Part shown: one piece after another, positions 1 through 64,000 of the stretch
How positions within the stretch are numbered: position 1 is the stretch's first letter
Layout: the number at the start of each line of letters is the position of its first letter
NCBI GenBank assembly: GCA_015229115.1
Contig: JADGCH010000007.1
Span: forward strand, 3,315 to 67,314
Direction: 5' to 3'
DNA length: 64,000 nucleotides
Origin: Magnetococcales bacterium
Lineage (GTDB): Bacteria; Pseudomonadota; Magnetococcia; Magnetococcales; JADGCH01
Made by a program: the position numbers and the translations under genes
Notes under the pieces: model-generated
The model's input: only the letters and a program-made list of their open reading frames with translations
Told to the model about the DNA's origin: nothing
Databases searched by the model: none

Positions 1-409
1 TGCCCTGGCTGCCATTCAGGCTGGTCATTACCCACAGGCCATTGAAGGTCTGAACGTAGTGCTCAAGCAGTTTCCGACCGATCCTCTGGCCCCCAATGCC
101 CAGTACTGGATTGGTGAGTCACACTACAAACAGCGTGCTTTTGCTGAGGCCTTGGTGGCCTACAATCAGGTGCTGATTCGCTGGCCTGCCAGCGACAAGG
201 TGGCGCCATCCCTGCTCAAGATTGGTTTTTCCTTCTTTGAATTGGGCGATCTGGTCAATGCCAAAGCCAGTCTGGACCGGCTGGTTAACGAGTTCCCGGA
301 TGCTACAACGGTTAAAAATCTGGCCCAGGAACGGCTGAAAAAAATTGACGAGACGATGAGAGCCAAGGCTGCGCAGAAACCTGGGCCAGCGGTGGTTCCC
401 AAGCGATAG
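1..409 (+). CDS. cpoB: Tol-Pal system protein CpoB/YbgF, C-terminal TPR part (5' end outside window)
   Basis: The reading frame is open from the window edge to TAG at 407-409. The translation ...HYPQAIEGLNVVLKQFPTDPLAPNAQYWIGESHYKQRAFAEALVAYNQVLIRWPASDKVAPSLLKIGFSFFELGD... fits the YbgF C-terminal TPR pattern. The GTG at 59 in the ORF track is internal. Confidence 0.7.
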   Translation, partial: ALAAIQAGHYPQAIEGLNVVLKQFPTDPLAPNAQYWIGESHYKQRAFAEALVAYNQVLIRWPASDKVAPSLLKIGFSFFELGDLVNAKASLDRLVNEFPDATTVKNLAQERLKKIDETMRAKAAQKPGPAVVPKR

Positions 410-425
410 TTCGACCAACGATCTA

Positions 426-731
426 ATGAGGCGCACCCTCGCCATTCCCATCGTTGAGGTTACCGACAACGGTACCCCGTCACGTGTTGCTGGTCATTTC
501 TGTAGCACACTGGATGCTGTGACGACGGCAGAACTGGAGGCATTGGCCCAGTTGCGCCGTTTGCACCAACAGGCTCAGCAGCTGAAGCAGCAACTATCAC
601 GAGCAAACGAGACAACCGCTCAGCCGTTACAACAACAGCTACAGATGCTGCGTCAAGAAGCCAAACTCTGGCAGGAACGCCGCCGTCAAGCCAGCTTTGA
701 CAAGCTGGTTGCTCTTGGCCACATCTCGTGA
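426..731 (+). CDS. hypothetical Gln-rich coiled-coil protein (101 aa)
   Basis: ATG-initiated ORF 17 nt after the cpoB stop. The central segment has a heptad-like Q/L/R pattern (LRRLHQQAQQLKQQL...QQQLQMLRQEAKLWQERRRQ). I recognise no family, and there is no clear Shine-Dalgarno sequence. Confidence 0.35.
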   Translation: MRRTLAIPIVEVTDNGTPSRVAGHFCSTLDAVTTAELEALAQLRRLHQQAQQLKQQLSRANETTAQPLQQQLQMLRQEAKLWQERRRQASFDKLVALGHIS

Positions 732-750
732 CCGATTGTCGTCCATCCAT

Positions 751-817
751 CTTTTTGCGTTGCAAAAAGATGATCAATGACCTTCATTTTCTGTCAAGTC
801 TGTTTTTTTGCGTTGCA
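751..817. promoter_or_regulatory. two copies of the 13-mer TTTTTGCGTTGCA, 53 bp apart; the first lies in a 19-bp palindrome
   Basis: Exact 13-mer at 752-764 and 805-817. Positions 751-769 read CTTTTTGC-GTT-GCAAAAAG, a perfect 8-bp inverted repeat. The element lies upstream of the oxidoreductase operon. Confidence 0.3.
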
Positions 818-830
818 CATAAACGGAACC

Positions 831-859
831 TTTACCTGCATCGGGTGTCTTGTTATAAC
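831..859 (+). promoter_or_regulatory. candidate sigma-70 promoter for the oxidoreductase operon
   Basis: TTTACC (831-836), a 17-nt spacer, then TGT-TATAAC (extended -10; hexamer 854-859). It sits about 90 nt upstream of ATG 951, which is preceded by AAGGAG at 937-942. Confidence 0.3.
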
Positions 860-950
860 GGAAGTATTCTTGTGACTTTCATGGTAAATTCTTCAGGGTT
901 GGCTGGAACCTAAACAGCGGTCAGACAGAACAGATCAAGGAGCTGCGTGG

Positions 951-2990
951 ATGAGTAAAATAGAGGTCGGGCAGCAACCGCTCTACCCCGGCATTCCGGG
1001 TACCGGAGATGGTTCAGATGCCGTTTCCTACGTGGAGACACGAGCAACCGATGGAGCGGCTGCATATCCCATTACATCGTCAACAATCATGGGTCAGCAT
1101 TTCCAGGTAGCTGTTGCCAACGGCTTCAGGAATGTCTGGGATCGTCCACTGGCTTGGTTGGAGCTGGAGTCGGAGCACTCGTCCGCATCAGCCTGCGAAG
1201 GTTTTGCCAGTGCCGGTGGTCGCATTGCCAACTTCACTTCAGGCCAGGGACTGATCCTGATGAAGGAGGTGCTCTATACCATCGCTGGTAAGCGTTTGCC
1301 CATGGTATTGAATATTGGCGCCCGCGCCCTGACGTCGCAGGCCCTCAACGTTCATGCAGGTCACGATGATGTCATGGGAGTGGCCGATTGCGGATGGGGC
1401 ATTCTGTTCGCTCACAGCATCCAGGCCGTTGCCGATCTGTGTCTGATTGCCAGGCGTGCCTCCGAGGATGGTTTGACGCCCATCATGAATGTGCAAGATG
1501 GCTTTCTTGGAACGCACACCATCGAAAATCTCAACTTTCCCGAAGATGCCCTGATTCGTGACTATCTGGGCGATCCGCGTCAGCGCATGCGGGCGGTTTT
1601 TGATCCAGCCGCTCCGTTACAGGTTGGTGTGGTACAAAATCAGGATGCCTACATGCAGGGCAAGATCTCGCAGCGCTTCTTCTATGATCGGTTGCCGGAT
1701 GTGATTGAGTCGGCCATGGATCAGTTCCATCAACTGACCGGACGCCGTTACAACCTGATCCAGACCATCAACATGGACAATGCTGACTACGCCATCATCG
1801 CCATGGGGACACTTTCGGAGACGGCAGCCTCCGCTCTAGACACCATTCGTGAGCGTCTGGGTGTGCGTGTCGGTGTGGTTAATGTCACCTGTTTTCGGCC
1901 ATTCCCGGCCAAACAGATTGTGCGTGCCATCAAGAATTGCAAAATGGTATCGGTGCTGGAGCGGTGTGACATTCCCACCATGGTGGACAATCCGCTGACG
2001 ACCGATATCGAGGCAGCTCTGGCCAAGGCCATGATGGGCATTGAGGGATTTGATACCCTGACGACCATGCCTTTTGTCTGCTCCGGCGCCGCTGGTCTTG
2101 GTTCGCGCGACGTTACCCCAGGACACATGATCGCCGTAGTGCGCAACATGCTGGCTGCTGCAGGCGAGCGCAAGCGCTTTTTCTCGCTCGGTATCGACCA
2201 CGCAGCTACTGCTTTGGTACCGGAATCGGAACCGGATGTACGGCCAGCCGGATCTTTCTCGGTGCGGGCCCACTCGGTCGGCGGTTTTGGTTCAGTGACC
2301 ACCAACAAGGTCATCGCTACCATGTTGGGGGATATCTTCGGGTTCAAGGTTCAGGCTGCCCCCAAATATGGCTCGGAAAAGAAGGGGTTGCCAACCAATA
2401 CCTATTTGACCGTTACGCCTCCGCCAGGCAAGATCCTGACCCATTGCGAATTGCAACAGGTTGATTTTGTGCCTTTGATGGATCCGACAACGTGGTACAT
2501 GGGTAACCCGCTGGTCGGTCTACGGGATGGTGGTATTGTTTTTCAGCACACCGACGAACCAACGCCTCAGGAACTGTGGGAGTCCCTGCCTCCTTACGCC
2601 CGCTATTTCATGCAGGCCAACAAGATTCGTTTTTACGGGGTTGACACCATTGCCATCGCCCGCAGCTGCTGCAAGTCGGATCTGTCGTTGACCCAGCGTT
2701 TTCAGGGCGTGGTGCTGCTTGGGGTGTTTCTGCGCGTTACCCCATTCCAGGAAAATGCCGGCCTGTCAGAGCAGGAGTTGTTTGAACACATACGCAAGCC
2801 CCTGTCCAAATACTTTGGCAAGCGTGGTGGCCAAGTGGTGGACGACAACCTCGACGCCGTGCGTCGCGGCTATCAGCAGGTTATGGAAGTGTCGCAGGAG
2901 ATTATGGATGCGACGCCACGGTCCGTACTGGATCAGGGTCAGGCAGACTGGGAGGCAAAGGGCAAAGATGTCAATGCCTTCTTTATTTAG
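951..2990 (+). CDS. pyruvate/2-oxoacid:ferredoxin oxidoreductase, fused alpha (domains I-II) and gamma (domain III) portion
   Basis: The N-terminus (DGSDAVSYVETRATDGAAAYPITSST) is typical of PFOR domain I. The gamma-type segment is HSVGGFGSVTTNKVIATMLGDIFGFKVQAAPKYGSEKKGLPTNTYLTV. The gene has a strong RBS. Confidence 0.85.
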   Translation: MSKIEVGQQPLYPGIPGTGDGSDAVSYVETRATDGAAAYPITSSTIMGQHFQVAVANGFRNVWDRPLAWLELESEHSSASACEGFASAGGRIANFTSGQGLILMKEVLYTIAGKRLPMVLNIGARALTSQALNVHAGHDDVMGVADCGWGILFAHSIQAVADLCLIARRASEDGLTPIMNVQDGFLGTHTIENLNFPEDALIRDYLGDPRQRMRAVFDPAAPLQVGVVQNQDAYMQGKISQRFFYDRLPDVIESAMDQFHQLTGRRYNLIQTINMDNADYAIIAMGTLSETAASALDTIRERLGVRVGVVNVTCFRPFPAKQIVRAIKNCKMVSVLERCDIPTMVDNPLTTDIEAALAKAMMGIEGFDTLTTMPFVCSGAAGLGSRDVTPGHMIAVVRNMLAAAGERKRFFSLGIDHAATALVPESEPDVRPAGSFSVRAHSVGGFGSVTTNKVIATMLGDIFGFKVQAAPKYGSEKKGLPTNTYLTVTPPPGKILTHCELQQVDFVPLMDPTTWYMGNPLVGLRDGGIVFQHTDEPTPQELWESLPPYARYFMQANKIRFYGVDTIAIARSCCKSDLSLTQRFQGVVLLGVFLRVTPFQENAGLSEQELFEHIRKPLSKYFGKRGGQVVDDNLDAVRRGYQQVMEVSQEIMDATPRSVLDQGQADWEAKGKDVNAFFI

Positions 2991-3002
2991 GAGGAACATC
3001 CC

Positions 3003-4661
3003 ATGAGTACACGGGCAAAAATCTATACCGAACCAGCACCGCAGTGGTATGATGTCAAGCGGGCGCGTGAGATCATGCAGGCTTACAACAGCGGACAGGG
3101 TTCCGGTCAGCCGGCCGACATTTTCGTTGCCCAGTCAGCGGTGCTGGCAGGTACCGGCTCCCATCGTGACTTCTCCTACATTGCGCCAGATCTTCCGGAG
3201 CTGACAGCCGAGAACTGTGTCGCCTGTATGGAGTGTGTCCAGAACTGTCCCGATGCGGCCATCTGGGGCAAGGTCGTTACCCCAGCCAAACTGGGTAACG
3301 ACCTTGCGGCCATGACCGACGATGACGAACGCACCCTGGTACAACGCCAGCTGGTCAAGACAACCAAATTCTGGAAAACCTACGAAAAGCGCAAAACCGA
3401 TGACCCGGCTGCGCCAGGCGGTGCCTGGTTCGGCATCTTTATCGATCCCACCAAATGCAAGGGCTGTGGTGAGTGTGTTGTGGCCTGTGGTGAACACAAT
3501 GCCTTGCACATGATCAAAAAGACCAAGGATAACCTGCCGCATTATTTCTCCCTGTGGGATTTTTACAAACGGGTTCCGGAAACATCGGGCGATTACATCA
3601 ATCCGAAACTGAAAGTGGACATCATGCTCAAGGATGGTGCCAATCAGTATGTCGGAGGGGCAGGATCCTGCATGGGTTGCGGTGAGGCTTCGGTCATCCG
3701 GCAGCTATTGGCCATGACCTATGAGAAGTTCAACTCCCGTTATGGCATTGTTGCCGCAACCGGGTGCAACACGGTCTATGGTTCGACCTATCCCTACAAT
3801 CCCTATCGCGCACCATGGATCAACTCGCTGTTTGAAAATGCCCCGACCGTGGCCATGGGCATTCGCGCCCTGTGGGATCAGACCGACCGACAAGATCATG
3901 CCCTGTGGGTGTTCGGTGGCGATGGTGCCATGCTCGATATCGGCTTTCAGGCGCTATCACGCATGCTGGTATCCGGCATGAACATCAAGGTTCTAATTAT
4001 GGATACACAAGTCTACTCCAATACCGGTGGACAGGCTTCAACCGGATCGTTCGTCGGGCAGGAAGCCAAGATGTCCATTCACGGCAGTGCCGTGCCTGGC
4101 AAGCAGGAACTGCGCAAGGAAATCGGCAACATCTGCATCATGCATCCGCGGGTGTTCGTTGCCCAAACCGTTGGGCCGTTGACCAGCCATTTTTACAAGT
4201 CGGTGGAACAGGCGCTTGAGTTTAACGGCCCGGCCGTGATCAATGTCTTCACCACCTGCCAGCCAGAGCATCAGGTCGCTGATGATAAAGCCTATGATCA
4301 GGCCCTGTTGGCTGTTGAGTCGCGTGCTTTCCCTGTGTTCATCTACAACCCCGATGCCGGGTTGACCATGGCGTCCCGTCTGTCATTGCAGGGCAATCCC
4401 TCCTCAAAACGCGATTGGCACCGCCGCAAAAACAAGGATGGTGAGGAGGAAGTGGTCAATTTCATTACGTTTGCACGCAGTGAGGGCCGGTTCAGCAAGC
4501 ACTTCGACAAGAACGGGCAGGCCAGCGTTACCTTGCATCAGTCGATGAAGGACCGTCTCGACAACTGGCGGCTACTGCAGCAGCTGGCCGGTGTCGAAAA
4601 CGGCGATTTTCGCGCTGAGATTGATGCCCAACAGATACGTCACGCAGCGTCTGATTCATGA
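3003..4661 (+). CDS. pyruvate/2-oxoacid:ferredoxin oxidoreductase, fused delta (2x[4Fe-4S]) and beta (TPP-binding) portion
   Basis: Two ferredoxin motifs are present (CVACMECVQNCP and CKGCGECVVACG). The TPP-binding region is GCNTVYGSTYPYNPY...GGDGAMLDIGFQALS. The C-terminal tail resembles NifJ (PVFIYNP...FARSEGRF). Confidence 0.85.
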   Translation: MSTRAKIYTEPAPQWYDVKRAREIMQAYNSGQGSGQPADIFVAQSAVLAGTGSHRDFSYIAPDLPELTAENCVACMECVQNCPDAAIWGKVVTPAKLGNDLAAMTDDDERTLVQRQLVKTTKFWKTYEKRKTDDPAAPGGAWFGIFIDPTKCKGCGECVVACGEHNALHMIKKTKDNLPHYFSLWDFYKRVPETSGDYINPKLKVDIMLKDGANQYVGGAGSCMGCGEASVIRQLLAMTYEKFNSRYGIVAATGCNTVYGSTYPYNPYRAPWINSLFENAPTVAMGIRALWDQTDRQDHALWVFGGDGAMLDIGFQALSRMLVSGMNIKVLIMDTQVYSNTGGQASTGSFVGQEAKMSIHGSAVPGKQELRKEIGNICIMHPRVFVAQTVGPLTSHFYKSVEQALEFNGPAVINVFTTCQPEHQVADDKAYDQALLAVESRAFPVFIYNPDAGLTMASRLSLQGNPSSKRDWHRRKNKDGEEEVVNFITFARSEGRFSKHFDKNGQASVTLHQSMKDRLDNWRLLQQLAGVENGDFRAEIDAQQIRHAASDS

Positions 4662-5446
4662 ATCCTGCCATTGAGCAGACCATCCGCAGCCATTTGATAC
4701 GGTCAAGAAACCTGGCAGCCAAGCAGGCGTCTGTCATCTGCACCCATCTTGACGGGGATGATCCCCTGGAAAAGTTGGCAGACGTCTCTTTTGGCGCCCT
4801 GGAAGAATACGAAATTGAATGGATGCTGGCCGGCCTCTTTACTCCCAGCGATCAGGACCGTGTGATTTTCGAACCATGGTTGCCTGTGGCTGGCTTGACT
4901 GCTACCCAGCTGGACGATCTGATTGATGCTGTTAGCAGTCATTCTCCCTTTTGTACCCTGACCTTTGATCAACGCAGGATCACCCTGTTGATTCCTTCGA
5001 TCCTGATCAACCGTTATGTACGGTTGCTGCACCTTGATCACCCCCTGGATGACGCGATTGCATCCCAACTGCACGAGATCGCTGACCATCCTTACCCTAT
5101 CGCCAGTCTGGCACGGCAGGATGTCTGGCAATCACCACCACAACATCAGCTGCTACGTCAGATTGTATCGACGCTCTGCAACCGTTCCAGCCGGATTGAT
5201 GGGGATCTGTTCAGCTTCCTGACCGAGATGGTTTACAGTGGCCGCCCCCATTCTGTCGCTACCTTGCTGACCCAGTTGCGCAACCTGCTGGAGTCCTATC
5301 GTCTGGAACAGGAACATCCGGTTTACAATCCACGTCTGGAGGAATACCAGGGCAACTCGGTCCGTTCATCGCTGTGCGGGGAGCAGGTCAAAGCGCGTCG
5401 ATTGGCCATGACCCATAGCTGGATCGAGCTACTCATTGATCCGTGA
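4658..5446 (+). CDS. hypothetical protein (262 aa), translationally coupled on both sides
   Basis: ATGA overlap with the upstream stop (4658-4661) and GTGA overlap with the downstream start (5443-5446). I recognise no domain. Its position in a tight operon supports it being a real gene. Confidence 0.55.
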   Translation: MNPAIEQTIRSHLIRSRNLAAKQASVICTHLDGDDPLEKLADVSFGALEEYEIEWMLAGLFTPSDQDRVIFEPWLPVAGLTATQLDDLIDAVSSHSPFCTLTFDQRRITLLIPSILINRYVRLLHLDHPLDDAIASQLHEIADHPYPIASLARQDVWQSPPQHQLLRQIVSTLCNRSSRIDGDLFSFLTEMVYSGRPHSVATLLTQLRNLLESYRLEQEHPVYNPRLEEYQGNSVRSSLCGEQVKARRLAMTHSWIELLIDP

Positions 5447-6102
5447 TTAGACTGGTCATCTTCGATTGTGATGGCACGCTGGTCGATAGCCAAGCCGGTA
5501 TTGTCTCGGTGCTGCGACAGACGCTGGATGATTTTCGTCTGGGACAGTCGTGGTCCGACCGGCAACTGGCCCATGTCGTTGGCCTGTCGCTACCGGAAGC
5601 GATGGCGGCGCTCTGCCCCGAACAACCGGCGGACATTCATCACCAACTGATCCTCCGCTATAAGGCCCTCTACCAGCTGGCCGCCGATCGTGCCACTCTG
5701 CATACCCCGCTGTTTCCAGGCGTTACCGATCTACTCACCACGTTGCAGCAGTCCGGTCGGCAGATGGCTATAGCCACTGGCAAGTCCCGACGCGGTCTGG
5801 AACGCACCCTGCGCCAGCACCAGCTTGATCCTTTCTTTCCACCCAGGATGCGGATGACAGCCGACGATGCCCCGTCCAAACCCCATCCAGCCATGATCCT
5901 GCAGCTGCTGCAAGTCAGCTGCGTCCCGCCGGATCAGGCGCTCATGGTTGGAGACACCACCTTCGACATCCTGATGGGCCACGCGGCCGGAGTCAGCACC
6001 TGTGCCGTCACCTTCGGCTGCCACAGCAAAGACCAGCTCGCAACAGCTCAGCCCCACCACTGGGTTGACCAGCTGCATCAAATCTCCCTGCTATGTGAAT
6101 AA
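5443..6102 (+). CDS. HAD-superfamily phosphatase (phosphoglycolate phosphatase-like)
   Basis: HAD motif I is FDCDGTLVDS, motif II is IATGKS, and motif IV is GDTTFDILMGHAAG. The start codon is GTG. Confidence 0.75.
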   Translation: MIRLVIFDCDGTLVDSQAGIVSVLRQTLDDFRLGQSWSDRQLAHVVGLSLPEAMAALCPEQPADIHHQLILRYKALYQLAADRATLHTPLFPGVTDLLTTLQQSGRQMAIATGKSRRGLERTLRQHQLDPFFPPRMRMTADDAPSKPHPAMILQLLQVSCVPPDQALMVGDTTFDILMGHAAGVSTCAVTFGCHSKDQLATAQPHHWVDQLHQISLLCE

Positions 6103-6118
6103 GAATTAGTTCTATTTG

Positions 6119-6148
6119 CAATTGTATAATGAGAATTACTTACAATTG
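6119..6148. promoter_or_regulatory. 30-bp operator-like palindrome upstream of the cytochrome/CDF operon
   Basis: CAATTGTA (6119-6126) and TACAATTG (6141-6148) are perfect inverted repeats flanking an AT-rich core. A TATAAT hexamer at 6125-6130 lies inside the element. The whole 6103-6239 spacer is AT-rich. Confidence 0.3.
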
Positions 6149-6239
6149 ACAGAATATTTTTATTATAAATTTCTTGACCTGCCATGATAGAGCTGCTAAT
6201 CTTTCCCCATTCCTGAACATCCAATCTGCGGAGGTGTCC

Positions 6240-7343
6240 ATGACTGACGGGAACGACCGTTCCATCCTGGTGTGGGACCTGCCGACACGCCTGTTCCACT
6301 GGCTGCTGGCCGGTGCCGTCCTGGCGGCATGGCTGACCGGCGAGGCCGATGCACTACTGGCGTGGCACGTGTTTTTTGGCACAGCCGTCCTGCTGCTCAT
6401 TCCCTTCCGGCTGGTCTGGGGCATCTTGGGCAGCCTGCACGCCCGTTTCTCAAATTTCATCCAGCCTTGGCCGGTGGTGCGCCACTATCTGCTGGCCCTG
6501 CTGCAACGCAAGGCACCCCGTTACATCGGCCACAACCCGGCTGCCGGATGGGCCATTGTGCTGCTGATGACTCTCAGTTTTCTGACGGCACTGCTCGGAT
6601 TTGCCTCCATCGGTGGTGAAGAACAGCGTGGACCACTGGCAACCCTGCTGAGCTACTGGCAAGGCAAGCTGTTCGGTGAACTGCATGAAGGACTGGCCAA
6701 TGGACTGATGGCACTGGTGATCGTTCACCTGACCGGTGTGATCGTTGGCAGCCTGGTCCATCGGGAGAATCTGATTGCCGCCATGTTGCATGGTCGCAAA
6801 ATAGTCAACGATCGCGATGAGCCCGTCGCCATCATTCGACCCTATCGCGCCGTGGCCATCCTTCCGATCCTGTTGTTATTGCTGGCAGCCTGGCAGACCC
6901 CTCGTCTGTTGGCCACCACACCTCTGGTTCAGAATGACAGCTGGAATCGCGCCTGCAGTGACTGTCATCTACCCTTCCACCCCAGTCTGTTGCCCCGGGA
7001 TTCTTGGCTGGCCATGCTGGAACCGGGTGCCGCTCATTTTGGCGATATCCTGGCACTGGATGCAGCCACCACCGAAACCCTGAAACAATTTGTCCTGGCC
7101 CATGGCGCTGGTAGTGGCTCGATGACCACTGGAGCAGGCAATCGGATCGTCCACAGCATTGCTGCTGGAAAGACTCCATGGCGCATCATCGAAACCCCTT
7201 ACTGGTTGCGCAAACATCGCAAAATCAAGGACTCATTGTGGAACCATCATGAAGTTCGCAGCAAGGTCCGCTGTGAAGCCTGCCACAAGGATGCTCGTAC
7301 CGGATTGTTTGAAAAACAGGCCATTCAAATGCCACAACCCTGA
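6240..7343 (+). CDS. membrane cytochrome b (b561/hydrogenase-cytochrome-b type) fused to a C-terminal dihaem c-type module
   Basis: ATG 6240 is preceded by GGAGG, so the ORF-track start at 6174 is probably too early. The N-terminus (VWDLPTRLFHWLLAGAVLAAWLTGE) plus several TM helices with His residues fits a b-type cytochrome. The C-terminus carries CSDCH and CEACH, and LPFHPSLLPRDSWLAMLE...HFG parallels the DHC protein encoded two genes downstream. Confidence 0.7.
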   Translation: MTDGNDRSILVWDLPTRLFHWLLAGAVLAAWLTGEADALLAWHVFFGTAVLLLIPFRLVWGILGSLHARFSNFIQPWPVVRHYLLALLQRKAPRYIGHNPAAGWAIVLLMTLSFLTALLGFASIGGEEQRGPLATLLSYWQGKLFGELHEGLANGLMALVIVHLTGVIVGSLVHRENLIAAMLHGRKIVNDRDEPVAIIRPYRAVAILPILLLLLAAWQTPRLLATTPLVQNDSWNRACSDCHLPFHPSLLPRDSWLAMLEPGAAHFGDILALDAATTETLKQFVLAHGAGSGSMTTGAGNRIVHSIAAGKTPWRIIETPYWLRKHRKIKDSLWNHHEVRSKVRCEACHKDARTGLFEKQAIQMPQP

Positions 7344-7357
7344 AGGAGACAGAATCA

Positions 7358-7789
7358 ATGAGATTGATACATGGCACCCTCACCCTAGCGGGGATAGGGC
7401 TAACCGCGGTGATTTTCACCGGTCTATCCTGTCCGGCGGCCGCTTCATCAATGGTGGACATGATGCTCACAAGCTATCAGTCACAGGGAGCTGCAACCTT
7501 TGATGCCAGAGCAGGCTACCAGCTGTGGCATCGCTCTTTTGGTCCTGATCCAGAGGGAGGCTATGATCGTGTCTGCACCAGTTGTCATGGTTCTGACCTA
7601 CGCAAGCCAGGAATCCACCGCCAGACCGGTAAGGTGATTGATCCGATGGCTCCCAGCGTCAATCCACAGCGTCTGACCGATCCAGCCAAGATCGAAAAAT
7701 GGTTCCTGCGCAACTGCAAACAGGTGCTCGGACGTGAATGCTCACCACAGGAAAAAGGTAATTTTCTGCTTTATCTGAAGGATCAGTAA
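7358..7789 (+). CDS. DUF1924-type monohaem c-type cytochrome, exported
   Basis: The protein has a signal-like N-terminus and a single CTSCH motif. The C-terminal segment MAPSVNPQRLTDPAKIEKWFLRNCKQVLGRECSPQEKGNFLLYL matches my memory of DUF1924. Confidence 0.65.
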   Translation: MRLIHGTLTLAGIGLTAVIFTGLSCPAAASSMVDMMLTSYQSQGAATFDARAGYQLWHRSFGPDPEGGYDRVCTSCHGSDLRKPGIHRQTGKVIDPMAPSVNPQRLTDPAKIEKWFLRNCKQVLGRECSPQEKGNFLLYLKDQ

Positions 7790-7791
7790 TC

Positions 7792-8361
7792 ATGTACAAT
7801 CCATTATACCGCATAGTCGCCATGGCGCTCCTGGTTCTCGTGGTTGCCATGACAACCGCTACCCCACTACTGGCAGACAAAGGCCGGTCAGGCAGTGGCG
7901 GCAAAGGGAGTAACCGTCACGTTGTTGCCGCGGCTGTTGATCCGCTCTATCTGAAAGAGTGTGGCAGTTGCCATATGCCTTACGCCCCTGCCTTGTTACC
8001 GGCCCGTTCCTGGCAACAGATGATGGCACACCTTGACAAGCATTTTGGCGAAAACGCCGAATTACCGGTTGCCGATAAAAATTCCATCCAACAATACCTG
8101 ATGGCTAACAGTTCGGAACAGTCAACGGCTCCACTGGCTAAAAAAATACTCGTTTCCATTCCTGCTGCGGAAATACCAGCCAGCATCAGTACCACACCCT
8201 ATTTCATCAGGGAACACCGTAAAATAACGTTGCAACAGGTCAGAGAGAATCCTAATATTCGCTCGTTTGCTGCCTGCCAAGCCTGCCATACCCAAGCCAA
8301 TGCAGGCTCTTTTGATGAACATGAAGTCCTGGTGCCCACCGCAGCACAAGGCAAACCCTAA
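7792..8361 (+). CDS. DHC-type dihaem cytochrome c, exported
   Basis: The protein has a signal-like N-terminus and two haem motifs, CGSCH and CQACH. The segment MPYAPALLPARSWQQMMAHLDKHFGENA is typical of the DHC family. It starts 2 nt after the upstream stop. Confidence 0.7.
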   Translation: MYNPLYRIVAMALLVLVVAMTTATPLLADKGRSGSGGKGSNRHVVAAAVDPLYLKECGSCHMPYAPALLPARSWQQMMAHLDKHFGENAELPVADKNSIQQYLMANSSEQSTAPLAKKILVSIPAAEIPASISTTPYFIREHRKITLQQVRENPNIRSFAACQACHTQANAGSFDEHEVLVPTAAQGKP

Positions 8362-8377
8362 ATAGGAGAGTTAATCT

Positions 8378-9607
8378 ATGGGACCCGAGGAAACTACCCT
8401 ACAGGACCAGTCCGGTCACAACAGTGAGCAGTATATCGTTGCCAAACGGGTCGCCCTGGTTGGTACTGTCGGCGATACCTTCCTAACCCTGTCCAAACTG
8501 AGCATCGGTATATTGGGCAATTCAGCGGCCTTGATCGCTGAAGGCATCCATTCCGGTGCCGACCTGATTTTCGATGTGGTCGTGCTGATCGGCATGCGCA
8601 TGGCGCGAGCCAAACCGGACGAGAGCCATCCTTATGGCCATGGTCGTTTTGAGAGTCTGGCGACGCTCATACTGGCCCTGCTGCTGCTGTTGGTGGCGTT
8701 CGAAATCGGTGTACAGGCCGTGGCCAAAGTACAGGCCCCGGACCTTGAAGCACCTGCCATGATGACACTGGTCATGGCCGGTCTATCGATGGTGATTAAG
8801 GAGTTGCTCTATCACTATACGGTACGGGCTGGACGCCGGGTCGGTTCAAAGATCACCATCGCCAATGCCTGGCACCACCGGGCTGATTCCATCGCCTCCT
8901 TTGCTGCACTGATTGGCATCGCGGGCGCTATCCTCGGTTGGCCTCTGCTGGATCCGGTCGCTGCTATTGGTGTGGCCTTTTTTGTCGCCAAGGCCGGTGT
9001 CGAGATTGCCCATACCGCACTGCTGGACCTGACCGAAGCCTCCTCAGCGGTTGACAACGAGGTGCGCGATACCCTGAATCGGTTGATCTATGAGCATTCC
9101 GATATCCGTTCGGCTCACATGTTGCGCGCACGCCGGTTGGGACCCGATGTCATGGTGGACGTCCACGTCGTGGTCAATCCATTTCTATCCGCCTCCGAAG
9201 GACACATTATTGCCGACAGCCTGGAACTGGCCATTCTGCGCGAAGTGAACGAAGTCACGTCCGTGATTGTCCACATTGACGTCGAAGCCGATGACAAGGT
9301 GGATCGCAACAGCAACCGGGAACCACCACTATCACGTCAGGAGCTGCAACAGCTGCTGGTCAAACAGGAGCCCCTGCCCCAACCACTGGTAACGTTGCAT
9401 CATGTCGTCCCTCACTACAGCCGTGACGGTATCACTGCCGACCTGTTTTTTACCGCCCAGCCCCACGCCACCGTAGATGAAGTCAAGACCATGGCCAAAG
9501 GATTTGGTTATCGTACAGTGCAGCATTATCGTGATCGTCAGACGGGCTGCCGGGCTGTCAATCTGCATCTGTTTTTAGGAGAGATTGGTACGCAGGACAA
9601 GGCTTAA
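8378..9607 (+). CDS. cation diffusion facilitator (CDF) metal efflux transporter with about 100 extra C-terminal residues
   Basis: The CDF signature is SAALIAEGIHSGADLIFD...ESHPYGHGRFE. TM5 carries NAWHHRADSIAS, giving H-x3-D in both TM2 and TM5. The protein is 409 aa, whereas typical family members are about 300 aa. Confidence 0.85.
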   Translation: MGPEETTLQDQSGHNSEQYIVAKRVALVGTVGDTFLTLSKLSIGILGNSAALIAEGIHSGADLIFDVVVLIGMRMARAKPDESHPYGHGRFESLATLILALLLLLVAFEIGVQAVAKVQAPDLEAPAMMTLVMAGLSMVIKELLYHYTVRAGRRVGSKITIANAWHHRADSIASFAALIGIAGAILGWPLLDPVAAIGVAFFVAKAGVEIAHTALLDLTEASSAVDNEVRDTLNRLIYEHSDIRSAHMLRARRLGPDVMVDVHVVVNPFLSASEGHIIADSLELAILREVNEVTSVIVHIDVEADDKVDRNSNREPPLSRQELQQLLVKQEPLPQPLVTLHHVVPHYSRDGITADLFFTAQPHATVDEVKTMAKGFGYRTVQHYRDRQTGCRAVNLHLFLGEIGTQDKA

Positions 9608-9688
9608 CTCAATCCAAGGATGTCTAACAGCAGCAAACGACCCAAGCATCGGTCCAGTCACGAAGATGATTAAATCTGGCAAAATCAT

Positions 9689-10951
9689 ATGAATACATTT
9701 CAAAAACGTACCGCGATTCGTATTGCAGCGGTGAGTTTTTTTCTGGCATCTGTAGCGAGTCCAATCTCCTGGTTCGTTGCGCGTGATCGGGCAGAAGAAA
9801 GCGTTGTTGCACTGGCCATTGAGGAGTCAGAGCGATTGTTGCATTACCACAACGCACTTGACCTATCTGGACCGAAAGCAGGAGAACATGCGGCGGCAGC
9901 TGCGAAAACCATCGCCGGTGGTTTGTTCGACATTGCCGAGATCTATGATAACCGAGGCAATAAGCTCGCTGAATCAATGACCCACGAAGGTGAGATGATT
10001 GAAGCATCTCTGCCAAACCATGGTAGTCCCTCCTACTCTGTAGCCTCTTTTGAAAGTTTAAAATTGTTTGGAGACCGTTGGGTTTTAAGGGTTTTTGTTC
10101 CCTTACGCGTGGCTGCTACCGGTGTCAATGGTCAGGTTACCGGTTATTTTGAGGGAGTCCGTGTCGTTCCTGCCTGGCAGAAACAGCAAATTGTGTTTTC
10201 TGCCCTGGCTACAGCCGTGATGGTCTGTTTGGCGTCGTTGCTGTGTGGTATGGCGATCTATCCTGTGGTCGTTTATCTCTCGTCTGATAATGAGCGCAAG
10301 GCTCGTGAGGTTCTGGACTCCCATCTCTCCATGATGGAATCCCTGGGTCGTGCCATTGCCAAGCGCGATTCTGACACCGGTGCCCATAATTACCGTGTGG
10401 CGTGGATTGCGGCACTGATTGCCGAACGCATGGGAATCAAAGGTAGTGATATGCAGGCCTTGATTGCTGGCAGCTTTCTGCATGATGTTGGAAAAATTGG
10501 TATTCCTGATGCTATTTTGCTGAAACCTGGTAAGTTGGATCATGAAGAGCTGATGGTCATGCGTACCCATGTCAATCAGGGTGAAGAAATTGTCTCTGGG
10601 ATGGGTTGGCTTGATGGAGCCCATGCGGTGGTTGCGGCACACCACGAAAAGTGGGATGGCAGCGGTTATCCGCGCCAACTGGTTCGTACAGAAATACCTC
10701 TTGCAGCACGTGTTTTTGCTGTTGCCGATGTGTTCGATGCCCTCTGTTCAAAACGTCCCTACAAGGAACCATTACAATTTGAGGCCAGCATGGCCATGCT
10801 CGAACAGGGTATTGGCACTCACTTCGATCCATCGGTGATGATTGTTTTCCGTTCAATGGCACAAGAAGTTTTTACACGTTTGGCAGGTAGCAGTGAGATG
10901 AGTGCTCGCGAACTGCTAGAACAGCGTATACGCCACTATTTTGATGTATGA
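9689..10951 (+). CDS. membrane sensor HD-GYP domain protein (c-di-GMP phosphodiesterase family)
   Basis: Two TM segments flank a roughly 170-aa periplasmic region. The HD-GYP motifs are FLHDVGKIGIPDAILLKPGKL and HHEKWDGSGYP. Confidence 0.85.
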   Translation: MNTFQKRTAIRIAAVSFFLASVASPISWFVARDRAEESVVALAIEESERLLHYHNALDLSGPKAGEHAAAAAKTIAGGLFDIAEIYDNRGNKLAESMTHEGEMIEASLPNHGSPSYSVASFESLKLFGDRWVLRVFVPLRVAATGVNGQVTGYFEGVRVVPAWQKQQIVFSALATAVMVCLASLLCGMAIYPVVVYLSSDNERKAREVLDSHLSMMESLGRAIAKRDSDTGAHNYRVAWIAALIAERMGIKGSDMQALIAGSFLHDVGKIGIPDAILLKPGKLDHEELMVMRTHVNQGEEIVSGMGWLDGAHAVVAAHHEKWDGSGYPRQLVRTEIPLAARVFAVADVFDALCSKRPYKEPLQFEASMAMLEQGIGTHFDPSVMIVFRSMAQEVFTRLAGSSEMSARELLEQRIRHYFDV

Positions 10952-10964
10952 AAGGACCCCTAAC

Positions 10965-13550
10965 ATGCCATCCCTTAATCGTGAAATCGCCGATATTTCC
11001 CACTGGTTGCAAAAGGGTCTGAGCGAAAAAGAAGCCGCTGCGCGCTTGCAGGCCGAAGGAGCGAATGAGCTTCCCTCCAGCCGAGGCCATAACCTGCTGG
11101 AGATCATCCTGGAAGTGATGAAGGAACCGATGTTCCTGATGCTGGTCGCCTGCGGTGGGGTTTACTTCCTCATGGGTCGTGAGCACTGGGGTGATGCCTT
11201 CATGCTGCTGGGCTTCGTCGTACTCATCATCGGTATCACGGTAGTCCAGGAGTGGCGAACCGACAAGGCGCTGACTGCCTTGAAGGATCTTTCCAGTCCC
11301 CGTAGCCTGGTGTTCCGGGATGGCCAGCAGAGCCGCATTCCAGGAATGGCGGTGGTGCGTGGCGACCTGATGCTGATCGTAGAAGGGGACCGAGTACCTG
11401 CAGACGCTGTGGTACGACAGTCACTCAATTTAGCCCTTGATGAGTCACTGCTCACTGGCGAGGCCCTGCCAGTACGCAAAACAGCTACTCTGGATACGCC
11501 ACAGGCCGTTCGTCCCGGCGGTGAAGATCTGCCTTTCGTTTATTCTGGCACCCTGGTAACACAAGGACAGGGTGTGGTGGAAGTGGTTGCTACCGGCATT
11601 CGCACCGAGTTAGGCAAGATCGGCAAGTCTTTGCTAGAACTGGCTCCCGAGACGACTCCGCTGCAGCGGGAGACCGGTCGACTGGTCACTGTCATGGCCA
11701 CCGTTGGCCTCACACTGTGTGCTATGCTGGTGATAGCTTACGGACTGACCCGAGGCAACAGTGTGGCAGCCTGGCAGGAAGGGCTGCTGGCTGGTATTGC
11801 CACCGCCATGGCTATCCTGCCGGAAGAATTTCCGGTCATCCTGACCATCTTTCTCGCTTTCGGGGCATGGCGCATTTCGCAAAACCGGGTGTTGACTCGG
11901 CGCATGCCTGCTATTGAAACCCTGGGAGCCGCTAATGTCCTATGCGTCGATAAAACCGGCACCCTGACCCAAAACCGTATGACGGTAAGTCAGCTATGGA
12001 GCTGGCAAAACGGCGCATTGTTCGACGCCAACGCTTCCGACCACACCAGCCTGCCAGAGTCGTTTCACACCCTGATGGAATATGGCATCCTCGCCAGCAA
12101 GAGGGAGCCTTTCGATCCCATGGAAAAGGCCCTTAAAGATCTGGGAGAAGCCCTGCTGGTGAAAACAGAGCATCTCCATCCCGACTGGCAGATGTTGCAC
12201 GAATACCCTTTGTCGCAAAAACTGCTGGCTCTGTCCCATGTCTGGATTGCCAAAAAAGGAACCGATCGAGTGATCGCTGCCAAGGGCGCACCAGAAGCAA
12301 TCGCCGACCTGTGTCATCTGCCATTGGAGGCCATCTCCCGACTGGAACAGCAGGTAACGGCCATGGCTGCCCAAGGTCTGCGGGTGTTGGGGGTTGCCAA
12401 GAGCACCCTAACCGGAGACACCACTCTACCGAGTGATCAGCACAGCCTGACCTTCGATTTCCTGGGGTTGGTAGGATTGGCCGATCCGGTACGACCAACC
12501 GTTCCGGCAGCCATCGCCGAGTGCTATCGGGCCGGGTTGCGGGTCATCATGATCACCGGCGATTACCCTGCGACCGCCAGCAACATTGCGCGCCAGATTG
12601 GTCTCACCTCTCCAGGAGAAGTGATTACAGGTCCGGAACTGGCTGCCATGGATGACGCTGAATTGACAGCCCGTATCGGCCAAGTTAACATCTTTGCCCG
12701 GATGGTGCCGGAACAAAAATTACGGATCGTCAACGCCCTCAAAGCGACTGGGCAAGTCGTGGCCATGACCGGTGATGGCGTCAACGACGCCCCGGCCCTG
12801 AAATCGTCCCACATTGGCATTGCCATGGGAGGACGGGGTACCGATGTGGCACGCGAAGCAGCTGATCTGGTGCTGTTGGACGATGACTTTGCCTCCATTG
12901 TCGGTGCGGTTCGCCTGGGACGACGCATTTATGATAACATCAAAAAGGCGATCGCCTACGTTCTGGCCGTGCATGTTCCCATTGTTGGACTGGCCATGAC
13001 TCCCATTTTGCTGTTGGACATGCCTCTGCTGCTGTTACCGGTCCATATTGTCTTTCTGGAGTTGATCATTGATCCAGCCTGTTCCATTATTTTCGAAGCC
13101 GAGCCGGAAGAACCGGGTATCATGGACCGCCCGCCGCGCTCTCCTGATGAGCACCTGTTTGACCTGAAATCCATCGGTCTGAGCCTGTCGCAGGGGGCGG
13201 TGGTATTAGGCGTGCTGTGGGTCATTCTATGGCTGGGACGTGATTGGGGACATTCAGAAAATGCTGTTCGAGCTGGTGTGTTCGCGGCCATGGTGGTAGC
13301 CAATCTGTTCCTGATCCTGACCAATCGTTCCTGGATGCGCACCATTGTGGCGACCCTGAAAGTACCCAATCCAGCGGTATGGTGGATCGTGGCTGGCGTA
13401 GCCCTGTTTCTGACACTGGTGCTGTCCGTACCGGAGTTGCGCACCCTGTTCCACTTTGATCCGCTGCATCAGCTGGATCTGGTGGCCTGCCTCATCGCTG
13501 GAGTCGTCAGCATCTCATGGTTCGAGGCCTTGAAAGTGATTCGCCGATGA
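10965..13550 (+). CDS. cation-translocating P-type ATPase (P2-like, ion specificity unknown)
   Basis: P-type motifs are CVDKTGTLTQNRM, MITGDYPATA and TGDGVNDAPALK. The N-terminus (GLSEKEAAARLQAEGANELP) looks like a Cation_ATPase_N domain, and TM4 has the motif PEEFP. ATG 10965 has AGGA 8 nt upstream. The ORF-track TTG at 10941 and the ATG at 10944 remain alternative starts. Confidence 0.85.
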   Translation: MPSLNREIADISHWLQKGLSEKEAAARLQAEGANELPSSRGHNLLEIILEVMKEPMFLMLVACGGVYFLMGREHWGDAFMLLGFVVLIIGITVVQEWRTDKALTALKDLSSPRSLVFRDGQQSRIPGMAVVRGDLMLIVEGDRVPADAVVRQSLNLALDESLLTGEALPVRKTATLDTPQAVRPGGEDLPFVYSGTLVTQGQGVVEVVATGIRTELGKIGKSLLELAPETTPLQRETGRLVTVMATVGLTLCAMLVIAYGLTRGNSVAAWQEGLLAGIATAMAILPEEFPVILTIFLAFGAWRISQNRVLTRRMPAIETLGAANVLCVDKTGTLTQNRMTVSQLWSWQNGALFDANASDHTSLPESFHTLMEYGILASKREPFDPMEKALKDLGEALLVKTEHLHPDWQMLHEYPLSQKLLALSHVWIAKKGTDRVIAAKGAPEAIADLCHLPLEAISRLEQQVTAMAAQGLRVLGVAKSTLTGDTTLPSDQHSLTFDFLGLVGLADPVRPTVPAAIAECYRAGLRVIMITGDYPATASNIARQIGLTSPGEVITGPELAAMDDAELTARIGQVNIFARMVPEQKLRIVNALKATGQVVAMTGDGVNDAPALKSSHIGIAMGGRGTDVAREAADLVLLDDDFASIVGAVRLGRRIYDNIKKAIAYVLAVHVPIVGLAMTPILLLDMPLLLLPVHIVFLELIIDPACSIIFEAEPEEPGIMDRPPRSPDEHLFDLKSIGLSLSQGAVVLGVLWVILWLGRDWGHSENAVRAGVFAAMVVANLFLILTNRSWMRTIVATLKVPNPAVWWIVAGVALFLTLVLSVPELRTLFHFDPLHQLDLVACLIAGVVSISWFEALKVIRR

Positions 13551-14713
13551 TTCGTGCGCTGATTGCAGGCTTGCTGCTGTTGCAGATGATTTTGGCCTAT
13601 CCGTCCGCTGCCAACGATGCTTCAACCGGTGAGATTCGCCTTGGTTTGTCAGCCGCGTTAAGTGGATCAGCCGCTGCTTTGGGACAGGGCATGCAGCAAG
13701 GCATCGACTGTCTGGTGCAGCAGGTCAACGCCGGGGGAGGAGTCCACGGACAGCCGCTACGACTGTTGTCCATGGACGATGGCTACGAGCCAGAACGGGC
13801 CGTGGCCAATGTACAGCAGTTGCTGGAACGGGATCAGGTGCTGGCCTTGGTCGGCAATGTTGGTACGCCCACTGCCGTAGTCACCGTGCCCATGGCCAAT
13901 CGTCACCGCACCCTGTTATTCGGGGCCTATACCGGAGCCGGTCTGCTGCGTCGCAGCCCTCCAGACCGGTACGTCATCAACTTCCGCGCCAGCTACGCCG
14001 AAGAAACCATGGCCATGATCGATGGCCTGCTCGGTCGTGGCATTCGACCTGAAGAGATTGCCTTTTTTACCCAGAACGATGGTTATGGCGATGCCGGTTA
14101 CCAAGGCGCTATCCGGGCCCTTAAGTCCCACGGCTACGCTGCTGCTGAGGCGTTGCCACATGGGCGGTACACGCGCAACCGCATCCATGTCGAGAAGGCC
14201 TTGGGAACCATTTTGGACAGTCCCATGGAACCAAAAGCCATTATCATGGTCGGAACCTACAAGCCAACGGCTGCTTTTGTTCGATTGGCCCGTCAGGAGC
14301 TGCCACGGACCCGCTTTTTGAGTGTATCCTTTGTTGGCAGTGAGCCATTGGCTCAGGAACTGGGACCGGATGGGGATGGGGTGGTGGTCACCCAAGTGGT
14401 ACCCCCCATCGATACCGATTGGCCGGGTGTGCGCGACTATCACAAGGCTATGGCTACCTGCGGCTATCAGCCCGGACTGGTCTCGCTGGAAGGTTTTTTG
14501 GCAGCGCGTCTGTTGCTACTGGGACTGGAGCGAGCCGGGCCGCAACCCACCCGTGAGGGAATTATCCAGGCGCTGGAATCGTTGGGAACGGTGGATCTTG
14601 GTTTGGGTGCCCCCCTGATGCTCAGTGCCCAGGAACATCAAGCCAGCCATACGGTCTGGCCCACTGTATTGCGACAAGGGCGTTTTGTCGCTGTGGATTG
14701 GAATAACTTCTAG
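13547..14713 (+). CDS. periplasmic binding protein, Leu/Ile/Val-binding (type 1 PBP) family, with no cognate ABC genes nearby
   Basis: ATGA overlap with the ATPase stop. The signal peptide is MIRALIAGLLLLQMILAYPSAAND. The family pattern is IRLGLSAALSGSAAALGQGMQQG...LSMDDGYEPERAV...LALVGNVGTPTA. Confidence 0.8.
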   Translation: MIRALIAGLLLLQMILAYPSAANDASTGEIRLGLSAALSGSAAALGQGMQQGIDCLVQQVNAGGGVHGQPLRLLSMDDGYEPERAVANVQQLLERDQVLALVGNVGTPTAVVTVPMANRHRTLLFGAYTGAGLLRRSPPDRYVINFRASYAEETMAMIDGLLGRGIRPEEIAFFTQNDGYGDAGYQGAIRALKSHGYAAAEALPHGRYTRNRIHVEKALGTILDSPMEPKAIIMVGTYKPTAAFVRLARQELPRTRFLSVSFVGSEPLAQELGPDGDGVVVTQVVPPIDTDWPGVRDYHKAMATCGYQPGLVSLEGFLAARLLLLGLERAGPQPTREGIIQALESLGTVDLGLGAPLMLSAQEHQASHTVWPTVLRQGRFVAVDWNNF

Positions 14714-14715
14714 CT

Positions 14716-16950
14716 GTGACATCCTTTCATTTAACCATCAAACGGCTGATGACTTTCATTGTTCTCCTGAGCAGTCTCTCAGTACTGCTGCTGACGGTCA
14801 CGGCGTTGTTTTCGAATGAGCGCATCGCCAATTACCAACGTGAGCTGCTGGCTGATGCCCTGCCGGTCAGTGAGGCCAACCGCCACATTGTCCATATCAT
14901 TGACCGGGTCAAGGAACGCCAAAATGAAGCCATGGTGATGACCGCCAGGGCTGAACTGGATGTATTGCAGGCCCGCCCCCCTTTGGAACAGGAATACTAC
15001 ACCGCGCGCGCCCAGTTTGATTATCTGACTTCCAGGTTTCCAGCCATGATCCAGATTCTGGCCCAGATGGACAACACCTTTGCCCAGTATGTTGCCACCG
15101 ATCGACAACTGTTAACACAACACCAGATCCGCATCACACGGATTGAACAGATCACACGACAGACCGCCCTACTAGAGCAACTCATCGCTGGCATCAGTGA
15201 TCGCATCGAAGCCCTGGTGGGCCATGTCTACCTAGCTGGAAAAAAACAGCGCCGGTTGTTGCGTCAGATGATGGAACGCTCCGCAGAAGCCTCTGAAATG
15301 CTCCCCCTGATGCGTGACGAACTACTGGGAACACGAGCCGATATCCGTGATGTAACGGCCAGCATCCAGGATGGCGTCATGACTCTGCGTCTGTTGACCC
15401 AGCAATTGCTGCTGGAACACCAGGAAGATCTGTTGGCCAGCATCAAGGGCAATTACATGGATCAGTCTCTCAATCTGGTGCAGCAATCACTGGAAAAACT
15501 GGGAAAACTGGTTGTGGGGGGAGATCCTGCCCTGCAATCCATCGTGGCCGATTTGCAACAGCACCTGGTACAACTACCCCAGCTGCTCACTCATGGGGAG
15601 CAGTCCCTGCTTGGCCTGCGTCATCAACAACTGGCACAGGTCGCTGTCATCGAAAAAGGCCGGTTTGAGATGGAATTGTTGATCGCTGTCCTGGTTGGAC
15701 AACTGGCACAGCTTGACTCTCCAGCCGGAATGCTGCGCAACGAGATCACCCACTCGATTGCCACTGTGGTCAGCACCAGCCGAGCGTTGCTGCTAGCGGT
15801 TACTTTTCTGGTTCTGATGGGTACCCTGACCACAGCGTCCTTCCTGATACGCCTGATTATCCAGCGCAGCAATCACATTGTCGATGCCCTAGGGGTGTGC
15901 GTTAAAGGTAATTACAACCATCTCATCCCCGTCCATGAGACCAGCCATGCTGATTCCAGTTGCCTGGACCAGATTGCCGCCATGGTTAACACGCTGGTAC
16001 AATCGCTGAAAGAGTCCGAAGAGATGAACCTGCGTGCCATGACCTCACGCATCGCCATCAGCGCCTTGCTGGAAGTCTCTTTGGCACCTCTGTCCCTGAA
16101 AGAGTATCTGAAAGTGGCTCTGCAGATCATTCTGGCGGTACCGTGGATGAAATTACAGAATAGCGGCGCTGTTTTTCTGACCGATGACCACAACCAGCTT
16201 GCTTTAGCAGCCTGCCATGGTATCGACGAAGAGGACACGGATAAGCTGCTTGATAGCTCGGACGCAGAGGGCCACTATCGTTTTCCCATCGTCGCTGGCA
16301 GCCGGTCACTGGGTGTCGTCACGCTGGATTTAGTCGGGGGATATCCTCCCACCAGTGAACGTGAGGTCTTTCTCAGCACGGTTGCCAACACACTGGCTGG
16401 CGTCATTGAACGCAAAAAAGTGGAGGAGCAGCTGCAGCATTTAGCGCACCACGACACACTGACGGGACTGCCCAACCGGGTCCAGTTCAACGAATATCTA
16501 GCCATGGCCCTGACCCGTGCCGTGCGTTCACGGTCGGTCCTGGCTGTCATGCTGCTGGATCTCGACCGATTCAAACAGGTCAACGATACCCTGGGACATG
16601 CCGCTGGGGATCAGTTGCTGGTTGCTGTTACACACCGGATCAAAGGCTGCCTGCGTTCTTCAGATTTGCTGGCCCGGTTAGGTGGCGATGAATTCGTCGT
16701 GGTCCTGCAAGAGATTGCCCATGCCGATGACGCCACGCTGGTCGGCACCAAGATGATTGATGTCCTGGGAAGACCCTTCGAAATCACGGGGCAGAATTGC
16801 GATATCGGCGTCAGCATTGGCATCAGCCTCTACCCCAATCATGGCACCACCGCCGAAGAGTTACTAAGCCAAGCCGATCAGGCCATGTATGCTGTTAAAG
16901 AGGGGGGCCGCAACGGTATCCTGTGCTATGGATCCGTTGCGGCACCGTAA
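14716..16950 (+). CDS. membrane sensor diguanylate cyclase (long helical periplasmic region, GAF-like, GGDEF)
   Basis: GTG start 2 nt after the PBP stop. There are two TM segments. The active site is RLGGDEFVV, with an RxxD I-site (RSSD) five residues upstream. The segment LTGLPNRVQF is typical of the region preceding a GGDEF domain. Confidence 0.8.
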   Translation: MTSFHLTIKRLMTFIVLLSSLSVLLLTVTALFSNERIANYQRELLADALPVSEANRHIVHIIDRVKERQNEAMVMTARAELDVLQARPPLEQEYYTARAQFDYLTSRFPAMIQILAQMDNTFAQYVATDRQLLTQHQIRITRIEQITRQTALLEQLIAGISDRIEALVGHVYLAGKKQRRLLRQMMERSAEASEMLPLMRDELLGTRADIRDVTASIQDGVMTLRLLTQQLLLEHQEDLLASIKGNYMDQSLNLVQQSLEKLGKLVVGGDPALQSIVADLQQHLVQLPQLLTHGEQSLLGLRHQQLAQVAVIEKGRFEMELLIAVLVGQLAQLDSPAGMLRNEITHSIATVVSTSRALLLAVTFLVLMGTLTTASFLIRLIIQRSNHIVDALGVCVKGNYNHLIPVHETSHADSSCLDQIAAMVNTLVQSLKESEEMNLRAMTSRIAISALLEVSLAPLSLKEYLKVALQIILAVPWMKLQNSGAVFLTDDHNQLALAACHGIDEEDTDKLLDSSDAEGHYRFPIVAGSRSLGVVTLDLVGGYPPTSEREVFLSTVANTLAGVIERKKVEEQLQHLAHHDTLTGLPNRVQFNEYLAMALTRAVRSRSVLAVMLLDLDRFKQVNDTLGHAAGDQLLVAVTHRIKGCLRSSDLLARLGGDEFVVVLQEIAHADDATLVGTKMIDVLGRPFEITGQNCDIGVSIGISLYPNHGTTAEELLSQADQAMYAVKEGGRNGILCYGSVAAP

Positions 16951-16964
16951 AACAGGATGGTGAA

Positions 16965-19900
16965 TTATCCTACCAGCGCTGCCCACTGATCACTGGGTAG
17001 ATTCACTCTCATCCCACTGGCTACACCGCTATCGGCCATGACCTGGCTACCGTAATCCTGGAGCATACGCGCCAGATTAGCCGTCTTCTTGACACTCAAA
17101 GCTGCGGAAGCCTTGCTGACATTACCGGCCAGATCGCTCTGGATGGCTTTGATGTTGGGATAGGAACCAGAATTCAGTGACACGCCAACACTCCAGCTAC
17201 CCGTAGCGGCTTCGACCATTACTTGACCCAGACTTTCGCCACTGTCAACGGTGCCATTTTTGTTGGCGTCGTTGAAGACGGTCACGGTCGCCCCCTTCTC
17301 ACCCTTACCGGTCACGGTGCTATCGGTACTGTTGAACTTCAAACTTGAAGGGGCGGCTGGTGCAACGGCATCGACACTGATGGCCAAAGCTGCGGAAGCT
17401 GGACTGGCGTTACCGGCCAGATCAGCCTGACTGGCTGTGATGCTATGACTGCCATTACCGACCTTGGCAAGTGTCACGCTCCATCTGCCATCCGCACCAA
17501 CCAGACCGGTCCCCAGGCTCTTGCCCCCTTCCAACAGGGTCACGCTGGCTTTTGCCTCACCGCTGCCGGTAATGACCAAGCCGCTGGTCTTTTTGGTGAT
17601 GCCGTTGCCAGCAAGGGCATCAACAGTCGGAGCCGTCGGCTTTTCGTCATCGATCACGATCGTGAATGGGGTCGAAGGTTCGCTTTCAACACCACCCGCA
17701 CTATTGATCTGGGTGGCCGTGATGCTGTGCTCACCGGCCTCTAGGTTGGGCAAATCAACCTTCCAGGCTCCCTTCGATACGGTCGTCGTAGCAATTGGCC
17801 CGTCATAATCGTAGATCAGCACTTTGAGCCCGCCCGGAGCGGTACCAGTCAGGGTGAGGCCGGAAGTCTTGCTGGTGATGGCATCGCTCTTCGAAATACC
17901 GGTATCATCTGCGGTGTCCAGTTTGAGTCCACCCGGAGTTGCAACAACGATATTCACTGCGGCTGAAACCTTGCTAGCGCTACCAGCCAGATTGGTCTGA
18001 ATGGCCTTGACGGCATGGGTACCGCCAGAAAGACTGAAATCGACCGACCATTCCTGTCCATCAACAACCGTGTTGGCTGAAGGTTCACCGGCATCCAGCT
18101 TGCCGTTGTTATTGACATCACCGAAAACCACCACCGCTGCTCCATGGATCCCGGTTCCGGTGACCTGCAAATGGCTTCCACTGGTCAGTGTCTGACTGGC
18201 CGCACCATTACCATTGATCTTCAAGGCCGCCGGAGCTGCCGGTACCGAAGTATCCACCGAGATCACCAGCGGCTCCGAATCACCGCTGCTCTCACCACCG
18301 GCGAGCTGACGTGCGGTCAGACTATGAGACCCTGCCGTCAGGCTGGCGATTGTGGCTTTCCACTTACCGTTGTTATCGGCCGTTGCCATGCTGCCGACGG
18401 GCTTGCCACCTTCAAACAAGGTGATCTTGCCACCTGGGCTGGCCGTACCAGTCACGGTCAATGCCTTGGATTTGCTGGTGATGTTGTCTCCAGCCACTCC
18501 GGTATCATCAGCTGCCAGCAGCGCCAGACCGGTTGGAACCGACGTCACCTGCTTAACCGACAACTTATAACCGCCCGTACCGTAGCCCTTGGCCGAAACG
18601 GTATAGGTGCCATCGGCGGTGGGCGTATAGAAGAAGCGTGCGTTCGCACCTGTACCACCGTCATCCGAGGCAGCAACAACCTCATCATTGCCTCTCGTGA
18701 TCTGTAAATAGGGATCCAGTTGTGCGGCAGCCGCGCTCTCCAGATCAAATCGATAGGTCTTATTGGCTGTCAGAGTGACGGTAAACCAATCTTCGTCGCC
18801 GGCTTTCTCAAGGCTACCACTGACCGATCCGTTCACCAACGCCCGTCCCGTGGTATTGCTGTTGGACAGGTAGTCGTCCTCAACGGCCAAAGAGGCGGAC
18901 AGACGGTAACTGCCCGTGCCATAGCCACTGGCAGCGATAAAATAGGTACCGTCCTCAGTGGCGGTATAGGTCAGTTGCGGATTGAGATCGGTGCCACCGT
19001 CATCGTCGGCGTCAATCTCCTCTCCATCGGCATCCAGCAATTGCAGATAAGGATCTTCCAGAGAGCCTTGTCCGGTCGATTCGCCCTCCAGGTCGAAGAC
19101 ATAGCTCATGCCAGCCGTAAGGTTGATGGCCAACCAGTCCTCATCTCCATCCGATTCGAGCTTACCGTTGACCACCTGATCGAGTGATAACTGATCCGTG
19201 CTCGTCGCATCATCCGCATAATCATCGGTCTGGTGGGTACGATTGACCATGGATACCAGATAGCTTCCTGTTTCATCACCATGGACGGACAGATAATAAG
19301 TGCCGCTGCTGGCTGCTGTGTAAACCAGGGTGGCACCAGGATCACTAGCCCAGGTATGGGCGGTACTCACTTCCTTACCGGTACCATTCATCAGGGACAG
19401 CTCCAGCCAACCCTCATAGTCATCGGGACTCACCTCAAAGCCGTAGCTGACTCCCTCAACGAGGGTCACGGCAAACCAGTCGGCATCGGCTGTGGTTTCG
19501 ATGTGACCCAGTACGGCATCGACACCCTCAACCAATTGACCCGTGGTGCCAGCATCGCCAGCGTAGTCATCGTCTATAGGTTCTGCTTTGGCCATCGACA
19601 AACGGTAACTGCCGGTGTTGTACTCACCATCCTCGCTGTCGGTGAATCCCAAAGCCACCAGATAACACAGGCCACTGCTGGTTGCGGTGTAGAGGATCCG
19701 CGCATTGCCGTTGGTATCGCTGACATCGGCGTTATAGGCCAGCTCCTCGCCATCTTCATCCAGCAGGACCAAGTAAGGATCGGCCAGGTTGCCCTGTGAG
19801 GTGGCCGACCCTTCCAGATCAAAGGCATAGGTCTCCCCATCGACGAGGGTAACGGTAAACCAGTCTTCATCCTCCATGGTCTCAATGTTACCGGTGACAG

Positions 19901-22900
19901 ATTCACCCACCGCCAGCTGACCCGTGCTACCCGGATCATCGTCATAATCATCGTCGTGCGAACCGGCTGTTGCCATGGTTGCTGACAAACGATAGCTGCC
20001 GGATGCCCCGACAAAACCCGATCCACTGACAGCCAAGGCATAATCACCATCTTCGGATGGGGTGAAGACGATGCGTGCGTTGGTACCGGTACTGCCATCA
20101 TCGTCCTCCGCTACCACTTCATCATCGGCACCCATCAACTCCAGATGAGGATCGGACAGCGTCCCCTGCCCGGTCGATTCCCCTTCCGCATCGAAGGTAT
20201 AGGTCATGCCAGCCGTCAGAGTCATGGTAAACCAGTCGCTATCCTGTGGCGTCTCAAGATTGCCCTTGACAGGGCTGCCCACGGCCAGACGGCCTGTCGT
20301 GGTGACGTCACTGACATAATCATCAATGCGCGTGGCATCGACCGCTGCTGACAGACGATATTGACCCGTTCCAGCCCCCATGGCGGCCAGAAAATAGGTG
20401 CCGCTTTTATCGGGTGTGTAGATGATCTGGGCGTTCGGGCTGGTAGCAACGTCATCGTTCGCTATCAACACCGTGGTGCCATCACGATCCATGAGCTGCA
20501 GGAACGGATCAGCCAGCGAGCCCGCTGCAGGCGTTGCTGCATCCAGGTTGAACAGGTAAGCCTTACCTGCCGTCAGCTTGATGGCAAACCAGTCCTCGTC
20601 CGATAGCGCTTCAATTTTGCCGGTGACAGACTTTCCGACCTCCAATTGTCCCTTGGCGCTGTCTGGATAATCGTCGGGACGGGCAACTGAGGATTGTTCT
20701 GCTGACAACCAGTAACCACCGGTCTCATCGCCCTGGACGGACAGGTAATAAGTACCGGCGCTCTGCGCCTTGTATTGAATCGTTGCAACAGGATCATCGT
20801 ATCCGGTACGAACATCGCCGGCACTGACCTTGTTCCCTGAACTATCCTTCACGGCAAAATGGAGCCGACCTTCGTAGTCGGACAAGCTGACGTCGAAACG
20901 ATAGTCCGTATTGGCGGCCAGTGTAACCGCAAACCAGTCTTCATCTCCTGGCTTCTCAATGTTACCGGACAGCGCCGCGCCGCCTATCGTCAACCGACCA
21001 GTCGTGCCACTGTTGCTCGAGCGGTCATCGTTGGGTGTCAGTGTTGCAGACAGATTATAGCCCCCTGTTTTCTGCTCCGCTGATCCCGGAGCAGCGACGC
21101 TGCTTCTGTTACCAGCACTTTGTACCAACAAAACATAATTACCGTTGCTAACAGCCGTGTAGACGATACGCGAACTAGGGCTGGAACTACGGGCATCATC
21201 CATCGCCACGATCGCCCCACTCGGATCAAGCAATTGCAGCACCGGCTTGGTCAAAGTACCATGGGCGGTAGGCTTGCCTGCCAGATCAAAGGTATAAGAG
21301 ACCCCAGCGTTCAGGGTCACCACAAACCGGTCGCTGTCCCCTGGCGTCTCGATGTTGGCTGTTATGGGCCTACCAACCGTTACCGAGCCCGTGCCACCGG
21401 CCTGATCATCCTTTACGGTCGCAGCAAGCCGATAGCTACCCGTGCCATGGCCACGTGCCGACAAAAAGAAATTGCCGCTGATGGTGGGCTTGTAGCTGAT
21501 GCGTGCATTGAGGCCGGTACCACCGTCTTCGTTAGAGATGATGACAGCGCCGCCACTGGGATCCAGCAATCGCAGTGAGGGATCAGCCAACGTTCCCTGT
21601 TGGGTGCTCGCCCCTTCCAAGTCAAAGACATAGTCCACACCAGCCATCAAGGGGACGACAAACCAGTCCTCATCGGTGACTATGCCAATGTTGCCAGTCG
21701 CAGGCTGCCCCACAGATAGCCTGCCGACGGTGCTGCTGTCAGCCGCATAATCATCCACTTGGGTGGTATCCCTTTTGCTCGACGCGGACAGGTTATAGCG
21801 GCCTGTGCCACCGTCGATGCTACCGGTAGTGAGATAATAGGTACCGTCGGTGGGGGCGGTATAGACAATACTCCAGATCCAGGATGCGTTACCCTGATGC
21901 TGATTGATATAGAAAGGCATGTTACCGTCGTAGCGTTCGATCTGCTTTCCATCGCTGTCTCTCAACAGCAGGCCAGGAAGCCATTTAGCCTGACCCTGTG
22001 ACGCCGGTCGACCTTCCAGGTCGAACTGATAGGTTTTTCCGGCCGCCAACGTGATGGCAAACCAGTCGGTATCCTCACCTGTTTCGGTGATACCTGTGGT
22101 GGAACCTCCCATCGATAACCGCCCGGTGGTGGTTTTATCACCGGCATAATCATCGGTCTGTGTGGTAGTGACCGCCAAACGATAGCTACCTGTGACCTTA
22201 CCGGTCCCAGTGGCAGCCAGGTAGTACAGGCCGCTGCTGGTGGGCGTGTAGACAACACGTGCATTGGCACCCATGCCATTGTCATCGTTAAACGCAGCAA
22301 CAGCGCCATTCTGATCGAGCAAACGCAGATAAGGATCGGCCAGGGTACCCTGAGACGTTGCGGCCCCTTCCAGATCGAAGGTATAGGTCACCCCAGCCGT
22401 CAGGTTGATGGCAAACCAGTCAGCATCGTCCACGGTGTTGATGTCACCATTCTTCCTGTATTGCTGGGGAGAAAACCGACCGGCGGTGTTGGCGTCACCG
22501 GTATAATCGTCGGTTGGTGTTCTGGTCGCGACTGCTGCCGACAGACGATAACTGCCTGTGCGGGCGTCATAGTCCCGGGCGGCGAGAAAATAGGTGCCAT
22601 CCGTGGTGGGTGTGAAGCTGATGCCGGCGTTGCGGTTAACATTCCTGTCACGATCGTCATTTTTGCTAATCTCGGCGCCGCTCGCGTCCAGCAAGCGCAG
22701 GAAAGGATCCGCTAACGTACCCTGTGCCGTTGCTGCCCCTTCCAGATCGAAGTTATAGGTCACTCCGGCTGTCAGCGTGACCGCAAACCAGTCCTCATCC
22801 TTGGCCAGCTCGACGTTACCGGTGATGGATCCACCGACCGCCAACCGGCCGGTGCTGGCCATGTCAGCGGCATAATCATCCTTGACGGCTGCCGACAGGC

Positions 22901-25900
22901 GGTAGCTACCGGCATGAAAGGCTTTGCTAGCAGCGGTATAGCCCCAAGCTGCCAGGTAGTAGGTCCCATCAACGGTCGGCGTGTAGCTGATTCGGTCATT
23001 ATTGTTGGAACCGCTCACGACATCCGCACCCGTGCTGACCGTGGTAGCACCTGTGCTATCCATCAGCTGCAGATAAGGATCGGACAGGCTGCCTTTGGCG
23101 GTAGCAGACCCTTCCAGATCAAAGGTATAGGCCACACCGGCCGCCAGAGTGATGGCAAAATAATCGGCATCGCCCCAGCTATCGGCGGCAGCGTCGATGT
23201 TACCGGTGACGGAGTCACCCACCGTCAGCTTGCCGGTGGTACTGGTGCTGGCCAGATAATCATCGGCCACAACCGACAGGCGATAGCTACCGGTGCCATC
23301 ACCGACCCCTTTTGCTTCCACAAAGTAGCTGCTGCTGTCAGCCAAGTAAGCGATCCGTGCACTCGTGCCAACACCAGTCGCAACTGATGAACCACCTGCA
23401 TTCAGCAGCTGCATGGAAGGACTGGCCAAGGTACCCTGTGAGGTGGCCGATCCCTCCAGGCTGAAGAAGTAGTTGACGCCGCTCGTTAACGAGACTGCGA
23501 ACCAGTCGGCATCGGCTGCTGTCTCAATTTGGCCCGTGGCCGGATTGCTGGTCGACAATACCCCTGTGGTACTGCTGTTGTCGGCATAATCGTCGGTTGA
23601 CGTGGTCGTCGTGGCCGTGGCCGACAGACTGTAACTGCCTGTGCTGCGCGTTTGGTTGGCAACGGTATAGCCCCACGCTGCCAGGTAATAGGTGCCAGCA
23701 ATGGTGGGCGTGTAGCTGATGGCCGCATTGTTGTTCGAGCTGCTGACATCGGCGTTGTAGGTGATGACGGTACCGCTACTGTCCACCAACTGCACATAGG
23801 GATCGGTCAAGGTACCCTTACTGGTCGCCACGCCCTCCAGGCTAAAATTATAGGTCGTGTTGGCCTGCAACGAGACAGCAAACCAGTCGACATCGGCCGA
23901 GGTCTCAATGTTGCCGCTGACCGAACCACCCACCGTCAGCTGACCCTTGGTGCTGATGGTGGCGGCATAGTCATCTGCCACCGCTGACAAACGGTAGCCA
24001 CCAACATTGAAGGCCTTACTGGACGGGGTATAACCCCAGGCCGCCAGATAGTAGGTGCCACTACTGGTCGGAGTGTAGAAAACTCTGGCGTTGCTGTTCG
24101 AGCTGCTGATATCGGCCTGAGTGGTGACGTTGGTGGCCACAACGGCGCCGTTGCCGTCTCTCAGATCGAGGAAAGGATCGGACAGCTTGCCCTGGGTGGC
24201 GGTAGCGAAGCCCTCCAAATCAAAGGTATAAGCCACATCGGCCGTTAACGAGACCGCAAAATAGTCTGCATCGCCCCAGCTGTCTGCGGCAGCGTCGATA
24301 TTACCGGTAGCAGAACCACCCACCGTCAAGCTGCCCGCCGTGCTGGTCGTGGCCAGATAATCATCGGCCAGCACCGACAAGCGATAGGTTCCCGTACCAG
24401 TCGCAACCCCCTTGGCCGAAACCAGATAGTTGCCATCCTGACTGACAAGGTACTGGATTTGTGCGTTCAAACCTGTGCCATTGTCATCATCAGAGACAAT
24501 CTGGGCACCATTCGCTCCCAACAGCTGCAGGAAAGGATTGGCCAAGGTGCCCTGCGAAGTAGCCGATCCCTCCAGGCTGAAGAAATAGTTCTTGCCACCC
24601 GTCAAGGTGACGCCAAACCAGTCAGCATCGGCAGCCACCTCGATGTTGCCGGTGGTGGGTGCGTCAACCGTCACCTTGCCGGTGGTGCTGGTAGTGCCGG
24701 CGTAGTCATCCGTGACCTCAACCGTTGTCGTCGTTACTACAGTCTTGTCGGTAAACCGGAGCTGTTCAACGGCTGTGATACGATCGACACCGTCACGGTC
24801 AGCAGTGGTATCGGTAACGGTTACACTACCATCTTCCAGTCTGACGATGGTGTATTGACTGCTGCTACCTGAAAAAACGACGGCATCGTTACCGGCACCA
24901 CCGTTGATGGTATCGTTACCCAGACCACCGGTCAGGAGGTTATCGAGACCATTACCGATGATGGTGTCGTTACCCTTGCCAGCCACGGCATTCTCAATAT
25001 CGCATCCGTAGGCGATCGAGATGTTGTTGTTGACATGAACCTGGGCACCATCGCTGGAACGGGTGTAGTAATAGCCGGTATCGAGAGCACAGGCGCTGGA
25101 AAAAGAGCCTTGATTCAGGTTGATGACTTCATCCTGGCTGTAGCCCGACAAGTTCAGTGTATCGATGCCACCCCCATCCCAAATACAGACCACGCGCTGG
25201 GTCATGTCCGAGAAATTGAATTCTTCCGCGATGCCTGCCGTGGCTCCAAAGCCATAGACGGTATCACCGCTGCGTGTCGTCTTGTTGGCACCATAAACGG
25301 CCTGTATCGCGACAATATCGAACAGCAGCGGCGTACGGGCAAAATTGCTGCCGTGGAAGGTTTTGTTGGCACCCTCGGCATCATCCCCGGCATTCCAGTA
25401 CGACATCAGCGAATATTGTCGGGTATCGTTGGTAAAGATCGCATCGCCCTTGTAGGTGGCACCGCTACCATTGTATCGACCGGGATGGCCCAGACCGATC
25501 GAGTGACCCAGCTCGTGGATGGCGCACATGTTCTCGTAAGAACCCAGGGTGGCCAGTTTGGTGAAGTCGTAGGCGGTGGTGTTGTATTCGATAAAATTGG
25601 AGGTGATGACTCCATCCGACACGGTCGAACCAGACCAGGCATAAGGCGGCTCGGCATTTCTTCTGAATTTCATCTGGGCGACACTGGCATTGGTGGCCAT
25701 CTCGAACTGGATGTTACAGACATCCGACCAAGTCCTTAAAGCCGTTCTCTTGGCATTGATATGATCACTGCTCCAATCGCCCTCAACGGCCCAAGTCACC
25801 GTTGGCGTGCCGCTGCCCGCCGTGCCCCAGCGCCGACCCGTAGCATCCCCCCCGGCTGTCCAATAGCCGGTATTGAGGTAATCAGCAAAAATGGCTGCGG

Positions 25901-26054
25901 TAGCCGTAATCTTGGATTTCGCCACAACATTGGCACTGTTTCCACCGGTACCTGGACCAGCAGCATCCGGCTGCTGACCACCAGGCACATCGGACAGGCT
26001 AAGCGTGTTAGATTGAAGTTGGCCTGTAGTCATCGTGTTCTCCATGCTGATCAC
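16965..26054 (-). CDS. giant secreted serralysin-like (M10B) zinc metalloprotease with RTX motifs, 17 PPC-like modules and 5 Ig-like modules (3029 aa)
   Basis: The zinc motif HELGHSIGLGH is encoded at nt 25485-25517, and the Met-turn SLMSYW follows it. About four nonapeptides (GKGNDTIIG NGLDNLLTG GLGNDTING GAGNDAVVF) lie at nt ~24876-24983, followed by the repeat arrays listed below. The likely start is ATG 26033, which has GGAG 6 nt upstream. GTG 26054 and ATG 26045 are also in frame. Confidence 0.9.
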   Translation of the reverse strand: MISMENTMTTGQLQSNTLSLSDVPGGQQPDAAGPGTGGNSANVVAKSKITATAAIFADYLNTGYWTAGGDATGRRWGTAGSGTPTVTWAVEGDWSSDHINAKRTALRTWSDVCNIQFEMATNASVAQMKFRRNAEPPYAWSGSTVSDGVITSNFIEYNTTAYDFTKLATLGSYENMCAIHELGHSIGLGHPGRYNGSGATYKGDAIFTNDTRQYSLMSYWNAGDDAEGANKTFHGSNFARTPLLFDIVAIQAVYGANKTTRSGDTVYGFGATAGIAEEFNFSDMTQRVVCIWDGGGIDTLNLSGYSQDEVINLNQGSFSSACALDTGYYYTRSSDGAQVHVNNNISIAYGCDIENAVAGKGNDTIIGNGLDNLLTGGLGNDTINGGAGNDAVVFSGSSSQYTIVRLEDGSVTVTDTTADRDGVDRITAVEQLRFTDKTVVTTTTVEVTDDYAGTTSTTGKVTVDAPTTGNIEVAADADWFGVTLTGGKNYFFSLEGSATSQGTLANPFLQLLGANGAQIVSDDDNGTGLNAQIQYLVSQDGNYLVSAKGVATGTGTYRLSVLADDYLATTSTAGSLTVGGSATGNIDAAADSWGDADYFAVSLTADVAYTFDLEGFATATQGKLSDPFLDLRDGNGAVVATNVTTQADISSSNSNARVFYTPTSSGTYYLAAWGYTPSSKAFNVGGYRLSAVADDYAATISTKGQLTVGGSVSGNIETSADVDWFAVSLQANTTYNFSLEGVATSKGTLTDPYVQLVDSSGTVITYNADVSSSNNNAAISYTPTIAGTYYLAAWGYTVANQTRSTGSYSLSATATTTTSTDDYADNSSTTGVLSTSNPATGQIETAADADWFAVSLTSGVNYFFSLEGSATSQGTLASPSMQLLNAGGSSVATGVGTSARIAYLADSSSYFVEAKGVGDGTGSYRLSVVADDYLASTSTTGKLTVGDSVTGNIDAAADSWGDADYFAITLAAGVAYTFDLEGSATAKGSLSDPYLQLMDSTGATTVSTGADVVSGSNNNDRISYTPTVDGTYYLAAWGYTAASKAFHAGSYRLSAAVKDDYAADMASTGRLAVGGSITGNVELAKDEDWFAVTLTAGVTYNFDLEGAATAQGTLADPFLRLLDASGAEISKNDDRDRNVNRNAGISFTPTTDGTYFLAARDYDARTGSYRLSAAVATRTPTDDYTGDANTAGRFSPQQYRKNGDINTVDDADWFAINLTAGVTYTFDLEGAATSQGTLADPYLRLLDQNGAVAAFNDDNGMGANARVVYTPTSSGLYYLAATGTGKVTGSYRLAVTTTQTDDYAGDKTTTGRLSMGGSTTGITETGEDTDWFAITLAAGKTYQFDLEGRPASQGQAKWLPGLLLRDSDGKQIERYDGNMPFYINQHQGNASWIWSIVYTAPTDGTYYLTTGSIDGGTGRYNLSASSKRDTTQVDDYAADSSTVGRLSVGQPATGNIGIVTDEDWFVVPLMAGVDYVFDLEGASTQQGTLADPSLRLLDPSGGAVIISNEDGGTGLNARISYKPTISGNFFLSARGHGTGSYRLAATVKDDQAGGTGSVTVGRPITANIETPGDSDRFVVTLNAGVSYTFDLAGKPTAHGTLTKPVLQLLDPSGAIVAMDDARSSSPSSRIVYTAVSNGNYVLLVQSAGNRSSVAAPGSAEQKTGGYNLSATLTPNDDRSSNSGTTGRLTIGGAALSGNIEKPGDEDWFAVTLAANTDYRFDVSLSDYEGRLHFAVKDSSGNKVSAGDVRTGYDDPVATIQYKAQSAGTYYLSVQGDETGGYWLSAEQSSVARPDDYPDSAKGQLEVGKSVTGKIEALSDEDWFAIKLTAGKAYLFNLDAATPAAGSLADPFLQLMDRDGTTVLIANDDVATSPNAQIIYTPDKSGTYFLAAMGAGTGQYRLSAAVDATRIDDYVSDVTTTGRLAVGSPVKGNLETPQDSDWFTMTLTAGMTYTFDAEGESTGQGTLSDPHLELMGADDEVVAEDDDGSTGTNARIVFTPSEDGDYALAVSGSGFVGASGSYRLSATMATAGSHDDDYDDDPGSTGQLAVGESVTGNIETMEDEDWFTVTLVDGETYAFDLEGSATSQGNLADPYLVLLDEDGEELAYNADVSDTNGNARILYTATSSGLCYLVALGFTDSEDGEYNTGSYRLSMAKAEPIDDDYAGDAGTTGQLVEGVDAVLGHIETTADADWFAVTLVEGVSYGFEVSPDDYEGWLELSLMNGTGKEVSTAHTWASDPGATLVYTAASSGTYYLSVHGDETGSYLVSMVNRTHQTDDYADDATSTDQLSLDQVVNGKLESDGDEDWLAINLTAGMSYVFDLEGESTGQGSLEDPYLQLLDADGEEIDADDDGGTDLNPQLTYTATEDGTYFIAASGYGTGSYRLSASLAVEDDYLSNSNTTGRALVNGSVSGSLEKAGDEDWFTVTLTANKTYRFDLESAAAAQLDPYLQITRGNDEVVAASDDGGTGANARFFYTPTADGTYTVSAKGYGTGGYKLSVKQVTSVPTGLALLAADDTGVAGDNITSKSKALTVTGTASPGGKITLFEGGKPVGSMATADNNGKWKATIASLTAGSHSLTARQLAGGESSGDSEPLVISVDTSVPAAPAALKINGNGAASQTLTSGSHLQVTGTGIHGAAVVVFGDVNNNGKLDAGEPSANTVVDGQEWSVDFSLSGGTHAVKAIQTNLAGSASKVSAAVNIVVATPGGLKLDTADDTGISKSDAITSKTSGLTLTGTAPGGLKVLIYDYDGPIATTTVSKGAWKVDLPNLEAGEHSITATQINSAGGVESEPSTPFTIVIDDEKPTAPTVDALAGNGITKKTSGLVITGSGEAKASVTLLEGGKSLGTGLVGADGRWSVTLAKVGNGSHSITASQADLAGNASPASAALAISVDAVAPAAPSSLKFNSTDSTVTGKGEKGATVTVFNDANKNGTVDSGESLGQVMVEAATGSWSVGVSLNSGSYPNIKAIQSDLAGNVSKASAALSVKKTANLARMLQDYGSQVMADSGVASGMRVNLPSDQWAALVG
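17085..18554 (-). repeat. 5 tandem Ig-like modules of about 95-100 aa each
   Basis: The modules follow the pattern D(T/D)G.S..D.ITS...L.(V/L)TGT...G..V.(L/I)......G...V...G.W.V.L..L..G.HS(I/L)TA.Q...AG..S..S....I.VD...P, over about aa 2501-2990. A roughly 40-aa non-repetitive tail follows. Confidence 0.7.
18555..24710 (-). repeat. 17 tandem coding repeats of about 120 aa each (pre-peptidase C-terminal / PPC-like modules)
   Basis: Each module runs DDYA..T.G.L.VG....G.IE...D.DWFAV.L.AG..Y.F.LEG..T.QGTL.DP.L.LLD..G......D......NA.I.YTP...GTYYL.A.G....GSYRLS. I counted 17 terminal G.Y.LS motifs, spanning about aa 449-2500. Confidence 0.85.
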
Positions 26055-26146
26055 CCTTCATTCGAGTAGTGTATTCCAAGCCCAATCGATCAATATCTTG
26101 ACTGATATAAATCGGATGTTGATCTTTGTCGTTATGCTCGTCTATC

Positions 26147-26160
26147 TTCGACCGGTCGAA
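26147..26160. promoter_or_regulatory. perfect 14-bp palindrome TTCGACCGGTCGAA in the 5' region of the giant protease gene
   Basis: Read directly from the sequence. On the minus strand it immediately follows a candidate extended -10 (TGTTAGAAT, + strand 26160-26168). The best -35 (TTGACT, 26185-26190) sits at a poor 19-nt spacing. Confidence 0.3.
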
Positions 26161-26257
26161 TTCTAACATAAATGCAACCATAAAAGTCAACCCGTGATCA
26201 ATCCAGAAGTTTGGCAGGACCCATCGGACAAAAACGCTGGCAGTCAAAAAATTAGGC

Positions 26258-26286
26258 TTGACGCTACGACCAGGACTCCATACAAT
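26258..26286 (+). promoter_or_regulatory. near-consensus sigma-70 promoter for tRNA-Val
   Basis: TTGACG (26258-26263), an exactly 17-nt spacer, then TACAAT (26281-26286). The tRNA 5' end lies 20 nt downstream. Confidence 0.6.
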
Positions 26287-26305
26287 GTGGCGCCAAGTGG
26301 GCGAT

Positions 26306-26380
<75 letters not shown>

Positions 26381-26386
26381 TTGGCC

Positions 26387-27502
26387 ATGCAAAATAACCT
26401 CACGTGTACAGGTTTCCATCCGTTGAGCAAGACCATTCAGTCCAATCCGTCCGGTCAATCCAATCCGTCCGCCAGGTTCTGTCACCATGAACCCGATCTG
26501 AACGATCGTGCCATCTTGGTCACCGGTGGCACGGGATCCTTCGGACGCCATTTTATCCGGACTGTACTGACCCGTTACCGGCCGCGCCGGCTGGTGGTAC
26601 TGTCGCGTGACGAGCTAAAGCAGTTTGAGATGCAGCAGGAGCCGCTATTCCAGCATCCGGCGTTGCGTTTCTTCATCGGTGATGTACGCGACCGCGATCG
26701 GTTGGAACGGGCCTTCTCCGAGATCGACATCGTTGTGCATGCCGCGGCCATGAAGCAGGTTCCCACTGCCGAGTACAATCCTTTTGAGTGCATTCATACC
26801 AACGTGCTGGGGGCCGAGAATGTGGTACAGGCTGCCCTGCGTGCCCGGGTCAGCCAGGTATTGGCGCTATCGACGGATAAGGCTGCCAATCCGGTCAACC
26901 TGTATGGTGCCAGCAAGTTGGCCTCGGATAAGATCTTTGTCGCAGCCAATCATCTTAGTGGCCACATCGGCACCCGCTTCGCTGTGGTGCGTTACGGTAA
27001 TGTGGTCGGTTCACGCGGTAGTGTCATTCCGTTTTTCCAGAAACTGATTGCCAACGGTGCTACTTCGCTACCGATTACCGACGCTCGTATGAGCCGGTTC
27101 TGGATCACTCTGCAGGAAGGGGTCGATTTTGTTCTCTCCTCTCTTGAGATGATGCGCGGTGGCGAGATTTTTGTGCCAAAAATTCCCAGCATGAACATCA
27201 TCGAACTGGCCCGTGCCATGGCGCCACAACTGCCGCATCACATCGTTGGTATCCGCCCCGGTGAGAAGCTGCACGAAGTCATGGTCACCGAAGATGACTC
27301 TCGCACCACCGTAGAACTGCACGATCGTTACGTCATCGAACCGGCCTTTGCGCTCTGGTGTGACTACGTCTCCCATCGCAATCAGCCCGACGCCAAGCCC
27401 GTTGCGGACTCGTTCCGTTATGCCAGCGATACCAACCCCCAGTGGCTGGACCACCAGAGTCTGCAGCACATGCTGCTAGAATCCTCTCTCCTCCATGGAT
27501 AG
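26387..27502 (+). CDS. pseB: UDP-N-acetylglucosamine 4,6-dehydratase (PseB/FlaA1-type); start codon uncertain
   Basis: Family motifs are ILVTGGTGSFGRHF, VHAAAMKQVPTAEYNPFECIHTNVLGAENV and YGASKLASDK. Homologues start about 10 aa before ILVTGG. Here the in-frame starts are ATG 26387 (7 nt after the tRNA) or TTG 26423, and neither has a Shine-Dalgarno sequence. Confidence 0.75.
   Translation: MQNNLTCTGFHPLSKTIQSNPSGQSNPSARFCHHEPDLNDRAILVTGGTGSFGRHFIRTVLTRYRPRRLVVLSRDELKQFEMQQEPLFQHPALRFFIGDVRDRDRLERAFSEIDIVVHAAAMKQVPTAEYNPFECIHTNVLGAENVVQAALRARVSQVLALSTDKAANPVNLYGASKLASDKIFVAANHLSGHIGTRFAVVRYGNVVGSRGSVIPFFQKLIANGATSLPITDARMSRFWITLQEGVDFVLSSLEMMRGGEIFVPKIPSMNIIELARAMAPQLPHHIVGIRPGEKLHEVMVTEDDSRTTVELHDRYVIEPAFALWCDYVSHRNQPDAKPVADSFRYASDTNPQWLDHQSLQHMLLESSLLHG
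26438..26473 (+). repeat. in-frame tandem duplication of an 18-nt unit (2 copies)
   Basis: The sequence is cag TCCAATCCGTCCG gt / caa TCCAATCCGTCCG cc. The 13-nt core is identical at 26441-26453 and 26459-26471. It encodes QSNPSG-QSNPSA in the putative N-terminal extension of PseB. Confidence 0.8.
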
Positions 27503-28727
27503 TTCGTCCACAGTCGTTGTGCTTCCCTACGGTCGACAGCAGATTGAAGAAGATGACATCGCTGCTGTAACGCAGGTGTTGCGCAGTGACTACCTCACGA
27601 CCGGTCCGATGGTCGCTCGCTTCGAACAGGCTCTGGCCCAGGTCACCACAGCTCGCCATGCCGTTAGCTGCTCGTCCGGAACGGCTGCTCTTCATCTGGG
27701 CGCCATGGTGCTCAATCTGGGACCCGGGGATGGGGTCGTAGTACCTGCCATCACCTTTTTAGCCACGGCTAATGCTGTCCGCTATGTCGGTGCCGAGGTG
27801 ATCTTCGCTGATGTCGACAGCGCTACCGGTCTGATGGGAGCCGAGCAGCTGTTGGCAGCCCTGCAACGTGCCGATGCCATGGGCGTAACCGCCAAGGCGG
27901 TGATACCCGTCCATCTCAATGGCCAGTGTGTCGCCATGGAGGAGATCGCTGCCGTGGCGCAGCAACGGGGGTTGGCCGTGCTGGAAGATGGTTGCCACGC
28001 CTTGGGAGCCCGTTATGGGGCGCAGCAGCAGCACCATCCGGTCGGTTGTTGCCACCACAGCGATCTGGTGGCCTTCTCTTTTCATCCGGTCAAGACCGTG
28101 GCCATGGGCGAAGGTGGGGCGCTGACCACCAACCGGGACGATCTTTATCGCCGCCTGCTGCGGTTGCGCAATCACGGCATGACCCAGCAGCCCGATGAGC
28201 TGCAACAACCCGAACTGGCGCTGGATAGCACGGCACAGCCCAATCCCTGGTACTACGAAATGGCTGAACCGGGCTATAACTACCGTGCCAGCGACATCCA
28301 CTGTGCTTTGGGTCTCAGCCAGCTGGGCAAACTGACCCGCTTTGTTGCCCGACGGCAGCAGCTGGTGGATCGTTACGACGCCCTGCTTAAACCCTTGGCA
28401 CCCACCGTCCGACCACTGACCCGTGTTGCCAACGGTCGCCCAGCCTGGCATCTTTACGTGGTGCAGATCGATTTTACCGAGCTGATGGAGCGCCGCGGCC
28501 TGGATCGGGCGGCGTTGATGCGGCAGTTGCGTGTCCATGGCATCGGCACCCAGGTCCACTATCTGCCGGTGGCCTGGCAACCCTACTATCGCCAGCGCTA
28601 CGGTATGCTGCCTCTGACAGGGGCTGGACATTATTACGCCCAGGTGTTATCCCTTCCACTCTTCCCCGGTCTGTCGGATGATGACGTCGACCGCGTCGTG
28701 GCAACACTGCAACAACTGGTAAGCTAA
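27495..28727 (+). CDS. pseC: DegT/DnrJ/EryC1-family aminotransferase, PseC-like
   Basis: The N-terminus LPYGRQQIEEDDIAAVTQVLRSDYLTTGPMVARFEQALA is typical of PseC. The gene overlaps pseB by 8 nt. Confidence 0.75.
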   Translation: MDSSSTVVVLPYGRQQIEEDDIAAVTQVLRSDYLTTGPMVARFEQALAQVTTARHAVSCSSGTAALHLGAMVLNLGPGDGVVVPAITFLATANAVRYVGAEVIFADVDSATGLMGAEQLLAALQRADAMGVTAKAVIPVHLNGQCVAMEEIAAVAQQRGLAVLEDGCHALGARYGAQQQHHPVGCCHHSDLVAFSFHPVKTVAMGEGGALTTNRDDLYRRLLRLRNHGMTQQPDELQQPELALDSTAQPNPWYYEMAEPGYNYRASDIHCALGLSQLGKLTRFVARRQQLVDRYDALLKPLAPTVRPLTRVANGRPAWHLYVVQIDFTELMERRGLDRAALMRQLRVHGIGTQVHYLPVAWQPYYRQRYGMLPLTGAGHYYAQVLSLPLFPGLSDDDVDRVVATLQQLVS

Positions 28728-28754
28728 CTGGAGCAATCGAGGATTGGAGAGACC

Positions 28755-29897
28755 ATGGCATTGATGAAAACAGGTCAGGCAGTGCTGGTGCTGGAGGATG
28801 GCAGCCGTTTTGAGGGCATCTCGATCGGTGCCAGTGGCGAACAGGTCGGTGAGGTCTGCTTTAATACCTCCATGACCGGTTATCAGGAGATCATGAGCGA
28901 TCCCTCCTATGCCGGGCAGATTGTGGTCATGACCTGCAGCCAGATCGGCAACGTCGGTATCAATCCGGAAGACATGGAATCCTCCCGACCCTGGATTCGC
29001 GGCTTTGTCGTGCGCGAGTCAGCACGGCTAGCCTCCAACTGGCGTCAACAGGAAAGTCTGACCGCGTTTCTGCAACGCCATCGCATTCCGGCCATCGCCG
29101 GCATCGATACCCGGCGTCTGGTGCGCATCCTGCGTGAAAAAGGGGCCCAGCGTGGTATTCTCTCGACCGAATCGGACCACACCAAACAACTGAGTGCCAA
29201 GGCGCATCGCTGGCCCGGTCTGCAGGGCATGGATCTCACCGGTGAGGTCAGTTGCCGTAGAGCCTATTCCTGGCGCAGTCGCCTCTGGCAGATCGGCCAT
29301 GGCTACCCGGAGCTGGCCGACGCTGATGTCCGCTTTCGTGTTACAGCGATTGATTTTGGCATCAAACGCAACATTCTGCGTTCTCTGGCTGAGATCGGTT
29401 GTGATATCAAGGTGTTGCCATCGACTGCTAGCGCACGCCAGGTGCTGGCCAGCAAGCCGGATGGTATCTTTCTGTCCAACGGTCCCGGTGATCCCGATGC
29501 CGTCCAACAGGGACTGGAAACGGTGACCACCCTGCTGCAGACCAGGAAACCACTGTTTGGTATTTGCCTGGGACACCAGATCTTGTCGCTAGCGTTAGGG
29601 GCCCACACCGTCAAGATGAAATTTGGCCACCGTGGTGGCAATCATCCGGTGCAAAATCTGCTGACCGGATCGGTAGAGGTGACGGCCCAGAATCACGGCT
29701 TCGTGGTGGACGAGGCCACCCTGCCGGAAACGGTCTCGGTCACCCACCGCTCGCTGTTTGATGGCAGTGTCGAGGGCATCCGTCACAACAATGACCCGGT
29801 CTTCTCGGTGCAGTACCACCCAGAGGCCAGCCCGGGACCGCACGACTCACACTACCTTTTTCACCAGTTCGCCGACCTCATGAACCGGCAGCGTTAA
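28755..29897 (+). CDS. carA: carbamoyl-phosphate synthase small (glutaminase) subunit
   Basis: The N-terminus is LVLEDGSRFEG. The glutaminase active site is PLFGICLGHQIL, and the C-terminal region has FSVQYHPEASPGPHD. Confidence 0.95.
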   Translation: MALMKTGQAVLVLEDGSRFEGISIGASGEQVGEVCFNTSMTGYQEIMSDPSYAGQIVVMTCSQIGNVGINPEDMESSRPWIRGFVVRESARLASNWRQQESLTAFLQRHRIPAIAGIDTRRLVRILREKGAQRGILSTESDHTKQLSAKAHRWPGLQGMDLTGEVSCRRAYSWRSRLWQIGHGYPELADADVRFRVTAIDFGIKRNILRSLAEIGCDIKVLPSTASARQVLASKPDGIFLSNGPGDPDAVQQGLETVTTLLQTRKPLFGICLGHQILSLALGAHTVKMKFGHRGGNHPVQNLLTGSVEVTAQNHGFVVDEATLPETVSVTHRSLFDGSVEGIRHNNDPVFSVQYHPEASPGPHDSHYLFHQFADLMNRQR

Positions 29898-29915
29898 ACC
29901 GGAGATCCAGCAGCC

Positions 29916-32900
29916 ATGCCTAAACGTACTGATCTCAGGAAAATCCTCATCATCGGTTCTGGTCCGATTGTCATTGGCCAAGCCTGTGAATTCGACTACT
30001 CGGGTACCCAGGCCTGCAAGGCGCTGCGTGAAGAGGGTTACGAGGTGGTGCTGGTCAACTCCAATCCAGCCACCATCATGACCGATCCGGAGCTGGCGTC
30101 ACGCACCTATATCGAACCGATCACCCCGACCATCGTCGAACAGATCATCGCCCAGGAACGCCCCGATGCGTTGCTGCCCACCATGGGGGGGCAGACTGGC
30201 CTCAATATCTCGCTCAAGCTGGCTGATAACGGTGTGCTGGAGCGCTATGGTGTGGAACTGATCGGCGCTTCACGCGCTGCCATCGCCAAGGCCGAGGATC
30301 GCGAACAGTTCAAAAACGCCATGGCCAAAATCGGTCTGGATACCCCCCGTTCCGGCTTTGCCCACTCGCCGCACGAGGCACAGCAGGTGTTGGCCGAGAT
30401 CGGTTTCCCAGCCATCATCCGGCCCAGTTTCACCCTCGGTGGCACCGGTGGCGGTATTGCCTACAATCCGGAAGAGTTCGAGGAGATGGTGCGTCGTGGC
30501 TTGGCCGCATCGCCCACCTGTGAGGTGCTGGTGGAAGAGTCGGTGCTGGGATGGAAAGAGTTCGAGATGGAGGTGGTACGCGACTGCCAGGATAACGCCA
30601 TCATCGTCTGCTCGATCGAGAACTTCGATGCCATGGGCATCCATACCGGTGACTCCATCACCGTGGCCCCGGCCCAGACCCTGACCGACAAGGAATATCA
30701 GATCATGCGCAACGCCTCGATTGCAGTGTTGCGTGAGATCGGGGTGGATACCGGTGGCTCCAATGTCCAGTTCGCCGTTAATCCGGCTACCGGACGCATG
30801 GTGATCATCGAAATGAACCCGCGCGTGTCGCGCTCGTCAGCGCTGGCCTCGAAAGCTACCGGTTTTGCCATCGCCAAGGTCGCTGCCAAGCTGGCGGTCG
30901 GTTATACCCTGCCGGAAATCATGAACGATATCACCGGTGTCACGCCCGCCTCGTTCGAGCCTAGCATCGACTACGTCGTTACCAAAATCCCGCGCTTTAC
31001 CTTCGAGAAGTTTCCCCAGGCCGAAGCGCTGCTGACCATCCAGATGAAATCGGTTGGTGAGGTAATGGCCATCGGCCGTACCTTCAAGGAGTCGCTGCAA
31101 AAGGCGTTGCGCTCGCTGGAGATTGGCCTGAGTGGATTCGATGAGATCCTGCAGGAGCAATCGACCAAGTCAGAACGCAAGGACATCCTGAAGCAGCAGC
31201 TCAACCGCCCCGGGCCGGATCGCATTCTCTACGTTGCCGAGGCCCTGCGCCATGGCAAAAGCATCGACTGGATCCACCGTGAAAGCGCCATTGATCCCTG
31301 GTTCATTGACCAGATTGCCCAGATCATCGAGACCGAACAGCAGCTGAAAGAGCAGTCGCTGAAATCGATCACCGCCCGACAGATGCACTTCCTCAAGGCG
31401 ATGGGCTTTTCCGATCAGCGTCTGGCCAAGCTGTTGCGTACCGACAGCGCCAAAGTGCAGCGCAAGCGGCTGCGTCTTGGGGTGCAACCGGTCTACAAGC
31501 GCGTCGATACCTGTGCCGCCGAGTTTGCCTCCCGCACCGCCTATCTCTACTCAACCTATGAAGAGGAGTGCGAGGCCGAACCGAGCCAGCGTCAGAAGAT
31601 CATGATTCTGGGTGGTGGTCCCAACCGCATCGGCCAAGGCATCGAGTTTGACTATTGCTGCGTCCATGCCTCATTCGCCCTGCGCGATGCCGGCTATGAG
31701 ACCATCATGGTTAACTGCAATCCGGAGACGGTCTCGACCGACTACGACACCTCCGACCGGCTCTATTTCGAGCCTCTGACGCTGGAAGATGTGCTGGCCA
31801 TTGTCGCCAAGGAGCAACCCAAAGGGGTGATCGTGCAGTTCGGTGGCCAGACGCCGCTGAAGTTGGCCAAGGCACTCGAAGCAGCTGGCGTGCCCATCAT
31901 CGGCACCTCCCCCGATGCCATCGACATGGCCGAGGATCGTGAACGGTTCCAGCAGCTGCTGCACCAGCTCGATCTGCGTCAGCCACGCAACGGGTTGGCC
32001 CGCTCGGAACAGGAAGCCATTGCGGTAGCCGCCACGGTCGGTTATCCGGTAGTGGTGCGCCCCTCTTACGTGCTGGGTGGCCGCGCCATGGAGATCGTCT
32101 ACGATGAACGCGACCTGACCCACTACATGCGCACCGCCGTGCGCGCCTCACCCGATCATCCGGTGCTGATCGACCACTACCTGCGCGATGCCATCGAAAT
32201 TGACGTCGATTGTATCGCCGATGGTCAAACGGCCCTGGTGGGTGGCATTATGGAGCACATCGAAGAGGCTGGCGTCCATTCGGGCGATTCAGCCTGTTCC
32301 CTGCCGCCCCACTCGCAGAATGTGCTGGAACTGGTACCGGAAATAGAACGCCAGACGCTGATGCTGGCCCAGTCTCTTCATGTGGTCGGTCTGATGAACG
32401 TTCAGTTTGCCATTTGCGACGGGGTGATCTATCTGCTTGAGGTCAACCCGCGTGCCTCACGCACCGTGCCGTTCGTCTCCAAGGCCACCGGTGTGCCACT
32501 GGCCAAAATTGCTGCCCGTCTCATGAGCGGTCAGTCGCTGGCTGATGTTGGGCTGCTGGCCATGCCGCAGCGGTCTCATAGTGCCGTTAAGGAAGCGGTC
32601 TTTCCGTTCGAGAAGTTCCCAGGCGTCGATACCGTGCTGGGACCGGAGATGAAATCGACCGGTGAGGTGATGGGACTGGCCGATAGCTATGGTGTGGCGT
32701 TTGCCAAAGCCCAGTTCGGTGCCAGCACCTTTCTGCCCCAACCCGGTGAGCTTAAACCGCAACAGATGATCTTTGTCTCGGTCAAGGACGAGGACAAACC
32801 GGCTGCCATTGAGGATGCACGCCAATTGCTAGCGCTGGGGTTCCGTCTGTGTGCCACCCGTGGCACGGCCACGGTGCTGGAGCAGGCCGGTCTGACAGTC

Positions 32901-33152
32901 GAGATCGTCAACAAGGTCAACGAGGGCCGTCCCCATATTGTTGATCGTATGAAAAATGGTGAAATCGCGCTGGTCTTCAATACCACCCAGGACAAGCAGG
33001 CCCTGGCCGATTCGTTCCCGATCCGCCGCACCGCTCTCATGAGCCACATTCCCTATTTTACCACTCTGGCTGGCATGCACGCCGCTGTGGCCGCTATTAC
33101 GGCAGTCCATCAGTCTGGATTCCAGTGCAAGGCGTTACAGGATTATTATTAA
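29916..33152 (+). CDS. carB: carbamoyl-phosphate synthase large subunit
   Basis: The N-terminus is [57 protein letters not shown]. The ATP-grasp halves are duplicated, as expected. The protein is 1078 aa. Confidence 0.95.
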
Positions 33153-33163
33153 GGACCGCAACG

Positions 33164-33640
33164 ATGACATCACAGAAAGTTCCCATGACACTGGAAGGAG
33201 CCGAGCAGCTCCGCAACGAACTGAAACACCGGCGCATGGTCGAACGCCCGCGCATCATCGAGCAGATTTCCGAGGCACGGGCGCATGGCGATCTGTCCGA
33301 AAACGCCGAATATTCTGCTGCCAAGGAGCAGCAGTCCTTTAACGAAGGACGCATTCAGGAGATCGAGGCCAAGCTGGCTAACGCCGAGATCGTTGATACC
33401 AGCCGTCTGCGCGGTAGCAAGGTGGTGTTCGGAGTCCATGTCACCCTGCTGGATGAGGACAGCGAGGAAGAGATCGCCTATCAGCTGGTCGGTGTCGACG
33501 AAGCCGACCTGAATGCGGGCAAGATTTCCTATTCCAGCCCGCTGGCACGCGCCCTGATCGGCAAGGAGGTCGGTGACTCGGTCACCGTAATGGCTCCCGC
33601 TGGCAAACGCCAATATGAAATCCTTAAAATCCGCTTCTGA
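33164..33640 (+). CDS. greA: transcription elongation factor GreA
   Basis: The sequence [61 protein letters not shown] fits GreA. ATG 33164 follows an AGGA, so the ORF-track start at 33125 overlaps carB and is probably too early. Confidence 0.9.
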
Positions 33641-34305
33641 TGGGACGAGGTTCCAGCTCCCGGTGGCTCCAGCAACATGTTTCCGACCCTTATGTGCGCG
33701 CCGCCCAACGCGACGGCTACCGCTCGCGCGCTGCTTATAAATTACTGGCCCTGCAACAGGGTCTGACCGACTCCAAGGGCGTGATACAGCCGTTGTTACG
33801 CCCCGGCATGGCGGTCATCGATCTTGGCGCTGCCCCGGGAGGCTGGAGTCAAGTCGCTGCCCAGCTAATCGGACCCACCGGCCTGCTGCTAGCGGTCGAC
33901 CTGCTCCCCATGGCCCCCATCGCCGGTGTCACCGTACTACAAGGCGATTTCCTCGCCGAGCCGACTCAGACCGCCATCCTGTCCCACCTCAACCAGCATC
34001 AGCGCGATCGAGTTGATGTGCTGCTGTCCGACATGGCCCCCAACCTGTCCGGTATCCGCACCACCGACCAGGCCCGCATGGCGCAATTGGTGGAAGAACT
34101 GCTGTCACTGGCCCCGCTGCTGTTGCATCAGGGTGGCAGTCTGGTGGTCAAATTATTCCAGGGTTCCGAAATCCATCCGCTATTACAGCAGGCACGACAA
34201 CTGTTCCGACAGGTCCGTCTCATCAAACCAGACGCCAGCCGTGATCGTAGTGCCGAACACTATCTTGTTGGTTCGCGTTTCTGTGGTACGGTGAAATCGT
34301 CGTAG
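33640..34305 (+). CDS. rlmE: 23S rRNA (U2552-2'-O)-methyltransferase RlmE/FtsJ
   Basis: The sequence SSRWLQQHVSDPYVRAAQRDGYRSRAAYKLLAL...DLGAAPGGWSQVA...VLLSDMAPNLSG fits RlmE. The start overlaps the greA stop (TGATG). Confidence 0.9.
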   Translation: MGRGSSSRWLQQHVSDPYVRAAQRDGYRSRAAYKLLALQQGLTDSKGVIQPLLRPGMAVIDLGAAPGGWSQVAAQLIGPTGLLLAVDLLPMAPIAGVTVLQGDFLAEPTQTAILSHLNQHQRDRVDVLLSDMAPNLSGIRTTDQARMAQLVEELLSLAPLLLHQGGSLVVKLFQGSEIHPLLQQARQLFRQVRLIKPDASRDRSAEHYLVGSRFCGTVKSS

Positions 34306-34307
34306 TC

Positions 34308-34397
34308 GGCCTTGTTCATCGTTTCGGCCAGTCCTTATACCTGGGGCGATGCCCCAGGAAATGGAAGCCGCAGTTGGCCGAAACGATGAACAAGGTT
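34308..34397. repeat. nested palindromic element: 21-bp perfect inverted repeat enclosing a second hairpin
   Basis: CCTTGTTCATCGTTTCGGCCA (34310-34330) pairs perfectly with TGGCCGAAACGATGAACAAGG (34375-34395). Inside that loop, CCTGGGGC-GAT-GCCCCAGG (34340-34358) forms a second hairpin. The element starts 3 nt after the rlmE stop and has no U tract. Confidence 0.6.
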
Positions 34398-34445
34398 GAC
34401 AAACCCAACAAACAACAAAGGCACGGAGTGCAACCCCCGTGCCTT
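34398..34445 (-). terminator. probable intrinsic terminator of the pilin gene
   Basis: On the minus strand the sequence is AAGGCACGG-(10-nt loop)-CCGTGCCTT followed by TGTTGTTTGTTGGGTTTG. It lies 30 nt downstream of the pilin stop at 34476. Confidence 0.5.
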
Positions 34446-34475
34446 CGCACATCGAACAAGAAAGGGAGGCTGACG

Positions 34476-35183
34476 TTACTGGTTCATCTTCCAGTAAACA
34501 TCCGTGACCGTCTCCAGTCTCTCAGTAGCATTGACCTGATTGGCTGATCCAGCGGCGGTATTGGTCGTATCCCAATCAAGCCCAGCATAGCGCACAACAC
34601 CGTTGGTGGCATCGACACGACCATCGATGATCTGGTCCATGGTGCTTACCAGCGTTGGTACCATGTTGATGATTTTCATCATGTTACCAGCCATGATGCC
34701 ACTCACTGTGGAAGCCGCTGATCCATAAGTGAAACTGACCTGCAACGCATGGGGAATACCGGACTGGTCGAGATAGAGGTAGGAACTCTCATCAGAACCA
34801 GCTGTGGTAACGGCCGTATCGCCTGCAGCAGCCGTTGACTGACCGGAACCGGTTGGCATGCGGATGCCATATTTACGCATCTCCGCCACAGCGGCACTAG
34901 CGGCAACAGAACCAGTCGTACCACCCACCTTGCCACTTGGAGCACTCTGGCTATCCAGCAGCACCACCCCGGTACGCTCGTAGTACTGATTGTAAGCCTG
35001 GCCCCACTGGGCAATGAACTTGTTGACGATTCTCTTGTACTCAGCGTTACGCTGCAGATCTTTACCGATCGAAACGGCGCCCAGAACCAGACCGATGATG
35101 ACCAGTACCAAGGCCATCTCAATCAGGGTGAAACCACCCTCACGGCGTTGTTGATCGGCCAGTTTGTTGATAAGTTTTTCCAT
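34476..35183 (-). CDS. type IV pilin / pseudopilin-like protein (235 aa) with prepilin N-terminal methylation motif
   Basis: A 17-aa leader (MEKLINKLADQQRREGG) precedes FTLIEMALVLVIIGLVLGAVSIG, with Glu at +5. The mature part is rich in G/S/T/A and contains no Cys. Confidence 0.8.
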   Translation of the reverse strand: MEKLINKLADQQRREGGFTLIEMALVLVIIGLVLGAVSIGKDLQRNAEYKRIVNKFIAQWGQAYNQYYERTGVVLLDSQSAPSGKVGGTTGSVAASAAVAEMRKYGIRMPTGSGQSTAAAGDTAVTTAGSDESSYLYLDQSGIPHALQVSFTYGSAASTVSGIMAGNMMKIINMVPTLVSTMDQIIDGRVDATNGVVRYAGLDWDTTNTAAGSANQVNATERLETVTDVYWKMNQ

Positions 35184-35481
35184 GACTTTTACATACTCCG
35201 TTTGAAATAAAACACGCTAGAACAGGACGAACTCAAGCTAACGGTCATCACGATTTTCGTGTTGGTAGATTAAGGCACCAAAAAATAGACTTGTAACGAG
35301 AAGATTTGGCAAGGAGTGTGAATAAATTGATGAGAACTCTTGCCGTCTCCCATCGTTTGGTTATACATTAACACGGATGGAAGATGCAAGCAAAAAATAA
35401 TGCTCAAAAAAATATTCTCTTGGTATGGCAAGTGACCCAAACTATTGACACTCTGCAGAATCTGACGGAGATTTTTCGGGA

Positions 35482-36048
35482 ATGGTTGTAAAATATGTTT
35501 ACTTGGTCATGGCGTTGACTGGGGCTGTCGCCATGCCTGTGCTGCTGGACAATTTCCTGAAGGCCTACCAGTCCTGGCGGACAGCTGAGCAGGGGTTGGT
35601 CAAGGCCAGGGAGGAGAAGTCGGCTGCCGATGCCTACCGTAGTCGTTATGAGGCCTATCGTGCCTATGCCACCGAGGTCGATCAGTTTGCCAAGCTGGCC
35701 CAGGAGGAACGACTGGTGCGTAATGCCTGGACATCGTATCAGATCAAGGTCGATAACCGACCCATTCCGGTCATGGATCTGCGCCAGTTGTTGTTGAGTA
35801 CCCGCAATGGCATGCACCAGTATTTCAAGCCCAAGAGTGTTGAGATCAATTCGATCACGCTGGCTGAGCTGGAGAAACTGGGTAACTCGGCTCAGGACAA
35901 CACCAGCAACCAGAAGGTCGATCCTGGCCTGGGTGGGCTGAACCAGCTGAACCGCAAGGCCCAGGAGACCTTTAACAAGAGGAAGCCCGATCCTGGTATG
36001 GCCGTCTTCTTTTCCATCGAAGGGGAATATCTGGTTCAGCACCAGTAG
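35482..36048 (+). CDS. hypothetical bitopic membrane protein with PilO/PilN-like architecture (188 aa)
   Basis: The protein has an N-terminal TM segment (YVYLVMALTGAVAMPVLL), then a coiled coil, then a roughly 100-aa C-terminal domain ending in FFSIEGEYLV. It is transcribed divergently from the pilin gene. The family assignment rests on architecture only. Confidence 0.5.
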   Translation: MVVKYVYLVMALTGAVAMPVLLDNFLKAYQSWRTAEQGLVKAREEKSAADAYRSRYEAYRAYATEVDQFAKLAQEERLVRNAWTSYQIKVDNRPIPVMDLRQLLLSTRNGMHQYFKPKSVEINSITLAELEKLGNSAQDNTSNQKVDPGLGGLNQLNRKAQETFNKRKPDPGMAVFFSIEGEYLVQHQ

Positions 36049-36080
36049 ATTGACAAGGCAGTAGATCCTGAAGAGGCAGT

Positions 36081-37541
36081 ATGAAAAAGAAACCTTCTGA
36101 CCAGCTGGTGATCGAACTCGATGGCCGTACGGTGGTTTTTGATGGCCGTAAGGTAGAAGCGGTCGATGATATCGGTACCATCCGAGGCAGCAAGTGGGTC
36201 GTCACCGACTTTCGCGACAGCGTCCCTCGCTTTATGAAGATCGACGCTCCTGTCAAGTTCGCCGAGACGCTGTTGCAACGGCGTTTGCAGGAAAGCGGCG
36301 AAACAACGGATCAGGCGCGCATTGTCACCCACTCCAAAAGGGCCCTCAACAAGCAGTCGACCGAGCTGTTTTTTACGGCTGTCGATGCTGAACTGGCTGA
36401 TAGCTATAACCTGCGCAGCATCAGCGATGCCGATCACCAGCTGGTTTTTGCCAGCAACAGCGTTTTGTTGGCCTGTTTACGTCAGTTTGCCGGTACCAGA
36501 CTCACCCTTGTCATTCTTGAACACGATCGTCATGCCGACTACCTGATTGGGCGTCAGCGCCAGTTGTTGGCTGCTGGACGTGTATCGACTTACGATGCCA
36601 CAGCACGCCACTCCCTCGGTGGTGCCATGACCGAGGAGCTGCGTCGCCTCGGTAGTGGCGCATCGCCCATACGGGTCGAACAGGTGGTCCATCTTAACTG
36701 GCTGGTTGGCCAGGCCGCTGTCGATCTCACTTCGACCCAGGCGGCCCGCAGGGGACTGTCCGATACACAGAACCTGACAGGGAACCTCACCGGTGGTCCA
36801 GATCAGAAAAATACCGGTTGGGCCACCGGTACCAAACAGGACGCCCTGCTCACCAGCCACGAAATGGAACAGGTCTCTTCGGAGTGGGTCGCTCAGATCG
36901 CCAAAGAACTTCAGGCCGACTATCAAGCCCTGCCTCCGCGCCGTTTTGACCTTGGTGAGGAATTTATTTTTACCTCCCTGCCAGATGCCATTACGACCTA
37001 TCTGCAGGACGGTGATAGTTGCTCGCCACCCTTGTCGCGCTTCCAGTACCTGTCGCAGCGACTGGTACCTGCGGCTGTTTTTATCACTTGGGGCCTGGTC
37101 ATTCTGTTGCTGTGGGGTAACCTGCTGGTCCAGCAGCAGATTGATGAAGTCGAGGCAGAGCAGACACGACTGCGATCAACCACCGTTAATGTCACCAATC
37201 CGGAGTTCGTTGCAACGGAACGGGTCAGCACCATTCAGTTTATCAAGCAGCTGGCCCAACTGTGGGACATGCCATCGGTCAACCAGATTCTGGCCGAGCT
37301 GTCGCAGGCCAAACAGGATGAGCTGTTCCTGGATCGGGTACTGTTTGAATTCAGCGACCAGGGTCAACCTACCTTAACCCTGGTTGGCCGGCAGCTGGCC
37401 CGGTTTGAACAGGCCAGCCAGCAGTATCACAGTTTTCTGTCCGTTCTGCAAAGTCGCAACTTTCGCCTGCTGGAAAACAGCTCTTCGGCCGATATCAATG
37501 AGTTGCGGTTCACTGCCAAACTGGTGTGGGAAAAGCCATGA
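36081..37541 (+). CDS. hypothetical protein with PilM-PilN (MshI-like) fusion architecture (486 aa)
   Basis: A roughly 330-aa cytoplasmic N-terminal part has a degenerate actin-like start (LVIELDGRTVVF). It is followed by one TM segment (AAVFITWGLVILLLWGNLLV), a coiled coil (QQQIDEVEAEQTRL) and a roughly 120-aa periplasmic domain. This is an inference from architecture. Confidence 0.5.
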   Translation: MKKKPSDQLVIELDGRTVVFDGRKVEAVDDIGTIRGSKWVVTDFRDSVPRFMKIDAPVKFAETLLQRRLQESGETTDQARIVTHSKRALNKQSTELFFTAVDAELADSYNLRSISDADHQLVFASNSVLLACLRQFAGTRLTLVILEHDRHADYLIGRQRQLLAAGRVSTYDATARHSLGGAMTEELRRLGSGASPIRVEQVVHLNWLVGQAAVDLTSTQAARRGLSDTQNLTGNLTGGPDQKNTGWATGTKQDALLTSHEMEQVSSEWVAQIAKELQADYQALPPRRFDLGEEFIFTSLPDAITTYLQDGDSCSPPLSRFQYLSQRLVPAAVFITWGLVILLLWGNLLVQQQIDEVEAEQTRLRSTTVNVTNPEFVATERVSTIQFIKQLAQLWDMPSVNQILAELSQAKQDELFLDRVLFEFSDQGQPTLTLVGRQLARFEQASQQYHSFLSVLQSRNFRLLENSSSADINELRFTAKLVWEKP

Positions 37542-38269
37542 GACAAAAACAGCTTGGTCTGATTTCAGTAACCTTACTGCTTGGTTCCTGGATAGCCACT
37601 GCTGGCTATTTCGGCTGGCAACATAACCTATCGGACCAGACCAGAAAGATGGCCCAGCTGCGGTTGCGTCAGCAAGAACAATCAAAACCTGATGCAGCCA
37701 ACAAGAGGCCTGAGATCCCTGCCATTGATGCCTCCATCCGCGATATCATCGCCCGGTTGCAACCACGCATGCGGGAACTGCGTCAGCCACGTCAGGAGAG
37801 CGCGGAGCCCATCAAGATGGAAATGCTGGGTTTTTCCGATCAGGCGTTGATGCAGGAAATGGTTGCCGCCAAGGCCACCGTCGATCAGTTCAAGGCCCAG
37901 GTGATCATCTCCATGACCTTTCTGTCAGGAGATTATCGTATGGCTGTCATCAATGGCCGCCTCTATCGCGAGGGAGAGACGCTGGAGGGGTCCAATCATG
38001 CCCAGATCCATACCATCACACCGGACAAGGTGTTGCTGGCTAGCCGTGACATGCGGCAGTGGATAGAGGTCAGTAACAGTGCCAGCGTCATCACTTCCAA
38101 TAAGGACACGGCCACTAACGCTGCACCTCAACAGGACAAGACCTCCCAACAACCGGCCCAGGGTAGTGGCGCTGCTGCGCCAGCATCCGCTGCCAACACC
38201 GTTGAAGACATCAAAAAAGCCCAGAGTGCTGTGTCCGATGTACTCAAGGAACTGAAGGGTGGTCGTTAG
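37538..38269 (+). CDS. hypothetical bitopic protein with PilP/GspB/MshK-like C-terminal motif (243 aa)
   Basis: ATGA overlap with the upstream stop, so the ORF-track GTG at 37526 is probably too early. There is one TM segment (LGLISVTLLLGSWIATAGYF). The motif YRMAVINGRLYREGETLEGSNHAQIHTITPDKVLLAS resembles the GspB/MshK/PilP beta-domain pattern as I remember it. The tail is Ala/Gln-rich. Confidence 0.5.
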   Translation: MRQKQLGLISVTLLLGSWIATAGYFGWQHNLSDQTRKMAQLRLRQQEQSKPDAANKRPEIPAIDASIRDIIARLQPRMRELRQPRQESAEPIKMEMLGFSDQALMQEMVAAKATVDQFKAQVIISMTFLSGDYRMAVINGRLYREGETLEGSNHAQIHTITPDKVLLASRDMRQWIEVSNSASVITSNKDTATNAAPQQDKTSQQPAQGSGAAAPASAANTVEDIKKAQSAVSDVLKELKGGR

Positions 38270-39488
38270 GCGTTTGACGCATTAACACAACCAGAATCAG
38301 CACCCCTGGCAGGGCGGCAATGGTAGTCAGTATAAAGAACAGCGGCCATCCCAGCCATTCGACCAGTAATCCGGCCGAAGAGGCTAGCACGGTGCGACCA
38401 AAGGCCGTCAGTGACGAGAGCAGGGCATACTGGGTGGCGGTGTAAGCGGTGTGGCAAAGCGATGACAGGTAGGCTACCAAGGCTGCGCTGCCCATGCCTC
38501 CGGTCAGGTTTTCAATGGCGATGGTCATCACCAACAGCTCGCTGTCCCGTCCCGTCCATGCCAATAGGGTAAACATCAGGTTGGAACCCATCTGCGCCAC
38601 ACCACACCACAGCATGGCTGCCACAACGCCACTGCGATGCACCAACCATCCCCCCAACATGGAACCCAACAGGGTTGCTGCCAGACCGAACAGTTTGGTA
38701 ACGTTAGCAATTTCGACCTTGGAGAAGCCCAGATCGACCAGTAGCGGAGCTGTCATCACCCCCGCCAGCGCATCTCCCAGCTTGTAACACAAAATCAGCA
38801 GTACCATCCAGACCCAGCCCGAACGCTGGATCAGGTTGCGCAAAGGCTGCACGATCATGGTATCCATGGACGGACCTGCCTGTTGTAGCGGTGGTTCCGG
38901 TGGTTCCGGACCATACCAGCTGGCTATCAATCCGATGATCATGGTAGCTGCCATGATGGCGTAGGTAGCCGACCAGCCCAGGCTGGTAGCCAGATAGAGT
39001 GCCCCAGCACCGGAAATCAGCATCCCTAGCCGGTACCCAAACACAAAGGTGGCAGCCCCGGCCCCATATTGGTGCGGCTGCAGGATTTCAATCCGATAGG
39101 CATCCAGCACAATATCCTGACTGGCTGAACAAAAGGCGGTCAACAAGGCAGCCACCGCCGTCAGCAAGGGTTGCTGGTCCGGGGGAATCCACCCCATCAC
39201 CAGCAGGGCCAGCATAACACTGATCTGGGTCGCCACCATCCAGCTACGACGACGGCCAAGCCAGCGGCTCAGCCCGGGCAGGCGAACATGATCGATCCAG
39301 GGCGCCCACAGGAATTTGAGCGTATAGGGCAGCCCCGTCAAAGCAAACAGGCCGATGGTCGATTTGTCAACACCCGCCTCGGTCAACCAGATGGCCAGGG
39401 TACTGGCGATCAGGGCCAGTGGTAAACCACTGGCCAAGCCCAGTGGCCACAGCAACAACAGACGTGGATGGGTATAGAGATGCCACAC
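38244..39488 (-). CDS. ampG: AmpG-family MFS permease (muropeptide transporter)
   Basis: The sequence LLLWPLGLASGLPLALIASTLAIWLTEAGVDKSTIGLFALTGLPYTLKFLWAPWIDHV...LGRRRSWM is typical of AmpG. I count about 12-14 TM segments. Confidence 0.85.
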   Translation of the reverse strand: MWHLYTHPRLLLLWPLGLASGLPLALIASTLAIWLTEAGVDKSTIGLFALTGLPYTLKFLWAPWIDHVRLPGLSRWLGRRRSWMVATQISVMLALLVMGWIPPDQQPLLTAVAALLTAFCSASQDIVLDAYRIEILQPHQYGAGAATFVFGYRLGMLISGAGALYLATSLGWSATYAIMAATMIIGLIASWYGPEPPEPPLQQAGPSMDTMIVQPLRNLIQRSGWVWMVLLILCYKLGDALAGVMTAPLLVDLGFSKVEIANVTKLFGLAATLLGSMLGGWLVHRSGVVAAMLWCGVAQMGSNLMFTLLAWTGRDSELLVMTIAIENLTGGMGSAALVAYLSSLCHTAYTATQYALLSSLTAFGRTVLASSAGLLVEWLGWPLFFILTTIAALPGVLILVVLMRQTPNDHPSVP

Positions 39489-39501
39489 GACTGGCTATCT
39501 C

Positions 39502-40521
39502 CTAGCGATCAACAGGGTCATCGACACAGTAGAGCACCTTGGCAGCTGCCCCAGGCCTTTCTCGTACCAGCCGTGGTACGCCGTAGCCAGGCAGATCGGC
39601 CTGCATCTGTGCCAGCAATTGGCGCGCATGCTGTTCTGGCACGGCAAAATGGCCGGCTCCAGTGACCGGATCGAGTAGATGGAGATAATAAGGCAGAATC
39701 CGCAACGTCAGCAGCTGTTCACTCAAGGCCACCAGCACTGAGCGATCATCGTTGACACCGCGCAGCAGTACCGACTGATTCAGCAGCAACAGGCCACAAT
39801 CGGCCAGCTTAGCCAAGGTATAACGGGCTGATTCGGTCAATTCTCGCCCATGATTAACGTGCAAAACCATGAAGGTCCTGATGCGCTCATGACCAGTGAT
39901 AGAGGATAGCCAGCCCAGCAAATCGGCATCGACACGCTCAGGCCATACCACTGGAACACGGCTATGGATGCGGATGCGGCCCACGTGCGGGATGGCAGAC
40001 AGGGCTTCTGTCAGCTGTATCAGCAAACGATTGGGTACCATCAGGGGGTCACCACCGGAGAGAATCACTTCCTGAATCGAGCTATCACAGGCAATGTAAC
40101 GCAGCGCCGGTTGCCACTGCTCCAGAGTATGGGGCAGTGGCGCTGACGTGGTTCGGGTCTGACGGCGGAAACAGTAGCGACAATGAACAGCGCAGGCCTG
40201 TGTCAGCAACAACAACACCCGACCCCGATATTTATGGATCAGGCCTGGCAATGGCGTGGCCGACTGCTCTGCCAATGGATCATCCTGACAAGCCTGATCA
40301 TCAACCAGCTCAGCAGCCGTGGGCAAAAACTGGCGCCGCAACGGATCGTTCTCATCCTGCCAATGAACGGCCTCAGCCAATTTCTGCGGCATCAAAAAGG
40401 GAAACTGCTGCAACCGGCGCTGTTCCTCCCGCGACCAGGCCCCTGCTATCTCAACAGGCGGATGCAGCAAAAATCGTGATGGCGGCAAACAGGTCAAATA
40501 GTCCATATTTCTTCCTATCAT
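39502..40521 (-). CDS. epmB: EF-P beta-lysylation protein EpmB (lysine 2,3-aminomutase / KamA family radical SAM)
   Basis: The sequence DPLRRQFLPTAAEL...DPLAEQSATPLPGLIHKYRGRVLLLLTQACAVHCRYCFRRQ contains the CxxxCxxC radical-SAM motif and closely parallels E. coli EpmB. The stop lies 13 nt upstream of the ampG start. Confidence 0.8.
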   Translation of the reverse strand: MIGRNMDYLTCLPPSRFLLHPPVEIAGAWSREEQRRLQQFPFLMPQKLAEAVHWQDENDPLRRQFLPTAAELVDDQACQDDPLAEQSATPLPGLIHKYRGRVLLLLTQACAVHCRYCFRRQTRTTSAPLPHTLEQWQPALRYIACDSSIQEVILSGGDPLMVPNRLLIQLTEALSAIPHVGRIRIHSRVPVVWPERVDADLLGWLSSITGHERIRTFMVLHVNHGRELTESARYTLAKLADCGLLLLNQSVLLRGVNDDRSVLVALSEQLLTLRILPYYLHLLDPVTGAGHFAVPEQHARQLLAQMQADLPGYGVPRLVRERPGAAAKVLYCVDDPVDR

Positions 40522-40595
40522 AGATCAGGAAATCATATTATCATGGATGGCTGTTGACCGACACCCTGTTCCAACCAATTCGTTGAAGAGTTGCC

Positions 40596-42602
40596 ATGGG
40601 CCTACCTCTCCTGGTTCTGGTTATCGATGACAATGCCGTCGAAGGAGCCTTGCTCTCGGGTCTGCTCAAGAAGCTGACACGCTGGGAGATCAGTCCTGTT
40701 GTCCACACCAATGGTACCCGTGCCATGGAATGGCTGGGGTCCCATCAACCCGATCTGGTTTTCATGGACTATATGCTTGGCCATGAAAGCGGCACCACGA
40801 TCATCCGCCAGATGAAACAACAGGGCTGCCAAGCCGGGTTCATCCTGTTCACCGGACTGGAAGGAGAAGAGGCCATCGTTGAGGCTCTGCGCGCTGGTGC
40901 TGACGATTACCTGCGCAAAACAGAACTGAACATCGAGACCCTGAGCCGCTCGATCCACCACTCGCTGGAACGCGTCAACGCCGATCAGATGCTGCGCAAG
41001 ACCATGCAGTCGTTGCAGCAAGCCAAGAAAGATCTGGAACAGCGGGTGATGCAGCGGACCCAGGAACTATCCGAAGCGCACGAACAGCTCAACATCATCA
41101 CCTCATCGGCCCGTGATGCCATCGTCATGCTAGACCCAGACAGTCGCATCATTTTCTGGAATCCAGCCGCCGAGCGGGTATTCGGTTTTGCGTCCGAAGA
41201 TGTCATTGGTCATGAGATCAACTATATCCTGGACCCCGCCACCCATACCATTACCCTGGAACACCGTTCATCCCTGTCCGATAGCTACGGTTCTTCCCTG
41301 TTGGACACCCTGGTCACCCTGGCCACGTCGCAGCCGCCCCAGACAGTCGTACATTCTCCTCATCACCACCAAACGCCCAGCATGGTGATTGAAGCCACGG
41401 CGACCCACAAGCAGCGTGAACGCTTTCCAGTTGAAGGCTCTTTTTCCGCGGTACGGTTACGCGATGCCTGGTACGCCGTTGGCATCCTACGCGATATTAC
41501 CCAGCGCAAAGCGCACGATTATGCCTTGCAGCGCGCTAAGGAAGAGGCGGAAGAGGCCACCCGTCTCAAGGACAAATTTGTCTCGTTGGTGGTGCACGAC
41601 CTGCGGGGCCCTTTTACCACTATCCTGGGTTTTCTGGAACTGCTCGAGAGTGATCGCAAAAATCCACTCAGCAAACGGCAGAAATCGTTCCTGGACTGGA
41701 TCACCGAAAGCAGCAAGAAGATGCTGCAGATCATTGATGAATTGCTGAACATCAGTCGATTGAAGACCGGGAAAATCGTACCGATACCCCGTTTTTTCGA
41801 TAGCCGTGTTGTCATCGGCCAGACACTGGAAAGTCTGACGCCACCGGCTACCAACAAGAAAATTCAGCTGGTCAACACCATACCGGATGGTGTTCGTCTC
41901 TATGCCGACCCGGCCCTGTTCAACCAGGTGATCCACAATCTGATTTCCAATGCCATCAAATTCAGCCATCCTGGACATAAAATCACCATCCATATACCCG
42001 AAAACGAGATGGCGACCGTTGCCGTCAGCGACACCGGTACCGGTATTGCTCCGGAACGCCTTGGCAAGCTGTTTCTGCTGGAGGAAAAAACATCGACCCC
42101 TGGAACAGCCGGAGAACACGGTACCGGATTTGGTTTGCCCCTGAGCCTTGATCTGGTCAAGGCTCATCAGGGCACGATTGATGTGGTTTCCACTCCTGGT
42201 GAAGGGAGCACATTCTTCGTGCGACTGCCGGAAATCATCCCGGATGTTCTGGTGGTGGATGATGATCCCGACCAGCGGCTGTTGCTGGCACGCCATCTTG
42301 GCCGCCTGAAAATGGCTGTCCATGAGGCCGAGGATGGGATTGTCGCGCTCGAAATGATCCGCAACCGTACCTATCACCTGATTATCTGTGATGTGGTGAT
42401 GCCGAAGATGAACGGCTTTACCCTGCTGAAGACAGTTCGTGAAAGCGGCGGCAATCGGCCAGTCATTCCATTCATCATGATGACAGGAGACAGCCAGCTG
42501 GAGACCCGTGAACGATCCTTCCAGACTGGAGCCGATGATTTCATTACCAAACCTATCGATCCAACCGACCTGTTGCCACGGGTAAGGCGATTTTTAGGCT
42601 GA
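40596..42602 (+). CDS. hybrid sensor histidine kinase (REC-PAS-HisKA-HATPase-REC), cytoplasmic
   Basis: The N-terminal REC domain has LVIDDN...DLVFMDYML. The PAS domain has ARDAIVMLDPDSRIIFWNPAAERVFGF. The H-box is LVVHDLRGPF and the G-boxes are SDTGTGI and GTGFGLPL. The C-terminal REC domain has VLVVDDDPD...LIICDVVMPKMNGF. Confidence 0.85.
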   Translation: MGLPLLVLVIDDNAVEGALLSGLLKKLTRWEISPVVHTNGTRAMEWLGSHQPDLVFMDYMLGHESGTTIIRQMKQQGCQAGFILFTGLEGEEAIVEALRAGADDYLRKTELNIETLSRSIHHSLERVNADQMLRKTMQSLQQAKKDLEQRVMQRTQELSEAHEQLNIITSSARDAIVMLDPDSRIIFWNPAAERVFGFASEDVIGHEINYILDPATHTITLEHRSSLSDSYGSSLLDTLVTLATSQPPQTVVHSPHHHQTPSMVIEATATHKQRERFPVEGSFSAVRLRDAWYAVGILRDITQRKAHDYALQRAKEEAEEATRLKDKFVSLVVHDLRGPFTTILGFLELLESDRKNPLSKRQKSFLDWITESSKKMLQIIDELLNISRLKTGKIVPIPRFFDSRVVIGQTLESLTPPATNKKIQLVNTIPDGVRLYADPALFNQVIHNLISNAIKFSHPGHKITIHIPENEMATVAVSDTGTGIAPERLGKLFLLEEKTSTPGTAGEHGTGFGLPLSLDLVKAHQGTIDVVSTPGEGSTFFVRLPEIIPDVLVVDDDPDQRLLLARHLGRLKMAVHEAEDGIVALEMIRNRTYHLIICDVVMPKMNGFTLLKTVRESGGNRPVIPFIMMTGDSQLETRERSFQTGADDFITKPIDPTDLLPRVRRFLG

Positions 42603-42719
42603 TATCCTGGTAATTATTTATATGGGTGATACGCTGTAAACGTAGCAATCATCATCAAAAGGGTGTACGATGGCGCCGTTTCAGGTTTTACCGAACCTTG
42701 CAATCATTGGAGGGAAGCC

Positions 42720-43295
42720 ATGTTGATTAAAAATTTACTGGCCTTTATCGGAGTCATCACGGTGCTGTCTGCCGGGTATGGTGCCATCAGACTTGCGCCG
42801 ATATTATCCGAATTCGACCCTGGCTATCAGCAGGTCTATCTCACCTTTGCCAAACGCCTGATGGCTACCAAGGATCCAGGTAGCACCATGGTCTATTCCC
42901 TACCCGTTAAAAATGGGGTATCCCTGGAAGATGTCAAGGAATCGTTGAAGAGTCTGGCGTCGGCGAAAGATTTTCTGTTTGTCGGTGAGGCTCCTTTTTA
43001 TAAACAGGTGCAGGCCGTTACCGGACAACCTTACCGTCACGTCACATTCATGTCGTTCTGTGATGCCAAGGTAGGCAAGATGATGGCCGACCATAATGAC
43101 GTCTACACGGCCTTCATGCCCTGTCGCGTCTCGATTGTTGAGGACAAGCAGGGCAAGTTGTGGCTGCACACCATGAGCCTTGACATGATGATCCACGGTG
43201 GCAAGCAATTGCCGCCGGAACTGAAGAAGGAGGCCATGCGGGTCTGGAAAGTCATCCAGGAGATCATGCAGGGAGCAGCAGCAGGAGAGATATAA
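42720..43295 (+). CDS. DUF302 domain protein with N-terminal membrane anchor or signal
   Basis: ATG 42720 is preceded by GGAGGG, so the ORF-track start at 42663 is probably too early. The DUF302-like core is FVGEAPFYKQVQAVTGQPYRHVTFMSFCDAKVGKMMADHNDVYTAFMPCRVSIVEDKQGKLWL. Confidence 0.65.
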   Translation: MLIKNLLAFIGVITVLSAGYGAIRLAPILSEFDPGYQQVYLTFAKRLMATKDPGSTMVYSLPVKNGVSLEDVKESLKSLASAKDFLFVGEAPFYKQVQAVTGQPYRHVTFMSFCDAKVGKMMADHNDVYTAFMPCRVSIVEDKQGKLWLHTMSLDMMIHGGKQLPPELKKEAMRVWKVIQEIMQGAAAGEI

Positions 43296-43374
43296 CTTAT
43301 AACCATAACCACTTGTTACCCAACCGTTACCCAGGGTATGGCCCTGATCATCACATTCTGACTGGAGGTCTGTT

Positions 43375-44004
43375 ATGCACTACGCAACAATGCGCACAGT
43401 CACCGCTGTCGCGGCTGGTCTGCTGATTGGCAGCCTATCGTTCGGCAGCACATCGGCATGGGCTGGAGCAACAGCCGAAATGCTGAGCAACACCTGTGCT
43501 GGCTGCCACGGCACCAATGGCATCTCGGCTGGACCCGGCATGCCAACCATCGCCGGCTTCCCGGCCGATCACACCAAGCAGGTCATGCAGCAGTTCAAGA
43601 ACGGCGAGCGTTTTTCAACCATCATGGGACGCATTGCCAAAGGGTACAGCGACGAAGAGATTGTCGCCATGGCCAATTTCTTTGCCAAACAGCCCTGGCA
43701 AAACGCTGTCAACAATCCCAACTCAAAGATGGCCACCGCTGTTGATGCCAAGCAGGCTGCCGCAGGCCAGAAGCTGGTGAAGCAGTGTGAAAAATGCCAT
43801 GAGGAAAATGGCCGTGCCCAGGGCGAGGGCGTACCGCGCATGGCTGGACAGTGGCTCGATTACATCCTGGTCAAAATGAAAGACTACAAGGATGCCTCCA
43901 TCAAGCCACCTATCCCACAGGAAAAGAAGATGGCTGCCCAGATCGAGAAACTGTCGCTGGATGAGCTGACCAGTATCGCCCATTTCTACGCCAGCCAGAA
44001 ATAA
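43375..44004 (+). CDS. fccA: dihaem cytochrome c subunit of flavocytochrome c sulfide dehydrogenase
   Basis: The protein has a signal peptide and two haem motifs, CAGCHG and CEKCHE. It is 209 aa and lies directly upstream of fccB. The RBS is GGAGG. Confidence 0.7.
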   Translation: MHYATMRTVTAVAAGLLIGSLSFGSTSAWAGATAEMLSNTCAGCHGTNGISAGPGMPTIAGFPADHTKQVMQQFKNGERFSTIMGRIAKGYSDEEIVAMANFFAKQPWQNAVNNPNSKMATAVDAKQAAAGQKLVKQCEKCHEENGRAQGEGVPRMAGQWLDYILVKMKDYKDASIKPPIPQEKKMAAQIEKLSLDELTSIAHFYASQK

Positions 44005-44027
44005 CCGGCAATCAGGAGACCATTCAT

Positions 44028-45323
44028 ATGTCCAAGATCATAACTGATGTAACTCGCAGGGATTTTGTCAAGCTGGCCGCCGGCAGTGCTGCGGCAGCCG
44101 CTACGCTGACCACTGGACTGCACTCCTTCCCGGCTATTGCCGAAGGCAAAAAGGGGCATGTTGTCATCATTGGTGGTGGCTACGGTGGCGCCGTGGCAGC
44201 CAAATACATCCGCATGACCAACGCCAACATCGACGTAACGCTGATCGAGAAGGAAAAGCAGTATGTTTCCTGTCCGTTGAGTAATCCGGTCATCGTCGGG
44301 CTGCGTGACATTGCGGTGCAGACCTGGAGCTACGACGGTCTGACCAAGCGAGGCGTCAAGGTCATCCACGACACCGCCACGGATATTGACCCGAATGCCA
44401 AAACGGTCAAAACCCAAGGTGGCGTGACCCTGAACTACGACAAGCTGATTGTCTCTCCCGGTATCAGCCTGAAATGGGGTGCCATCGAAGGTTACGATGA
44501 AGCCGCCAGTGAGGCGATGCCCCATGGCTGGAAGGCCGGTCCACAGACACTGGCCCTGAAGAAGATGGTAGCGGGCATGACCGATGGCGAACCCTTCATC
44601 ATCGTCGCTCCGGCCAATCCGTTCCGCTGCCCGCCCGGACCCTACGAGCGTGCCAGTCTGGTGGCGTGGTATCTGCAGAAACACAAGCCGAAATCGAAGG
44701 TCATCATTCTCGATGCCAAGGATGTTTTCTCCAAGCAAAAGCTGTTCGAGGGTGGCTGGAAGCAGCTGGGCTACAACATTGAATGGCGTAAGGGAGCCGA
44801 GGGCGGCAAGGTGACTCGCGTCGATGTCAAGGGCAAGAAGGTCATCACCGATTTTGGCGAGGAAACCAGCAGCGCCATCAACGTCATCCCACCACAACAA
44901 GCCGGCGAGATTGCCATCAAGGCTGGTTTGACCGACGACAAAGGTTGGTGCCCCATCGATCCCAGAACCTGCGAATCGACCAAGCATAAAAACATCTTTG
45001 TCATTGGTGATGCCTGCACCGCGACACCGATGCCGAAGTCAGGCTACTCTGCCAACTCCGAGGGCAAAATCGCCGCTGCAGCCATTGTGGCTGAACTGAC
45101 CGGTAACGGCGTCTACGACCCCTCCTATCTCAACACCTGCTACAGCCTGGTAGCACCCGACTATGGCATCTCGGTCGCGTTGATTGTAGCGCTGAAGGAA
45201 GGTAAGCTGACAGCCCTCTCCGAAGGAGTCTCCCCGGTCGAGGCCTCACGCGAAGTGCGCCGCCAAGAAGCCCTCTATGCTGAAAGCTGGTATCAGAGCG
45301 TCATGCTCGATACGTTGGGATAG
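44028..45323 (+). CDS. fccB: flavocytochrome c sulfide dehydrogenase, FAD-binding subunit (Tat-exported)
   Basis: The twin-arginine signal is TRRDFVKLAAG and the FAD-binding fold is HVVIIGGGYGGAVAAKYIR. Long stretches match Allochromatium FccB as I remember it (FRCPPGPYERASLVAWYL, GDACTATPMPKSGYSANSEGK, YLNTCYSLVAPDYGISVA). Confidence 0.85.
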   Translation: MSKIITDVTRRDFVKLAAGSAAAAATLTTGLHSFPAIAEGKKGHVVIIGGGYGGAVAAKYIRMTNANIDVTLIEKEKQYVSCPLSNPVIVGLRDIAVQTWSYDGLTKRGVKVIHDTATDIDPNAKTVKTQGGVTLNYDKLIVSPGISLKWGAIEGYDEAASEAMPHGWKAGPQTLALKKMVAGMTDGEPFIIVAPANPFRCPPGPYERASLVAWYLQKHKPKSKVIILDAKDVFSKQKLFEGGWKQLGYNIEWRKGAEGGKVTRVDVKGKKVITDFGEETSSAINVIPPQQAGEIAIKAGLTDDKGWCPIDPRTCESTKHKNIFVIGDACTATPMPKSGYSANSEGKIAAAAIVAELTGNGVYDPSYLNTCYSLVAPDYGISVALIVALKEGKLTALSEGVSPVEASREVRRQEALYAESWYQSVMLDTLG

Positions 45324-45338
45324 ATTATCCGGTATGTA

Positions 45339-45395
45339 ACCTCACCCACCTGGCCTCCTTCTCCATCAATGGCGAGGGAGGGAGGGGGGTGAGGT
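45339..45395. terminator. long imperfect GC-rich hairpin between convergent fccB and the aldehyde dehydrogenase gene
   Basis: ACCTCACCC (45339-45347) pairs with GGGTGAGGT (45387-45395). The inner CCTCC/GGAGG-rich arms pair only partly. There is no clear U tract on either strand. Confidence 0.35.
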
Positions 45396-45399
45396 CTCT

Positions 45400-46830
45400 T
45401 CAGCGACGGTAGACCAGCACCCGCTCCTCCAGCATGTCACGCATAGCGTAACGCACGCCTTCGCGTCCCAGTCCGGAATCTTTCACGCCGCCATAGGGCA
45501 TGCTATCAACGCGGAAGGAGGGTACGTCGTTATGGATCACGCCGCCCACCTCCAGCGTATCGAAAGCGCGCATGACCGTCTGGAAATCGTTGGTAAAGAT
45601 ACCACACTGCAGACCATAACGTGAATCATTGACCCGCTCGAAGGCCTCTGTCATCGACTGAACCGGTGTCAACGTCACCACAGGACCAAAAGCCTCCTCG
45701 GCGACAATAGCGCAACGGGCGTCGGCCTCCTCAAGAATGGTCGCCGTCAGATTATTGCCCTGACCAACAGGGGCCACGCCATGGCCGGTAACCAAGTGGG
45801 CACCCTGATCAATGGCCTCCTGAATCCATTGCTGCAATCGCTGACGATTGGCGCTGTCGATCATGGGACCCAGCGTGGTGGCTTCATCGAGTGGATCACC
45901 GCTGCACAACGCCTCGGCTGCCTTTTTGAAACGGGAACGAAATTCCCCCATGATCTCATGGTGGAGAAAGATACGCTGGACTGAAATACAGACCTGACCA
46001 CACTGGTAAAAGGCCCCCATCACGGCACGGTTGATGAGCCAATCCCAGTCCTGCACATCACGATCGACAATCAGACCGGCATTACCACCCAGTTCAAGGA
46101 TAACCTTTTTCTTGCCCGCCTGCCGTTTCATCTTCCAACCTACCTCGGGCGAACCGGTGAAAGAAAGCAGTTTGATGCGTTCATCTTCCACCAGTTGCTG
46201 GCCGACAGTACGACCGCAGGGTACGACGGAAAAGGCTTCCGACGGCCAACCGGACTCGGCGATGATCTCCGCCAGCATCAAGGCGGTTAGAGGAGTCTTG
46301 GAGGCCGGTTTCAGAATGACCGGACAGCCCGTCGCCAGCGCTGGTGCTATTTTGTGCACCGCCAGATTGACTGGAAAATTGAACGGAGCAATGGCTGCCA
46401 CCACACCGATGGGATAGTGGCGCACCAGGGCCTGACGCCGCGTCGCCAAGGGATTGATAGCCAGATCGTAAGCCTCACCATAGATACGGCTAGCCTCACC
46501 AGCAGCCAGATCGAAGGTGGCAACAGCCCGTGTAATCTCCAGGCGTGATTCGTGCAGGGTCTTGCCATTTTCCTGCGACAGGGTACGGGCAAAGGTCTCC
46601 TGACGTTCCCTGAGACGATCGCGAATCAAGACCAGTATCTGTGCCCGCTGATAGGGTTCCAGCTGGCGTGTCTGCGGCAAGGCACGATGAGCCCGGTCAA
46701 TGGCCTGATCCACGGCATCGGCGCCGCATTCAGCAACCTGACCGATGCACTGGCCATCAAACGGATTGATTACATCCAGTTGTCGACCGGTTTCAACCCA
46801 CGATCCCCCAATATAGGCACGCATCCTCAT
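45400..46830 (-). CDS. NAD(P)+-dependent aldehyde dehydrogenase family protein
   Basis: The catalytic Glu context is ILELGGNAG and the catalytic Cys context is FYQCGQVCISVQR. The cofactor-binding region is SFTGSPEVG. The start overlaps the ubiK stop (ATGA). Confidence 0.85.
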   Translation of the reverse strand: MRMRAYIGGSWVETGRQLDVINPFDGQCIGQVAECGADAVDQAIDRAHRALPQTRQLEPYQRAQILVLIRDRLRERQETFARTLSQENGKTLHESRLEITRAVATFDLAAGEASRIYGEAYDLAINPLATRRQALVRHYPIGVVAAIAPFNFPVNLAVHKIAPALATGCPVILKPASKTPLTALMLAEIIAESGWPSEAFSVVPCGRTVGQQLVEDERIKLLSFTGSPEVGWKMKRQAGKKKVILELGGNAGLIVDRDVQDWDWLINRAVMGAFYQCGQVCISVQRIFLHHEIMGEFRSRFKKAAEALCSGDPLDEATTLGPMIDSANRQRLQQWIQEAIDQGAHLVTGHGVAPVGQGNNLTATILEEADARCAIVAEEAFGPVVTLTPVQSMTEAFERVNDSRYGLQCGIFTNDFQTVMRAFDTLEVGGVIHNDVPSFRVDSMPYGGVKDSGLGREGVRYAMRDMLEERVLVYRR

Positions 46831-47108
46831 GGTGTATTATGGTCACCTCCCTTGCCCTGCACCTCACCCAAAGCTGCTTCCAGTTCAGCAATCCGTTTCT
46901 CAAGCCGATCGACCTTGATGCGGGTATTGCTAAGCAGCTCACGTGTTGCATCAAACTCTTCCCTTGTTACCAGATCGAAATGTTCGACTCCTTCCCGCAC
47001 TACCTCACGAATCTTGCGCACAAACTCCTGATGGGTCATCCCCACCTTATCCAGTACCGACAGCACATTTTGTGCGATTTGATCAATGACCGAATTATCA
47101 ATCTGCAT
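46827..47108 (-). CDS. ubiK: UbiK/YqiC (BMFP) family ubiquinone biosynthesis accessory factor
   Basis: The 93-aa protein contains FDLVTREEFDATRELLSNTRIKVDRLEKRIAELEA. This parallels [35 protein letters not shown] in E. coli YqiC. Confidence 0.7.
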   Translation of the reverse strand: MQIDNSVIDQIAQNVLSVLDKVGMTHQEFVRKIREVVREGVEHFDLVTREEFDATRELLSNTRIKVDRLEKRIAELEAALGEVQGKGGDHNTP

Positions 47109-47137
47109 GACAAGCTCTCCTCCATTGCGTTACGGTG

Positions 47138-48076
47138 TCAGGATCTACAGTCCATAGCAGCAACGGCTGTCACCGCGTCCACCAGATCCAGACCAGCCCG
47201 ACCATAAAAATAACCATTACAATATGATGCCGACGGATCAAGATGCACCAGCTCCGCCTTAGCCTCCACCCCGCTGATCTGACCATCCAGCCGTGCCCGC
47301 CATAAGGCGGTCAACTCGGTCATACCCTGACTCTGTGGCGACAGACGGACAATATCGATCCCCATCTGTTGCAGCGACTCGGTCGCTTCGATCAGATTGA
47401 ACTTCCGTTCCGACATCATCTGGATGCCGTTGATGGTCAAAAATGGGTCACCGGTCTGAGTCTGCAGTGGCAACCCATCCGGATAATCACCGCAGCGATA
47501 TTGACAATTGGCCTTGCTCAAATGAAAGGCCCGCGCAGTGTAGCAGCGCGCCGACAACGCCAACGGCAACCGTCCCCAGGCCAGCAGTTCGTATTGCAAC
47601 GCACTCGGGCGCCGTTGAGCGATGATGGCAGCCATCATATCGCGCGACAGTTCAACCGGAAAGACCACCCGACGCACACCCACGGTTGACAGAAAACCGA
47701 TCGTCTCCGGATTATAGCTGTTGATATGAAGTCCGGCCACCATGGCCTTACCCTCGCCAATCGCCAACCCAGCCATGTCGTTGACCTCGACCATCCACTG
47801 CTGCTGGTCGGCTACAGCGACCAAGCGACGGATGAACTCCTGTTCCTCGTCGTTCATGACCAGACCGAGCGTGGATAGTACAATCTCTTTTCCGGACGGC
47901 TTCAGCTCCTGCGCCAATTGGACCAGTTCGTCCAGCGTCAGATGCGAACGTCGACCACAGACCACCTCACCGATGTAGAGAATATCGGCCGCACTTTCAT
48001 AAGCCATGCGGTGATAGAAATCACGTAGCCCCTTCTTGCCCCATTCAAACAGTACCGGACCAATGGCTAGCTTCAT
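47138..48076 (-). CDS. ubiV: U32-family protein UbiV (YhbV-like), O2-independent ubiquinone hydroxylation
   Basis: The N-terminus MKLAIGPVLFEWGKKGLRDFYHRMAYESAADILYIGEVVCGRR parallels E. coli YhbV. The Cys pattern (C in VVCGRR, then C-x12-C-x3-C in ARCYTARAFHLSKANCQYRC) matches the reported 4Fe-4S ligands. Confidence 0.75.
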   Translation of the reverse strand: MKLAIGPVLFEWGKKGLRDFYHRMAYESAADILYIGEVVCGRRSHLTLDELVQLAQELKPSGKEIVLSTLGLVMNDEEQEFIRRLVAVADQQQWMVEVNDMAGLAIGEGKAMVAGLHINSYNPETIGFLSTVGVRRVVFPVELSRDMMAAIIAQRRPSALQYELLAWGRLPLALSARCYTARAFHLSKANCQYRCGDYPDGLPLQTQTGDPFLTINGIQMMSERKFNLIEATESLQQMGIDIVRLSPQSQGMTELTALWRARLDGQISGVEAKAELVHLDPSASYCNGYFYGRAGLDLVDAVTAVAAMDCRS

Positions 48077-48079
48077 GGA

Positions 48080-51000
48080 TCAATGCCCTACCAGCATGAA
48101 AGCGGACCAGATGTAAGGATGTTTCCACTGCGCCGATTGCATCATCTCCAACTGCGCCTCGTGAAAGGCCTGATAGACCGGCATGCCTTTCAGCAAACGC
48201 TGATAGAAGGTGGTCATCAGGGCCTGGGTTCCAGCATCGCTCACTTCCCACAACGATACTACCAGATCGGCCACGCCTGCCTCACGGAAGGCGCGCCGCA
48301 AGCCATAAACCCCCTCGCCCTCATGCACCTCACCCAAACCGGTCTCGCAGGCCGACAGAACCGCCAGTTTGGTACCAGACAGATTAAGCCCCAGCACCTC
48401 CATGGCGGTCAGAATACCATCGTTTTCGGTACCAATATCACCGAGAAAAGGCGCATTGGCGTTGATGCCGGCAAAGGCCAGACCGGAACGCAACATCGGA
48501 TTATCTCCTGGGGGTGCCACCTGGAAATCAGCGCTGCGCTGCAACTTGAGCAACCGCTTTTTCAGGTTGTCATCGGCCTTGAGAAAAAAGCCGTGGGTAG
48601 CGACATGGAGGTATTCCGGTGTCGTCTTCATCTCCTTGAGACTCTTTTCCTGGGCATCGTGACGCGACAGCAGCTGATTGCTGCGTCCCTGCTCCTTGGC
48701 TTTGCCAATAATCAATGCCCCCTCTTTTTCAGCTCCTGGTAACGGATCGAAGTGCAGACCACGAATACCGGCGGAAAAAGCACGCAAACCATCGCGCAGA
48801 TCACCACCGATGCCACGGGTATCAGCAGCCGGTAACGCACCAGCCGAACGGCGCTGTTGCACTTCAGCCAGAACTGTCTTGGCCGTTACCTTGTCGGAAT
48901 CGTAATCCGGTCCAGCGATGGTCATAAACAGGCCACTCTTGGAGCTGGCGATCGCCTCTGGCAACAGATCACGGCTAGAGGTCAGTAAATGCAGATCCAG
49001 TTTTTGCAGCAGATAATGGCCCTTTTCATCGATCAGGGCCTGAAAAGGCAGGATGTGTAACGGGCCATCCGGCACAACGTAGACCTGTTTACGATCACCA
49101 ATGACCGGCATGAGCGGTGCCCACACAGCATCGTAGATACTTTGCCCCATCTCGTTGCGCTCATCCTCATCCAGATCTTCATCCTGGATGGCCTTGCGAT
49201 AGGCCAGCACCTCTTTTTCGATGGCCGCCAGCGTCTGCCGGAAGGTCACCAGTCCGAACTGCGCCTCGCTGCCTTTTTTAGTCAGGGTACCCGCCAACAA
49301 ACGAGAGGCCCCCTGCCCATCCTGATAGGTCATAAACTCCACCAGCACGGCTCCATCCGGAATCCGATCCACCAGTTGCTGCACCGTAACCGGCTGAGTG
49401 CTGGCACGAAAGCGCTGGCTGGCCCGTCCCAGGGTGCCCTGCAGTTCATCGATACGCTTTTCCAGCTGCTGCAGGGTGGCCAGATATTGGTCACCGGTCT
49501 CAGCCGTTGGGCCAGACAGGGTCAGTGCCGCCAGTTTCTTGCGGTTATCGCGCAATTCCTGTGTTATCTTCAACAGCTGTGGATCTTCAGCCAGTCGGGC
49601 CACCTGGCTGATTTCGGAGCTGATCTTCAGCAGAATGCCCTTGCGCTGCAAAGCCAAGTCGATCAGGGCCTGTCCGGCTCGACCCGCATCAATACGGGTC
49701 AACAGGACCAAGTAGCGGTCCAGCTCGGGTCGATGCAGGCGAAGATAACCCTCGCGAGCATTGTCACCAGCCACCCACATCATGCGATCCAGAAAGGTGG
49801 AACGACGCTGAAAACCAGTCTGGCGCAACGCAAAGGCCGCATCGTTCTGCCCCATCACTTCACGCAAACCGGCATAACGATCGATGGTCTCGAAGGTGTA
49901 GGGATGTTGCGGCCCCAACACCTTCTCCTCGATTGCCACGGTCTGCTGGAACAGCTGATCAGCGACAGCGTGCTGGCCCTGGGCCTGACGCAACAGTGCC
50001 AGATCATTCATGCTGCGCAGGGTGTCAGCATGCTCGGCACCCAAAGCGGCACGACGCAGCTCAAGGGCCTTGACCAGCAAGGTTTCCGCCTCTGACAGGC
50101 GGCCCTGGTGATAACGGACACGCGCCAGGTTGTTCATGGCCTTGAGGGTCTTCTGGTGGTTCTCTCCCAAGGTCTCCTTCCAGGTAGCCAACACCTGCTC
50201 GAACAGGGGCGCCGCCTTATCGTATTCCCGACGCAACAGTTGCAAATAAGCAAGGTTGTTGATATAGGCCGCTGTATCAGGATGACGTGCTCCCATCTTC
50301 TTGGTGGCAGCATCGATAATGGTGGTGTACAGCGGTTCGGCCTGATCAAAATTGCCCTGACTCTCATGCAGCAGGGCCAGACTATTCCGGTTGGCCCAGG
50401 TCGACGGGTGATCCTCCCCCACGGCTTCCTTGGTCAGGGTAATGGCCTCCTTGAACAACGGTTCCGCTACATCGTACAGACCGCGCTGTTCGTAGACCAG
50501 ACCGAGGTTGTTCATCAGGGTTGCCACGGTCAGATGGCGCGGACCCAACTGCTTTTTGGCTTGTGCCAAGGCTGTGTTGTATTCGTTTTCGGCCTCAACC
50601 AGACGATCCTGGCGCCGATGGATGCCAGCCAGATTGTTGATGGTCACCAACCGGTCCGGATGATCAGCACCCAATGTCGCTGTTTCGTAGTCCAGCACTT
50701 CCTGAGTCAGAGTCTCGGCCGCAGCAAACTGCCCCAATTCTTCGTGCAACTGGGCCATCTCATCCTTGATGCGATAAAGCAGTCGTTTGCCATCCGGATC
50801 AGCGGCCTGACTCAAAGCCTGTGCCAAAGGCTGTAACAGCGCCTGAGCCTGCTGGAACTGCCCTAGCTGACGTTGCACCGCAGCCAGTTCAATCACGGTC
50901 TGGATGGCATCACCATGACCATCGGCCAACACCGCCTGCTGGATCTGACGTGCCTTATCCAACCGCTGCTGGGCGTCGTTGTAAAAACCACGCACCCGCG

Positions 51001-51973
51001 CCAGGGCAGCCCACTGGGTCAAACAGGAAGCCGTATCGGGATGGAATGGACCCAACCCCTGTTCGTGACGGCTACACAGATCCTGCCACATCGAATCGGC
51101 CTGCGACAGCTTGCCGCTGTTCTGCCATACCCGAGCCAAGGCCATGCCGGCTGCCAAGGTTAGGCTATGGTTCTTGCCAACACTGCCCGGGTAGCCATTC
51201 CAGGCCGCCAGAGCCTGTTTTTCCGCTTCAGCCAGACGGATCAGACCAGTGCTGTACAGTTCGGTCAGCAGACGATGAATCGTCATGACCTCTACATCGT
51301 TCTTGCCCAGTACAGCTGTGGCTAGCGATAAAGCCTTGCGCAGCAGGGGTTCCGCCTTATCGAACTGATTATTGCTGAAATGCAACCGTCCCAGGTCACG
51401 CGTGGCCATGAAGGTCAGCACATGTTTATCGCCGAACAGCTCTTGCGCCTTTTTGAGAACAGCTGTCCCCAATAAAATGGCCTGTTCCCCCTGCCCCATC
51501 TGGGCAGCCTGGTGCATCTGTGCCAGCTGCTGCGACCAGGTCGTCAGCTCCTTGTTGGCCACCTTGGCCGTTGACCTGGTTACCAGCTGCTCAAACGGCT
51601 GCCGGACAGCTAGCGGAATCTCTGTCAACAAGGTAGTCACCAAGCGATTGTATTCCTCGGCCATGGCCTGATCCGTCTTGCCTACCGCACCAGCCACCAA
51701 TTGGTGCAGCAGGGTCAATACCGGCACGCTGTACTTATCCTCGGCCAGCGCCATGGCGACCATCTGTTCCAAGGCATTGAGATCGGATGGATTTTTTTGC
51801 ACCTGTTGCCATAGGGGCTGCAATTTGGCATCGATAGCCGGCTGAGCATGACCTGCCACCTGCTGCACCTGTGGATCTTTTGCCCATGAATGAGCCGGTC
51901 CCATGAACGCGCCCACACAGGCGACAGACAATAATCCAGCTACAGCACGATTGAACGGGTGATATCTACTCAT
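48080..51973 (-). CDS. exported TPR-repeat protein with C-terminal CHAT (caspase-like) domain (1297 aa)
   Basis: The signal-like N-terminus is AVAGLLSVACVGAFMGPAHSWA. It is followed by many 42-residue TPR units (for example NNLGLVYEQRGLYDVAEPLFKEAITLTKEAVGEDHPSTWANR). The CHAT His and Cys contexts are YLHVATHGFF and LAVLSACETGLG. The stop lies 3 nt upstream of the ubiV start. Confidence 0.85.
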   Translation of the reverse strand: MSRYHPFNRAVAGLLSVACVGAFMGPAHSWAKDPQVQQVAGHAQPAIDAKLQPLWQQVQKNPSDLNALEQMVAMALAEDKYSVPVLTLLHQLVAGAVGKTDQAMAEEYNRLVTTLLTEIPLAVRQPFEQLVTRSTAKVANKELTTWSQQLAQMHQAAQMGQGEQAILLGTAVLKKAQELFGDKHVLTFMATRDLGRLHFSNNQFDKAEPLLRKALSLATAVLGKNDVEVMTIHRLLTELYSTGLIRLAEAEKQALAAWNGYPGSVGKNHSLTLAAGMALARVWQNSGKLSQADSMWQDLCSRHEQGLGPFHPDTASCLTQWAALARVRGFYNDAQQRLDKARQIQQAVLADGHGDAIQTVIELAAVQRQLGQFQQAQALLQPLAQALSQAADPDGKRLLYRIKDEMAQLHEELGQFAAAETLTQEVLDYETATLGADHPDRLVTINNLAGIHRRQDRLVEAENEYNTALAQAKKQLGPRHLTVATLMNNLGLVYEQRGLYDVAEPLFKEAITLTKEAVGEDHPSTWANRNSLALLHESQGNFDQAEPLYTTIIDAATKKMGARHPDTAAYINNLAYLQLLRREYDKAAPLFEQVLATWKETLGENHQKTLKAMNNLARVRYHQGRLSEAETLLVKALELRRAALGAEHADTLRSMNDLALLRQAQGQHAVADQLFQQTVAIEEKVLGPQHPYTFETIDRYAGLREVMGQNDAAFALRQTGFQRRSTFLDRMMWVAGDNAREGYLRLHRPELDRYLVLLTRIDAGRAGQALIDLALQRKGILLKISSEISQVARLAEDPQLLKITQELRDNRKKLAALTLSGPTAETGDQYLATLQQLEKRIDELQGTLGRASQRFRASTQPVTVQQLVDRIPDGAVLVEFMTYQDGQGASRLLAGTLTKKGSEAQFGLVTFRQTLAAIEKEVLAYRKAIQDEDLDEDERNEMGQSIYDAVWAPLMPVIGDRKQVYVVPDGPLHILPFQALIDEKGHYLLQKLDLHLLTSSRDLLPEAIASSKSGLFMTIAGPDYDSDKVTAKTVLAEVQQRRSAGALPAADTRGIGGDLRDGLRAFSAGIRGLHFDPLPGAEKEGALIIGKAKEQGRSNQLLSRHDAQEKSLKEMKTTPEYLHVATHGFFLKADDNLKKRLLKLQRSADFQVAPPGDNPMLRSGLAFAGINANAPFLGDIGTENDGILTAMEVLGLNLSGTKLAVLSACETGLGEVHEGEGVYGLRRAFREAGVADLVVSLWEVSDAGTQALMTTFYQRLLKGMPVYQAFHEAQLEMMQSAQWKHPYIWSAFMLVGH

Positions 51974-52047
51974 GGGAACTCCTCTTTATACAACGGTTCA
52001 ACGCATCAACTATACGCAACCTGTCCCAGTTTGACAAGCATTCACCG

Positions 52048-52076
52048 TTGCATTCCACGGTGGCTATGGCTATCAT
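52048..52076 (+). promoter_or_regulatory. candidate sigma-70 promoter for rhodanese-zapE
   Basis: TTGCAT (52048-52053), a 17-nt spacer, then TATCAT (52071-52076). This would place the transcription start downstream of the ORF-track start at 52048. Confidence 0.35.
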
Positions 52077-52107
52077 GGCCGTCCCTGACAGTCATCAATC
52101 AATCGAT

Positions 52108-52533
52108 ATGAGTCATTTCATCATGATGGAACGTACTTTTGGTGCCCTGCTGCTGACCCTCGGGTTAGCAGGGTGTGCCGAGCCTCCTTACACCAATATT
52201 GACAACGACGGCATCAAAACCCTGCAGTCCCAGGGTATTCCGATCTATGACATCCGGCGTCCGGACGAGTGGCGCCAGACTGGCGTGGTCGCTGGTAGCC
52301 GTCTGCTGACTTTTATCGACAACAGCGGCAAGCCCAACCCGGAATTCTTCGCCCGCTTTACCCAGGAGGTCAACAAAGAGACTCCGGTGATCCTGATCTG
52401 CCGCACTGGCAACCGCAGCGATACCCTGGCCCGCCACCTAATGGAAAAAATGGGCTATCTCAAGGTTTACAACGTGCGTCGCGGGATCGTCAGCTGGATC
52501 CATAACGGCCTGCCGGTAGTTGCCCCCCAATGA
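52108..52533 (+). CDS. single-domain rhodanese (sulfurtransferase) lipoprotein
   Basis: The lipobox LGLAGC follows a hydrophobic stretch. The rhodanese core is IYDIRRPDEWRQTGVVAGS, and the active-site loop is CRTGNRS. The start could be ATG 52108, 52123 or 52126. Confidence 0.75.
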   Translation: MSHFIMMERTFGALLLTLGLAGCAEPPYTNIDNDGIKTLQSQGIPIYDIRRPDEWRQTGVVAGSRLLTFIDNSGKPNPEFFARFTQEVNKETPVILICRTGNRSDTLARHLMEKMGYLKVYNVRRGIVSWIHNGLPVVAPQ

Positions 52534-53609
52534 GCAATCCATCCCATTCTGCTACCGCCCTGTATCAGGACTATCTGGACGCTGGCCGGTTACAGCCCGA
52601 CCCGCAACAGCTCGAACTACTACCGGTACTGGACCAGCTGGTGCAGCAGCTTAACCATCCGGTACAGCGGGTGAGCTGGCGTAATGTCTCGGTATGGCGT
52701 GGTGAACAGGGTGCTGCGGTGCCCAAAGGTCTTTATCTGCATGGTCCGGTGGGTCGCGGCAAATCGATGTTGATGCAGCTGGTGTTCGATGCTACAACAG
52801 AGCAGCACAAGCGCAGGGTTCACTTTCACCCCTTCATGGAGGAACTGCATCACCGTATCCATCACGCTCGCCCGCCACGCAACATGGATCTGATGCTGCA
52901 TGTGGCTGAGCAGCTACTGGCAGAAGTGCGTCTGCTATGCTTCGATGAATTTTACATTACCAACATCGCCGATGGCATGCTGCTGGGACGCCTGCTGGAA
53001 GCCCTGTTCCAATGCGGTGTCACCCTGTGTGTCACCAGTAACTGGGCACCGGAAAACATCTTCCAGGATGGCATCAATCGTGGTCGGGTGCTCCCTTTTA
53101 TCGATATCCTCAGACGACACGTCCAGGAAGTGGCGCTGGATCGCGGCAGTGACTGGCGTCGCTGCTCTGCCAGCCAAACCGAAGAAAAACGGCGTCCGCT
53201 GGACATCTTCACCCATCTGGCCGGTCAGGATCCTGACCCCAAACCAATCACCCTGCGCCATATGACCGTCGAGACCATCGGTGCCGAACAAGGCGTTTAC
53301 TGGTTTGACTTCGACAGCCTGTGTGCCCGTTCCATTGGACGAGCCGAGTACATGGAACTGTGTCGCTTGGCTAAAATCGTGATCCTTTCCGGCATTCCGC
53401 CCCTGTCAGCCGACATGGCCGATTATGCCATGCGTTTCATTGTACTGGTCGACCTGCTCTACGAACACAGGATCGCGCTTCACACCTGCGGTACCACCAA
53501 CCTGGACCAGATCTGCACCGAAGGACCAGCCGCCTTCGCTTTCCAGCGTACCCTGTCACGCATTCACGAACTGGGCAATATGGCGGCCCTGTCAGGAAAC
53601 AGCCCGTAA
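52530..53609 (+). CDS. zapE: ZapE/AFG1-family ATPase
   Basis: Walker A is [16 protein letters not shown] and Walker B is [26 protein letters not shown]. The start overlaps the rhodanese stop (ATGA). Confidence 0.85.
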
Positions 53610-54944
53610 TCCTGCCAAAGCAGCCGCAATATCGCTCTCCGGATAGACATAATCTTCTAGCTGTCCGGCAAAATAACGGTCGTAGGAGGCCATATCGAAG
53701 TGTCCATGACCGGACAGGGTGAAGAAGATGGTTTTCGCCTCGCCACTCTCCTTGCAACGCAAGGCCTCATCGATGGCCACACGAATGGCATGATTGGATT
53801 CTGGTGCCGGTAAAATGCCTTCCGCTCTGGCAAAGGTAACACCGGCCTGAAAGGTGGCCAGCTGTGGCACGGCAACAGCTTCGATCAATCCGAGATGATA
53901 CAGATGGGATACCAGCGGCGAATCACCATGGTAACGCAAGCCACCAGCATGGATACCCGGAGGAATAAAGTCATGTCCGAGCGAATACATCGGCAACAAG
54001 GGTGTCAGACAGGCGCTATCACCATGATCGTAGGCATAACGTCCCTTGGTCAGGGTTGGACAGGAGTCCGGTTCAACAGCCACCAACCGTACCTCCCGAC
54101 CAGCGGCCTTGTCCATCAGGAATGGGAAGGCGGTGCCGCCAAAGTTGGATCCGCCACCACAACAAGCAATCACCACATCGGGCATCACACCGATTTTGTT
54201 GAACTGGGCACGTGCCTCCAGTCCGATCACCGTCTGATGCAGTACCACATGATTCAGCACCGAGCCCAAGGCATAATGGCTATCAGCGCGACTGGCGGCA
54301 TCTTCGACCGCTTCGGAGATGGCTAGGCCGAGTGATCCGGGTGTTTCCGGATCGCGCTCCAGCGCCGCCCGACCGGTTGCTGTCTCCACGGACGGACTGG
54401 AAAAGACCTGAGCACCCCAGGTTTCCATCATCGAACGCCGAAACGGCTTCTGCTGGTAGCTGACGCGCACCATATAGACCCGTACGGTCAGATTGAACAT
54501 GGCCCCTGCCAAGGCAATGGAAGAGCCCCATTGTCCAGCACCGGTTTCAGTCGTCAGGCGGCGGATGCCTTCCTGCTGGTTGTAATAGGCTTGGGCCACG
54601 GCCGTATTGGGCTTGTGCGAACCAGCCGGGCTGCCCCCCTCATATTTATAGTAGATGCGCGCTGGCGTCGCCAAAGCCTGCTCCAGATGATGGGCGCGAA
54701 AGAGCGGGGCCGGACGCCAAAGCCGGTAGATGTCGCGTACTGGTTCCGGAATGGCAATCCAGCGCTGGCTGGACATTTCCTGTTCGATGAGAGCCTGCGG
54801 AAAAATGGCTGATAGGGCATCGGCGCCGATGGGATGACCATCCGGCCCCAAGGGGGGTGGCATGGGTGTAGGCAAGTCAGCAGCGATGTTATACCAGTGG
54901 GTTGGGATTTCTGCTTCGCTGAGAACTATCTTGATATCGTCCAT
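53592..54944 (-). CDS. trpB: TrpB2-type tryptophan synthase beta-chain-like PLP enzyme
   Basis: The sequence is [13 protein letters not shown]...[24 protein letters not shown]...[15 protein letters not shown]. At 450 aa it is the long TrpB2 form. No trpA is adjacent. Confidence 0.8.
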
Positions 54945-55108
54945 CGGTTACCATTCCTGTCTGCTGAAAAAGATGGGTGAGCAGAGGTAAGCATACCCTG
55001 CCATGACCGGCCTGTGCAAGGTGCCTGTGCATGTCGTAACGGACCTTGCAGAACAGAATTTTTTTGCCTACCATGAGCGCCTTGAATCATCGATAATGGG
55101 ATGGGACC

Positions 55109-57241
55109 GTGCCAAAAGAACAGCCATGGAGTATTCTGTACCGATCAGCAGCCATGGTGCTCCTGGGTCTGATCCTCACGGCAGCAACCGTGGTAGCAAC
55201 CCGGTGGCATGCTGAAACGGAACATCGCAGTGAGATCTCCCATCAGGCTGACTTGCTGCTGGCACAATCGAAGGCTGCACTGGCAGCGCTGGTCACGCCG
55301 GCCCGCATCCTGACCAGCATGGAGATCATCTCCGCTCTCGTCAGACAACCAACCCCGAACAGCGTACTGGCAGCTAACCAGATGCTGGAACGGGCGGCCT
55401 TAACCCTGGCCGCAGAAGCCCTTTACGTGATGGATGGTAGCGGTACCACACGAGCGGCCAGCAATTGGCGCAGCGACAAATCCTTTGTTGGCAAGAATTA
55501 CGCTTTTCGTCCCTATTTTCAACAGGCCCTATCCGGTCAAATCGGTCTTTACGTGGCTCAAGGCGTGACATCCGACAGGCTGGGACTCTATGTGGGACTG
55601 GCCATTCCGTCGGGTGATTCCGCTGCCGTAGCAGGGGTCATGGTACTCAAATATCCGGCCCATGTGCTGTTGCCGAGTCGATTGAACCACCATGTAGCCG
55701 TACGTCACATCATGACCGATGAAAAGGGTATTGTCTTTGCCAGCAGCGATCCCGAGTTACAGCTGGCCACTCTGGGACAGCTCGATCCGGCGACACGGGC
55801 CGCCATTGCCGATAGCCGACAGTATGATCTGAACTCGTTATCCGCCACAGGACAAGCCTTCAGTCTGCTGAACAAGCCTGATGACCAGGAACAATGGATC
55901 CGGTGGCATCCCAAGTCCTTCTCTGACACAATCTGGAATGGTCCTACCCTGAACCATGACTGGTTGGGTCAGTTGTTGCCACTACCCCGTACGGATGGAT
56001 GGCACGTTGGCGTGTTGCTACCCAATCTGATTGATGATCAGGAGTTTCTGTTACACCGTCTTGTTCCCAATATCCTGGTGGCGTGGCTGGGGTATGGCAT
56101 GCTACTGCTCGGATGGCTGGCTATCCACCAACGCCAAAAACACCTGGCGCATCTTCGACTGCTGATGCGGCGCGTCCCGGTCGCCATGGCCCTGTTCGAC
56201 CACCGTATGAACTATCTGACTGCCAGCCATCGCTGGCTGGAAAACCACAACATCGACACCGATGACCTGGCAGGTCGTTGCCACTTCGATCTCTGCCCCG
56301 ATTTATCCCAACGCTGGCGCCAGATTTTTGATCAATGTCTTGAGGGTCAGTGGCAGCGTCAGGAAAGGGAGCCGTTTGGCTCGGAGGAAGAGGATGCCGA
56401 GTGGTTCACCTGGGAAGCCTTCCCATGGCGGGATAAGCGTGGCCGCGTTGGTGGTCTCCTGATTTTCCAGGAAAATGTGACGGGGCAGGTACGGCTGGAA
56501 CAGAACATCCGCCATCACCGCGATAAACTTTCTTACGAGCGTGGTTTCATCGAAAACATCATCGTCAAGATGCGTGCCTCCAAGCGTTTCAATCCGGAGT
56601 TTCTCCGTTTTGTCATGGCACCGGTGGAGAAAACGGCTGGTGACATGCTGTTGTCGGCCTTGCGTCCCGATGGGGTCCAGCATGTCATGCTGGGTGACTT
56701 CACCGGCCATGGTCTGACGGCAGCACTGGGAGGACCGTTGGTATCGGATATCTTTTACGCCATGACGGCCAAGAACATTGATCTGATGGATATTATCCAC
56801 GAAATCAACCAGCAGCTGCATGTTAAAATGCCCATCGGTCTGTTTATGGCTGCCTGTTTTGTCGAGGTCGATCGTCACCAGCAACAGGCACGGTTATGGA
56901 ATTGCGGCATGCCGGAGTTGCTGCTGTTCCGTCGTTGCCAAATCATCCATCGTGTCCCATCGGGTCACATGGCACTGGGCATACGTGCGCAGGATTCCAT
57001 GGCCAAGGCCACGGTGGTCGTTAACCTAATCCCGGAAGATCGCATCATTGCCTTTTCCGACGGGGTGGTCGAAGTGTGCGATCCGGATGGCAACCTGTTG
57101 GGTCAGGAATCGGTCGAAGCGGTATTGACCCAGGTACTGGAGGGTCGCCAGGAACTGGATATCCTGCGCAATTTCCTGGAGGCCTACCGCCACCATCCAG
57201 AACAGGCCGATGATATTACCATCGTTGAGATACGCTACTGA
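55109..57241 (+). CDS. membrane sensor: Cache-like periplasmic domain, PAS, PP2C/SpoIIE-type Ser/Thr phosphatase
   Basis: The Cache-like segment is LYVMDGSGTTRAASNWRSDKSFVGKNYAFRPYFQQA. The PAS-like segment is MALFDHRMNYLTASHRWLE. The SpoIIE motifs are MLGDFTGHGLTAALG and AFSDGVVE. The start is GTG 55109, or possibly ATG 55154. Confidence 0.8.
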   Translation: MPKEQPWSILYRSAAMVLLGLILTAATVVATRWHAETEHRSEISHQADLLLAQSKAALAALVTPARILTSMEIISALVRQPTPNSVLAANQMLERAALTLAAEALYVMDGSGTTRAASNWRSDKSFVGKNYAFRPYFQQALSGQIGLYVAQGVTSDRLGLYVGLAIPSGDSAAVAGVMVLKYPAHVLLPSRLNHHVAVRHIMTDEKGIVFASSDPELQLATLGQLDPATRAAIADSRQYDLNSLSATGQAFSLLNKPDDQEQWIRWHPKSFSDTIWNGPTLNHDWLGQLLPLPRTDGWHVGVLLPNLIDDQEFLLHRLVPNILVAWLGYGMLLLGWLAIHQRQKHLAHLRLLMRRVPVAMALFDHRMNYLTASHRWLENHNIDTDDLAGRCHFDLCPDLSQRWRQIFDQCLEGQWQRQEREPFGSEEEDAEWFTWEAFPWRDKRGRVGGLLIFQENVTGQVRLEQNIRHHRDKLSYERGFIENIIVKMRASKRFNPEFLRFVMAPVEKTAGDMLLSALRPDGVQHVMLGDFTGHGLTAALGGPLVSDIFYAMTAKNIDLMDIIHEINQQLHVKMPIGLFMAACFVEVDRHQQQARLWNCGMPELLLFRRCQIIHRVPSGHMALGIRAQDSMAKATVVVNLIPEDRIIAFSDGVVEVCDPDGNLLGQESVEAVLTQVLEGRQELDILRNFLEAYRHHPEQADDITIVEIRY

Positions 57242-57262
57242 ACAGCGATAGAGGAACACACT

Positions 57263-59773
57263 ATGACCGTCTCCCTGTTACGTCATTGGACCACTTCCTG
57301 GGTTGTTTTAGCCGTTGCGATGGCGCTGACCTTTGCCGGGTGGTTTCTGACAGACGGCTTGATCCGACATCGGGCAGAGGAACGTTTTTATGATCACGGT
57401 GAAGCGATCCGGCAAGCCATCCAGAAACGGATGGCTGAGCATCAGTTGATATTGCAGGGTGGGGTTGGCCTGTTTGCCGCTTCTGACGCGGTCGATCGGG
57501 ATGAATGGCGCCGTTATGTAACCGCCTTGAAACTGGACCGCCACTACCAGGATGTAAAGGGTGTTGGCTTTATTCTGGTGGTTCAGCCGCGCGACAAGGA
57601 AGCGCACATCCGATACATCCGCAACGACGGATGGCCTGATTACACCATCCATCCTGATGGTGAACGGCCACTCTACACTCCAGTCCTCTACCTCGAACCC
57701 TCTTCCGGTCGCAATCTCCGTGCCCTTGGCTATGACGTCTATTCCGAGACCGTGCGCCGTACCGCCCTGGAACGGGCTCGTGATGAGGGTCAGGTTGCTA
57801 TTTCCGGTCGTGTCACCCTGGTACAGGAAACCAGCCAGGACCAACAACCCGGCTTTTTGATGTATGCTCCGGTCTATCGTCATGGTGCTGCAACCGACAA
57901 TGTAGCTCAACGACGCGATGCCCTGCTCGGCTTTGTCTACAGTCCTTTTCGCGTCAGGGATCTGATGCAGGGGATTCTTTCCACCAATCACCGTGATATT
58001 GGTCTTGAGCTGTTTGATGGCATCAATCCGGATACAGCCGAGATGATTTTTTCGGTGGGTCACGATCACAAGAAAAGTCTCTTCAACAGACGTATAACCA
58101 TTCCGCTCGGTGGACACCACTGGACGTTGCTGCTTTATTCCGGACCAGAATTGTTGTCATCCCTTGAGCAGAGACAGCCCATCCTGGTAGCGGCTACAGG
58201 CATCTTCATCAGTCTGATGCTGTTTACCATGATCCGTTCTTTCTATCGTCAGGAACAACAGGCACAGGCCTTGGCGGCCAACATCACCACTGAGTTGCAA
58301 CAGGCCAATCAGTCCCTTGTCAGCGCTACACAGGCCGCTGAATCGGCCTCCAAGGCCAAAAGCCTGTTCCTGACCTCCATCAGCCATGAAATTCGCACGC
58401 CTCTGAATGTCATTTTGGGCATCAACGAAATTCTGCTGACCACCCAGCTGGATGATCGCCAACGCCGCTGCGTCGAAATCAGTAACCGCTCGGGTCAGAC
58501 CCTGCTCGATCTGATCAGTAGTACGCTTGATATGGCACGCATCGAACGTGAGTCGATTACGCTGGACGACACACCGTTCCTGCTGTCGGAAAACCTGGAA
58601 AGCGTCGTGCAAATGATGCAGGTACTGACTGACAGTAAGGGATTACTGCTAACCAGCCACTGCGATACGGCGCTACCGTCACACGTCCGCGGTGACCGCA
58701 GGCGATTGCGTCAGGTGTTGATTAATCTGATCAGCCATGCCATTCAATCCACCCAACAGGGTGGCATCTGGCTTGAGGTAACGGCCACCAGTCAGGCTGA
58801 CAAGGTGACCTTTACCGTGCGTAACAGTGGTCAAGATGTGACGGCACACCAGTTACCCCAGCAGGATGCCGGACTTGGTTTGACCATCTGTCGTCAACTG
58901 GTAACTCGAATGGGTGGCAGCCTTCATGCTGATCATACACCAGGGCTAGGCAGTGTCTTCTCGTTTACCATCCTGTTACCAGCCGTCACAACAACCGAAA
59001 ATCAGCCAGAAACACCGTTAACGGGAGAATCCCGGCCGGTGGTGAAACAGCTGCATCTGCTGCTGGTCGATGATGCCGATGAGAATCGTCTGGTCACAAC
59101 TGAAATGCTGCGCGATACCGACTGCATCATAACCATCGCCCACAACGGTTCTGAGGCGGTCCAGCAGTTCAAGGAACAACAGTTTGATCTGGTCCTGATG
59201 GATATGATGATGCCGGTCATGGATGGCATAACCGCGACCCGAATCATTCGGGCACTGGAACAACAGTCCGGTCAGCAGCAGCACACAGCTATCATCATGG
59301 TAACCGCTAACGCCCTACAAACCGATCTGGATACAGCCCTGACAGCTGGCTGTGATTATTACCTGACCAAGCCGGTGCGCCGTTTTCAGCTAGTAGATCT
59401 CATCAGTGCTATCGCTTCTCCCGCCATTGATCAGCAGCGATGGCAGGAGCTGCGCGAAGAGGTGGGCAGCCATTTTCACATTCTAGTGGAACGCTTCCTG
59501 GCCCAGTTGCCACAACGGTTGGCCGATCTGTCACAAGCCTGGCAGCAGGACGATTTTCAGCAGCTCCATCAATGTGCCCACAAGCTGAAAGGAGCTGCTG
59601 GTAACTTTGGCGCCGTACAGCTGGAGCAGCTAGCGGCGCAGATTGAACAGATTGGCCGTACGGCCGACAAGGGAGCGCAACGGTTGCTACTGCTAGCGCA
59701 GCTGAATCTGCAGAGCCACAAGTTGCGACAGGCCATGCGTCACGAGGTGACCCCAACCAGACCGGCGGCATAA
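57263..59773 (+). CDS. hybrid sensor histidine kinase: CHASE, HisKA-HATPase, REC, Hpt
   Basis: The CHASE-like segment is PVLYLEPSSGRNLRALGYDVYSE...AISGRVTLVQE. The H-box is SISHEIRTPLN. The REC domain has LLLVDDADENR...DLVLMDMMMPVMDG. The Hpt motif is HKLKGAAGNFGA. The RBS is GAGGAA. Confidence 0.85.
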   Translation: MTVSLLRHWTTSWVVLAVAMALTFAGWFLTDGLIRHRAEERFYDHGEAIRQAIQKRMAEHQLILQGGVGLFAASDAVDRDEWRRYVTALKLDRHYQDVKGVGFILVVQPRDKEAHIRYIRNDGWPDYTIHPDGERPLYTPVLYLEPSSGRNLRALGYDVYSETVRRTALERARDEGQVAISGRVTLVQETSQDQQPGFLMYAPVYRHGAATDNVAQRRDALLGFVYSPFRVRDLMQGILSTNHRDIGLELFDGINPDTAEMIFSVGHDHKKSLFNRRITIPLGGHHWTLLLYSGPELLSSLEQRQPILVAATGIFISLMLFTMIRSFYRQEQQAQALAANITTELQQANQSLVSATQAAESASKAKSLFLTSISHEIRTPLNVILGINEILLTTQLDDRQRRCVEISNRSGQTLLDLISSTLDMARIERESITLDDTPFLLSENLESVVQMMQVLTDSKGLLLTSHCDTALPSHVRGDRRRLRQVLINLISHAIQSTQQGGIWLEVTATSQADKVTFTVRNSGQDVTAHQLPQQDAGLGLTICRQLVTRMGGSLHADHTPGLGSVFSFTILLPAVTTTENQPETPLTGESRPVVKQLHLLLVDDADENRLVTTEMLRDTDCIITIAHNGSEAVQQFKEQQFDLVLMDMMMPVMDGITATRIIRALEQQSGQQQHTAIIMVTANALQTDLDTALTAGCDYYLTKPVRRFQLVDLISAIASPAIDQQRWQELREEVGSHFHILVERFLAQLPQRLADLSQAWQQDDFQQLHQCAHKLKGAAGNFGAVQLEQLAAQIEQIGRTADKGAQRLLLLAQLNLQSHKLRQAMRHEVTPTRPAA

Positions 59774-59802
59774 GCACGCCGGTGATGACTGCGGTATTCT
59801 TT

Positions 59803-60522
59803 TTATACAAACAACGATTTGAGCGATGTCGCGCCAGATGTCGCACTGTTGGTTGACGTCGATTGAGATGACGTCGACATGAGCTGACTCATCACAGACC
59901 AATAACTTGCCATTCCGAACGATAACGGACGATTGTTTTTCGCAGAGCTACTCTGGCCGTCTCCGGATGGCGGCATCATTCCCGATGGGGGTGGGGGCAT
60001 CATGCCCATGGGGGGGCCATGGCGCTCCTGACGGGCCGCTGTCACGTCCCTGGTCAGCTCATCCAGGTTGATCTGACCATTGCCATCGGTATCGGCCATG
60101 GAAAAACGCTCTGACAAAGGCCCAACGGCCTCCTTGGCGCTGATGGTGCCATTGTTGTCACCGTCCATTTTCTTCAGCAGATCGGCCTCTGATGGAGGAG
60201 GCATCCTGTCGTCCACCGGGCCTTGGCGCTGGTTGGCACGGATCTGTTTCTGGAAAGAATCGATGGCCGACTTGAGCTCTTCAGCACTGATGAAGCCATC
60301 TCCATTGGTATCGATGCTATCAGACTGGCTAGCCAAGGCTGTGTTCTTGATCTCGGAGCTGGAAAGAGCGTTGTCACTATTGCTATCGAGAACGCTGAAA
60401 AGCTGCTCGGCTGATGGAGGAGCGGGACGGTGCCCTGGCCCTGGACCTTTCGCCCGACCCATGCCACCCATGGCATTCATAGCGTTCGCAGATGGCATCG
60501 CTGAAATATTGGTCGTCATCAT
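59803..60522 (-). CDS. EF-hand calcium-binding protein, Met/Pro/Gly-rich (about 239 aa)
   Basis: There are four 12-residue EF loops: DSNSDNALSSSE, DTNGDGFISAEE, DGDNNGTISAKE and DTDGNGQINLDE. The ATGATG at 60522 is preceded by AAAGGAG, so the ORF-track start at 60564 is probably too early. Confidence 0.7.
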   Translation of the reverse strand: MMTTNISAMPSANAMNAMGGMGRAKGPGPGHRPAPPSAEQLFSVLDSNSDNALSSSEIKNTALASQSDSIDTNGDGFISAEELKSAIDSFQKQIRANQRQGPVDDRMPPPSEADLLKKMDGDNNGTISAKEAVGPLSERFSMADTDGNGQINLDELTRDVTAARQERHGPPMGMMPPPPSGMMPPSGDGQSSSAKNNRPLSFGMASYWSVMSQLMSTSSQSTSTNSATSGATSLKSLFV

Positions 60523-60701
60523 CGGAAAAATCTCCTTTCGTGCGGATCCATGAAGATACAACATATCGGCATCTCTGGACCCTGCATGGCTAATGCCAAT
60601 TAAAAACTATCCATGACAGCCATAAAAACAGTTGTAAACGGAAAAAATTGCCGCAATCTTTGTATTACATGGAATATTTTTCCTACCAACTCTTTCATAC
60701 C

Positions 60702-60730
60702 TGTTACCCGGCGACCCATTGGGTTATAAT
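60702..60730 (+). promoter_or_regulatory. candidate promoter of the second protease gene
   Basis: A perfect TATAAT lies at 60725-60730. The -35 region is poor (GTTACC at 16-nt spacing). The element sits about 55 nt upstream of ATG 60787. Confidence 0.3.
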
Positions 60731-60786
60731 GGATCGTTTTTAACAAAAAATAGTCCTGTCACATATCCGGAGCACAGCAGCTTCCC

Positions 60787-63700
60787 ATGCCTGATAAAAC
60801 CACGGCCACGGCAGACATCTTTGCTGATTACCTGATTGTTGGCTATTGGGCCCAGTCAGGAGGAGGAAGCCGCCGCTGGGGCACGACGGCAGCCGCGCCT
60901 AACGTGATCTGGACCGCCACCGGCAGCTGGAACAGCAGGGAGCTGTCGGCACTCAGCGCGGCATTGCGCAGCTGGTCGGATGTCTGTGCTATCCGTTTTA
61001 CCCCATCGGCTGCTAACGGCGACGACGCCACGATCGAGTTTCTGCTCTCCAGCGATACCCCCTACTATGCTGGGTCGTGGTCCAGCGTTGATCGTGGCCA
61101 GACCGTTTATAGCCAGATGATTTTCAACGCCAACAGCTATAACCGCTCCGGGCTGGTAACCGACGGTGCCTATGAGAATATGGGATTGATCCACGAACTG
61201 GGCCATTCGATCGGTCTGGGTCATCCTGGACCCTATAACGGTGCCTCCTCCTACGCCAATAACGCCATTTTCAGCAACGATACCCGCCAATATTCGCTGA
61301 TGTCCTACTGGAATGCCGGATCGGATGGTAGTGGTAGTCATGGCAACCACTATCCACAAACTCCGATGCTGCTGGATATCTACGCCGCCCAACGTATTTA
61401 TGGTGCCAACTGGACCACCCGTAACGGTGATACCGTGTATGGCTTCCATGCTACAGCCGATGCCATCGGGTTCAACTTTACCGACTCGTCGCCTCACGTG
61501 CTTTGCATCTGGGATGGTGGCGGCATCGATACCATTGACTTATCCGGCTACACGGTGCCAGCCGTTCTCAACCTCAGCGCTGGCAGTTTCAGCAGTGCCG
61601 CCGGGATCAGCAACAACATCACCATCGCCTACCAGTGTGACATCGAAAATGGTATCGGCGGCACAGCAGCCGATACCATCAGCGGTAATTTACTGGACAA
61701 CCTCCTCACCGGCGGCCCAGGCGATGATCGCATGGATGGTGGTAGCGGCAACGATACCGTCTGCCTGAGCGGCAGACTGGATCAATATGTAGCCACCCTC
61801 AATGATGACGGGGAATACCTCATCACTGACCAAATGGTCGGTCGCGATGGCAGTGATCGCCTAACTGGTGTCGAATGGCTCCGCTTTGCCGATAGAACGG
61901 TTGCAATCAACGCGCTGATCACGCTACCCGTTCCAGGCGTCACACTGGTCCATGACAGTGGCAGTCTTGACACGGACCGGATCACCAACGACAGTGCTTT
62001 GGCTATTACGGGAGTCACCAGCGGTGCTTATGTGGAATATGCCATCAACGGCAGCAGCTGGACCAGCCATTATGATCCTGTCGAGGGTGCCAACGTGGTT
62101 CAGATACGGCAAACCCACCGTGTCAGCGGTGGCAGCAGTGACGCGGCCGTCCTGATATTTACACTCGATACAACAGCACCACCAACAGCTGCGCTGGCCC
62201 TGCAGCAGGATAGCGGCAGCAGTAACAGCGATGCCATCACCAGCCTGGCCAACCTGTCCATGACAGGGATCGAGACCGGTGCCTTGGTGAGCTATAACGT
62301 CAACGATAACGGCTGGCAAACCAGCTATCAACCCGTTGAAGGTCGTAACAGCATCCAGATCTATCAGACTGATAGAGCCGGCAATCGTAGTTATGTATCG
62401 GATCCGTTTGATTTCACACTGGATACCCTGTCACCTGCGGCACCTGGTGCAACCCTGTCCCATGATAGCGGCCGCAGCGCCACCGATGCCTTGACCTACA
62501 CGGCAGCGTTGTCCCTGACAGGTATTGAAGACGCGGCCATGGTTGAATACCGCATCAACAACGGCCGCGGTTGGTCCACAACGTATCGGGCTGTCGAAGG
62601 CTATAACAGCGTGCAGTTACGCCAGACCGATCGGGCTGGCCACGTCAGTCCACTATCAGCAGCCGTTGTGTTTACCCTGGACACCTTCCCTCCCTCGACC
62701 CCTCAACTGCTCCTGGTCAACGATAGTGGTGGCAGTAGCGGCGATGCCATCACCAGCTCGGCTGGCTTATCCCTGGCAGGGATCGAAAGCGGTGCCACAG
62801 TGTCCTATAACGTCAATAACGGCGGTTGGCAAACCAGCTACGATCCTGTCGAAGGCCACAACAGCCTCCAGGTACGCCAGACCGATGCAGCAGGCCATAG
62901 CAGTCCGGCAGCCTTATTGGAATGGAGTTACGATACCGTGGCACCGCTGGCACCCTCGCAACCCGAGCTCGACACAGCTGACGACTCGGGCCTGTCAGAC
63001 CACGACCATCTCACCAACCACAACAGTGATTTGACTCTTGCGGGCTACTGTCAGGAACAGGGCGGCGTTGTGATACTGTTCGACCATGAAACGGCTCTGA
63101 CAACCTCAGTCATCACCGGCACACGCTGGGGCAGTACCCTGTCCCTGGCAGAGGGTAGCCATGTCCTGACAGCACGTCAGACGGATCGGGCTGGCCACGA
63201 CAGCCCACGCTCCGAACCGTTGCTGATCACAGTAGACCGTTCAGCACCCGTGGCCCCCATGGTCGTGCTGGCCTACGATAGCGGCATCAGTGCCACGGAC
63301 CGCATCACCCATCAGGCCCTGTTGTCTGTCACAGCTGTGGAGAGCGATGCCGTGGTTGGCTACAGCCACGATGGCGGGCAAACGTGGCAGGAAAACTGGT
63401 CAGCTATCGAAGGGTTACAACAGCTGCAGATACGCCAGACGGATGCAGCGGGTAATCACAGTGCCGTGACACAGCTGGAATGGAGCTACGATACGACCGC
63501 ACCGTCTGTGCCTACTGACCTCGACCTCGACGGGTTGGATGATACCGGTATTTCCAGCAGTGATCATCTGACTAGCCTGACCAGCGGTCTAACCATCCGC
63601 GGCAATCATGGAGAAGTAGGCTCGACGTTGCTGCTGTTTGATGATGGCAATCAGAACGGTGTCCTGGAAAACCACGAAGGTCTGGCTACCCTGACCATCA

Positions 63701-64000
63701 CGGATGCCAGCTGGAACGGTGACATTGGGCTGACCACTGGCAGCCATGCCATTCGGGCCATGCAGGTTGATCGAGCCGGTAACCCTGCCCTGTCAGCCCT
63801 GTTATGGATCACGGTCGACCCTGCCGTGGCACCATCAGCACCTGTATCCCTTGATCTGAGTAGCCTGGACGACACTGGCCTGTCCCCGAATGATAACCTC
63901 ACCAGAACTACCAGCGACCTAACCATTCGTGGTATTGGTCAAAACAAAGCAACGGTGGCGCTGTTTGATGATCGCAACAACAACGGTCTATCCGACGCAG
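60787..64000 (+). CDS. second serralysin-like (M10B) metalloprotease with RTX motifs and Ig-like repeat passenger; 3' end outside window
   Basis: This ORF is absent from the ORF track because it never reaches a stop. I translated it by hand from ATG 60787, and it stays open to the window edge (more than 1071 codons). The zinc motif HELGHSIGLGH is encoded at nt 61192-61224, followed by the Met-turn SLMSYW. The RTX motifs are GGTAADTISG NLLDNLLTG GPGDDRMDG GSGNDTV. Confidence 0.85.
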   Translation, partial: MPDKTTATADIFADYLIVGYWAQSGGGSRRWGTTAAAPNVIWTATGSWNSRELSALSAALRSWSDVCAIRFTPSAANGDDATIEFLLSSDTPYYAGSWSSVDRGQTVYSQMIFNANSYNRSGLVTDGAYENMGLIHELGHSIGLGHPGPYNGASSYANNAIFSNDTRQYSLMSYWNAGSDGSGSHGNHYPQTPMLLDIYAAQRIYGANWTTRNGDTVYGFHATADAIGFNFTDSSPHVLCIWDGGGIDTIDLSGYTVPAVLNLSAGSFSSAAGISNNITIAYQCDIENGIGGTAADTISGNLLDNLLTGGPGDDRMDGGSGNDTVCLSGRLDQYVATLNDDGEYLITDQMVGRDGSDRLTGVEWLRFADRTVAINALITLPVPGVTLVHDSGSLDTDRITNDSALAITGVTSGAYVEYAINGSSWTSHYDPVEGANVVQIRQTHRVSGGSSDAAVLIFTLDTTAPPTAALALQQDSGSSNSDAITSLANLSMTGIETGALVSYNVNDNGWQTSYQPVEGRNSIQIYQTDRAGNRSYVSDPFDFTLDTLSPAAPGATLSHDSGRSATDALTYTAALSLTGIEDAAMVEYRINNGRGWSTTYRAVEGYNSVQLRQTDRAGHVSPLSAAVVFTLDTFPPSTPQLLLVNDSGGSSGDAITSSAGLSLAGIESGATVSYNVNNGGWQTSYDPVEGHNSLQVRQTDAAGHSSPAALLEWSYDTVAPLAPSQPELDTADDSGLSDHDHLTNHNSDLTLAGYCQEQGGVVILFDHETALTTSVITGTRWGSTLSLAEGSHVLTARQTDRAGHDSPRSEPLLITVDRSAPVAPMVVLAYDSGISATDRITHQALLSVTAVESDAVVGYSHDGGQTWQENWSAIEGLQQLQIRQTDAAGNHSAVTQLEWSYDTTAPSVPTDLDLDGLDDTGISSSDHLTSLTSGLTIRGNHGEVGSTLLLFDDGNQNGVLENHEGLATLTITDASWNGDIGLTTGSHAIRAMQVDRAGNPALSALLWITVDPAVAPSAPVSLDLSSLDDTGLSPNDNLTRTTSDLTIRGIGQNKATVALFDDRNNNGLSDA
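61933..64000 (+). repeat. at least 8 tandem Ig-like coding modules of two alternating types
   Basis: Type A (about 85 aa, 5 copies) follows DSG.S..D.IT....L.L.G.E.GA.V.Y.....GW.T.Y.PVEG.N..Q.RQTD.AG..S......F.LDT..P. Type B (about 100-110 aa, 3 copies) follows DD(S/T)G.S..D.LT....L.(I/L).G........L(L/F)DD.N.NG.......L.......W......L..GSH...A.Q.DRAGN. Confidence 0.75.

What the first reader, a model, noticed from the sequence alone, without database searches (positions are those of the whole stretch)
16965..26054. 3029-aa protein: intact-looking serralysin head followed by 17 PPC-like modules and 5 Ig-like modules
Canonical serralysins (family M10B) are about 50 kDa: an N-terminal protease, a C-terminal RTX beta-roll and a C-terminal type I secretion signal.

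Here the catalytic core keeps HELGHSIGLGH and the Met-turn, but the RTX part is reduced to about 4 nonapeptides. It is followed by about 2050 aa of tandem PPC-like modules, 5 Ig-like modules and a roughly 40-aa unique tail.

PPC domains normally occur once or twice at the C-termini of secreted proteases. I cannot match an array of 17 behind the protease head to any described architecture.

No T1SS ABC, MFP or OMP genes and no inhibitor gene lie in the window. The layout suggests a protease held on a long stalk (surface, matrix or S-layer-like), or an adhesin that has kept a protease head.
Basis: partly seen in the sequence, partly recalled or inferred. Interest (0 to 1): 0.7.

Follow-up and report, generated by a model that had tools for sequence, protein, structure and literature searches.

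The report
Giant serralysin protease on PPC stalk
An uncultured magnetotactic coccus (Magnetococcales) encodes a 313-kDa protein with an intact serralysin-type zinc protease at one end, followed by 17 calcium-type PPC modules and 5 Ig-like modules; it is an extreme, unstudied variant of known giant secreted bacterial proteins, not a new kind of system.

Summary
The ORF at 16965..26054 (-) is uninterrupted. It encodes a serralysin head with an intact zinc site and Met-turn and only 4 RTX nonapeptides. Behind the head lie 17 PPC modules, 5 Big_13/Big_6 Ig-like modules and a unique 39-aa tail. The repeats are old: 30-71% amino-acid identity and at most 79% DNA identity. They are therefore not an assembly artefact.

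The head models as a two-domain serralysin. A PPC di-module model best matches the calcium-bound ColG tandem collagen-binding domain.

New context:
- The host is a Magnetococcales MAG.
- A paralogue in the same window (60787..>64000) has the same head and the same Ig-like stalk but no PPC array.
- Every PPC module is closest to another module of the same protein, so the array grew by internal duplication.
- The nearest foreign head (60% identity) sits next to type I secretion genes.

The claim that no comparable architecture exists is only partly right. No studied protein matches, but databases hold uncharacterised M10B, S8 and M8 proteases with 6-13 PPC modules.

Most likely this is a type-I-secreted, calcium-folded protease on a long stiff stalk. 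The secretion route and the target are inferred, not shown. I rate it a new variant of a known kind, of moderate interest.

The parts
16965..26054 (-). Whole ORF: 3029 codons from the GTG. The probable start is the ATG at 26045 (3026 aa, 313 kDa, pI 4.19, 6 Cys). The stop codon is at 16965-16967.
25926..26054 (-). N-terminal extension of about 40 aa, low-complexity and predicted disordered. It has no hydrophobic signal-peptide-like stretch and is absent from the paralogue and from P0026.
   Evidence: pLDDT below 50 for model residues 1-39
25290..25925 (-). Serralysin (M10B) catalytic domain, aa 44-255.
25485..25517 (-). Zinc-binding motif HELGHSIGLGH (aa 180-190, GTG numbering).
25398..25412 (-). 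Met-turn with the catalytic Tyr, SLMSY (aa 215-219).
24711..25289 (-). Shortened serralysin C-terminal beta-roll domain (aa 256-448). It carries a 17-aa insertion and ends in beta-strands that include the motif VEQLRFTDKTV.
24873..24980 (-). Four consecutive RTX nonapeptides (aa 359-394): GKGNDTIIG, NGLDNLLTG, GLGNDTING, GAGNDAVVF.
18543..24710 (-). Array of 17 PPC modules (aa 449-2504), joined by linkers of 0-8 aa. Each module starts with D-D-Y and holds an invariant DxD(W/Y)F strand.
17085..18542 (-). Five Ig-like modules (Big_13/Big_6, Ca_tandemer type), aa 2505-2990. They are collinear with the C-terminal stalk of the paralogue.
16968..17084 (-). Unique 39-aa C-terminal tail (TANLARMLQDYGSQVMADSGVASGMRVNLPSDQWAALVG). 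It is a candidate uncleaved secretion signal; this is inferred only.
60787..64000 (+). Paralogue P0246 (1217 aa, of which 1071 lie inside the window). It has the same serralysin head and the same Ig-like stalk, but no PPC array and no tail.

Best explanation
The gene encodes an active serralysin-family zinc endopeptidase that is exported without a Sec signal, most likely C-terminus first through a type I secretion system encoded elsewhere. Outside the cell, where calcium is available, I expect folding in order of emergence: the five Ig-like modules, then the 17 PPC modules, and last the short beta-roll and protease head.

The PPC array has almost no linkers and keeps three invariant aspartates per module. 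I infer that it forms a calcium-stiffened rod tens of nanometres long. The rod would work as an extender and as a multivalent binder of an insoluble or polymeric target, as single or double PPC domains do for other secreted proteases. The result is a protease held at one end of a long stalk whose other end and shaft bind a surface.

Shown here: the domain identities, the intact catalytic residues, the module counts, the internal-duplication origin of the array, and the paralogue.

Inferred: the secretion route, calcium binding, rigidity, the target, and whether the protein stays on the producing cell.
For: Head.
- E about 1e-50 to solved serralysins, with the zinc motif and Met-turn aligned.
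- Catalytic residues are invariant in a 43-sequence alignment.
- The AlphaFold model has pLDDT 87 and pTM 0.87. Its best fold matches are serralysins at E about 1e-27 over both domains.
- Both paralogues keep the catalytic residues at 52% head identity.

PPC array.
- 16 of 17 modules hit Pfam PPC on their own.
- The di-module model (pLDDT 82.6) best matches 5IKU, the ColG tandem collagen-binding domain with calcium, at E 4.6e-11.
- A profile of the modules aligns the DxDWF strand to SDQDYFYF of the ColH collagen-binding domain.
- D2, D28 and D30 are invariant in all 17 modules.
- In ColG, calcium converts the s3a-s3b linker from helix to strand (PMC4356367).

Secretion.
- No hydrophobic N-terminal stretch.
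- pI 4.19 and only 6 Cys in 3026 aa; 90% of RTX proteins have pI 3.2-4.9 (PMC3034196).
- The gene of the nearest foreign head, P0026 (60% identity), is followed directly by a C39-ABC transporter and an MFP.
- Caulobacter Sap is a serralysin head fused to a non-RTX surface-related half. It lacks a recognisable signal yet is secreted by a T1SS (PMC3034196).

Native gene. GC3 is 0.62, like the neighbouring genes. The repeats are diverged.
Against: - No T1SS gene lies in the 64-kb window.
- The RTX block sits next to the head, not next to the C-terminus. This differs from every characterised T1SS substrate class I compared.
- The tail matches nothing, and the paralogue ends without it. The tail is therefore not a shared signal.
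- Calcium binding and rigidity are inferred from motif and fold only.
- No substrate or binding target is known.
- P0006, the most similar foreign architecture, also has no T1SS genes nearby.
Confidence: 0.55

Rival explanations
1. The protein is mainly a structural or adhesive surface protein (S-layer-, matrix- or flagellar-sheath-associated). The protease head serves to edit or process the cell's own surface proteins, as proposed for Caulobacter Sap. The stalk binds the producer's own surface lattice rather than an external substrate.
For: - Caulobacter Sap combines a serralysin head with an S-layer-like half and acts on the S-layer protein (PMC3034196). NCBIfam SapA is the second-best family hit, though at the head only.
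- The Ig-like modules are of the Big_13/Big_6 'Ca_tandemer' adhesin type.
- In the same order, Magnetococcales strain MO-1 builds its flagellar-bundle sheath from a calcium-dependent glycoprotein of more than 350 kDa (PMC7175107).
- PseB and PseC equivalogues lie just upstream on the other strand.
- A GGDEF gene converges on the 3' end.
Against: - The SapA hit scores 191 bits against a cut-off of 1200 and covers only the head.
- No anchoring or retention module was detected.
- PseB and PseC are separated from the gene by a tRNA gene and are ordinary flagellin-glycosylation genes.
Confidence: 0.2
2. The PPC array is a removable pre-peptidase region. It helps export, folding or solubility, and is then trimmed stepwise to release an ordinary protease of about 45 kDa.
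For: - PPC domains are named for their removal after secretion.
- Pseudoalteromonas protease E495 occurs as forms with 0, 1 or 2 PPC domains (PMC3327674 abstract).
- Several module junctions are Thr/Ser-rich short linkers.
Against: - Seventeen modules plus five Ig-like modules (2580 aa) would be a very costly disposable region.
- All 17 modules keep the invariant core residues after long divergence, which argues for a retained function in each.
- The paralogue works without any PPC module, so the array is not needed to export or fold the head.
Confidence: 0.15
3. The ORF is an assembly chimera, a collapsed or expanded repeat, or a decaying pseudogene.
For: - The sequence comes from a metagenome-assembled genome.
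- The protein is a singleton cluster on one contig.
- No orthologue was found in 185,579 species-representative genomes.
Against: - The 9.1-kb frame is uninterrupted.
- Repeats are at most 79% identical at the DNA level and Tandem Repeats Finder finds none.
- Composition is uniform and matches the neighbours.
- Both ends are collinear with an independent paralogue.
- The catalytic and module core residues are all kept.
Confidence: 0.03

Closest known systems
Canonical serralysins (M10B): Serratia serralysin/PrtSM, Pseudomonas AprA, Erwinia (Dickeya) PrtC
   Same: Two-domain fold with a protease plus a calcium beta-roll. HEXXHXXGXXH zinc site. Met-turn SxMSY with the catalytic Tyr. No Sec signal.
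   Different: The beta-roll is cut to 4 nonapeptides and carries a 17-aa insertion. The canonical C-terminal signal region is replaced by 2580 aa of PPC and Ig-like modules. No apr/prt-type operon with T1SS and inhibitor genes is present. The score is below the NCBIfam serralysin cut-off (221.6 against 500).
Caulobacter crescentus Sap (S-layer-associated protease)
   Same: A serralysin head with RTX repeats, followed by a non-RTX C-terminal part related to a surface protein. It has no recognisable type I signal yet is secreted by a T1SS (PMC3034196). It is the only characterised precedent for a serralysin head fused to a targeting region.
   Different: Sap is much shorter: the NCBIfam SapA model has 644 positions. 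Its C-terminal half resembles the S-layer protein RsaA, not PPC or Ig-like arrays. Similarity here is limited to the head (191 bits against a cut-off of 1200).
ColG s3a-s3b tandem collagen-binding domains (PDB 5IKU) and the ColH collagen-binding domain (3JQW)
   Same: Best fold match and only PDB sequence-profile match of the modules. Same PPC jelly-roll fold. Modules are in tandem, with a calcium-dependent N-terminal linker (PMC4356367).
   Different: Two modules instead of 17. They are attached to an M9 collagenase of a Gram-positive bacterium that uses Sec export. Sequence identity is about 14%. Collagen is not an expected target here.
Giant RTX adhesins (LapA, BapA/LapF, MpIBP, SiiE)
   Same: Several thousand residues, acidic, with long tandem arrays of calcium-stabilised beta-sandwich extender modules. 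They share the Big_13/Big_6 'Ca_tandemer' module type. That the extender arrays are stiffened by calcium is from my own knowledge of MpIBP and SiiE.
   Different: Those proteins have an N-terminal retention module and a C-terminal RTX block plus T1SS signal. Here the N-terminus is a protease, the RTX block is N-proximal, and the main extender is PPC rather than Ig-like.
Uncharacterised database proteins with a protease plus a PPC array (P0006, P0005, P0120, P0003, and the S8 + 9 PPC + RTX giants such as P0040 from Chlorobium)
   Same: A protease joined to 6-13 PPC modules of the same subtype (37-50% identity to individual modules). P0006 also has an N-terminal M10B head with a single short RTX stretch.
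   Different: They have fewer PPC modules, often interleaved with other domains such as Calx-beta, Big_5 and He_PIG. Most end in long RTX blocks and a classical T1SS C-terminus. None has been studied.
Paralogue in the same window (P0246, 60787..>64000)
   Same: The head is 52% identical over 394 aa, with the same short RTX and the same end motif. The C-terminal Ig-like stalk is collinear at 33% identity over 524 columns.
   Different: No PPC array, no 40-aa N-terminal extension, no 17-aa head insertion and no C-terminal tail. Total length is 1217 aa.

Membership tests
Serralysin family (MEROPS M10B) | Zinc-binding motif HEXXHXXGXXH | tested here: met
   HELGHSIGLGH aligns to HEIGHTLGLSH of 6IXX/3U1R. 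H, E, H, G, H are invariant in 43 sequences.
Serralysin family (MEROPS M10B) | Met-turn SxMSY with the fifth-ligand Tyr | tested here: met
   SLMSYW aligns to SVMSYW. M214, S215 and Y216 are invariant.
Serralysin family (MEROPS M10B) | Two-domain fold with a C-terminal RTX beta-roll | tested here: met
   Pfam Peptidase_M10_C scores 77.6 bits against 20.7, and HemolysinCabind 27.9 against 23. The model's best fold matches are serralysins, E about 1e-27, TM 0.63. The beta-roll is short, with 4 nonapeptides.
Serralysin family (MEROPS M10B) | Score above the curated NCBIfam Zn_serralysin cut-off | tested here: not met
   221.6 bits against a cut-off of 500. It is a divergent member, not an equivalogue of the classical enzymes.
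Serralysin family (MEROPS M10B) | C-terminal uncleaved T1SS signal and linked ABC/MFP/OMP (and inhibitor) genes | tested here: inconclusive
   None in the 64-kb window. The tail has no relatives. A further 25.5 kb of the contig and the rest of the genome could not be seen.
Serralysin family (MEROPS M10B) | Zinc-dependent endopeptidase activity | not testable with these tools
   Needs a recombinant head and an activity assay.
[quoted passage not shown] | Profile match above the gathering score | tested here: met
   Whole protein scores 253.7 bits against 25.9, E 1.5e-76. 16 of 17 single modules match at E no higher than 0.01.
[quoted passage not shown] | Beta-sandwich fold like the clostridial collagen-binding domain | tested here: met
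   The di-module model has pLDDT 82.6. The top PDB match is 5IKU at E 4.6e-11 over 236 columns. The profile hits 3JQW.
[quoted passage not shown] | Calcium site formed by the N-terminal linker and the DxD(Y/W)F strand | tested here: inconclusive
   D2, D28 and D30 are invariant in 17 modules. The strand aligns to SDQDYFYF of ColH. Ligand identity is inferred, and no metal was modelled.
[quoted passage not shown] | Removed from the mature secreted peptidase | not testable with these tools
   Needs native protein.
RTX/BapA-LapA-type giant adhesins | Tandem calcium-stabilised Ig-like extender modules | tested here: met
   Big_13 scores 76.5 bits and Big_6 76.3 bits. NF033510 Ca_tandemer scores 63.4 against 50.
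RTX/BapA-LapA-type giant adhesins | N-terminal retention module that plugs the outer-membrane channel | tested here: not met
   The N-terminus is a disordered 40-aa stretch followed by the protease domain. No other family was detected there.
RTX/BapA-LapA-type giant adhesins | C-terminal RTX block followed by a T1SS signal | tested here: not met
   The only RTX repeats are at aa 359-394. The C-terminus is an Ig-like module plus a unique tail, unlike the D-hydrophobic C-termini of the RTX homologues.
Type I secretion substrates in general | No Sec/Tat signal, acidic pI, very few cysteines | tested here: met
   No hydrophobic N-terminal stretch, by inspection of the sequence only; no predictor was run. 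pI 4.19 and 6 Cys in 3026 aa. The pI range of RTX proteins is given in PMC3034196.

The most novel reading that the evidence does not exclude
PPC modules, known only as single or double substrate-binding appendages, serve here as a new type of calcium-stiffened extender. In this reading they take over the extracellular folding-ratchet role of the RTX beta-roll in a type I substrate. The protein would be a cell-surface or flagellar-sheath-associated 'protease on a pole' specific to magnetotactic cocci, for example one that builds or edits their calcium-dependent glycoprotein sheath.
Probability: 0.1. Interest if true: 0.7.

Novelty: new variant of a known kind. Interest (0 to 1): 0.45.

Why it matters
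If the model holds, this protein widens the known repertoire of extender modules in giant secreted bacterial proteins, from Ig-like and RTX modules to PPC modules. It would also show a serralysin working as a tethered enzyme at the end of a rod tens of nanometres long, rather than as a freely diffusing one.

The two paralogues in one genome share the head and the Ig-like stalk and differ in the 17-module PPC array. They form a natural experiment on what the array adds.

It would also be a rare functional lead for the surface biology of uncultured Magnetococcales. The finding touches no long-standing open question, and many comparable uncharacterised giants already sit in databases.

Tried and rejected
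- Looking up the contig of the window's own protein and of the paralogue: nothing on record. The remaining 25.5 kb of the contig could not be searched for T1SS genes.
- Scan of species-representative genomes with the head plus first module: only distant hits in Burkholderiales and Dehalococcoidia MAGs, and no orthologue.
- Tail searches: phmmer against the 120 best homologues and a word-index search of 5.8 billion proteins both found nothing.
- Single-sequence PDB searches with a PPC di-module and with the Ig-like region: no hit. Only the 17-module profile reached ColH. The filamin hits in that profile search cover only part of the module and are not supported by the fold search, so I did not pursue them.
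- Pfam hits to GBD_IRG7_N, Filamin, Por_Secre_tail and Y_Y_Y overlap PPC modules. None has a stretch that passes on its own, so I dismissed them as cross-matches.
- Recent horizontal transfer: rejected, because GC and GC3 equal those of the neighbours.
- Literature searches for serralysin plus PPC arrays, or for giant proteases in Magnetococcales: no description found. The preprint on giant proteins of the Chlorochromatium consortium does not mention peptidases or PPC.
- A link to the MO-1 sheath protein could not be tested, because its sequence is not held in any tool here.
Full report

Yes. ORF 16965..26054 on the minus strand is the longest in the window. It reads through 3029 codons from a GTG. 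An AAGGG ribosome-binding site lies 8 nt upstream of the ATG at 26045, which makes a 3026-aa product more likely. The public database calls the gene from the next ATG, giving 3022 aa (P0001). The product is 313 kDa with pI 4.19 and has only 6 cysteines.

Pfam finds Peptidase_M10_C, one RTX stretch, PPC (E 1.5e-76), Big_13 and Big_6. NCBIfam finds the serralysin subfamily model below its cut-off (221.6 against 500) and the 'Ca_tandemer' adhesin repeat above its cut-off.

**2. The head**

phmmer against all PDB chains gives E about 1e-50 to some 20 serralysin entries. HELGHSIGLGH aligns to HEIGHTLGLSH and SLMSYW to SVMSYW. In a 43-sequence alignment the five zinc-motif residues and the Met-Ser-Tyr of the Met-turn are invariant.

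An AlphaFold model built on that alignment has pLDDT 87.2 and pTM 0.87. Its best PDB matches are serralysins over both domains, at E about 1e-27.

Three things differ from the 50-kDa enzymes:
- The first 40 or so residues are a disordered extension.
- A 17-aa insertion sits in the beta-roll domain.
- The beta-roll has only four consecutive nonapeptides (aa 359-394). It is closed by a short beta unit ending in VEQLRFTDKTV, where the usual C-terminal signal region would be.

**3. The PPC array**

Seventeen modules of 110-133 aa run from aa 449 to aa 2504, with linkers of 0-8 aa. Sixteen of them hit Pfam PPC when scanned alone. Pairwise identity is 30-71%.

At the DNA level no copy pair exceeds 79% identity, and Tandem Repeats Finder reports nothing. 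Collapse or expansion during assembly is therefore very unlikely.

Each module's best BLAST partner is another module of the same protein rather than any of 461 PPC modules from the homologues. M1 resembles M4 (59%) and M2 resembles M5 (71%). The array thus grew by internal duplication, partly in three-module blocks.

D2, D28 and D30 are invariant in every module. A di-module model (pLDDT 82.6) best matches 5IKU, the calcium-bound tandem collagen-binding domain of ColG, at E 4.6e-11 over 236 columns. The 17-module profile aligns its DxDWF strand to SDQDYFYF of the ColH collagen-binding domain. In ColG, calcium switches the linker between the two domains from helix to strand (PMC4356367). Calcium binding and stiffening in the present array are inferred from these parallels and were not shown.

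**4. The C-terminus**

Five Ig-like modules (aa 2505-2990) are followed by a 39-aa tail. The tail has no match among the 120 best homologues, and no database protein shares three 5-residue words with it. Most RTX-type homologues end in the familiar acidic-then-hydrophobic T1SS C-terminus preceded by RTX blocks. This protein does not.

**5. Context**

CarB of the window clusters at 90% identity or more with a protein of a Magnetococcales MAG. GC and GC3 of the gene equal those of its neighbours.

The neighbours are as follows:
- Downstream: a convergent GGDEF gene and a periplasmic binding protein.
- Upstream, on the other strand: tRNA-Val, then PseB and PseC equivalogues, carAB and greA.

None of the window's ORFs of 300 aa or more is an ABC exporter, an MFP or a TolC-like protein. 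The source contig is 89.5 kb, so 25.5 kb remains unseen.

**6. A paralogue in the same window**

An exhaustive HMMER search of 1.84 billion representatives with the head gave 31,160 hits. The nearest was P0026 (60% identity). Next came P0246 (56%).

P0246 proved to be encoded in this window at 60787..>64000 on the plus strand, running off the window's end. Its head is 52% identical over 394 aa, and its catalytic motifs are intact. Its C-terminal Ig-like stalk is collinear with aa 2500-2981 of the large protein, at 33% identity over 524 columns. It has no PPC module, no N-terminal extension and no tail.

The large protein is therefore the paralogue's scaffold with a PPC array inserted and expanded between head and stalk. 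Conservation of the active site in both copies argues against a vestigial head.

**7. Relatives elsewhere**

No orthologue exists at the 90% cluster level or in 185,579 species-representative genomes. The design, however, recurs in uncharacterised proteins:

| Protein | Layout |
|---|---|
| P0006 | N-terminal M10B head with one RTX stretch, 6 PPC, Calx-beta |
| P0005 | two M10 heads, 8 PPC |
| P0120 | 10 PPC ahead of an M10B head |
| P0003 | 13 PPC, Pfam PF01457 (leishmanolysin, M8) peptidase domain |
| Dozens of proteins of 4000-5000 aa | S8 protease, 9 PPC, RTX |

Seventeen modules is the maximum among the 120 best hits. The gene for P0026 is followed directly by a C39-ABC transporter and an MFP. 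P0006 has no such neighbours.

**8. How it most likely works**

I commit to a type-I-secreted, calcium-folded serralysin mounted on a PPC/Ig-like stalk, with confidence 0.55.

Support for the secretion route is indirect:
- There is no Sec-like N-terminus.
- The protein has the acidic, cysteine-poor character typical of RTX proteins (PMC3034196).
- T1SS genes lie next to the closest foreign head.
- Caulobacter Sap is a serralysin head fused to an S-layer-like half. It lacks a recognisable signal but is still secreted by a T1SS (PMC3034196).

Because type I export is C-terminus first, the Ig-like and PPC modules would fold outside before the head emerges. The array could then act as the folding ratchet that a long RTX block provides in other substrates.

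The near-absence of linkers and the conserved acidic positions suggest a stiff rod. Assuming 3.5-4.5 nm per module gives 60-75 nm for the PPC part; this figure is my estimate, not a computed result. PPC domains of other proteases bind insoluble substrates (PMC4356367, PMC3327674), so 17 copies would give high avidity for a repetitive surface.

What that surface is, and whether the protein stays on its producer, is unknown.

**9. Rivals**

- (a) A surface-structure or adhesin role, with the head as an editing protease, as proposed for Caulobacter Sap. The calcium-dependent glycoprotein of more than 350 kDa that forms the flagellar sheath in Magnetococcales strain MO-1 (PMC7175107) and the adjacent PseB and PseC genes make this worth testing. 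No sequence link could be examined. Confidence 0.2.
- (b) The array is a disposable pre-peptidase region trimmed after export. This fits the history of the PPC name and the multiple mature forms of protease E495. It fits poorly with the conservation of all 17 modules and with a paralogue that needs none. Confidence 0.15.
- (c) An artefact or pseudogene. Confidence 0.03.

**10. Novelty and verdict**

The head is a divergent but true member of the serralysin family, and the modules are true PPC domains. The protein is not a LapA/BapA-type adhesin, because two defining features were tested and not met: an N-terminal retention module and a C-terminal RTX block with signal.

No characterised protein has this layout, but databases already hold the same idea in smaller form. 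I rate it a new variant of a known kind, with interest 0.45.

The most novel reading still open is that PPC modules act as a new calcium-stiffened extender on a sheath- or surface-associated 'protease on a pole' of magnetotactic cocci. I give this a probability of about 0.1.

Noticed in passing
window 60787-64000 (+): A second serralysin-headed gene (P0246, 1217 aa) runs off the window end. It is a paralogue of the giant gene, with the same head and Ig-like stalk but no PPC array.
   Followed up: yes
window 26306-26380 (+): tRNA-Val (GAC) lies between the giant gene's start and the PseB gene. The mechanical TTG start of ORF 26381..27502 abuts the tRNA, so the true PseB start is probably further downstream (the PseB model matches from residue 40).
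   Followed up: partly
window 26381-28727 (+): PseB and PseC equivalogues, the first two steps of pseudaminic acid synthesis and usually involved in flagellin glycosylation. They are divergent from the giant gene and followed by carA, carB and greA.
   Followed up: partly
window 59803-60564 (-): A 253-aa protein with multiple EF-hands lies directly upstream of the paralogue. It gives weak sub-threshold hits to XopAW and lanmodulin models. It is another calcium-binding protein next to a calcium-dependent protease gene.
   Followed up: no
window 14716-16950 (+) and 13517-14713 (+): A 744-aa GGDEF diguanylate cyclase with a periplasmic binding protein gene upstream. It converges on the giant gene's stop codon, leaving only 14 bp between the two genes.
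   Followed up: no
window 48080-51973 (-): A 1297-aa protein with TPR repeats and a C-terminal CHAT (caspase-like) domain, followed on its strand by a U32-family peptidase gene at 47138-48076.
   Followed up: no
window 34476-38269: A small cluster with a GspH-like pseudopilin (prepilin N-methylation motif), two ORFs with no family match (212 and 486 aa), and a weak T2SSB-like hit. It may be a fragment of a type II secretion or pilus system.
   Followed up: no
window 43375-45323 (+), 6174-8361 (+), 951-4661 (+): Flavocytochrome c sulfide dehydrogenase with its cytochrome c, dihaem cytochromes c, and a PFOR-type oxidoreductase pair. This fits a sulfide-oxidising, microaerophilic Magnetococcales host.
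   Followed up: no
window 18543-24710 (-), modules M11 and M15: Two PPC modules (aa 1676-1793 and 2163-2276) form a distinct subtype. They lack the 'LEG..T..G.L.DP' loop and are each other's best match (49%). Module M8 carries a 14-aa insertion.
   Followed up: partly
L006 (contig CAUYUA010000261.1, Azospirillaceae bacterium CCP2SC5): The closest foreign head homologue, P0026, combines the serralysin head with Big_5, PPC, two NIDO (nidogen-like) domains and Calx-beta. It lies between phage-like genes and a T1SS ABC/MFP pair.
   Followed up: partly
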